From contig NC_068991.1 of the NCBI RefSeq assembly GCF_001194135.2, positions 40,499,878-40,563,877 of the forward strand: 64,000 nt of DNA, given 5' to 3'. Shown here piece by piece: positions 1 through 64,000 of this stretch (its first letter is position 1; every line of letters starts with the position of its first letter). The notes under the pieces are model-generated. The model worked only from the letters and a program-made list of their open reading frames with translations, was not told the DNA's origin and ran no database searches. The translations under genes were made by a program, and so were the position numbers. Origin of the DNA: Octopus bimaculoides. Taxonomy: Eukaryota.

Positions 1-149
1 TAAGACTGTAAAAGAATAAGTTGTCACACTTCTACCAGCTTGTTACTGACATGATTCCATTTCTATTCCAGATGTAGTAGAGGTGTGTTAATGACCAAGA
101 CTAAAAGTGTAATGAAACTTGTTGACTTTTAGTTAATATAATTAAGAAA

Positions 150-290
150 TAAACCATGGTCTAGTTTGCTTTTCATTCTTTCAGGAATCAATGAAATAAG
201 TACCAGTTGCACATTTCAATCATTGTAATCAACTTACTACACCCTTCAAAATTGTTGACCTTGTGCCAAAATTAGAAAAAATTATTAAGA
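150..290 (+). mobile_element. Degenerate tRNA-type SINE family B, 3' part
   Basis: ttcattctttcagg..gaaataagtaccagttg core shared with 27007..27190. Confidence 0.55.
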
Positions 291-389
291 AATAAACAAG
301 AATGTTAGAGTTTTGGAAGTGTTCTTAAATGGCCAAAATTACTTCTATGATTTAATTGTTTCTGCTTCATCAGATGGCTTTCACAGTCA

Positions 390-744
390 TAGCTGGGTGG
401 TTAAGAAATGTGCTTCTCAACTATATGGTTTGGAGTTCGGTTCAGCTACACAGCATCTTGGTCAAGTTTTCTACTACCTCAGGCCTACCAATACCTTGTG
501 CATGAATTTTGTAAAAGGAAAGTGTATGGAAGCCAGTCCTCTGTGTGTGTGACTTAGTGTTTGTGTTTGACTCTCACCACTTGATAGCTACATTGGTTTG
601 TTCATCTCCCTATGACTTAACAGTTGGGCAAAAAAAAAAGAGACTGATAGAATAGATATCTGACTCAAATTAAGTACTGATGGTGATGATCAACTAAACC
701 CTTCAAGGTGGTGCCCCAGCATGGCCACAGGCACCTGACTGAGG
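390..744 (+). mobile_element. OR/CORE-type tRNA-derived SINE (family A)
   Basis: gtggttaagaa head, cttggtcaagt..ctacta core, gtgccccagcatggccaca tail; similar to 11868..12207. Confidence 0.7.
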
Positions 745-1317
745 TATAACAGAATAAAATCTCAAGCCAGTTTGTTTGCCAATGAAATGTCAAGTTAGTT
801 TCATAATTATATAATTTTCTTTTGTCTGTGTTTTTTTTTCTTTTTTGGATTGGTGGGGGTTGTCAACAGATGCTCCCAAGCAAACAACTCTAGACTTGTT
901 TTTTAAAAAGAAATCTACAAGTGCTTGTGAATCAGCAATTGCGTCTACAAGTGATGGTGTACACTAGTCTAGTGCAAGTGAAAGTGATTCAGAAAACAAT
1001 TATAATAATAATAATATTTCTTATTATCAATGATCTTGACATTCTTTTTATTTTACATAAAATATTCTTTATATTCCTCTGTTGTTTTATTGCCATTTAT
1101 TTATGGGTATTATAAATTTTATAGGTAAAATATTTTTCTATGAACGAATTACGATTTATAGCTTTGCTACTATGGGGAATTATTGATCTGTTTTACAAGT
1201 TTTTGCTGTACAAGTGGTCTCCTGGAACAAATGAACTTGTATATCAAGACATTACTGTATATATATTTCATTTATATCCATTTCTATTTCATTTTTTTTT
1301 TCTTTTTCTTTTTTTAG

Positions 1318-1556
1318 CTAAGTAAAGATGCCTCCACGTTACCAACACAAATTGGTAATAAGACTGAATGTTCACTTCTAGGCTTTGTATTGGATTTGGG
1401 ACAAGATTATGATGCCTTGAGAGAAGAAACTCCCGTTGATAAAATCTATAAAATTTATACCTTCAACTCTGTTCGAAAATCTATGAGTACAGTACTAAAG
1501 CTTGAAGAAGGATTTCGGTTATATACAAAAGGAGCATCTGAAATTGTCTTAAAAAA
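1318..1556 (+). CDS. ATP2B: PMCA exon A (N domain: [22 protein letters not shown]...[10 protein letters not shown]...KGASEIVLK)
   Basis: Polypyrimidine tract plus TAG at 1315-1317; donor GTAAGT at 1557; contains the KGASE nucleotide-binding motif. A second AG at 1321-22 makes the exact start slightly uncertain. Confidence 0.92.
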
Positions 1557-1695
1557 GTAAGTTAATTGCTTTTTGTTTTGTACAATGTTTTTAAAAAATG
1601 TACCAACAAAAAAAAAAAATACATGAACTAGTGTAAGTAAAGATTATTTAGATGTAATAATTTCCTTAATAAAATTTTTTAATTTCTTTTACAAG

Positions 1696-1838
1696 GTGTG
1701 ACTTTATTCTTGGGCATGATGGAAATCCCAAACCTTTTTCGCTTCAAGACCAGGAAGATATGGTGGCAAATGTTATTGAGCCAATGGCTAATTATGGTCT
1801 GAGAACTTTGTGCTTGGCATTTAAACATTTTGTTCATG
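1696..1838 (+). CDS. ATP2B: PMCA exon B (CDFILGHDGNPKPF...IEPMANYGLRTLCLAFKHFVH)
   Basis: AAG acceptor, GTAAGG donor; phase 2 in, phase 1 out; EPMA..GLRTLCLA motif; follows a 139-nt intron. Confidence 0.95.
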
Positions 1839-2039
1839 GTAAGGAAAATTTTTTTTTTCGTTTACATTCTTGAATTATGGTCTAGATTATCATTTATAAA
1901 AGCAGATTACTGTTGATATTCTGAAGTCAGTTAGTAACACAGGATACACTATGTAATTGTGGAAGAAACAAAACAAAGACATGAGACAGGAAAACAACCA
2001 AAGTTCACTGTTGCAGATTCAATAAAACTTCAGTGAATC

Positions 2040-2251
2040 AACACCATGCAGACCAATCAGCCTCTTATACACACCTTCAAAAATCCTAGAGAAACTCAAT
2101 TGGAATCTTTCTCAGATTTCCCACCCACATATTCCTCTTTCCAACTCACTACATGTAAGCAGACTATTGCATTCAACCACCACACTACCCACTACTTTTA
2201 CAAATAAAATGCATGATGGCTTCAGTACTAACCCCTCTCTTGCCCCTACAT

Positions 2252-2284
<33 letters not shown>

Positions 2285-3300
2285 CACATAATCCTAATTA
2301 CCATTTACATTGACAACACATTTAACTCTGTTTTGCATTACCCAGTCATACAAAAAAAATGTCCAACACCTATTCAAGAAACAACACAAAATGATGGCTA
2401 TCAAACCTGTGTAATAATAACAGCACCACATTCAGAATTTTGGAATTTGTCTTACGGAGTGCCACAGTTATCCATCCTCTCACCCACTCTTCTTAATCTA
2501 TATAAGTGCAGCCTTGCTGCACCTCTACAGAAAATATACATAACCTCATTAGCAGATGAATGTCATCACTCTCACATCTCAACACAGTTGCACAACTATT
2601 CCAACCTTACATCTATAACAAAGAATCCTTACTCCAAAACAACAGACTTGTAGAGGTCCAACTACCAAATTTACCATCTTTCCCGTCTTCTCAAAAAACA
2701 GTAATTGCAACCATCCATTCCATTTAGCAATTTACCACACACACAGAAAAAAAAAATTGCAAGAGATTACATATATACTACCTCTACCACAGTCACAGAA
2801 CATTAAGACAATATAGTAAAGAAAGCAAGACAATGTCATAATGTACTTAGAGTACATACAGGAACAGCATTTTACCAACAACAATAATTAGTAAACCAAT
2901 ATGTTAGATCCATTTTGAAATATATGTGGCCCTCAATTTTTCTAAAATAGACTCTTATAAATTACAGAGGTCATAAAACATATGTTGCCTCATCACACAT
3001 TGTTCACAAGCCACACAACAGATCATAAATACTAGGCATAGCAGACCACCAAGACTTACAAAGGGCAACATTTATTACCACAGCAGATTTTAATATTTGC
3101 ACTCTTAGCTGCTACAGGTACAGTCACACTCGGGTATATTTACAACACCACCATCACACTACTTTCTGCATACTAATACAATATCATCCTAAATTACTAT
3201 CTCACCTTTTCAGTCATCTTTCACATATAAACATTGAAAGAGCTGTGTTATCAATAGTCTTAAGAACCTCCTAAACTCAACTGAGATGCACATCACCATT
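2040..3300 (+). mobile_element. Degenerate non-LTR retrotransposon reverse transcriptase fragment interrupted by (CA)n
   Basis: Translates to CRPISLLYTPSKILEKL, YGVPQLSILSPTLLNLY, SLADE and YVRSILKY, matching RT motifs RPISLL/GVPQGS/YADD; frameshifted. Confidence 0.75.
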
Positions 3301-3739
3301 GATAAAAGCAAAGGACCAACAACTGCTATGATCTAAATGAGTTTACTTTGTCCACCTCTACTCTGGCCACTTACCAGAATATACAGGTGTACAGAAATAA
3401 ACAGAACAGTAGAGAGAGCACATGGTTTGTTTGTCACCCTGTAGGATTAATCATTACCACGACATGTCAAAGTGTGCAGTAAGGTCTCTTGTTGAACAAA
3501 GTTATCGGGTGCAAAAGACCAGGGGTCCCTTCAGCTGACTTTTTGTATGCCTTGGATCTGCTTGTTTACAGCTAACCTGGTTTGTTTTAAACAGCAACTA
3601 TTTTGTCATAGTTGAGATACTGATATGATTTTGATTTTCTGTTTTCAATACTCAAACGATGATGATGATGATAATGATGACTGAAATTGCTTATTGAAAA
3701 TACTGGCCACCAACATATCTTCTTTATTCAATGCTCATA

Positions 3740-3982
3740 TTAACACTTTAGCATCTAAACCAATCACAGATGACCTAAATATTCTACCTGTTTTACATTC
3801 AAATTGGCCAGATCCAACCCCTTACACCTACCCTTCAATGTAACAATCACGCCATCAAAATCTTGAAGTTATGAGATGATGCATGATTAATTCAAAACAA
3901 TGTGGATAAATATGCATTACATTTGGCATTACATAAATAAGCTTTATATTAGATCGAGTAATCTGAATGCTGAAGGATTCAA
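3740..3982. mobile_element. piggyBac-like MITE
   Basis: Ends ttaacactttagcat ... atgctgaaggattcaa form degraded inverted termini with TTAA-like flanks. Confidence 0.55.
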
Positions 3983-4229
3983 TTCATTCAGCATCACACT
4001 TTGTAATCATAAGGTCTTTTTACTCTGAGAGAAAAATTCATTTTATGCCAATAGAGATAACATCTTTCCCTCCTTTTTATTACAAGCACTTCCAGCACTA
4101 ATTAGGTTACTTAATTCTTAACATCCTGTTGAAGTGAAGAGTCCAACCCTTTGAAGATATGGAACAGAAACGAATGATAGAAGAAAGGATTAGAGTTTTC
4201 TCCTTTACATTTGAGAATACCTCACTTCT

Positions 4230-5008
4230 TCCAAATTAATTGTAAAGAAGGTTATGCTTTTTGTGATATCTTTTTTTCAGGATTACCACAACTTCTACGT
4301 AGCTATCTGAGCAGTTCATGAATTTCATAGGTGCTTTGTGCATAGAAATCTTACTTCCTTGTCAAATCTTCTATTGCATTATTTATGTAATATTTGTATA
4401 ACGCTTGCTTGCAATGATACATTGTACAGGTTTAATTAACTTTCTTCTTAATTATCAAGTAAGGCTATTTTTCTGGTGGCACTGAGTACTTTTACTCTCA
4501 GTTGCTAACTTGCACTTTAGTCTTTTATATCTTTGTACTCTAGATCATTCTTCTTAGTGTAGATCTTTCTCTGCTTCTCTTAAATTCTCCAATAAGAACC
4601 AAGTCATCTTGGTATAAAAACCCCTATGAACATCTATTCATGAACTCTTGTGTTTTTCCTAAAATTAAAAAACTGAAAGCAGAGCACTGTTGAACCTCTA
4701 AATAAACTAAAATCCTATTTCAGCCTGCTACCAATCCTAACTATAAGAGAGCACTCACATACTTAGCTTACACAGCTCTCACAAACCATTTACTCTTACT
4801 GAGCTTTCTCAGTACCCAGGCAAATGTATTTCCCAGATTGATGAATACATTCAAAATAATGTGGTGTGTTCCTTTCTTGCAGTCATTTCACTGGAAATAA
4901 TTCTCTTGCTTCTGTTGTAAATCCTTTTTTCCTCTCAGCAATTGAATTTATCAAATTTCCCTATGGACAAATTTTGCTAGTTTAGGCCAACATTGTTTTC
5001 TTCAGATT
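4230..5008 (-). mobile_element. Degenerate RTE-clade LINE RT fragment
   Basis: Minus-strand translation FINLGNTFAWVLRKLSKSKWFVRAV...FLYQDDL resembles RTE AFVDLEKAFD..WALRKLG..LVRAV..LLYADDL. Confidence 0.6.
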
Positions 5009-5239
5009 CTGCATTTTTTTCCTATTCTAATCAGATATTGTCTTTTATTTTTCATATCCATACTTAGACACACACACACAGAGCTTTGTATACTTATTGT
5101 CTGAAAAATAAAATCTAATATAGTTATGCTTTCATTAAGTAAGGAATGTTGAATTTCAACATAATGCAAAGTCATAAATTTAAGGTAAGGAGTAAAGTTA
5201 ATTAAATCAATTGCAGTAACTTGGTGGGACATTATTTTT

Positions 5240-5372
5240 TTTTATCTGCATCCCATCTCCCAGAATGGTAATAGGCACCATTGACTTAGATAGGATTTGA
5301 ATCCAAAACATAAAGGGTTGTAACTAAATGCACCTAAGGCATTCTATCTGACAACTGGATGATTCTGCCTAT
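5240..5372 (-). mobile_element. SINE family B, 5' part
   Basis: Reverse complement begins ggcagaatc and contains ttttggattcaaatcc, similar to the 27007 copy. Confidence 0.5.
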
Positions 5373-5529
5373 TCATGTGGCCATTAAATTAAAAATACTT
5401 ACCAAAAAACAAATGTTCACTTGTTTAGTGCAATAAATGTTTTTTTTTTTTTGTTTTGTTTTTTTAATTTTTGAGTGCAATATTAGAAGAAAATAATATT
5501 TATCAACTCTTGAAAATGTCAATTTCCAG

Positions 5530-5651
5530 GACCTGCCAAGGAAAATGAAACTCATTATGATGAAGAACCTAACTGGGAAAAAGAAGATGAAATTATTCGA
5601 GGACTGACTTGTATTGCTGTTGTTGGTATTGAAGATCCCGTACGAAGTGAG
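5530..5651 (+). CDS. ATP2B: PMCA exon C ([41 protein letters not shown])
   Basis: TTCCAG acceptor, GTTAGT donor; GIEDPVR motif; phase 1 in, phase 0 out. Confidence 0.95.
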
Positions 5652-5719
5652 GTTAGTATATTTACAATAGCATATGTCAATATTAATTTATCTCCTTTTA
5701 ACCATTATAGAAATAGCTA

Positions 5720-6145
5720 ATAGTGCCAACAGAAATGCTTTTGTTGATATTCAATCAAGTCTTTTTACAGAACAGATATTTGTCTCCTATTCCAAAATTT
5801 CCTCTGAACTGGAGATCTGCCTAACAATGGTTAATTTCTCTAATGGATTTAATGAATTTATATCTTTTCCAAGTTGATAGACAGAAGTAAATAGATTCCA
5901 CTTGTCTGTCGGGTGTAAATTCACAATAATCCAATTGATCTCAGGCAAATGTGTTTTCCATATTGATAAATGCACACATTCAAAGTGATGTGGTGTGTTC
6001 CTTTATTGCAGCCATTTCACTGGAAATAATTCTCTTGCTTATGTTGTAGATTCTTCACTCCTCTCAGCAATTGAATTTATCAAATTTTTCTATGAACTAA
6101 TTATTGCCAATTTATGCCAACATTGTTGTCTTCAGATTTTCTGCA
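5720..6145 (-). mobile_element. Second degenerate LINE RT fragment; 5942..6138 repeats 4817..5008
   Basis: Minus strand reads MCAFINMENTFA (AFIDMEKAFD-like); about 190-nt direct similarity to 4817..5008. Confidence 0.55.
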
Positions 6146-6470
6146 GACATAATTGTGTGGTTAAGAAGTTCACTTTCCAACTACATGGTTTCTGATTCAG
6201 TCCTACTGTGTTGTACCTAATATGTTCTATAGCTTCAGGTCAACCAAAGTCTTGTGTGTGTTTATAGTTGTGACTGCCACCATCCTACAAGCAGTATCAT
6301 TCATTTCCAGTTCTCCATGAAAAACATATCTGGACAAGGATAAATATTACCCTACTTGGAAACAGTGGACTGATGACAGGAAGAGCATCCAGCCATAGAA
6401 AATTTACCTCAACAAATTCTGTTTGACCTGTGCAAGCATGGAAAAGTGAACATTAAAATAATGATGATGG
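6146..6470 (+). mobile_element. SINE family A head joined to RTE-type tail
   Basis: gtgtggttaagaagttcactt head; ggaagagcatccagc..gcatggaaaagtgaacattaaaataatgatgatg tail. Confidence 0.65.
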
Positions 6471-6791
6471 TGGACACAAAATATTCTATGAAATGCATCA
6501 TCTCTAACATCTTTGAAATTTTAAATTTATATTTTTCTCTTCTAACTGAATATTATACCAGAGAAATAAGTTGTTCCCAAATTACTGTTTTGGATCCTTC
6601 ATTTACCATGTTTCTATGTAATAAAATAAATGACTGGGTGCTTGCAGAAGGATAAGTGCCAAGAAATATTAGTTTAGGATGAGTCATGGAAATGCTATGT
6701 ATGATGGTTAAATAACTTGAGGAAATTATTGCTGACTAGTGTAATCAATGCCACCTGAATGATGGATGTCTTTTGTTTTTTATTTTTCTAG

Positions 6792-6974
6792 GTTCCTGGT
6801 GCCATAAAGAAATGTCAAGAGGCTGGTATCACCGTAAGAATGGTAACCGGGGACAACGTTAACACAGCACGATCAATTGCCGCAAAATGTGGTATTCTTC
6901 GCCCTGGTGAAGAATTCCTGGTGATTGAAGGCAGAGAATTTAACCATAGAATCAGAGATCCAGCTACTGGCGAG
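6792..6974 (+). CDS. ATP2B: PMCA exon D ([30 protein letters not shown]...RIRDPATGE)
   Basis: CTAG acceptor, GTTAGT donor; 183 nt; MVTGDN P-domain motif. Confidence 0.97.
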
Positions 6975-7099
6975 GTTAGTCTAGTTTTCTTTAAGCTGAT
7001 TCTTTTCACTTTAAGTTCATTTATCAATGCTTAAATATATACTTGATATAATTAAAAGTTTGGATAATGGTGCTTGGAGGTTTCGTTATTTTAGTTCAT

Positions 7100-9845
7100 C
7101 ATATTCATTTATTTTCCTATAAACCAAATTAAAGCATACAAAATAATATGCCATCCGAAGACCGCAACTGCTTTTTGTAGTTTCAACTTATGTTTGAAGG
7201 AGTTTAGCTTTTGTCCCCTGAAACAATGATTCTTTAAGAAAAAGCAGTCATTATGTCAGTGGTGTTGATATATACAAGGGGGTGCTGAAAAGTTCCTGAC
7301 TTTAGGTAAAAGAAAATACAGGAGGATCAGTCAATAATTTTATTCAAATTATCCCCCTCTCGGATTCATACACTTATTGCAGTAGTCCTTCAGTTTTACT
7401 AAGCCCTGTAAAAGAACTCGGAAGGTTGAACCTCCAATTAGGCGTTTTATGATACCCTTAAAACCAGGAACTTTTCAGTACCCCCTTGTATAAACTGGTT
7501 GGGGTGGGATATTCCCTTCAGCAATGGACAAAGAAAAAAATTAAAACTTTGGAGTGCCTATGGTAGCTTAAGCTGCAAAACCACTTCAGTGATTGTTATT
7601 TTTGTATTGTTAATAATATAAAAGGTTTCAGTTTTTACCATAAAAAACAAACAAGGGAATAACTTAATTTGGAATCTCCACAGTGACCAGTACCAAATAG
7701 CAAAGAAATTCCTATACCACTGATTACCTCTGTGCCTGACCTCCCTTTTTCAGATGTTGAAAAAATGATTGTATAGATTGTAATGGTGAAAATAAATATG
7801 CAGTATGCTTATTGACACAAAAGCAACTCCCCAAGAAAAAAAACTTTACGACCTGATATGAGACTTCAGTTTTTGAAAGCAGTCCCTGAACCTAAGCATC
7901 CAGGCTAAAAGAAAACTGCTACAACCAGAAGTGAAAGTAACAGCTTAGCAAAAAAGAGAGGAGGCACTTCTTCCTCACTTCAGCTAAGATGAAGATATTT
8001 TCTACTACAATAGCATCCCTGGGCTTCTTCTCCAAATGGGACTACCAGAATATCAACCACGAGATTGGCGACCTTTTATAGACAGCTCCACCAGAACATT
8101 GAAATGTATTTTTATTACACAATGAAATCTGCTAGGCATCTTTATCAGTTGCTCATTCAATTAAAAATGTCAAAATTCTCTAAGAGAAACACTGCATGAG
8201 CACTACTAGTCTATTTGCTTTGATTTAAGGATGGTGAATTTCTATCTTGGACAGCAAAACAGCTATATGAAATAACTTTGTTTCATGAGCAGTGGCAGCT
8301 CATAGATAAAATGAGTTGGGGGTACTGCTTCAGAAAATTTTTAGTCGTTTTAATATTATGTTAAAGGAAACAAACATACAAAAAGAATAGTTATACATAA
8401 ACTTGATTGGTTTGCGTTTGATTGTAGTGTGCTTAATTTGTTCACTGAACACCACTGTAAATACCCCTTGTTTTTCAAAAATCCCCCCTAAATCACAGAA
8501 TAAAGGGGGAAAAATCTGCCCTATTTTTCAAATCCTGATGCTGAAAGCAGGATAATAATCTAATTCTATACTTTATCACATTCAAGAATATAAACACATT
8601 TTTAAGCACAACACATGCATAGTCAAAAAGAAACACTACCTTTTACTGGCACTGCTCTCTGTCCCTAGCCTGAAGTTTCCTATCTCGGACATGCGAGCAT
8701 GTACACAACAGCCAAACACCACATCGCTGGAATTGTGAAGCACACAGTTCTATACAAGGATTTTTGTATTTTTTTCCATAACCTAGGGAATGGCTATTGA
8801 CATTAAGCTTAAGGATTATATAATGTACAAGTATAAAGGAAGAATTAAAGAAAAAAAAGGACTCATCATATTGAATGTCGTCAACAATATCAAAATAGTG
8901 GGTACTGCAGTTCCACAGTGCCTCTACACAAACCGCCACTGTTCATTAGCGGAAAATGACCTGGATTTCAAGGGAGACAATTGCAGTAGGGACAGTGAAC
9001 ATCATTAATGAATCTTTAATTCAAAAAGAAAACATCATTTGTCATCCCCTCTATAGCAGACTTGAACAGCTGAAGCAATTTGCCAAAAGTTTGGACAATG
9101 ATGATGTTTGCATTTGCAGATCGTTCCTGGACTTGAGAATTCAAAAACTAAAAGGAAGAATGAGAATATTTTTTGCTTCCTCATATTTGTAAACTCATTG
9201 TAGATTCTAGTCTTCTGAAATAACTACTTGGGCATTTTCCAGAGAATCTTGAAGATTTCAGTGAGGAACAAAGGGAGAGATTCCACCAGGATATAAGAAT
9301 GATAAACAAAAGGTATCAAGGCAGATGGGACAGACACATGATGACAGGCTCGTGCTGAACCCTTCAGCATGAATGTCCTGCTAAACCACACACACACAAA
9401 AAATCATAGTTTTTTTTAAGGGATTGATTGATATATTTTGATATATTTAATTGCATATTGTCGTGTAGACTATTATTGCATAAGATGCCATAAAATATTT
9501 TGCTTATTTTTTTCATGATTTTTAGTGTTACAATGTGGTATTTCTTTTGGCATTTTATGTCAGTAGGTTCTGATGTTTTATTAAAAATTAAAATATTTTT
9601 AATTCCATCATGCAGTATGAAATAAATACATAAAACTCAGTTCAGCAACTATCATAAAAATGATGGGGGATCAGAAGGCTAACAATGATAAATTCTCAAA
9701 TGTAGGGTCTTCAATTATGTTAAGCACTGGTGCCAATCTGGAAAAACTGATGCCATATTCAGATTCAGCACCCCAAACCTGTCCTAAAATCACTTCAATG
9801 AATTTGACAATGCAAATAATGTTGATTATTGTTGTTTCCTATGTG
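7100..9845 (+). mobile_element. Fossil Chapaev3-like (CMC superfamily) DNA transposon filling intron D-E
   Basis: Fragments in order: NHFSDCYFCIVN, LPEYQPRDWRPFIDSS, HPLYSRLEQLKQFAKSLD, HFPENLEDFSEEQRERFHQDI..RYQGRWD; ends ..GTG at 9845. Family name from recall; the 5' boundary is approximate. Confidence 0.7.
7275..7488. mobile_element. Tc1/mariner-type MITE
   Basis: 24-bp TIRs caagggggtgctgaaaagttcctg / caggaacttttcagtacccccttg (1 mismatch) flanked by TA at 7273-74 and 7489-90. Confidence 0.9.
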
Positions 9846-9880
9846 AAAACTTTTCATTATAATCTTATTTTATCCTTTAG

Positions 9881-10075
9881 GTTAAGCAGGAACTGTTTGA
9901 TCAAGTATGGCCTCAATTGAGAGTCTTGGCAAGATCTTCCCCACAAGATAAATATACTTTGGTAAAAGGCATCATTGACAGTCGAATTAATGCCAACAGA
10001 GAGGTAGTTGCTGTCACAGGAGATGGCACAAATGATGGACCTGCTTTGAAAAAAGCTGATGTCGGTTTTGCTATG
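9881..10075 (+). CDS. ATP2B: PMCA exon E ([24 protein letters not shown]...[20 protein letters not shown])
   Basis: TTTAG acceptor, GTAAT donor; 195 nt; hinge motif GDGTND. Confidence 0.97.
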
Positions 10076-10398
10076 GTAATAATATTTCACATTCTTCAAA
10101 GATATTTTCTGAAGTTTGCATCAAATGTTGAGTGAATGTTGTTGAACTTGTACTATTAGTATGAAGAAACAAATACTGCTTAAGTTTGTAGGGCATTGGT
10201 AAGTAGCCCACCTTAATTCCAGACAGTTCTTATAACATCTAAATAATTTTTCACTTCAACATTACCAGTGTAACTTCCATATTTCTATTAAGGTATATAT
10301 TTCTGTTGATATATGTATATATATATATATATATTGTCAATGAATCATATATCCGAAAAAGAAGCACGCTCTAAAGTACAGAGTAATAATGTATTTAT

Positions 10399-10611
10399 AT
10401 GTAGTTAAATCTATGTCCGTTCATAGAGTGACCAATGGTTTCACATCCACAAATGGCTTAGCCCCATGGACATCTCATCAGACTCTAAAGCCAAAGACAA
10501 ATGTAACTTTTGTCTTTGGCTTTAAAGTCTGACAAGACATCTATGGAGTTAAACTCTTTTTAGATGCGAAACCATTGGTCACTCTATGACTGGACATAGA
10601 TTTAACTACAT
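10399..10611. repeat. Fold-back palindromic element (about 103-bp arms, 7-nt loop)
   Basis: Left arm atgtagttaaatctatgtcc...gccaaagacaaa matches the reverse complement of the right arm at roughly 80-85% (by eye); TA flanks. Confidence 0.9.
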
Positions 10612-10634
10612 ATATATATATTCTTTTATATGTT

Positions 10635-11460
10635 TCAGCCCTGAGGATGTGGCCATGCTGGGGCACTATCAATGTAATCACCTTTTGATTGGTCGATTCT
10701 ATGTGATTGGCTTTTGGTGAAGGAGGGAGTGCGATACCACTGCCCTCTTTTGAGTTTCCTGCCTTGATATTGATTCATCTGGGATTTTGGATAGCAAGAG
10801 GTCAAGTTGTTTCTTGAAACCATCTACCCCGACTCCATGGAGATCCCTCAGATGCTTCAGCAAGGCGTTAAATAGCTGCAGTCCCTTGAATCCCAAGCAA
10901 TTGCAGTACATGGTCCTCGCCTTAGATGAGACAGCTGGAACTTATGAAACAGTGCAGTGACGTCCAATTCGAGGTCTGGTATAACTCTCAAGTCCAAAAT
11001 TTGGTGCCAGCCCTTCCAGTATCTTCCACACCTATATCACTGCATACCTCTCCTGTTTTCGCTTCAGGGAGTAGAGTTGTAGCTCTCTCAATCTCTCCCA
11101 GTTGTTCAGCTGTTCCATTGATGCAATCTTCTTCATGTAGTATCGCTGAACCACCTCAAGTTCTGCTATTAATCCTACACTGTAAGGTGACTACAGTTGA
11201 GAGAAGTAGTCCAGATGGCTGAGGATAAATGTCCTCCATAGGACCAGCATAGTTTCCTGGTCCCTTGTTCTGAAGGATCTCAGAATCCATCAAGCCATTT
11301 GCCTGCACACTGCCACCATCTTGGTGATATGCATGTGAAACGAGGCATCATTGCTCATATGAATCCCAAGATCACACGTGATTCTAGGATTGCCACTCCT
11401 TTTGGTCCAGAGTATCATTGTTGTATATCTAGGCTTACCTTCCACTCCCTAATCCTGTCC
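10635..11460 (-). mobile_element. CR1/L2-clade LINE, 3' fragment with tail
   Basis: Minus strand LRSFRTRDQETMLVLWRTFILSHLDY...WERLRELQLYSLKRKQERY..WKILEGLAPN, then GLQLFNALLKHLRDLHG; stops present. Confidence 0.85.
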
Positions 11461-11464
11461 TCTA

Positions 11465-11582
11465 GACCCTGTGCCACTGCATCATTGCTCTTCATCAGCT
11501 TCCAACCTGTGTGTTCCACAGTCCTCAGTCAAACCGTCCAACCTAAGCCAGCATGCAAAGCGGACGTTAAACGATGATGATG

Positions 11583-11583
<1 letters not shown>
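11465..11583 (+). mobile_element. RTE-type 3' tail fragment
   Basis: gtcaaaccgtccaacc..gccagcatg..gcggacgttaaacgatgatga terminus, recurring at 14268, 18773, 26560 and 49300. Confidence 0.7.
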
Positions 11584-11629
<46 letters not shown>

Positions 11630-11867
11630 AATATAAATAAGAGGAGAGACCACCAAGTGGATTCCTTGTATGCTAAAAATAGACATCAAACCGTTCTACC
11701 CTTAAAAATGTGTTATTTTTTATGGTAGGATTGTTTGACATCTATTTTTAGCATACAAGGGATCCACTTAGTGGACTCTCCCCTTATTTACATATGCTGA
11801 CCACTGGTTTAAATTGGTATCATTTAATAATATTAATTTCTACCCTTATTATATATATATATATATA

Positions 11868-12204
11868 GGGGCAGGACTGGCTGTGGTAAGTAGCTTGCTT
11901 ACTAACCACATAGTTCCGGGTTCAGTCCCGCTGCATGGCACCTTGGGCAAGCATCTTCTACTACAGCCTCTGGCCAACCAAAGCCTTGTGAGTGGATTTG
12001 GTAGAAGGAAACTGAAAGAAGCCCATATATATGTGTGTGTCTATGTTTGTGTGTCTGTGTTTACGTCCCCGTAACTTACAGGTTTGGCAAAAGAGATCAA
12101 TAGAATAAGTACTAGGCTTGCAAAGAATAAGTCCTGGGGTCGATTTGCTCAACTAAAGGTCGTGCTCCAGTATGGCCACAGTCAAATGACTAAAACAAAT
12201 AAAA

Positions 12205-12207
<3 letters not shown>
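11868..12207 (+). mobile_element. SINE family A, near full length
   Basis: tRNA-like head (gtggtaag..gggttcagtccc), ccttgggcaag core, tail gtgctccagtatggccaca. Confidence 0.85.
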
Positions 12208-12243
<36 letters not shown>

Positions 12244-12244
<1 letters not shown>

Positions 12245-12463
12245 TAGTGTTATAATCCGATTTCATTCGAGTCCACTTGGGCCACATTTTAAAGATGAGG
12301 AATTTTGCCCTAGTGGCCACACCTTTCAATTGAGCAAACTCTTCCATACACTCTTAACATAGGTGTACAAATTTTCAAGTCAATCCGACCACATTTACTA
12401 ACACTTTTGCGTGCACAACTGCTCGTGAGACAACATCCGCCCTTTTCACAAATATATAGTAGA
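12244..12463 (-). mobile_element. Short non-autonomous Helitron-like element
   Basis: On the minus strand it starts TC and ends CTAG, sitting between A and T; the subterminal hairpin is weak. Confidence 0.5.
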
Positions 12464-12480
12464 TATACACACACATATAT

Positions 12481-12630
12481 GAGTGGCTGTGTGGTAAGTA
12501 GCTTGCTTACCAACTACATGGTTCCGTATTCGGTCCCACTGCGTGATACCTTGGGCAAGTTTTTTCTACTATAGCCTTGGGCCGACCAAAGCCTTGTGAG
12601 TGGATTTGGTAGGCGGAAACTGGAAGAAGC

Positions 12631-12636
<6 letters not shown>
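12481..12636 (+). mobile_element. SINE family A, 5' half
   Basis: Close match to 11875..12030; ends in (TA)n. Confidence 0.85.
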
Positions 12637-12692
<56 letters not shown>

Positions 12693-13738
12693 TACATAGA
12701 ATCAGAAGTGTGAATGTTTGTGTTCAAAAACAGAAAAAGAAAGCTGGGAAATATCTGTGGGAATGAGAAATATAGCCAGAGAAGTGGGTTGCAAAACAGA
12801 AGAATGAGAGTTGCTAGACAGACGAACATTACAGAACATGTATTCAAGAGAAGATAACTCGCGTAACACCTATTTTTGTAGCATATCATAGTTACAAGAT
12901 CATTTCGATGTCAGTTAAAAATTTAACATATTTAATGAGGCTGTAATTCTTCTGTAAATCTGGTATCTGTGTATGAGGTGTCAATGCTTTCCTGATTTCT
13001 CTCCCTTACATTTACGAAATTATGAGAATGTAGTTTACTAGTATTTCTGTCTGTGATATGTAATCCAAACTTCACTACATCAGATTAAAGAAACAAACTA
13101 ACTGCTAATCATTATTGACCTGTATACAAATCCACAGATTCTATTGGTGATGTTTAATGAAATATGTCAAGTTGTGAAATACAGCCTAGGTAATATGAAA
13201 AGAAGGCAGGTGCACCTATGCATTCTGATTCCAGATAACCAATTAATCACAGTCGATACTCATGCCAATTTCTCAATAAGCAGGAACTCTGCTTACAACT
13301 TTGTTGCTATTAACACTGCATCTTCAACAAATATAACACCAACAAACTCCATGAAGATTTTTCTTGTTGAATAGATGACAAGATAGATGAAACAGCCTTT
13401 TAATCTTTTGTGCTTTACTCAGTACCTTAAAATGGGTCTTGTTGGGGCCTCTACAAGATCAAGTGTTGGGTATCATATGACATAATGGTTGGATACGCCA
13501 GTAACAGATTCTAACATCATCTTTTTCTAAAACAGTTAGTAGTCTCCATGGTCAGATTGACACATGCAGTTTCTATTAAATCAGACACATTTTTCAATAT
13601 GATAACATATCTATAGATATTTCTATGTATGAGAAGCAAGAATATTTTGAATAAAATGTCTGTTTATAAGATTGTTGAATTGGTTGGAAATATAATTAAT
13701 TAATGATGAAGATAATGTTAACTCAAACAATTTTATAG

Positions 13739-14083
<345 letters not shown>

Positions 14084-14267
14084 TAACTAATTTGTAATAG
14101 ATCTTAGCAATATCAATTTATTGTATTTTGAAAGTGAGGATTCATGAAAATTATGAATTCAAGTTATACATATTAATACATTTTTAAAGACACCAAAATT
14201 CATATAAATTTGATTGAAAATTACATTGATAGGTTGTTTATAAAAAAAAAATTGAATTTTCATACAT

Positions 14268-16110
14268 TGCCATCATCATTTATTGTCCATTTTCCATGCT
14301 GGCATGGGTTAGATGGTTTACCGGAAGTTGGCAAGTCAGAGAGCTGCATCAGGCTCCAGTTGTCTGTTTTGGCATGATTTCCACAGCTGAATTCCCTTCC
14401 TAACACCAACCACTTTACAGAATGCACTGGGTGCTTTTTACATGGCACCAGTAGGGTTGCCAAGTAACTTGCAAGACAAAGACCTCTTAGTTAAGAGAAA
14501 GAGTGGAACCGAGGGAAGTGGCTGTGTGCTAGGCAAGAGGTTAGAGAATGATAGCGGAACAGGGATAGTTGTTTTATTATAGAAGAAATACTTGGCCACC
14601 CTAATAGTTAGGATGAGAGTTAGAGAGAAAGATAGTCAGAGTAAGAAAGAGAGAGAAATAGATGGTGCTGGAGATGTATTGAGGCCTTACCCACAGTGAA
14701 CAATGGAGTGGTATAAGTAGTACAAAGGTGGATAGTGGGGATTGTTCCATAAGAGTGTAAGGGGATCTGTTTAGAGATGGGGAAGACATGACTAGCAAGT
14801 GATGGTGAGGGAAATTGGAGAGGCGAGGGGGTGTAAGGAAGAATGAAAGGGCATGTAGAGTGTGTGTATAGATATATGAGAGAGGTGGGTGCAGGACAAG
14901 GCCTGCTGCAGGTGTTGGGAAGATGGGGGAGTTTTGATAGATCAAATGTGTTGTGGGGGACATGGCCATAAAAGACACACACTTATGTTTGGATGGCCAC
15001 AATTTCACTGAACTTGACATGTCTTCTGAAGCACAGCAGAAGTCTCAGTCGCTTGTTATCTCCTATGTGAGGCTCAACATCTGAAGATCATTTTTCACCA
15101 CTTTGTCCCACGTCTTCCTGGGTCTACCCCTTCCATAGGTCCTCTCAATTAGAGATTGGCACTTCTTTATGCGGCTGTCCTCATTCATATGAATCCACAT
15201 ACCAGCACAGTCTTCTCTCTTGCACACTATATCTGATGCCTCTTATACCTATTTTTCTCTTAAAACACATACACGTACACACACTGACATTGTACATCCA
15301 GTAGGGCATGCTGGCTTCATTTCTTTCAAGCCTTTGCATACCCTCTGCAATCACAGCCTATGTTTCACTGCTATATAGCATTGCTATTTGTACATAGGCA
15401 TCATACAATCTGCCTTTCACTCTAAGGGAGATGCCCTTTGTTTCTAACAAAGGTAGTAGCTCCCTGAACTTTGTCTAGCTCATTCTTATTCTTGCAACTA
15501 CTCTCTTGGAGCATTTTCCTCCATTGCTAACTTGATCACCTACGTAACAGAAGCTATCCATTACTGCTAAGGATCCCCCAGGCATTTGAGGAAGTATAAT
15601 TTCACCCTCACTGTCATCTTATAGCAATCTCTTTTGTACTCCGCAAGCAACTATAAGCAGCTGCAGTTGTAGTCATCAGTCAAGTAACCATGTATTTTCT
15701 GTTCATTCCAAGTGCTTATTGTACTGGCACATCTGCCACTTACAAAGACTACTTTCTCTGTTAATCTTCCTATGACACTACTGCACCTCTTATGTGCACT
15801 GGATACACCTTATGGAATTTCTACCTACAGATTTTCTACATATCGAACAGGGCCACCTCCCTGAAAGGATTAGTAATTTGTCTGTTTTCCTACTTGAATC
15901 TCTCCTACAACATCTGACACTGTCTTTCAATCCAAAATATTTCATACCTCTGGACTTCACACTGCAGAACATTGGCAAACTTCTTACTTTCTGCTTCCAC
16001 CACTCTTCCAATCCTAATGGCATATCTACTACACTGTTCCACCACCCTGTCACCTTAGGGTTGGATGGGACTTTGCACCAGCCATAAATTTGGTTACTGA
16101 CCCTCATTAA
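14268..16110 (-). mobile_element. RTE-clade LINE, 3' portion (RT C-terminus, 3'UTR, tail)
   Basis: Minus strand GRWPCSICRKSVGRNSIRCIQC, DSFCYVGDQVS..KFRELLPLL..SLRVKGRLYDA, GRGRPRKTWDKVVKNDL; tail at 14268..14460. Confidence 0.85.
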
Positions 16111-16547
16111 GTTGTCCTTGAATGTATATGTGTGTCTATGTATGTGTATATATANNNNNNNNNNNNNNNNNNNNNNNNNNNNNNNNNNNNNNNNNNNNNN
16201 NNNNNNNNNNNNNNNNNNNNNNNNNNNNNNNNNNNNNNNNNNNNNNNNNNNNNNATATATATATATGTATATATATGGTTGTAAAACAATCCCTGAAATA
16301 ACAAGGAAAACTAGACATAAAACAAACAGAACATATGAATGACCGTTGGATAATGACCCACACTCTGCTCAAGCAGGAACCTCCAGCATAAAGCTGGCCA
16401 GTTGACTGCCAGTGGGAATGCAATAAATTCAAGCACAATGTGTTACCAATCTTGATGGAGAGACATTCATGAAATTGCTTTTGTTTTATTCAATCTAAAT
16501 TTTTATCATGTAAATAATAATTGTTATTATTTTGTTTATTTTTCCAG

Positions 16548-16761
16548 GACAGTCCCCTGAAAGCCATTCAAATGCTTTGGGTCAACTTAATTATGGACAC
16601 TTTAGCATCCCTTGCTCTTGCAACAGAGCTCCCAACTGAAGAGCTGCTGAAAAGAAAACCATATGGAAGAACAAAAGCTCTTATTTCTAGAACAATGATG
16701 AAAAATATTATAGGTCATGCTATTTATCAATTAACTGTTATTTTTGTACTGCTGTTTGGAG
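16548..16761 (+). CDS. ATP2B: PMCA exon G ([27 protein letters not shown]...VIFVLLFG; TM6-TM7)
   Basis: TTCCAG acceptor, GTAAGT donor; 214 nt; TM6 Ca2+-site motif WVNLIMD. Confidence 0.97.
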
Positions 16762-16772
16762 GTAAGTAACAC

Positions 16773-16810
<38 letters not shown>

Positions 16811-17974
16811 ACTCCATATAAGTTGGACCTATTAACATAAATATCTATATATTTACACTTATAAACTCATCATCTGAAAGTCTCCGTCTTTCACTTTCTC
16901 TCATTTTGCATGTATACATATTTTGTATTTCATACCCAAACTAATATATTTAATATATTTGATGTATTGAATTTGTTTATCCACATTATTGCCTCTATAT
17001 CCGCTCAACTTGATCCTTCTTATAGCCTTCCTTTATCTTGTGGAATGGACCCCTGTAAAGACATCAGAATCTAAGTTTGAATCTTTTGAGTACTACTAAG
17101 TGCCTTCTATATGGAGAATCTCTGGATTTTATCTGTGAAGTATAATATATATGTGTGTGCAAAATAGATTTTTTTTTTCAATCATCATAATAGGGAATAA
17201 GCAAAATAAAGTTTATTTTCATACTACAGACTAGTTATTTACATTTTCATAAGTAAATTTTGAGGACTAATTTTTCTTAAATTTTGAGATGCGATTTCCT
17301 ATAAACACATAATCCTTTACAGTGTAATTGTTAATGTGTTTGTTTACTTGAAATTGACTATCAGTTTTATTTGATTTCACTATATATATAAAATAGCTTC
17401 GACATAAGCCACTAGGTTTATCTTCCCTTTTAAAAAAATTTCTACTGAAGTTACAAACTGTAATCCTTCAAACAACATAAAATTTCCAAACGACTAAGAT
17501 GACCAAACAAAAATACACTCAACAAGAATCAGTGCCACAAATTCTAATACCTCGTAGCCAGGCTAATCAGCATCTAGCAGTATATGATGGCAGCTTCCTT
17601 CAGCTCAAAAAAGTACTATTTTTCTTCCTTATTCCTGCAAGACTCCTACTGCTATGTTCCCAAGAGTAACCTTATCCCTTCTACTTTCATGTGCAACAAT
17701 GACAATACAGACACCAACAAACAGCATATGTAATTTATATCTGTTTAGTTGCACATACATTATATTTTATAACTCAGAAGAAGAAAAGCCAAACATTCTG
17801 TGGGAACTTTAAGATATTCTGTTGGGTTGGGGGAAGGAATAGATCCTGACACATGCACCTTCCTTATACCAGAGACTTAGTTTCAATACTTACAACATAA
17901 TGGACTCTACTAAAAGCACCTTAGAGCCAGGTATGTTATGAAACCAAGTGACTTACTTAAGAATAACTACAAAC

Positions 17975-18130
17975 TTTCCAACAGGCTTCTGCACAGTTTG
18001 TTTACCAATTCTCACTTAAAAGTCTTGGGTCAACCAAAGGCTGTTTTAGAAAACACTTGCCCAAGGTACCACTATGTGAGATAAAATCTATGGGATTTAC
18101 AAACAAACTTCTCAACTATATGATCATAGT
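17975..18130 (-). mobile_element. SINE family A
   Basis: aacacttgcccaaggtaccac is the reverse complement of the ccttgggcaagtgt core. Confidence 0.7.
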
Positions 18131-18394
18131 GAAAAGCACCAATGGAGACTGCAGGCCTTATCACTGGAAGAAGGCTGGAACAGCGTTGTAAGGAATGGGA
18201 GTGATGGAGAGAGAGATTGATACTGCTCTGGTAGGGAATGATTTAATGATAAAAAAAACTATCTTTGTCACAGACTATTAAGTATAAATTTGGGAGGATT
18301 CCAGAAATGAATTTATATGTAAACTTTTGTTTTTTTTTTATAATATTTTAGTTTTAAATAAATTGCTGAATTGACACCTGTTGATTTATTTTAG

Positions 18395-18612
18395 GTGCTG
18401 AAATTCTGGATATTGACAGTGGCAGAATAGAAGAGGCAGAGAAACACGCACCTCCTTCTCAGCATTTCACCATCATTTTTAACACATTTGTCATGATGAC
18501 ATTATTTAATGAAGTAAATTCTCGTAAAATTCATGGGCAGCGCAACATTTTATCAGGCCTTAGACGAAATCCTGTGTTTGTTGGAATTTGGGTAGGAACA
18601 TTAATATCACAG
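18395..18612 (+). CDS. ATP2B: PMCA exon H (GAEILDIDSGR...HFTIIFNTFVMMTLFNEVNSRKIHG...GTLISQ; TM8-TM9)
   Basis: TTTAG acceptor, GTTAGT donor; 218 nt; FNEVNSRKIHG motif. Confidence 0.96.
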
Positions 18613-18772
18613 GTTAGTGTCTTATTGCATTACTTAATTTCCTTTCAGTCGTTTCCATTGGTTTATCATATTTAATCAAACCCAAGATATAACAATGTAC
18701 TTTTGAGGTCTTATTTAAAGAATCAATTGCCATGAAGTAACTATTATAGTTAATTGAGACAGTTGGCACATT

Positions 18773-19069
18773 CATCATCATTTAACATCTGTTGTTTATG
18801 CTGACATTGGTTGGACAGTGTGACCAGAGCTGGCAAGCTGGAGGGCTGCACCACACTCCAGTCTGATTTGGCATGGCTTCTATAGCTGGATGCTCTACCT
18901 GATGCTAACCACTTTACAGAGTGTGTTGGGTGCTTTTACATGGCACCACATGGGTGCTTTTATGTGGCACCACATGGGTACTTTTACGTAGCGTCACACT
19001 AACACTTTTACGTGGCACCGCATGGGTGTTTTGCATGATACTGCATGGGCACTTTTATGTGTCACCACA
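18773..19069 (-). mobile_element. RTE-type tail with six-copy 24-bp tandem repeat (18927..19069)
   Basis: catcatcatttaacatc start; units tgggtgcttttacatggcaccaca and variants. Confidence 0.75.
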
Positions 19070-19376
19070 TAAGCAGAATTTAGTATTTAGTCAGGTGACA
19101 CTGCTAATAATTACAACTTACAATATTGGTATAAGTTTGTAAGGGGAGTGTATCAACCTCAGTACATGACTCTGAGATGTACAGATATAACAAATATATT
19201 ATTTGGGTTTTTTTTTCCAGTGGAAGATGTTCTATTTCATCAACATGATGGGATTAAAAACAAAATTCACCATGAAAAGTAACATCATTTTTGTCATGCA
19301 CAACTTGAGAAATAAACCACTATCCACTTCAAAATACATGGCAGGTCATTAAACAAGTTACAGGATAGAGCTTATC

Positions 19377-20050
19377 ACAGGCATGAGCAACCTTTTATTG
19401 AGAAGTGGGTTGCATGAAACATGGCTCATCATTATGTGGGCTGTACTACTAAAAACATTGAAGGTCATTTTTCACTAGGCATGCTATTCAGAATGTCCCA
19501 CAAGCTGCAGATAGCCCATGACTGCGCTGTTACATTGCTTCAGAAAATAGCTATTTCAAAATCTATTGAAGGACACTGTATTTCTCTGGTCTTCTGAATC
19601 TAGTCATTTTCAAAGCTTTTTGTATTTTCCTTCGCAGAAATCTTGGATCATGCTGAATGCTTGTCTCAATAAGTTGTTTACAGACTAAATATTTCCAGCA
19701 TCCATTTTAACATCATCAGAGACAATATGAGAAGTAAAGCTTTTTATAAACTAACAAAAGTATCTCCTTTGTTTTTGATGTTAATGATGTCCTCTGTCTA
19801 ATCAATTTTATTTTTGTATCTTGACATTTTCAATCTACAGACATACCTTGTTGTCCAAAACATTATTAGCTAAATGGAAATAATCACAAATAGACTTTAC
19901 ATCAGTATGCTACGGCAGTTTTAAAGATTTAATTCTTTTCATTTGTTTAGATAAGATCAGAGCACAATGGATCAAGATTCTTGGAGAGAAAGGTTTTTAC
20001 AGCTGCTTGCTTTCACTATTTTCTATATCAAGCAGTATAATGTTTAGTAC
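19377..20050 (-). mobile_element. Degenerate hAT (Charlie/SPIN-like) transposon 3' remnant
   Basis: caggcatgagcaacctttt..gggttgcatga terminus-like sequence; minus-strand NNLLRQAFSMIQDF..RNTVSF weakly resembles the hAT dimerisation domain. Confidence 0.4.
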
Positions 20051-20287
20051 GAATGGAAGAAGTGACATTTTTTTCTCAAAATAGCTTGACTGATATTAGT
20101 GTCTTGAAAAATAATGTTATACATTGTAGACAAAGGAACACTTAATGCTGACAAACTTACAAAAATATTTAAATAGCATTGTTAATAATTCATGGAAAAA
20201 ATATTTAGAAGTGGTGTCTGAATATGTAAACAATGACACAGTTCCAGTAAATGCCAAGGTATTTTACAATTATATTTTAATGTAGCC

Positions 20288-20445
20288 TTAACCCTTTTGT
20301 CAACATATCTCCCCTGATGTTTGGGACAAAAATTAACATAATAAATGGTTTCAATAAATGGTTTCAATTGAGATCACTTTAAAACAGCAAGTTTGCTTAA
20401 CAGAAGCAAGAGTGGTCACAACTAAGTTGGTATAAAAAGGGTTGA
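20288..20445. mobile_element. piggyBac-like MITE, internally deleted copy
   Basis: TTAA-CCCTTTT ... AAAAGGG-TTGA termini; shares gatcacttta..aagtttg and gttggtat with 43065..43323. Confidence 0.65.
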
Positions 20446-20603
20446 AATGACATTTAATTCAAGCACTCTTTGATTGATTAACTTTTTTATACAGAACAGT
20501 TTTCAATTTTCTAAATTTGAAGTTAAATGTCTCTGAGAAGAGTTTTAATGTATTCCTTTGGATTTTTATCATCACTGTTCTTCATTCTTTTTTATCATTT
20601 CAG

Positions 20604-20711
20604 ATTATTATTATTGAATTGGGTGGGTTTGCATTCAGTACTAAGGGACTGAGTTTAGAACAGTGGTTGTGGTGTCTTTTCTTGGGAATTGGTGCTCTTT
20701 TATGGGGACAG
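20604..20711 (+). CDS. ATP2B: PMCA exon I (IIIIELGGFAFSTKGLSLEQWLWCLFLGIGALLWGQ; TM10)
   Basis: TTCAG acceptor, GTAAGA donor; 108 nt. Confidence 0.96.
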
Positions 20712-21169
20712 GTAAGATATATTTCTCTATTTGACATGATCAATGACTAATCATTCCTTTTCCTTTCAGTAGTTTTTGGTAATTCAATGAATTTTAGTAC
20801 TTCATATTGTTCTCTCTCACTTACATACATACACACACACAACATAAATATTTTATGAACTTGTAGAATCTGAAAAACACTGTTAGTCTTTTGTTGGTAA
20901 ATAGTAATACACAGAGTTCAAACAGTGTATATTTTGTACCAAGAGGAAGAAAAAGGTCTGTTTTCGGTAGAATTCTTCATCATAAAGAGATGAAACATTT
21001 ATGTTGAAGGTTAAATTGGGAGAAGTGAGAGTGATGAATAATTATTTATCAAAGTTGGTATTAAAAAAATAATTATGGTTTTTAACCATCAATTTTAAAA
21101 TAAGTATATCTTTCAGTGAAGAATAAATTTTACTAATTGAAATAAGCTTAAGAATCTACACATGTTTTG

Positions 21170-21960
21170 CCCTCAAGAACAAGTCAATGTAGCATAGAAT
21201 TCTGAAGTTCTGGAACTGATGTATTCTTTGAAGGTATTTTGAGGTGTTGCTTGGTTATTAAAAAAAAATTTGCAGGAAGTTATCAAAATAGTTTTTAAAA
21301 AAATGATAGTCAGTTGAAGAGAGAGTCTGTGGAGTAAGAGAGGTGAGGTAAAGTTTCATAGACAAGTGCATTCAATTTCTGCTGAGGCAGTAGTGTATTT
21401 TATTGATTTCCTAAGAATATTTCTCTGCTGTGTTATTTTCACTAAGATTCAAGAAATAATGATGAAGGATTCCACTTGCTGACCACCAGTGACCATAACT
21501 TCCTCTTGATGCAGCTTTGGTTTGAGAAAGTGTTTTGGTGAATCACCTTTGTCTAGCTACTACACAGAGTAACACCATTTGTTGTAGAGAATCAGATTTT
21601 TTTGTCATATGTCACAATAAAAGAAATGGATTGTTTTTCTTGCACAAAAGAAGCTCAGAGTAGACTCTGTAATGGTGATTTTTTTTACCTTCAGTTCATG
21701 GTACCCATTTGTTGAGCATTTCTTTTGATTTTCCAATATGGTGCAAATGTTGAACTACTAACTGTTAAATAACCAATGTTTAGTTCTTCCACGACCTCTT
21801 GAGTTGTTTTGTATGACTCGACCTCAATAACATCCCTCAGTTAGTCATGTCAGTCATAAAAGATTGTCCACAGCATCATTCAAAGTTCTTATTTCCTCTA
21901 CAAAATTTTTTAGGGACAATGTCAAGTTGCACATTCATTCATAGTTCCTTCACCAAATAC
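21170..21960 (-). pseudogene. Fossil mariner transposase (Hsmar1/cecropia-like)
   Basis: Minus strand VVQHLHHIGKSKEMLNKWVP, LDKGDSPKHFLKPKLHQ, WWSASGILHHYFLN..TAEKY, PHLSYSTD (WVPHEL and YSPDL relics); many stops and frameshifts. Confidence 0.8.
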
Positions 21961-22089
21961 AGTGAGGATTAGCAACAGGAAAAGTATCCAGCTGTACTAT
22001 AATATCTCAATAATATATTCATCTAACTCATGCTAGCATGGAAAAACAGATGCAAAAATTAACAAGAAATTATATATGTGACAAACTTT

Positions 22090-22228
22090 ATGCAGTTTTC
22101 ATTTACCAAGATTTACAAAGCATTGGTTAGTCTGAGGCTAGAGTAGAAGACACTTGCCCAAGATGATGCACAGTGAGACTAAACTTGCAACCTGAGAAGT
22201 AAACTTCTTAACACAGCTATGCCTGTAC
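22090..22228 (-). mobile_element. SINE family A
   Basis: tagaagacacttgcccaag core on the minus strand. Confidence 0.7.
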
Positions 22229-23030
22229 CTTAAAAGGACATTATAAAATTAGTAAAGATTACTTGCATGCAGATTTTACTTAATTTTTAATATGATCCTT
22301 TAACTGCATCCCATGGTGAAGCTCCTGCTTGGGAGTTTAGAAGTTTTGGAGAGTATGGAGTTACCCTTCAGTCATTACCACACTCAGGTTCATTCTGGCT
22401 CATGTTAGTAGTACTTGTCAAGGGCTCCAGATATGCATCAAATAGCAGAAGATGGTCCTGTGGTTAAGGCCTACAGAAATCAATGAAGTGTGGGCCTCTA
22501 GGCATGTCACATAGTCCCCTACCCCACCCAGTGTGTAGACGTGCTCTAATTTCATGTGAACCAATACTTGTGCCTCGTGGGTAAGCACAAAAGAGTAGGA
22601 GACTAGAAGAGTAAATTTTAAATAAACTGGCAGAAAATAATGGGGAACAACTGATGTGTCTTTCCCAACAAAAATCAAGAATCTTCTAAATTTGGCATGG
22701 CAGTCTGTGATCACCAATGCCTGTAGGTATGATACATGAAGAGTGAGAGAGAGAGGTTTTCAAAAATGATTGCAATAAAGAATTTATTCAAGATAAGGTT
22801 ACTAATCACAAACACCTCCACAATTCCAAATGTCTGATGCTTAGCACTGATTTCATAGAAACAACATATCATAGGTGATTTTTTTAGGTTTGTACTTAAT
22901 TTCAGGAGAGAATAAACTGAATCACAATTAAAATGCCATCTCTGGATTTGAATTCAAGGTCTTTGAGTGATCATATGCAATATTTAAAGGGAAGTTCTTA
23001 AATTCCAAATTTATTACTGTTTATTTTTAG

Positions 23031-23216
23031 ATTATCACCACTATTCCTACACACAAACTTCCTCATCTTTGTACATGGGGAACATCATCTGATGCACAAT
23101 TGGACATGGATGCCATAGATGGAGCGAAATTAGATGCATCGCCGGAGTCAGATGACCATGTTGGTCGGCGAGGTCAAATACTTTGGGTACGTGGCCTCAC
23201 AAGACTCCAACAACAG
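23031..23216 (+). CDS. ATP2B: PMCA exon J (IITTIPTHKLP...DHVGRRGQILWVRGLTRLQQQ; first half of CaM-binding domain)
   Basis: TTTTAG acceptor, GTAAAG donor; 186 nt; ends in phase 0 at the position equivalent to vertebrate splice site C. Not in the supplied ORF track. Confidence 0.95.
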
Positions 23217-25539
23217 GTAAAGCATTTTACTTTTTTCTTCTTTAATTTGTTCTCTAATATAGAGTTTTAAAATATTTAAGTTTAATTTTTATTCTATTTT
23301 TGTAAGCTTGTAAATTATTTTAGAGTTTAAAGAAGGAGAAAAAGATATTGCATTGCATGAATTTTCATTGAGTTTTGCAATGTGAATAAAGTTTGCCTGT
23401 TCTTGAAGCTTTTAAACTAATGGGTTTTTCAATTGCTTTTCATACTAAATGAAAAATGTTCATGTAGTTATTTTCTCAGATACTGTATTCATGTTAATTA
23501 TATAGTTATTTTATAAAACAAGGATTAGTCACTTAAACTAAAAAAAAATAGTTTAAATATATTTTATTTTAGTTTAAATATTTACTCTTAACCTAAGAAG
23601 GAAAATATATATTTTGATAATTATTTACAATGAATATAATAAATTTCTTTACTCTGTTCTTTAAATTTCAGAACAATTCCTTCCTAATAGGTGCCCATTC
23701 TACATAGTTAGAAATTCCTGCAGATATAAGAGCAGTTATTTGAATTATTTCTCTTCAGTTTTCTGTTTAATTAAAATTCATTATGATTAGAATTGGCAAT
23801 ATTTAGTAAACTTCTTGTCGGTTCCTGGCTACAGATACTTTACGATACTGTCTCCTGATTTAGTTAAGGTTTACTATTTTATGTTTCTATTTCGTTATTT
23901 TAACTCAGTTTCTTGTACCTTTCAACCTCAGACTCATTTCAAATGGTTATATTTTTGTTGTAAGCTGTTTTTTTTTTTTTCCTGTTTATTTTTTTTTCCT
24001 TCCAGGTTAATTGAAAATAATTGCTGTTCATAACAGCAATCATATATTCGATTTTTTTTTTTTTTTTTTTTTTCGTAATTAAAGAATAAAATATCATTTA
24101 CTATATTGTACCTAAGTATGTGCTTGAAAGCAGGGAAGACAACAGAGGTTTCATTTTCCTTTATTTTCAGTAATTCTTAAATTACCTTTTTTAAGTATTT
24201 TACTCACATTTCGTTCATTAATGTGTCAAATTTCTGTTTCCATTCAGCTCCTCTCAGATACTAATTGACAAAATAGTTATCTTCTAAGAATTTCTTCTTT
24301 TAAATACAAATTAATACCAATTATTTTCAATAGTAATATGGTCATTACCAAACTTACTTCAAGTTATTTTAATGTTCATGAATGCATTATTTGTTAGCAA
24401 AGAAAATTATGATTCTATGACTTTCATCGTCTCATATCTTGCTATCAAATTTTATTTATTGAATTGCTTCATCACATACATATTGCTTTTTGTTGATTTT
24501 TTTTTCTTTCATATTCCTAAATTTCAGTTTACAGAGCTGAATTCTATTTTCAGTTTGGTTTTGTATTTTTTAGATATTTTTAGTATATTGGATTAAGGAC
24601 TATAGTAATTAAAACCAAATGAGTAATGATAATTATCATTGAGGAAAAAAAGCTTAAGTAAAACACCAAATTCCTGGTATTTAGATTGAGTTGTTTTTCA
24701 ATGAAGGTTTCTGTGTTGTGTCCTTTGGCAACACACTTAACTCTGCTTGCTTAGGGTTCTATTGTCTATTTAAGAAGCTGCTATTAGGATGTAGTCAATG
24801 AGCTTATTCTATTGTATCTGCATGATTCTTTATATATTATAGTAATGCTAGGTTTACAAATACATATGTAGATAAGTTTTTTTATACTTCTTTATTTATG
24901 TCTTATATGTATAGTAAATTGGCTTGCATGATTCAAAATATTTCTTTGTAAATATTACTTCAGTTAATATTTTGGCATGCAATAACTTTTTACTCCATAC
25001 AGCCTACTGAAGACTCGTAAACTTCATTGATAAAAGGTGCATTTAAAAAAAAAAAGATTATTATTATAATAGTAATAATATAACAAGTTTTCTTTATTTT
25101 TGGCTTCATCTGGAGGAAGTAGCCATGTCCATGACCTTCACAAACCATCTGAGACTAGTGAGATTGATGCAATTAATGCCCCCACCTCCCTGCCACTCTT
25201 GAATAGTTGAAGATTAATGGCTGTAAGAAAAACATGTACAAGGACAGATTTCCAGAGGGCCAACATTCTGGAGGGAAAAAAAACAACCCAGTTTACTTCA
25301 AGCCAATGAGGAAATAGCAGCCGCTCACGTTTCCCTCAAATTCCACCCTACTATCTTAAATTAGGAAAGGACACCCTAAACAATGTAGTCCTTGCTATAT
25401 ACATATACACTCATACACAAACATGGAGTAAACTGTCTGAAGGTGTTGTTTCTCCTTGTTTTAATAATGTTTTACATATATGAAATCTTTTTAGTTATAC
25501 TTGTGATGACAAATGCCACTTCAGCAAAACTGAGTTCTA

Positions 25540-26620
<1,081 letters not shown>

Positions 26621-27006
26621 GATGAATAATTTCAATATATACTCCCCTACTCATACACTTCAAATGTTAAACAGTTGATAAATATCTCTCCTGAACACTG
26701 ACCTGTGTTAGGTTTTATTCATAGAAGGGTTTTATCTCCACAATGAAAGCTTACAAAACACCTGTCAATTACAGATTGTTTTGGTAATTTTAATGACAAA
26801 GAATAATTTTTTCCATGTCCTTTTTGGTGCTAATCAAATCATTTGAGTACTTCTGTGGCTGCTAAAGAAGAAACATAAGAGTGGAACATACTTCTTTTGT
26901 TTTCCAACACTAAATTCAATGAAAATAGTTACATTTCATGAGGTCATCCTACAATGCTCATATATGAGTTGACATCTTTTATCTAATACATTATCATCAA
27001 TGAGTA

Positions 27007-27190
27007 AGGTTGTGAGCTGGCAGAATCGTTAGCTTGCTGGGTGAAATGCTTAGCAATATTTTATCCATCTTCACATTCTGAGTTCAAATTCCGCCATGGC
27101 TGACTTTGCCTTTCATCCTTTCAGGGTCGATAAAATAAGTACCAGTTGAATGCTGGGATCGATGTAATTGACTAGTCCCCTCCCACAAAA
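27007..27190 (+). mobile_element. SINE family B, near full length
   Basis: gagctggcagaatcgttag head, ctgagttcaaattcc B-box-like motif, ggtcgataaaataagtaccagttg core. Confidence 0.8.
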
Positions 27191-28297
27191 AACTGTAAAA
27201 ATGTTGGAGCAGATGCCCTGAAGTATTTGTTCTAACTCATTGCATTCTGAGTTCAAATCCAGCCATGATCTACCTTTGTGGTAGGTTTAACCCATCATCC
27301 AATTTAACATCTCCACCTGGTAGTATGTGTGCTTTTAGTGGAATCTAATTTGTTGCAAGCATTCAGGCCAGGTTTCCAATTTAACAACACCTTGCTCCTT
27401 CTCATCTGTCTCAGAAGTCATGTAAAGGGTTATGGGCACCACCTTCCCTCTCATTGAAAAATCAGAAAGAAAAACAGTATTTTCTCATTAAGGTAGTCAC
27501 TAAACCATCCCAGAATTGTAATTTAGAAGTTGAAGGGTCATACAGATATAGTTTATTCACTTACGTTTCATGAGACATCCACAACCCTGATGTAGACATG
27601 TTTTGATTTGAACAACCTGTTGCAGATAAATAGAAGACATTTAAATGATATTCTGGACTAACTTTTTTTTTCTTATTTGAGTGGAAAACCTTTTCCAGTA
27701 CAGCTAAAGGAAGACAATGTTTCATACAACTAAAAGGGGCTTCCTGTGGCTGCCTCATCTCTCAAACTATATTTGTCAACCCTTAAACATCTGAAACCAA
27801 CTTGAACATTTTCTGATATGCTGAATATCTTGGCCACAAACATCTTTGGCAGCACAATTTTCTCTTGCTTGAATCCATAAAACATATGCTCCTTATGTTT
27901 TTTTTAATTTTCTGGTGCTGCCATGTTAAGAAGTGGATTATACAATGCAAACCAAGTACCTCGGCTACAGGCAATATTTATGAATGCCATAAGATATTTC
28001 CTCTCACATTTACATCTTGAGAGTATTTAAGATTAAACAGAAGCATATATATTTTTTACCTGTCTTCAAATCTTTATTTATAGGATGACTTAACAAATAT
28101 TTGAGATTTCAGCATTAATTTTATATTTTGAATATTTATGTTTTCTTTGTTCTTTCATCTTCTTTAGATATATTTAAATTTTACCATCTTATAAAAGATC
28201 TTTATTTACAGTCTTGCAAAGATGGCAAAATTTAGATGTACCAAAATTAATATGGTATTTGATATATATATACATATGTGTGTGTGTGTGTATGTAT

Positions 28298-28818
28298 NNN
28301 NNNNNNNNNNNNNNNNNNNNNNNNNNNNNNNNNNNNNNNNNNNNNNNNNNNNNNNNNNNNNNNNNNNNNNNNNNNNNNNNNNNNNNNNNNNNNNNNNNNN
28401 NNNNNNNNNNNNNNNNNNNNNNNNNNNNNNNNNNNNNNNNNNNNNNNNNNNNNNNNNNNNNNNNNNNNNNNNNNNNNNNNNNNNNNNNNNNNNNNNNNNN
28501 NNNNNNNNNNNNNNNNNNNNNNNNNNNNNNNNNNNNNNNNNNNNNNNNNNNNNNNNNNNNNNNNNNNNNNNNNNNNNNNNNNNNNNNNNNNNNNNNNNNN
28601 NNNNNNNNNNNNNNNNNNNNNNNNNNNNNNNNNNNNNNNNNNNNNNNNNNNNNNNNNNNNNNNNNNNNNNNNNNNNNNNNNNNNNNNNNNNNNNNNNNNN
28701 NNNNNNNNNNNNNNNNNNNNNNNNNNNNNNNNNNNNNNNNNNNNNNNNNNNNNNNNNNNNNNNNNNNNNNNNNNNNNNNNNNNNNNNNNNNNNNNNNNNN
28801 NNNNNNNNNNNNNNNNNN
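28298..28818. other. Assembly gap; others at 16155..16254, 31736..31858, 47285..47316, 49907..50680, 58360..59116
   Basis: N runs, each next to a (TA)n or (TG)n array. Confidence 0.98.
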
Positions 28819-28875
<57 letters not shown>

Positions 28876-30462
28876 GTATGTATGTATGTATGTGTGTATG
28901 CATATATAATATATATATATATATTTATATATTAGAAATTATAATAGCAGTTTCTTGCCCTCAACACTAACTTATGTATTTATCATGAAACTATCAACAC
29001 GGTTGTTTTTCTTTGTTTGTCTTTTTGTTTGTTTTTCTTTCTTTGTCATAGATAAAGCATGTTTTTTTTTTTTGTAGTCATTTTCCAACAAATGAATTGC
29101 TTTTAGTTAATTTGTCCTATTTTTAATTAGTGGGAGCTGGCCCACCGAAAAGGTTTTAGAGCTGTTGTTTTATGATACTAACCATCATTTTACCGTAAGA
29201 GTTGCTGCATTTTGAAACTAATAATTTAAACTGTAATTCACTTACTCTTACTTCGTCCCTTTTATCTTTAAAAGTTTTTCTTTTTATCCTTTTTGGTTTT
29301 TTTTTTGAGTCACTGTTCAAACTTATTACCACTTTTTGGGAAGGGAATGTTCTCTTGAGAACCTTAACTTTTTACTTATTTAGATCTTCATTTTAACCAT
29401 GAGTTGTGGTTTCCTGTCATGAATCAGATATAGCCCACATAAAAAATTTTTTATAATCTTCATTAAACATTAAAAACTTGATAAGAAATAATCAATAAAA
29501 GTGGTGGGGGCATCAAACTAACCTGTTATTTAACCATATTTTCCTTCAAACACGCATAATTTCAAAAGTATTGGTATATATATATCTTAAGAATTAGTAT
29601 TTCTGGGAGTATCACTATATTTGTAAAAGGTAGATTTTATATGCCAAATATAAACTTGCAATGTTAGCCTTTCACCCTACCTGTGAATATAGTTCACTAT
29701 TGTTTACATGATATGTTTTGATTAATCATATTAACATATTGAATAATCACATTAACATATTGAAATCACTTTTACCATTACCCATAACTAATATTTTACT
29801 GAAGAAAAAATGTCATAATATTTCAAATCTTTCATTTACACTGTTTTTCATAAACTAATTAGTAGGATGGAACAAAATTAACTCTGATATACCTTGAATC
29901 ATCTTGAAAATACACTATTTCAAAATATCAATTAACAAGAGTCTTTTTTTAAAAATCACTAAAGAGGAAAAGATTTTTTTTTTTAATAAATTGAATGAAT
30001 TTATGAATGTGTGAATGAGTGAAATATTTTTCTAATCAAAGTAAAATTTATTGCAGTTAAAATTTGCAGAGCAAAACTTTTTTTGTTTTGTTTCATTTTA
30101 TTTTACCTGTAATATGATTAAGTTGCTTCTATCATTTATCATAAACTTGGCATTCTTTTACTGCCTGTAATTGATGAGACCTTTTTAGCAATGCTCCATT
30201 TATACTGGTATTTCCAGTTCTTCTGTTTTTCACTAAAAGAAAAATTATTCTTTAAGGAGATATGTTTTCTTCCTCTGTTTTTTTATCCTTTTTTCCTTTA
30301 ATTTCAATTCTCTTCAGCTTCAACAAGAAATTGGCTTTCAGACTTACCATTCTTTCCTGTTCAATGTTTTAGTAAGAAGTATTTCAAATTTCAGTTCCTC
30401 TTTTGTTTTCAGTGAAGGTATATCTATTATATCACAAATAATTATTCAATTAGTGTTTTATA

Positions 30463-30653
30463 CACACACACACACACACATTCACACAGTCATACACTAC
30501 ACATACTCACACTTATATATGTGTGTTTGTGTGTATACATATTCATATATATATATATATGTGTGTGTGCGCGCATGTGTGTATATATATTTATATATAT
30601 ATACATACATACATACATATATATATGTACCATCTGCAGATATATATGTATGT

Positions 30654-30700
<47 letters not shown>
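30463..30700. repeat. Compound (CA)/(TA)/(TG) microsatellite; similar arrays near 45130-45435, 47220-47920, 52520-52680, 58080-58360
   Basis: Direct reading; these arrays produce the YIYI/THTH ORFs. Confidence 0.95.
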
Positions 30701-33576
30701 GGATTCATTCAATTTTTACTCATTTTGCAAGTCATTAAATTCCGGCTATAATTTACTGAAATGTGTAAAAACTTACTAAGTTATCTTAGTTTTCATTGAA
30801 TGTATTATTTATTGCAAATATATTTCAATTTCTCTTTTACATGTTTTCACAAGATGTTCTTATTTATTCTGGTAATACCAATACAAGGCCATCAGTTCAT
30901 TCAGTTATTTTTAATCTGTTATCTTTACCCCACCCTCTCTCTCTCTCTCTCTCACCTGATTATTTCTCTCTCCCTCTCTCTTTTTCTCTTCTCCTCTTCT
31001 ATATCTCTCCCTTCCTCTTTTTTAATCATTTACAATTTCTGGAACCAAGATATATTATTCAGACCAAGTGTGTTTGATACAGTTCTTAGGTACTGGGTTT
31101 TGTAGAGAGAAATCCTAAAATTTCATGTTTGTTCATTCTTTTTTCTATGTGGTTACATTTCGCTACATCTCTCCCAATATATTTTCATACTTTTTTGGCT
31201 CCTTGTTTGCCATTTATCATTTGATTTTTTTCATACTGGAAATTATTGGTAATGTTGCATGACTTAACATTTTATCTTTTGAATGCTTCCTATTTTATTG
31301 CCAAAATTTGTTGCCCAAATCTATTCTCTGGTCCTTTTTAAAATTTACTCTGACAATATACTTTCACTTAGGGAACTGTTCCTTTGAACTCTCAACTGAA
31401 AATACTGTCTTATGAATTTGAAAGTCTATTGGCTGATTCCAACCATTTTTTTTTTCTTTTTACCCACACAAAGGACATGGTCAATATGTATGAATTTAAA
31501 TTTGCTTCATAAACATATATTCACATGTTTACGTATGTTGTGTAAAGAAAAGTTTTGTTGGAAAAAAAAAAAAGGCAGAATTTAGGTACACTATAAATTT
31601 ATAGTTTAGATCTTTATAATCAGTTGTTTTCCTCATCTGCTTATACAATGCCACAATTTCTTGGCATGATTTCAATAATTAAAAAGGGTACATGTATCAT
31701 GTATGTGTGTGTGTGTGTGTGTGTGTGTATGTATANNNNNNNNNNNNNNNNNNNNNNNNNNNNNNNNNNNNNNNNNNNNNNNNNNNNNNNNNNNNNNNNN
31801 NNNNNNNNNNNNNNNNNNNNNNNNNNNNNNNNNNNNNNNNNNNNNNNNNNNNNNNNNNTGATCAACAATATATTATAAAAGGAAACATTCTTTTCAATTG
31901 TTTTTCCTTAGACCTCTTACAATGCTGCAATTGTCCCGAAATGTACCTGAAGAAAAGATTAGAGGTGTTGGGAAGAGGGACGTAAATTTAGTTCTAGTTG
32001 AAAATATTGTGTTGTTATGATTTAGTTAATAATTCTTCAAGAACTAATTCTTTAAACTGTTGCAGCATCTTTGCAAAATTCAAAACAGGAAATGATTATT
32101 TATTTATATGCATCTTGAACTTCGTTGAACCTAGTCCCAACACCTAGAATTATTCATTCTACTTATGGTTGCAGTGGTGGTGAGCAAATCAAAAGTAGAT
32201 TTTCATAGCTCCCTTATCTTTCTGTTAAACCAATAGTTATTGTGCCAGTTTTATCTTGCTCCTTTCCACTATGTGTAAGTAGGAAAACCTAATAATGTTA
32301 CAAAAGGTTTATTTGTTGTTTTTTTTCAAATCCTATAGCTTAGCCAGCTATGTAATTCTTGTCAAAAGATTCTAGTCGAAGTTTTATACAAAGGCAAGAG
32401 AAAAAATAACTAACATAAAAGTTAGAAAGCTGGTAACTCAACATACACTCCTAAGCAAGAAAAAACAAAACAGTGAACCATTTTAGAAAATATTTTTAAG
32501 TAAAAGCTTTCTCTGCAAATTGTATTTTCTAATTAATGATACTCCTTCAAAATAATATTCCATATTTGAAGGTGTGTGTGTGTTGGTAGGTAAAATAAGT
32601 TTGTGAGTGAATTATTTGAATATAATAATATCTGATGTGAGGTTGATTTACTGTTACCAATCAGTGAAGGGAGGATACAGCTGTTTTTTATAAGCTGTTT
32701 AATTCGAGAGATAATGAAGAACCTTAATTCTTGCAGTTTAAAGTGTACAGTGCAGTTAGGCTCAGTTAAAATGTACTATCAAGATTGAAAGCAAATTAAT
32801 GGAAAATAATTGTGTATTTCTTTGAAGTTGGATCCATATGATCAATAATATGAGTCAGATTGTGAAAGAGTCAAATATTTCTTAGTTACATTGATATACG
32901 TTAAATTTTAGGTTAGATTACACAACTTTGATATGTAATTTATATTCCAGAAAGTATGCAACTTAAAACTTGTTTTTTAGTTTCAAAACTGAAGAATACA
33001 ATTTAAATTAACTTGAAATTCTTAAAAAAAAATCTAAATATCACGTAGTGTTATCTTAAAAACTACATCCCTAATGAAGAATTTTAAATAAAATTTAAGT
33101 TCCATAAACACTAAGATAGTTCCAGTTATTTGTTGCTAAATTTTCTTTAAATTTGGCCCATGCAAAATAAAATAAATTACTAAATATATATATATATATA
33201 TTCAACTTTTAATAATATCAAATGTAAAAATTTGATATTTTCCCAACTGGTTCATTTTGGCTTTGAATCTTTTCTTCACTGGGAGTGTATGCCTTCCTTT
33301 TTACTTAAAATAATATTTAACATCTAACTGGCATCCCATTTCTTTCTTTTTTTTATTATTGATTCTAATTTTAACTGAACATTTTGACTCCTTTTGACTT
33401 AGTTCTATAATCAGCAAATTTTTCTAGTTTCTGCTATTTTGTGGATCTGCAGCTTAAGTCGCTAGTGGTTCTTATCCAGTTGAAATAGCTTGTCTTGATT
33501 TTATACTTGTTGAAATCACCTCCAGATTAGATGAAACTTTAATGAAAACTTGGTGGTTGTTTCTTTTTTTTTTTCT

Positions 33577-33610
<34 letters not shown>

Positions 33611-34430
33611 TTTTCATTGGCACAATTTAGGTGGAATTTGCAGTCCACACTACCGTAGGTAATTAAATTATTTAAGAAAATAGATCTTGTATGTGAAGAC
33701 ACTTTTAAGTATAGTCAGAATAGTTACAACTTTTGTTTGATAGAAGGAAGCTAAAATTCCTACAGAATATATTAACTTTGTCTCAGAGGAAAAAATATTT
33801 GGTAGAGCTATTGTAAAATTAAAATTTTCCTGTCAGTATGCAATTATAAGATATGAAATTTATTAAACCTCACTTAAAATTTCAGTAATCTGGGAGAAAC
33901 AATATGTTTACTACTCAAAATAAGTTTAGAATAAGCCACATATTTTAAAATAAGGAATTGAATACCATGGTATTGAAATATTAAAATTAAATTTAGATGC
34001 GTTTTGTTTCTTCAATTTACTTGAGCAATTTTTGTGAGTATTACATGTAATTATATTGAATAATAATAATATAAAATACTTTTTAAATATTTTCAAGTTT
34101 AAATGAAGCATTTAAGCAAAAGTATTGATATTGTTAGTTACTAAACATAGATGAATCTTTAGTATTTGGAAGTAGTTTTTATTTGTTCCTTTGATAATAT
34201 TTAAAAAAAAAAACTCATTTTTATTTCTAGTTATCGTTCTTTAATGCTGACCAACTATAATATTCCAATTTATTAATGGCTGATTTGAAATGCCATCTGG
34301 AAAAAGTTAAGGTCCATCAAAAAATGGATAACTTTGAACAGTCCTCAGTTGTTAAGTTTTTTACTGCTACTACTACTGCTGTCATTGAGATGTTAACCTA
34401 AATAGCTGACTAATTTTCTTCTGTTGACAG

Positions 34431-34826
34431 CTTCGGGTAGTGCGAGCGTTTAAGAGTACTTTGGAAGACCTTGAGGAAAAACGTAGCATTCACAGTTTCC
34501 ACAGTTTACACAGCATACGTAGTTCGCGTAGCCACCCTGGGCCCCGGCCCATAAGTGAAGAGGCTTATCACCATGACCACCATTTACGATCAAGTCCACC
34601 AGAAAACCTGTATCTTAACACCCCAGAAATTGTCTCCACTCCAATAACTCCACTTGATCATCAGCCATTCAAGACAAAAAGCCAGTCATTTGAAAATGTT
34701 CCTCTGGTTGCTAAGCAACCTTCACCCATACTGGCTCCTGTTAACCAAACCCGCAAAAAGTCTCCAACAAAGACCTTCAGTCAGTCTGACATTGCCAACA
34801 CAAATATCCATGAGACTTCAATTTAG
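34431..34826 (+). CDS. ATP2B: PMCA alternative terminal exon T1 (LRVVRAFKSTLEDLEEKRSIHS...NTNIHETSI*), 131 aa
   Basis: TTTTCTTCTGTTGACAG acceptor; frame 0 completes the CaM-binding helix; class I PDZ-type end ETSI. Confidence 0.9.
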   Translation, partial: LRVVRAFKSTLEDLEEKRSIHSFHSLHSIRSSRSHPGPRPISEEAYHHDHHLRSSPPENLYLNTPEIVSTPITPLDHQPFKTKSQSFENVPLVAKQPSPILAPVNQTRKKSPTKTFSQSDIANTNIHETSI

Positions 34827-35067
34827 TAGTTTTTCATTTGTTAACAAAAGAAAAAAGTGGAAAATCTTTTCTGTGTGAATTTTTTTTTCCCCCCTTAATG
34901 GATCCAGTTAGCAGACCATAACTGATGATGGTGTTAATAATGAAGGAAAGACTCTGATAATGAGCATCTCTTTGAGGTGATAGAACGATCTGGTCGCTCC
35001 ATATTGCCACTGATCCAATCACCTCCCACATATTCCAAATGCTACCAAGTGAAACTTGTTATAAAAA

Positions 35068-35077
35068 AATAAATAAA
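35068..35077 (+). promoter_or_regulatory. Candidate polyadenylation signal for T1 (two overlapping AATAAA)
   Basis: AATAAATAAA about 240 nt after the T1 stop, with a U/GU-rich element at 35124-35137. AATAAA is common in AT-rich DNA. Confidence 0.4.
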
Positions 35078-35919
35078 AACTGTTGAAGGGACCACAGAAA
35101 CCAAAGGTCAAACTGGATTTGACTTTTTTGGGGTGTCATCATTTTGATCAAAGGATAATAGATTATTCACACAAGCTTCTGGTGCAGTGCACCTTTTTAT
35201 ATTTTCTTTCATAAGTTCCTCTTTTTTTCTTTATCTTTTTTATTATTTTGTTCAATTCAATTTTAAATGTATCTTTTTTTTTTTATTATTCTTATTATTA
35301 CTCACAATTTTTCCCCATCAGTGGATGGACTCCTGTGAATAGTGTCTAACTTTTAGTCTGATATATAACAGTAGAATAACTTATTACTAAACACTTCACT
35401 CACCTCTAACATAAACCTACCACTTCACTGCTCTTAATGAAACATTTATCAGCTGTGTTGTGATAATCCCATGTGAAGGCGATGTGTTTTTGTCAACAAT
35501 TTTCTTTCCATGATCCTCTGGTACTCTTCCCTGCATGGTATTTATGTTCATGTTTAACCCAAGATTTTATCCTTTTTTTTTTACCCAGATGATGTTGCTA
35601 TTATATGTATTTTGTTTTTTACTTTTTATTTAATTCACATTTTCCTTGCTCTTGCCTTTTTTCCTTTCCAGTTTGGAGACCTAAAATTACCATTGCTTAG
35701 AATTCAAATTTGCAAATGTGTGTCATATTAGTTCACATAGTCTTGTTTTTAGTACTGCACTAGTTTATTAGTCCAAATTTTGTTGTTGCGAAACCTTATC
35801 CTTTTGTTTTAATTATTAGAGAATGCTGCAATGTTGTTTTCCCTTGTGCTTGTATATGTTTGAACACCCTACCCTTGTTTTGTTTTGGTTTTGTTTTTGG
35901 TTTCTTTCCTGTTTTTCAG

Positions 35920-36096
35920 ATTCGTGTTGTTAATGCTTTCCGCATGGCATTAGATGCGCGTTACGATGGACATAGCCTGTCCTCGAACTATAGTTCCCAA
36001 TCACTTGAAAACCTTAGGATGAGGTACAAATTTCCAGCCAGCCCACGCATCGACGCGTCTGCTAGCACCAACCAGACCGTAGACACATCAGTTTGA
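35920..36096 (+). CDS. ATP2B: PMCA alternative terminal exon T2 (IRVVNAFRMALDARYDG...TNQTVDTSV*), 58 aa
   Basis: Long U-rich tract plus CAG; IRVVNAFR matches the PMCA b-type tail start; ends DTSV. Confidence 0.9.
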   Translation: MRVVNAFRMALDARYDGHSLSSNYSSQSLENLRMRYKFPASPRIDASASTNQTVDTSV

Positions 36097-39000
36097 GCAT
36101 GTACTGCACTATTTTGGACTATGCCCTGCATCATATTATGTGGTAGTATACAAATGGGCACTGCAAGAGCTGCTGTTGGAAATATTGTGTGACTTACTTA
36201 CTGTCACAAATCCCTTTTTCATTTTGTATCATTTGCTATTCATCTTATATTGTTTTGATATCCTTATTCATTTAGAACTTGGGTTCTGAGCTTGCTTTAT
36301 ATTGCTGAAACTGTGCAGTGTAGAAGTACCTTTCCCCTAACATTACTGATCTGGTGCCAGTTCCTGCTGTGAAAACTAATCTTACTATAGATATGAAAAA
36401 AATATTTACTGAGTGCAGTATATCTTTGAAACCTACATCCCCACAAAGATAATTTAGTTGATATTGATATCAAGCCAATATGCATATCTAGTAGGATAAA
36501 AAAAAAACATTATTTACATATATACCCCAAAATTTTCAGATTTCTTCCAATCAGTTGGGCTGAGGCACGTACATTTTCAATATTAGTTTACTCCTTTTTA
36601 TAATCAAAACCCTTCCCTTTAAGTTTTAAAATGTTTTAAATTATGAATTTTAAGATTTAAAAAAAAAATAAACCAAAACCTTGTTCTTATTTGACTGTCA
36701 TACTTGAAGCTAGAAGCATGTGTGCAGATGTGTTTACAATTGCTGCCATACTTTTCATTATGTTCGATACAGTATAAAGATTTTCAGTAATTTTTACATC
36801 ATCTTTATACCGTCTACTTTCATTTTATGTATGTGCAGGAACTGTGTGTATGTGTGTGCAATTGCTCATACAAAACACCAACTGCTTTGTTCATTTTATA
36901 TTTTTCTTTAACCGAAGGCTAATTGTCTCAAATGTGTGGTTGAAATTAAAAATTAACCTTTAAAATGTTGAAAAATGGAGAAAAGTTTTTACACAAATTT
37001 TTTCCTCTCTGAGTGGAAAATTTACGAAAAAATAAAATTATGGAAAATAACAAAAAAAAAAATTTTTTTAACTTCGAGTTTTATGTACAAAATGATCTTT
37101 AAAATGAAATAAATGGAACTAGAAATGATTAATTGATTTTAGAAGAAACATTTTTGTAATTATTCAAATGTAAATTTTGAAAATCTCTATTTAAAAAACG
37201 CAAAAAAAAAAAGGTACAGAAACAAAACCATTTTGTAGTGGGATATGTTATGGACACCATCATTGGGTGTTTCAATTATTGGAATGGATTAATCTTACAC
37301 AACTAGTGGGCGTCTTGAAGTATGACTGCAGGTATTGGCTGTGCTGTTAGATACTGAGCAGGTTTCCTGTGTTTCTAGTGTGACGATAAATATTTACTAA
37401 CACCAAACACACAGTTTGATTCACATTTTACAAAATTTCCTTTCAGAAAATTAATAAATGCAAAAAAAAAAAAACTTAAAATGAATTGTATTAATTCCTT
37501 TAAAATAAAATAATAGTTTCATTATCTTAAATCAACAGATAATTATAAAGTAAATAACTTTTTAAAATATTATTAAAAATGACTTTAAAATAGCTTACTC
37601 TGCAAGAACTTTTAATCTTGCAGTTATTAGTTTCCATGTACTGGCAGTTTTTAGAGCATATCAATATTAACTGACTGCTATGATTTTATTGTCACGGGGA
37701 AAAAATTCAAATCTTTGGTATGCTCTCATTCTTATCTCAGATCAGTTCTTTTTTTTTTTATTTTATTATTATTAACAGTAGGATGCCAGCTAGCTCTCTG
37801 GATGTATGTTTACTTGAGCTTACATGTTCTAGCTGCACTTTATCCTATCTCTCTATCACCATACACAAAGTCATTGACTTAAAAACTTCTGTATCAACAA
37901 TGAGGCAAATAATGGCAGAAAAAGGTGAGATGACTAGGTCATCTGCAGTTCTTAAAGATTGATTGGTAATTTAACTGTAGGTTTTGTACCAACAACTGTT
38001 TTGTTCTCAGCATTGTTTATCGTTTTTATGAATAAAAACGTTTGACCTGTAGTATTTTGTTATTGTTTGTAGTTGTTTAAATAACAGCTTTTATTTATTT
38101 TTCATTTTTTCTTTTCTTTTTCTAATCCTGAATTACTAATTACTATTACTTTCATCTTGCATTTATGCAATTTATTAACACCAGTGTTCAGTAATTTACT
38201 CGTAAAATGGTAAATACAAACACCCTGAAATAAAAACCACATTGATGCTAAACTTAGAGACTTAATCTGGCTGCGTATATTTCTGGGAAAAAAAAATTGA
38301 AAGCCCATACAATAACAACAGGGCTTTGTGAAAATTCACTCAGTTGTCTTATTGATTAAACACCATTTTATTTCTCCTCATTCATATTCTCCCAGTTATA
38401 ACACAAGTTGCCAGCTGTAACTGTCCAGATTCATCTTGATAAGAATATGTGGGCAGGTTATAGCCAATATATTTACTGTTGAAATTTACTAAACTGTTCA
38501 ATAAATGTTGTTATGGGAAGTATGCACGTGTTTGTGTACGTATTTGTGTGATTTTATTGAAACAATTTGATTTTCCTTTATTTACTTGAATTCATTATTA
38601 AAATTCCTTTGATTAGATATGGAAACCAGAAACAAATTGTTTGTTTCTGAAAGCCACATTAATAATTAAAATTTTAGTGGGACTGATTTGATATCACTGA
38701 TGTGAAACATTGCTTTGAACTCAGTAATTCTGTAAATAAAGGTTCTACTGAAAGTCTGCAGCAAAACCCTACTGAACAATCAGTGGTTGCCAGTGTGATT
38801 ACTGATATTAACATAGATTTAGACGACACATACACACAGATACACACACATTTTAGTCTAAAGCTTGGTAACCACAGAGAAACTCTTTTATGTGTAGCTG
38901 TTGTTCCCTAAATTAAAAGATAACTTTCTGGTGGAACCACTTTTGAAGTTTTAACTCCCAAAGCACACATATAAAGCTATAAACAAGAACAGGTAAGTAT

Positions 39001-40309
39001 TGAGTTGGAAAACCCTTTTGGAAAGAATAAGTCAAGGGCTACCCTTTGACTTTTTTTTATCCCAAACAATTTTTCAATTCAATATTTACATGCTATTGTT
39101 TATAGCTTTACATGTATGCTTTGAGAGATACTATTCCAAAAAGAACTATTTCATATTCTCTTAAAAGGTCAAAATTAGTTGGGGTAATATTTGCCATTTT
39201 ATAATGAATTATTTCCTTGTTTTCGGCATATTTTCACATACATTATTTCTTAAAAGTTACCAAATTTTAGATACAACTAAACTAATTTAGTTCTAAGTAA
39301 CTTGTAAGCTCTTGGAATTATACTCATGCATATATGTGCACATTCTAAAACTTTACAAAAGGATCTGGAATAAAAATTGAGATATTTTTGTTTATTATTT
39401 TGTGAGAAAATAAATAAATAGCAATGAGGTAGAAAACTACTTAATTTTCTTTTGTTTTGTTTTTTGTGTTTTTTTTTAAATTTCATTAACACTAAGATTA
39501 ATAAGCATTGCACTGTTCCCTGGGTTTTGTATTCAAATTTCTGGGTGGACAGGTTTTGTCTAAAGCTGCTAAATATTTACATTGATACAAATAGTTTTCT
39601 GTTTTTTTAAATCATTTCAAATCTTGAGCCCTAATGACAATCTCCCATTCAAACCCTATTTTCAAAAACTGTTTTTCAAATTTTTAACCATCTTAAGAAT
39701 TAGATTTGGTTTTATTGAATATAACTATTTGTGAAATTATTGCTATTATTTGAAAATATTTATTTTCTCCACAAAATAGTCTTTAGAATTTTACAGAACT
39801 CCTCACTGACAAAATTGTCTCAATAAAATAGCAATTTATTATATCCACCATACTTGGAAGTATATTTTAAAAAAATGTATATTTGAAGATAAAATAACAA
39901 AAAAAAAATCATTGAGAATTGTTCTGTATAAGAGGAAGTGTTAAAAAAAGTGAATTTTATATACACATTACTGCTTCATTTACTTCATGCATCATGGATT
40001 TCATCGAGCTCTGGATATGAACCAGGAATACATTGGAGTTAAAGAAATCTGCCAAAATATCTTACAACATGTTTTTCCCAAGAACTAAGGTGACATTTGC
40101 AACCAGAGAGAATACCGCGGCAAACATTGGAAGCATTGTGGAGCCAGTTCTGTCGTAATGGTGAAACTTTCCTTGTCCAAACAACATGACTCTACTTACC
40201 CACCTACTTACCTATGTAGCATGATTGTATCCTTCTTCTGCCTTTTTTCTTTTTTTATTTTTTCTTCTCTTTTTTCTAACTTGTCTTTAACCCTCCTCTG
40301 TGCTCTTTG

Positions 40310-40520
40310 ATGAGCAGATTCAACCTCTCTCGCTGCTTTCTTCCATTCAGATCAACATTATTCTATCCAATGTGTCAACAAATGAGCACTTGCAGGCTTA
40401 CATCTGCTGCTTTTCATTGTTGGCAAGAAATTCTCTCAGTCCCAAGCACCAAATTGTTTACTATGCACATCTATCTCATCCTGTCTGCCATTTATCCCAA
40501 CATCCCAAACATCAGTGTTG
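40310..40520 (-). mobile_element. Highly degenerate RTE-like RT 3' end
   Basis: Minus strand MKSSRCKP..THWIE..SEW loosely matches GKRARGRPR.TWID...EW. Confidence 0.3.
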
Positions 40521-40529
40521 TATTTAAAA

Positions 40530-42400
40530 TTGTGTTCAAATTTTCAATATGTATTCATTTCTATTCTCTAAATAATTTTAAAGCTTTATTTTCTTTGTTG
40601 TCAAACTAAAATTCAATAATACAGTTAGGTTAAGAGTTTTAAATATTCGTGCCCTGACTTTTCTGCAAATTCTTCATTTGCAAATGTTTATATTCTCAGA
40701 ATTCTCATTCCTTCTTATAGAAAACTTTGGAACAGTTGCATTTCATGCAAAATAATTGTTTTTAATATTTGCCCCTGCAAGTTCTTTACTCAAAACGAAA
40801 TTTTAAAATCTGATATTTAAATATGTTTTGCGAAAAAGCTATATATATTTCCTACACCCATCTGCTTTTAGTACTCTCTCCAGTTATTGACTCACTTTTA
40901 CTTTTCTTCTTTACAATTCACTCTGCTTTGTCTGTTAAAAATCAAATTCTTATTTTCTCTTACTTTCTTATTTTCTATTCTACCAAGGAAAGATATTAGA
41001 TTTTTATGGTAATAATGTAAAATTATATTTATTAAACCAATAATTGTTTCTCTTTTTAATTAGAAAATAAAATTGATACTTTTGTTTTGAACAGCTTTAG
41101 GGATTATAATGTCTTATATGATTAATATCAATTTGAAGAACCCAAATTATTGATTCCTTGGTGAAATCAATACATTCCCAATCTTTATTCAAATTTTAAA
41201 TTATTCCAAAAAACTGTTCTCAGTTCTCATCACAAATATATTGACATTTTGGATTTCTAATTTAGATGAATTCATGTGTGGTTTTATCAATAACCATTTC
41301 TCTTTTATCATTTTAGGTTTCTAAATTGGTCTTCATTATCTGCAAATGTAACAAAAAATATTTTAATCTTCTTGCTTTGAACTGTCTTCATAGATGCTAA
41401 CTACAATTTAAAATTTTTATCTGCTAGTTCTAGCTTTTGCATATCTTTTTTCACATCAGACAACTTCATCACAATAGGTTAGATGATGGCACTTAATCAA
41501 GCTTCCTTCAGCTTCTTGATACTGATCTTCAATATCAGTTATCATTTCCTTATACACAAACATATGCACACACATACACACATATATTTGCAGTGATACA
41601 AAAAATTCCATATAAAAACAGTTTCCACATTAAGAGCAAAATCTAATCAACTTAATAAACAATATTATGGTATCTAAACTTATTGCATGTTGCTACAGTT
41701 TCTTCGGTGCTGAGACGAAATCTTGATTCTAAACTTAATTTTAAGACTTAAGAATGACTTCCAAAAATTTCTCTCTACTTCAATCTATATCTTTACAATT
41801 AACTTCAGTTTTCATATTTTATTTTTCCAATGCTTGAGACTTCATATTCTATTAAATTAAACATTTCTATCTCATCTTTTGGAATGAAATTTCTTAAAGG
41901 CAAGAAAATCATCTTACCTGCCTGCTATTTATTATTGAACACATTTCACTTACTATATGCTAATCTGATTCCTATGGTTTATCATTTTCATTATAGTTTA
42001 ATGGAAATTCTTTGGGCTTCCTTTTTGCTTCTTTTTTTTTCTTTCTTTTTTTCATTTACAATCTGGGGTTACTTCTACTGTCAAATTATCTTGCTTGAAT
42101 TGTTTAACAATGTCTACCTAAAATTCTTCACTTAAGAGATTTTAATTCTTTCTTGTAATTTATATTTTTCTTTTCACTTTCTCTCTAGCTTCCCATCCAA
42201 TTTCTAATATTGTTGATTTTTGGTGCAAAAATTGTTTACATCTCTAATATAGATTTAGATAACTGTAAGTTTATGAATTTTATTGCAAGATTTATCTTTA
42301 TAATAGATTTTTTCTTGCCAAAATGTAAGATATTTGAAACATTAATTAGATCAAGCAAACATTGTACTGAGCAAAGACTTCTCTCAAAAATGCAAATACA
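40530..42400 (-). mobile_element. Degenerate L1/Tx1-like LINE ORF2 remnant
   Basis: T-rich on the + strand; minus strand IKIFFVTFADN near 41340-41380 (FADD-like); no intact ORF. Confidence 0.35.
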
Positions 42401-43064
42401 TTAGTTATAAATTATAATGTAGAAAATACATCAAGACATTTGACACTAACTTACAAATTTGTAAGTCTTATGATGAAAGTTTGCTTGCTAATGTTGACCT
42501 CTGAACTAAAATGATCAGCAGTGTGCCCGGGAAAAAATATTTATCTTTCAAATGACTAGTCCCAGTCTTTGTAAATAATTTAAGATGAAGTGTGTTACTA
42601 TAAACAACAGAAGCCATTTGTAACGATTGCTTCCTCATCTTGACACTGCATGATTGTTGCAAATGAGTGCCACCATTATACAAATAGTGTCATTTGTTTC
42701 CAATCTTCAATGAGAACCAGTCAAAGAGAAACGAGTGATGGCTGGCAACAGGAAGGGCATCCAGCTGTAGAAAATCTGCCTAAGCCATGCAAGTATGGAA
42801 AAGTGAATGTTAAAATGATGATGATGATCTTCCATTCAGTTGCAAAACTCAGCTCAAGTTATATATTGTCCAGTATTGCTATTTGAAGGTATACCAATAA
42901 TCCTATGAATTATGGTGTATGATTCTATGTACACTCTTGTATAACATAATGTAACAAACTGGTGAAGTGAGATTGAATAAAATATGTGATATGAATTTTA
43001 TTTAAATATCTCTTTGCTTTTATTTTATTATTAAATTTGATACAAAATATAATAGCTTAATTCA

Positions 43065-43323
43065 TTAACCATTTCATTACCATATTTCTATTGAAATACA
43101 CTATCTTTATTTCAATAAATTTTGAAAATAATAAAGAATTTAATAAAATAACTTTTTCGTTATTAAGCTGGTGTTTGAAACATAAATTAAAATGAAATTT
43201 TGATGAATTTTAATTTAGATCACTTTACAACTTTAGAACATTTTTAAAAAATTATACAAACAGAAAGTTTATATCATAGAACCAGGGACAGTTTCAGGCA
43301 AGTTGGTATCAAAAAAGGATTGA
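43065..43323. mobile_element. piggyBac-like MITE (same family as 20288..20445)
   Basis: ttaaccatttc ... aaaaaggattgaa degraded termini; shared internal blocks. Confidence 0.6.
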
Positions 43324-43751
43324 AGCAGGTTTATGTATTAGAAATATATTTATAAACACCAGGTATTTTGGCAAGATACAACCAACTAGTTTTTCTCCTT
43401 CACTCTTTATGGGCTTTTGTACAGCCCATCAGTGCCTTGCCAGAGAGTGCATAGCTCTACAAATACACTGCAGCTAAAGTAAATAAATCTTCATGAAATA
43501 TTCTATAACAAAGTAACCAACTTGTACAATACATTAAAGTATATTTACATGAAGTTTTAATGCTTGCTTATGTTGTGGATGAATAAATGGAATCCTAACT
43601 TGAAATGTTCCATCAAATAATGTAAAGTTGCTGTCAACTGATAATCTTGCTACAAGCTTTGCGTTATATATTTCTTTTAATCAAGTCACCAAATATTTAA
43701 TAGCTAAAAATATCCATCAAATTCAGATGTATATTAATCAGAACTGAGGTG

Positions 43752-43753
<2 letters not shown>

Positions 43754-43810
<57 letters not shown>

Positions 43811-43865
43811 TTCTCTCCCTCTCTCTCTCTCTCTCCCTTTCTCTCCCTCTCTCTATCTCTCTATT
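43754..43865. repeat. (CT)n microsatellite
   Basis: Direct reading. Confidence 0.95.
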
Positions 43866-45129
43866 ATCTCTGAAAACTTAGTCTTCCAACAATCTAGATC
43901 ACTAGTCAGAAAAAGTTCTCTAAAATATATCCCTTGTTACTTTTTAAAAACAGGTTTGACAACGTACTATTATTATTACCATAGGGGTAGAGGAGTTGGT
44001 ACAAACAAGAAACATCTAAACTAGGTGTTTTACCATTATTCAGGTGTTTTATTTTTGTTTATTTTTTTTTTAGACTTGTGGGCTTTTTAGTTCATGAGCT
44101 CTATCGAGAGATCAGCTTTACCTTCTTGTTTGACTCCACAATTTGGTAGTAATTATCACATGCTGTATTGAATTCCATTAATTATTGATCTTTCTTTCCA
44201 ATTTGAGACATCATGCCAAAGTAAGAAAATATTATTATTCTTCTGTGGGGGTTGATTCAACAAACTGGTTGCAGTCTACAGCTAAAGCTACTTTTTCATC
44301 ATATGCCACTTGCTGCCTTAGTATATAGACAAATTCCTATTTCTCTCCCTATAAAATCTACAAGTGTTATCTTTTTAAGAAAGAAAACTTATATGAACGT
44401 GAATTCTCAAACTAATTTCAAAGTCAATTCTAGCAACTTTTGTTAGGTTGCTAATCTGAGGATTAAATTGTAATTATAAAATCATTATTATTGTTATTAC
44501 TGAGTACAACGAGAAATGACTTTTCAGGAACTTGATTCCACATAAAAACCACTTCAATTCCACATAAAGTCTACATCAGTTGTAACCTTCAAAACAAGGC
44601 TTCAACACCACACTTTAGCATATCTTCTCTCCTTTTTAATACTAGGATGTCATACCTAACCTTCATCATCATTATCATCATCATCATCATATATTTATAC
44701 CCATTTGTCCAAGGTTACTTAATGTCCCTTGTGGTTAACCAATACAATAGAAGTAAGCTCCTTGTGAGCCAAGTCTACAACACTGTTTTGATGCCCTATC
44801 AATGCCATTTCACTTTACATTGCCTTTGAAAAAAAAAGGTATTGTATGTCACACAAACTCATTTCCCCTCTTCCATAAATGTAGGGCCTTGTGCCAACAT
44901 AAACCACCAATTATTGTGATAACTTAGGATCTACAAAGTGTGATGAGCAATTCTCCTTCAGCAGTGCTGGCGTCAAAGACTTTTTTGAGCCAGAAATATC
45001 AGTTCATTGCATGGGCCAGCTTCTTCATTGCCTAGCATTTGCACGTTGCATGCATGTATATTCTTTATATTGTTTTGTTGTTTTTTTTCTTTTCTGATTA
45101 TCACAATAATTTTACTTTATCGCTTGTTA

Positions 45130-45206
<77 letters not shown>

Positions 45207-45364
45207 GTGTGTGTGTATATATATGTATGTGTGTGTGTTTATATGTTATTTTATTTAAGACAAAAAATATATAAAGCAATTTTATCAGTATTACTGTCAG
45301 TTTTATCCTTTATTTTGTTTTTTAATTCTTTTTATTTGACTTTTTTTTTCCTTTCTTGGCAAGT

Positions 45365-45429
<65 letters not shown>

Positions 45430-45481
45430 TATATAAAATTTCCTGTTATTATTTTTATTGTTATTATTCTTTTGTTTTCAG

Positions 45482-45697
45482 ATTCGTGTTGTAAACGCTT
45501 TTCAAATGGATTTAGATTCTCACTTGGACAGCTATGACAAACGCAGTCGGCCCTCTGTTGCCAGCTTGCCATCTCTTCAATTACGCTCTGGACCATTAAA
45601 AAAAAATAATCTTCCAAGTTCTCCTGAAACGGATGAATGTCCAAGTAAACCATGGCTAAACCGTGCCGAAAGTATCCCATATGCTGACGAACCTTAA
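45482..45697 (+). CDS. ATP2B: PMCA alternative terminal exon T3 (IRVVNAFQMDLDSHLDS...RAESIPYADEP*), 71 aa
   Basis: TTTTGTTTTCAG acceptor; IRVVNAF start with 29/36 nt identity to T2 over the first 12 codons; no PDZ-type end. Confidence 0.87.
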   Translation: MRVVNAFQMDLDSHLDSYDKRSRPSVASLPSLQLRSGPLKKNNLPSSPETDECPSKPWLNRAESIPYADEP

Positions 45698-46512
45698 AGA
45701 AAAGACAATTTTTTTAGAAGAAAGAAATTCTAAACTCCCCTTCTCTTTTTCTTCTTGATCTCTATCTTTCAAGGTTCATAATATTCAATGTCTGTGTGCA
45801 GTTTTCATTTCTTAGCTTAAATTATTTTCCTCTGCTTCTCTATTTTGTTACTGTTATCGTTGTTGTTGTTATTCCTGTTCATTTTCTACATTTTATTTTT
45901 CCCTTTTTAATTAGTACAACTGTGGTGAATTAATTTAAAGCACTAAGTTATGTTGTCCCCAAAATTGTTTGATACCCTTCAAAAAAAAATCTCTATTCAT
46001 CAACCCCTTATCCATATATTATTTACTTTATAACATTTCACTCTGACTAACACAACCTCATCATATATCACCTCTGGTTTATGTTGGACAGTATACCGGA
46101 ATTTCAAAAACTATTAGTAGCATAAAAACTACTTCAAACAATATATATTTATTCAATATTCCAGAGTATTCATTTTCTTTTGAAATGTATTTGAATTGAA
46201 AGAGAGAAAAAATATTTCAAAAAAAGTCCTAGAAATTTAGGTATGGAGATAAAATCATTCTAGATTATTTATTAACAAAAATTAAACCTATCCTGACCCA
46301 ACTACAATATTTTTTTTCCTCCAGCAACTACACAATGATAGAAAGTAACTTAGATTTCAGTGATTCCACTTTCTTACATACACATGCCAGTTAGCTATTT
46401 CAGACATCATACTTGTTGGAAACTAGATGTAATCAATATTATTGTAAATAAAATAGAATGTCAAAAAGCATGTTTACATATATATACAAAATGTATATAC
46501 ATACATATGCAT

Positions 46513-46544
<32 letters not shown>

Positions 46545-47234
46545 GTGCATATGCTCACACAAACATCCACATTAGTCTTTTGATTGAGTCCATAATCACT
46601 TCACATGTATTATTTATGCCTTTGAGATTGGCATAAATATCACATCTATTGCTCTTCTATAAATTTGGGACTTTGTGCTTAGACAAAAGCAGTCGATATT
46701 ATTTAATCTGTGACAAGTATAATACAAGCTTGTATTTAATTACTGGTTTGAACTTTATTTCATTTCACTTATGTCGCCAATCCTTTTGGAAAAGACATGA
46801 AATGTTACAAATTTTGGTATCGTTCTTTTAAAAACTCCAAATTCTGTATAAGAAACTGTTACATACTTTAATCCTGTCAGCATTGAATCCTCCCCTCCTT
46901 AGATAGATATAGCTCAATAGAGAATAATTTCTTGTTATTCCTTTTCTCTGGTCTTTGTCAGGTTAACATTTACAATGAGACTTGTGATCTTTAAACACTA
47001 ACAAAATTTCCCTGTTTTCCTTCCCCATGGTTGTTCATTCTTTAATCACCTCAAATCACGTGCCTCAGTAGTTAGACTGTTTCGTTCCATGTTATTCAGA
47101 CTCATTGAACATTCATGGTAGTGCATCATATATTTCATTTTTATAATATAAAGTACTTGCATGCATGAGAAAAAGTGTATGTGGGGTGTATTCATTCTGT
47201 GTGCATGTGTATGTATGCACATGCACACATTACA

Positions 47235-47284
<50 letters not shown>

Positions 47285-47364
47285 NNNNNNNNNNNNNNNN
47301 NNNNNNNNNNNNNNNNGGAAGCAAACATCTTACCGCTCAGCCATGTGCATGTGTGTATATATAT

Positions 47365-47397
<33 letters not shown>

Positions 47398-48164
47398 TGT
47401 GAAACAGATGTATGTGATTTATTTAATGGGATTTTCAACTCAGTACAGATCTAATTCACAATTTAAATTTATAGACAATGCTCTTTGTGACATGACTTTG
47501 TTTAGTTTTAAATTACATCTGCACCTTTCCTGAAAACTATTGATGATATCAATATATCAATATAACAGTCACCACGAGCTTCTCCAATCAAGGAATTTCA
47601 ACATTCTCTATCACTTTTAAACTTTAGCACAAATATCCTTATCTTAGGCAATATTTGTGATTTCAATACTGAATTATATGCATTGATTAGCTATGTGTAA
47701 TATATGTGTATGTATATGATATGTAAAATTGTCTGTGTGTATGCATGTATACACACACATACATACATTTGTATTTATATGTGTATGTATATATGTAAAT
47801 ATTTGTGAGTATATATGTACAAATACATAAATACACAAGCATACATATACATACTGTATATGTATACATATACAATATGTGTGCATGCATGTGTGTGTGT
47901 GTGTGTGTATGGTTCAGTCTGTATGTATATATGGTTCAGTCTGCAGAGTGCAGTGAGGTAACACTGAAGTTTCCTTTCCAGGTTGAATGACTTGAAATAG
48001 GTTTTAAGTAAAACCAGCATTTTGCCAATGCAGCATGTCACCAAATTTGTTCAAGGAAAAGGCATTCACCAATACAAATTGGCACAGCTCTTGTCACAAG
48101 TGTTAGTGCTACCAGAACAATATTGAGGAAAATGTTGGACTGCTTTAGATATTTTTGAATCTGA

Positions 48165-48290
48165 TTTGTAGTAGCTTACTTCAGCCCCAGCACTTGAGTG
48201 GTACTGCTACTTGTTTTGTCAACCCCAGAATGATGAGACAAGGTTGATCTTGGCAGGATGTGAATGTAAAGCATAAAGAGCAGGAATAAT
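48165..48290 (-). mobile_element. SINE family B
   Basis: Reverse complement ctggggttgacaaaacaagtag..cagtaccactcaagtgctgggg matches the family core. Confidence 0.6.
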
Positions 48291-48639
48291 TATCACAATG
48301 GATTTTAATGAATGAGGGAGTTGGAGTATTCTGTCTTTATTTGCATTCCTTTTTCTGCAAATTTCTCTTGGATCTGAGATGAAAAAGTGCAGATGTTTCT
48401 TGAAAACATCTTCATCCACTCAGTGTAGACCTGTAAATTTTTTGGCAATATATTAATGAGCTGTGGGTCATTAAACACTAAGCTGTTACAGTATTGGCTT
48501 CTGGCTCTAGATGGGGTTAGTGTGACCTTTAGTACTCTGCTGTGTTGTTGATTGGTAGAGCTTTCAATTCCAAATTTTGACCCTATATATAATGCATATT
48601 ATATATATATATATATATATATATAATAGTCACACTCAC

Positions 48640-49335
48640 TATATCTACCCCTACGTGCCTCTCACCTCCATCTCTGTCACTGTGTATCTTCTTTCTCATC
48701 TATCTACAGTTTTATTATACTGTTGCTCCTCCACCCACTTTTTTATGTATTGCCACCTATCACCTCCTCATCCCTGGCCCACTCCCATTTTCCTTTTTTA
48801 CCTACCCCCCAACTGAGAATCACGTTTGAACACACCCCTACCCATAGCGGCCATTAGCTGCAATCACCTCTACCATCTGTCACTTACCTTTCACACTCAC
48901 AAACTACCTACTCACCCAACCATCTTCAATTCCCTGTCCTTGTTCTTCCTTTCTCCACTTTCATGTAACTTGAGGATGTGCTCTAATATTTCATCTCCAC
49001 CATCCTGTCTCCCTTTCCTGCTGGGGTAGCCATGTATCTCCTCTGCAGCAAGGCACCTGTTTCTTTCCCTCTGTCATATTTTAGCCACTCAACCCTGGCA
49101 AAAAAAAGCTACCTCCAGTATTGCACCCCATTCATGGAGTCTTGTCTCAGGATTTACTTGGTAATCTCACTAATGCTAGTGCCACAAAAATGCATCTAGT
49201 ACACTTTGTAAAGTAGTTGGCATCAAGAAAGACATCCAGCCATAGAAATCATGCAAAAAGCAGACATTGGAGCCTAATGCAGTCCTGTCAAAGCATCAAG
49301 CCCGTGCCAGCATGGAATATGGACATTTAATGATA
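48640..49335 (+). mobile_element. RTE-type 3'UTR and tail
   Basis: gtagccatgtatctcctctgcagcaaggcacctgtttc block shared with 26045..26085; tail gccagcatggaatatggacatttaatgataatg. Confidence 0.7.

Positions 49336-64000: not shown

What the first reader, a model, noticed from the sequence alone, without database searches (positions are those of the whole stretch)
29132..45024. Candidate 16-kb long-range RNA duplex (docking site/selector) that would loop out T1 and T2 to select T3
Seen: GGGAGCUGGCCCA (29132-29144) pairs with UGGGCCAGCUUCU (45012-45024), 13 bp with 10 consecutive Watson-Crick and 2 G-U pairs. Colinear and antiparallel, AGAGUUGCU (29198-29206) pairs with AGCAAUUCU (44946-44954), extendable across a bulge to 29211/44942, and GCUGUUG (29161-67) pairs with CAGCAGU (44959-65). 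The spacers fold locally: AUGAU/AUCAU at 29172-29188 and an 11-bp stem at 44967-44993. Both partners are GC-rich islands in AT-rich, TE-poor intron; one lies upstream of all terminal exons and the other about 460 nt before T3. Known: competing docking/selector pairings control exon clusters such as Dscam1 and 14-3-3zeta in arthropods. Inference: the same logic may choose PMCA last exons, which I do not know to have been described. Found by eye, so chance is not excluded.
Basis: partly seen in the sequence, partly recalled or inferred. Interest (0 to 1): 0.85.

Follow-up and report, generated by a model that had tools for sequence, protein, structure and literature searches.

The report
Conserved splicing island, unproven 16-kb duplex
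The two complementary stretches are really there, but only the one next to the last alternative exon of this octopus calcium-pump gene is conserved, and it looks like a cluster of binding sites for the splicing factor Rbfox; the 16-kb RNA loop remains a statistically intriguing but untested possibility.

Summary
The letters are correct. GGGAGCUGGCCCA (29132-29144) pairs with UGGGCCAGCUUCU (45012-45024): 13 bp, -24.9 kcal/mol. It is the strongest non-microsatellite helix between the two introns. As a pair found by search it is not significant: 9% of shuffled intron pairs do as well. The colinear extensions are chance (P = 0.16), and 3 of 34,368 real window pairs match the extended duplex.

Arm B lies in a 45-nt island (45008-45052) that is conserved, about 500 nt before T3, in a second octopod whose introns otherwise barely align. 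The island carries three UGCAUG (Rbfox-type) motifs. A UGCAUG cluster precedes T3 in three further molluscs within 600 nt or less, and lies 1.1-1.5 kb upstream in Elysia.

With B held fixed, intron X contains two unusually strong partners: A, and a new site A' at 33153-33165 (P about 0.001-0.007 each). A' is absent in two other octopods. A's orthologue could not be reached. In the second octopod, B's best partners lie elsewhere. No selector precedes T1 or T2, so the Dscam-type docking/selector logic is not met.

Best reading: a conserved Rbfox-type intronic element, with a possible, unproven, lineage-specific loop-out helix.

The parts
23031..23216 (+). Exon encoding the first half of the calmodulin-binding domain (...GQILWVRGLTRLQQQ). 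Its donor GT is at 23217. This is the common 5' splice site for T1, T2 and T3. The start given is that of the open frame, not a mapped acceptor.
   Evidence: Homologues of this frame carry PF12424, and one is named Ca2+ transporting ATPase.
28298..28818 (.). Assembly gap (521 N), 314 nt upstream of arm A. Together with the gap at 31736-31858 it isolates the 2.9-kb block that carries arm A.
28819..28908 (+). (UA)n/(UG)n microsatellite. It is nominally complementary to the microsatellites at 45125-45238 and 45363-45423 (-60 to -80 kcal/mol).
29132..29144 (+). Arm A, GGGAGCUGGCCCA. It can also close a local hairpin, GUGGG/CCCAC (29130-29145).
31736..31858 (.). Assembly gap (123 N) in the intron, inside the proposed loop, next to a (TG)n run.
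33153..33165 (+). A', UUGGCCCAUGCAA. This is a second strong partner of the B island. It pairs with 45007-45019 (-23.1; 12 Watson-Crick pairs plus 1 G-U) and covers the first UGCAUG. It excludes A-B pairing.
34431..34826 (+). Terminal exon T1 coding part (LRVVRAFKS...ETSI*), with a PDZ-ligand-type end.
35920..36096 (+). Terminal exon T2 coding part (IRVVNAFRMALD...DTSV*).
36356..36369 (+). GCCAGUUCCUGCUG in the conserved T2 3'UTR. It is the second-best partner of arm A (29128-29141, -22.5). Three of its 14 nt differ in species Y.
45008..45056 (+). B island. Positions 45008-45052 are conserved with species Y. UGCAUG motifs start at 45008, 45047 and 45051, and the conserved core is UGCAUGGGCCAGCUU (45008-45022).
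45125..45423 (+). (UG)n/(UA)n microsatellites between the B island and T3.
45482..45697 (+). Terminal exon T3 coding part (IRVVNAFQMDLD...SIPYADEP*). It is conserved across molluscs.

Best explanation
The functional object is the 3' partner. It is a roughly 45-nt intronic island, 430-475 nt upstream of terminal exon T3, that carries a cluster of UGCAUG motifs. These are most likely bound by an Rbfox-family protein to set the use of T3 against T1 and T2.

T3 (VVNAFQ...RSRPSVAS) appears to be the mollusc counterpart of the vertebrate PMCA site-C 'a' exon. In mouse, inclusion of that exon depends on Rbfox2.

The 13-bp complementarity to 29132-29144 is real, and it is the best available in these introns. 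However, it has not been shown to be selected. It is either fortuitous or a lineage-specific helper helix. It is not a Dscam-type docking/selector system.

Shown here: the pairing potential, conservation of the island, and recurrence of the motif cluster in five molluscs. Inferred: Rbfox binding, and the direction of its effect on T3.
For: - The B island is the only alignable piece in the 600 nt before T3 between the window and species Y (ENA ERZ21867824 ctg120657l). There is a 15/15 identity, UGCAUGGGCCAGCUU, plus GCAUUUGCA.G.UGCAUG, at a similar distance from T3 in both species.
- UGCAUG counts within 600 nt upstream of T3, against the rest of each locus: window 3 (Poisson P 0.0014), Y 3 (1.5e-4), L004 4 (4e-4), Tegillarca granosa 3 (3.5e-3). 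Elysia crispata has five GCAUG at -1.1 to -1.5 kb. All are on the sense strand.
- The T3 peptide is conserved across molluscs.
- The T1-T2-T3 order is conserved in Y and in L004.
- A review lists mouse Rbfox2 as promoting inclusion of Atp2b1 exon 21 (PMC11380049).
- Against a selected duplex: the flanks are not significant; the pair-level P is 0.09; A' is absent in Y and V; B's best partners in Y sit inside the T2-T3 intron.
Against: - Nine conserved bases (GGCCAGCUU) next to the first UGCAUG are not explained by an Rbfox motif.
- With the island held fixed, intron X holds two partners far stronger than expected. P(best <= -24.9) is 0.003 with dinucleotide shuffles and 0.0007-0.0013 with local block shuffles. 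P(second <= -22.1) is 0 of 1500.
- A and A' are the two best partners of B on the sense strand of the whole 64-kb window. 192 kb of decoy sequence gives nothing below -19.1.
- Genome-wide word counts predict only 0.0024 copies of the 10-mer and 0.0007 copies of the 12-mer per intron of this size.
- No binding or expression data were available. Rbfox sites upstream of an exon usually repress it, so the direction of the effect is unknown.
Confidence: 0.55

Rival explanations
1. A real long-range RNA structure. The B island pairs with A (16-kb loop) or with A' (12-kb loop) in the intron upstream of T1. This loops out T1 and T2 and brings the common 5' splice site closer to T3. It could also gate access to the first UGCAUG, which A' covers entirely. 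This would be an exon loop-out or Rbfox-bridge hybrid, not a multi-selector docking system.
For: - The core helix is rank 1 between the two introns.
- With B fixed, P is about 0.001-0.003 for A and 0.003-0.0075 for A'.
- A and A' are the two best partners in the whole window.
- Genome word frequencies agree with these probabilities.
- The bases conserved in Y (45008-22) are almost exactly the union of the two pairing footprints, 45007-19 and 45012-24.
- The arms are single copy, so they are not inverted transposon copies.
- The energy exceeds the -19.8 kcal/mol core of the validated ENAH bridge (PMC8052449).
- In Y, B again has two fairly strong partners (P second = 0.013).
Against: - B came to attention because of the helix, so the fixed-B P values are partly post hoc. 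The unconditioned P is 0.09.
- The flanks are not significant.
- A' and any TGGCCCA are absent from 5.86 kb (Y) and 3.4 kb (V) upstream of T1.
- The best partner of B there is only -12.8, and Y's best partners lie inside the T2-T3 intron, so they would not loop out T1/T2.
- Neither arm is within 50 nt of an exon.
- Published false-discovery rates are 10% to over 50% even when both arms are conserved, and they rise with spread.
- A local hairpin within the island competes with the long-range pairing, and the self-complementary microsatellites nearby are far stronger.
Confidence: 0.25
2. Pure coincidence on both counts. The helix is a by-eye pick among about 10^8 possible pairs, and the B island is conserved for a reason unrelated to T3 splicing, for example a DNA-level enhancer or an element of another transcript.
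For: - Pair-level P is 0.09, and the flanks give P = 0.16.
- About 12% of the T2-T3 interval aligns to Y, so an arm falling in a conserved block is not rare.
- A transcript in a related species starts inside this intron and ends in T3 (L005).
Against: - Sense-strand UGCAUG clusters recur before T3 in five molluscs with otherwise unrelated flanks.
- There is a second partner, A'.
Confidence: 0.12
3. Assembly artefact. The 2.9-kb block carrying A (28819-31735), bounded by gaps on both sides, is misplaced or inverted. If inverted, A would be a direct repeat of B (TGGGCCAGCTCCC against TGGGCCAGCTTCT) and no duplex would exist.
For: - There are gaps on both sides of the block.
- The block has no homology to Y or V that could anchor it.
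Against: - The AT and GC skews of the block have the same sign as the rest of the sense strand.
- The estimated gap sizes suggest paired-read scaffolding, which normally fixes orientation (inference).
Confidence: 0.05

Closest known systems
Rbfox-regulated alternative exons with conserved intronic (U)GCAUG clusters, in particular vertebrate PMCA1 (Atp2b1) site-C exon 21
   Same: Both involve the same gene family and the same splice region, directly after the first half of the calmodulin-binding domain. T3 begins VVNAFQ and has an RxxPS(V/I)AS motif, like the vertebrate 'a' insert (recalled from memory, not tested). Clustered sense-strand UGCAUG motifs near the regulated exon are conserved across species. 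Rbfox2 dependence is reported in mouse (PMC11380049).
   Different: Here the regulated unit is a third, distal alternative terminal exon, not a cassette placed before the 'b' exon. The cluster lies upstream of the exon, at 70-530 nt, or 1.1-1.5 kb in Elysia. Binding and direction of effect are untested in any mollusc.
Rbfox 'RNA bridges' (Lovci et al. 2013; catalogued in PMC8052449)
   Same: A long-range helix has UGCAUG motifs within 0-35 nt of one arm. Its helix energy is comparable to the ENAH bridge core (-19.8 kcal/mol).
   Different: In a bridge, the mate arm sits next to the regulated exon and both arms are conserved. Here A is 5.9 kb from the upstream exon and 5.3 kb from T1. Conservation of A is unknown, and A' is not conserved.
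Competing docking-site/selector structures (Dscam1 exon 6, 14-3-3zeta and similar)
   Same: An upstream intronic site pairs with a site just upstream of one of several alternative exons, and the intervening exons lie in the loop.
   Different: There is only one 'selector'. Nothing complementary to A precedes T1 or T2. Instead it is B that has two mutually exclusive partners, both upstream of T1, which does not encode a choice among exons. The exons are terminal and carry their own poly(A) sites, not internal mutually exclusive exons. No conservation or covariation was found.
Exon loop-out by intronic complementarity (Solnick-type; PCCR loop-outs in PMC8052449)
   Same: The geometry matches: T1 and T2 lie inside a loop closed by A-B or A'-B.
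   Different: The spread is very large, 12-16 kb. There is a single short helix and no evidence of conservation.

Membership tests
Dscam-type docking site / selector system | One selector, complementary to the same docking site, next to each alternative exon | tested here: not met
   The partners of arm A across the window are 45012 (-24.9), 36356 in the T2 3'UTR (-22.5) and 26548 (-20.4). Nothing at or below -14.4 lies in the 1 kb before T1 or in the T1-T2 intron.
Dscam-type docking site / selector system | Docking site conserved across related species | tested here: inconclusive
   No match to 29100-29230, and no GCTGGCCCA, in 49 kb of species Y. However, only 5.86 kb upstream of Y's T1 is on the contig. 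The exon-based search for the neighbouring contig failed.
Dscam-type docking site / selector system | Compensatory substitutions that keep the pairing | tested here: inconclusive
   The B core is identical in Y. The last two pairs of the helix change on the B side (CU to UG), and the A side is unknown.
Rbfox RNA bridge | (U)GCAUG within about 50 nt of one arm | tested here: met
   UGCAUG motifs start at 45008, 45047 and 45051, and arm B is 45012-45024.
Rbfox RNA bridge | Mate arm within about 50 nt of the regulated exon | tested here: not met
   A is 5.9 kb from the donor at 23217 and 5.3 kb from T1. A' is 1.27 kb from T1.
Rbfox RNA bridge | Both arms conserved | tested here: not met
   B is conserved. 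A' is absent in Y and V. A could not be tested.
Rbfox-regulated exon with intronic UGCAUG cluster | Significant local clustering of UGCAUG near the alternative exon | tested here: met
   There are 3 motifs within 50 nt, against 0.21 expected per 600 nt (P = 0.0014).
Rbfox-regulated exon with intronic UGCAUG cluster | Cluster conserved in orthologous introns | tested here: met
   The cluster is found in Y, L004 and Tegillarca within 600 nt, and in Elysia at 1.1-1.5 kb.
Rbfox-regulated exon with intronic UGCAUG cluster | An Rbfox protein is encoded by the organism | tested here: inconclusive
Other RRMs score 30-41%. The full gene was not reconstructed.
Rbfox-regulated exon with intronic UGCAUG cluster | Binding to the site, and a splicing change when the factor or motif is removed | not testable with these tools
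   This needs CLIP, knock-down or a minigene.

The most novel reading that the evidence does not exclude
The conserved B island is a dual-purpose switch. Its UGCAUGGGCCAGCUU core either binds Rbfox or pairs with one of two sites (A or A') deep in the upstream intron. Pairing closes a 12-16-kb loop around terminal exons T1 and T2. RNA structure and Rbfox would then jointly decide which C-terminal tail the octopus calcium pump receives. This would be the first long-range structure controlling alternative last exons in a mollusc, with partner sites that turn over between species while the island stays fixed.
Probability: 0.2. Interest if true: 0.7.

Novelty: new member of a known kind. Interest (0 to 1): 0.4.

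Why it matters
PMCA C-terminal variants differ in calmodulin regulation and in PDZ anchoring: T1 and T2 end in ETSI and DTSV, and T3 does not. The choice of last exon therefore shapes calcium clearance in neurons and muscle.

A UGCAUG cluster before the 'a'-like exon in cephalopods, gastropods and a bivalve, together with Rbfox2 dependence of the mouse Atp2b1 site-C exon, points to a splicing switch inherited from the bilaterian ancestor. Cephalopod nervous systems would be a natural place to test this.

If the long-range pairing is real as well, it would extend loop-out or bridge mechanisms to alternative terminal exons and to molluscs. It would also give a case in which one arm is fixed while its partners turn over.

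Tried and rejected
1. Inverted transposon or repeat copies as the source of complementarity: rejected. Each arm region occurs once in the 2.34-Gb genome. The 14-mer TGCATGGGCCAGCT occurs 3 times, against 1 for the control. The A' region has only one other 80%-identical copy.

2. Known RNA families: there are no Rfam matches in the window.

4. Microsatellite duplexes (-60 to -80 kcal/mol): set aside. They are self-complementary low-complexity tracts that are common throughout this window.

5. Reaching arm A's orthologue. I walked the species-Y contig to its first base; it ends 5.86 kb upstream of T1. A search with the preceding exon found no Y contig. A metagenome scan for the B pattern found nothing. 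Contigs of a third octopod (V) reach only 3.4 kb upstream of T1.

6. The idea that Y's best partner (12647-12659, UGGAGUUGGCCCA) is a displaced orthologue of A: there is no flank homology.

7. A conserved local hairpin as the reason for B's conservation: it is possible in both species, but there is no covariation with only two sequences.

8. One script call was wasted, and one shuffle run timed out.


Full report
WHAT IS IN THE WINDOW

The + strand carries the 3' half of a plasma-membrane Ca2+-ATPase (PMCA) gene. Stop-to-stop frames show the P-type ATPase exons. One exon ends ...GQILWVRGLTRLQQQ, the first half of the calmodulin-binding domain, with its donor GT at 23217. Homologues of that frame carry PF12424, and one is named Ca2+ transporting ATPase.

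Three alternative terminal exons follow. Each begins (L/I)RVV(R/N)AF directly after an AG:
- T1 from 34431, ending ...ETSI*.
- T2 from 35920, ending ...DTSV*.
- T3 from 45482, ending ...SIPYADEP*.

The window is G000:C11:40499878-40563877, in a 2.34-Gb assembly of 145,327 contigs.

THE GAPS

The flagged gap (31736-31858) lies in the intron between arm A and T1, next to a (TG)n run. It touches no exon and neither arm, so no reading frame is at stake. It only makes the 16-kb loop length nominal.

More relevant is a second gap (28298-28818), 314 nt upstream of arm A. Arm A therefore sits on a 2.9-kb block bounded by gaps on both sides. If that block were inverted, A would be a direct repeat of B rather than its complement. 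I could not test this. The block has no homology to the other species. The only support for the given orientation is that its AT and GC skews have the same sign as the rest of the sense strand.

Yes, at the level of letters.
- The core helix is 13 bp at -24.9 kcal/mol.
- RNAduplex adds a further 12-bp helix, 29146-29157/44976-44987, giving -50.1 kcal/mol over about 90 nt on each side.

IS IT MORE THAN CHANCE?

This depends on how the question is framed.

(a) As a pair found by searching:
- After masking simple repeats, the core is the strongest gapless helix between the intron upstream of T1 (X, 23271-34427) and the T2-T3 interval (36100-45480).
- Even so, 9% of dinucleotide-shuffled intron pairs contain one at least as strong.
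- The extended duplex has z = -3.3 against shuffles, one of which reached -55.7.
- Three of 34,368 real window pairs from the same introns equal it. The grid pair that contains A-B ranks 15th.
- The flanks without the core are not better than shuffled flanks (P = 0.16). The colinear extensions therefore add nothing.
- Without masking, 304 helices beat the core. The strongest listed are (UA)n/(UG)n microsatellites lying 230-310 nt upstream of A and 100-400 nt downstream of B, up to -80.5 kcal/mol.

(b) With the 3' arm fixed for an independent reason (see the next section), the picture changes:
- The island 45008-45052 has two partners in X. One is A (-24.9). The next best partner is only -13.7.
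- Shuffling X gives P(best <= -24.9) = 0.003 with dinucleotide shuffles, and 0.0007-0.0013 with 20- or 40-nt block shuffles that keep local composition. P(best <= -22.1) is 0.003-0.006. A second partner that strong appeared in none of 1500 shuffles.
- A and A' are the two best partners of the island on the sense strand of the whole 64-kb window. 192 kb of decoys (antisense, reversed, complemented) gave nothing below -19.1.
- Genome-wide word counts agree. AGCTGGCCCA occurs 506 + 514 times, and TGGCCCATGCAA 123 + 154 times, in 2.34 Gb. That predicts 0.0024 and 0.0007 copies per intron of this size.

These conditional numbers are partly post hoc, because I looked at B on account of the helix. 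The A' result is the cleaner test. It is mutually exclusive with A-B, not additive.

NOT REPEAT COPIES, NOT A KNOWN RNA

- Each arm region occurs once in the genome.
- TGCATGGGCCAGCT occurs three times.
- A' has one other 80%-identical copy.
- There is no Rfam match in the window.

COMPARATIVE EVIDENCE

The T3 peptide finds relatives across molluscs.

Species Y. One relative lies on a 278-kb ENA contig from a second octopod, here called species Y. I read that contig piecewise from its first base to 10 kb past T3.
- It carries T1 (96% amino-acid identity), T2 (91%) and T3 (93%) in the same order.
- Its T2-T3 intron is 31 kb, against 9.4 kb in the window.
- The introns barely align. In the 600 nt before T3, the only alignable piece away from the exon border is the B island: AUGCAUGGGCCAGCUUUGUACUUGCAUUUGCAUGCUGCAUG in Y against UUGCAUGGGCCAGCUUCUUCAUUGCCUAGCAUUUGCACGUUGCAUGCAUG in the window.
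- The island lies 490-530 nt from T3 in Y and 430-475 nt in the window.
- The fifteen identical bases, UGCAUGGGCCAGCUU, cover almost exactly the union of the A' and A footprints.

The UGCAUG cluster. The island also holds three UGCAUG motifs in each octopod, and this feature extends much further:
- four UGCAUG at -73 to -131 in L004 (a gastropod-like T3);
- three at -273 to -365 in the bivalve Tegillarca granosa;
- five GCAUG at -1.1 to -1.5 kb in Elysia crispata;
- all are on the sense strand, and the local excess has P = 1.5e-4 to 3.5e-3 in four species.
- The non-cephalopods lack GGGCCAGCUU.

Supporting context for Rbfox:
- UGCAUG is the Rbfox recognition element (established knowledge).
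- The genome has an exon 74% identical to part of the Rbfox RRM.
- A review lists mouse Rbfox2 as promoting inclusion of Atp2b1 exon 21 (PMC11380049). To my knowledge that exon is the PMCA1 site-C 'a' exon.
- T3's VVNAFQ...RSRPSVAS resembles the vertebrate 'a' insert. This is a recollection, not tested here.

THE PARTNER SIDE DOES NOT HOLD UP WHERE IT CAN BE SEEN

- In Y, the 5.86 kb upstream of T1 (to the contig end) has no TGGCCCA and no match to the A or A' regions. B's best partner there is -12.8.
- B's best partners in Y are 12647-12659 (-20.2) and 33892-33903 (-19.4). Both lie inside the T2-T3 intron, so they would not loop out T1 and T2. P(best) is 0.12-0.13 and P(second) is 0.013.
- A third octopod, V (Logan contigs L011-L020; T1 92% nucleotide identity), has no TGGCCCA in the 3.4 kb upstream of T1. 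Its intron aligns to Y but not to the window beyond 34301.
- A' is therefore not conserved.
- A's orthologue, 5.3 kb upstream of T1 in the window, lies beyond both contigs. My attempt to find the neighbouring Y contig through the preceding exon failed, and a metagenome scan found nothing.

ARCHITECTURE AGAINST THE KNOWN MODELS

A Dscam-type system needs a selector beside each alternative exon, all competing for one docking site. A's other partners are at 36356-36369 and at 26548. The first lies in the conserved T2 3'UTR, scores -22.5, and has three of its 14 bases different in Y. Nothing at or below -14.4 lies before T1 or T2.

An Rbfox RNA bridge needs the mate arm next to the regulated exon, and both arms conserved (PMC8052449). 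A and A' are 1.3-5.9 kb from any exon.

The geometry does fit an exon loop-out, and the energy exceeds the -19.8 kcal/mol core of the validated ENAH bridge. However, published false-discovery rates for such predictions run from 10% to over 50% even with both arms conserved, and they rise with spread.

A local hairpin between the first and last UGCAUG of the island is possible in both octopods, with no covariation. Arm A can close its own GUGGG/CCCAC hairpin.

CONCLUSION

This appears to be an old feature of mollusc PMCA genes, with a plausible vertebrate counterpart.

The 16-kb helix to A is the best pairing available. Together with A', it gives the island more complementarity to the upstream intron than chance predicts. 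That is why I keep a real loop-out or bridge at about one chance in four. There is no conservation on the partner side, no significant extension of the helix, and no selector set, so the docking/selector interpretation is not supported as written.

Noticed in passing
window 39970-40031; L005 91-158; species Y record about 23341-23404: A 60-nt block deep in the T2-T3 intron is conserved (82-83%) in two other octopods. In a transcript contig of a related species (Logan SRR8281676) it forms part of a 5' exon spliced directly onto T3. The resulting open frame reads into T3 without any PMCA body. It may be an internal promoter or an alternative upstream exon for T3.
   Followed up: partly
window 36100-38080: Five blocks aligning to species Y (70-85%) fill the 2 kb after the T2 stop codon. 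The best-conserved block (37929-38077) contains an AATAAA at 38031. This looks like a roughly 2-kb T2 3'UTR ending near 38.05 kb.
   Followed up: partly
window 34431-34826, 35920-36096, 45482-45697; L004; species Y: The order T1 (ETSI end), T2 (DTSV end), T3 (YADEP end) is conserved between octopods and a gastropod-like locus (L004). The T3 peptide IRVVNAFQMDLD...DSYDKRSRPS...SIPYADE recurs almost unchanged in dozens of database ORFs, including ones named from gastropods and a bivalve.
   Followed up: partly
species Y record 8026-38854, against window 36096-45482: The T2-T3 interval is 31 kb in species Y against 9.4 kb here, yet the B island keeps nearly the same distance to T3 in both.
   Followed up: no
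window upstream of 34301; L011 and species Y: The intron just upstream of T1 aligns between the two other octopods in several blocks. Neither aligns to the window beyond 34301, which suggests lineage-specific sequence turnover or an insertion in the window's species.
   Followed up: no
whole genome (G000): The 12-mer TGGCCCATGCAA / TTGCATGGGCCA occurs 277 times, against 27 for its reversed control. The 10-mer AGCTGGCCCA occurs 1020 times against 265. Both words are over-represented roughly 4- to 10-fold, for unknown reasons.
   Followed up: no
window 28819-28908, 30496-30701, 45125-45238, 45363-45423; L003 9840-10050: Long (TA)n/(TG)n microsatellites flank both arms and also precede T3 in species Y. 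They are self-complementary and would dominate any naive duplex search in this genome.
   Followed up: partly
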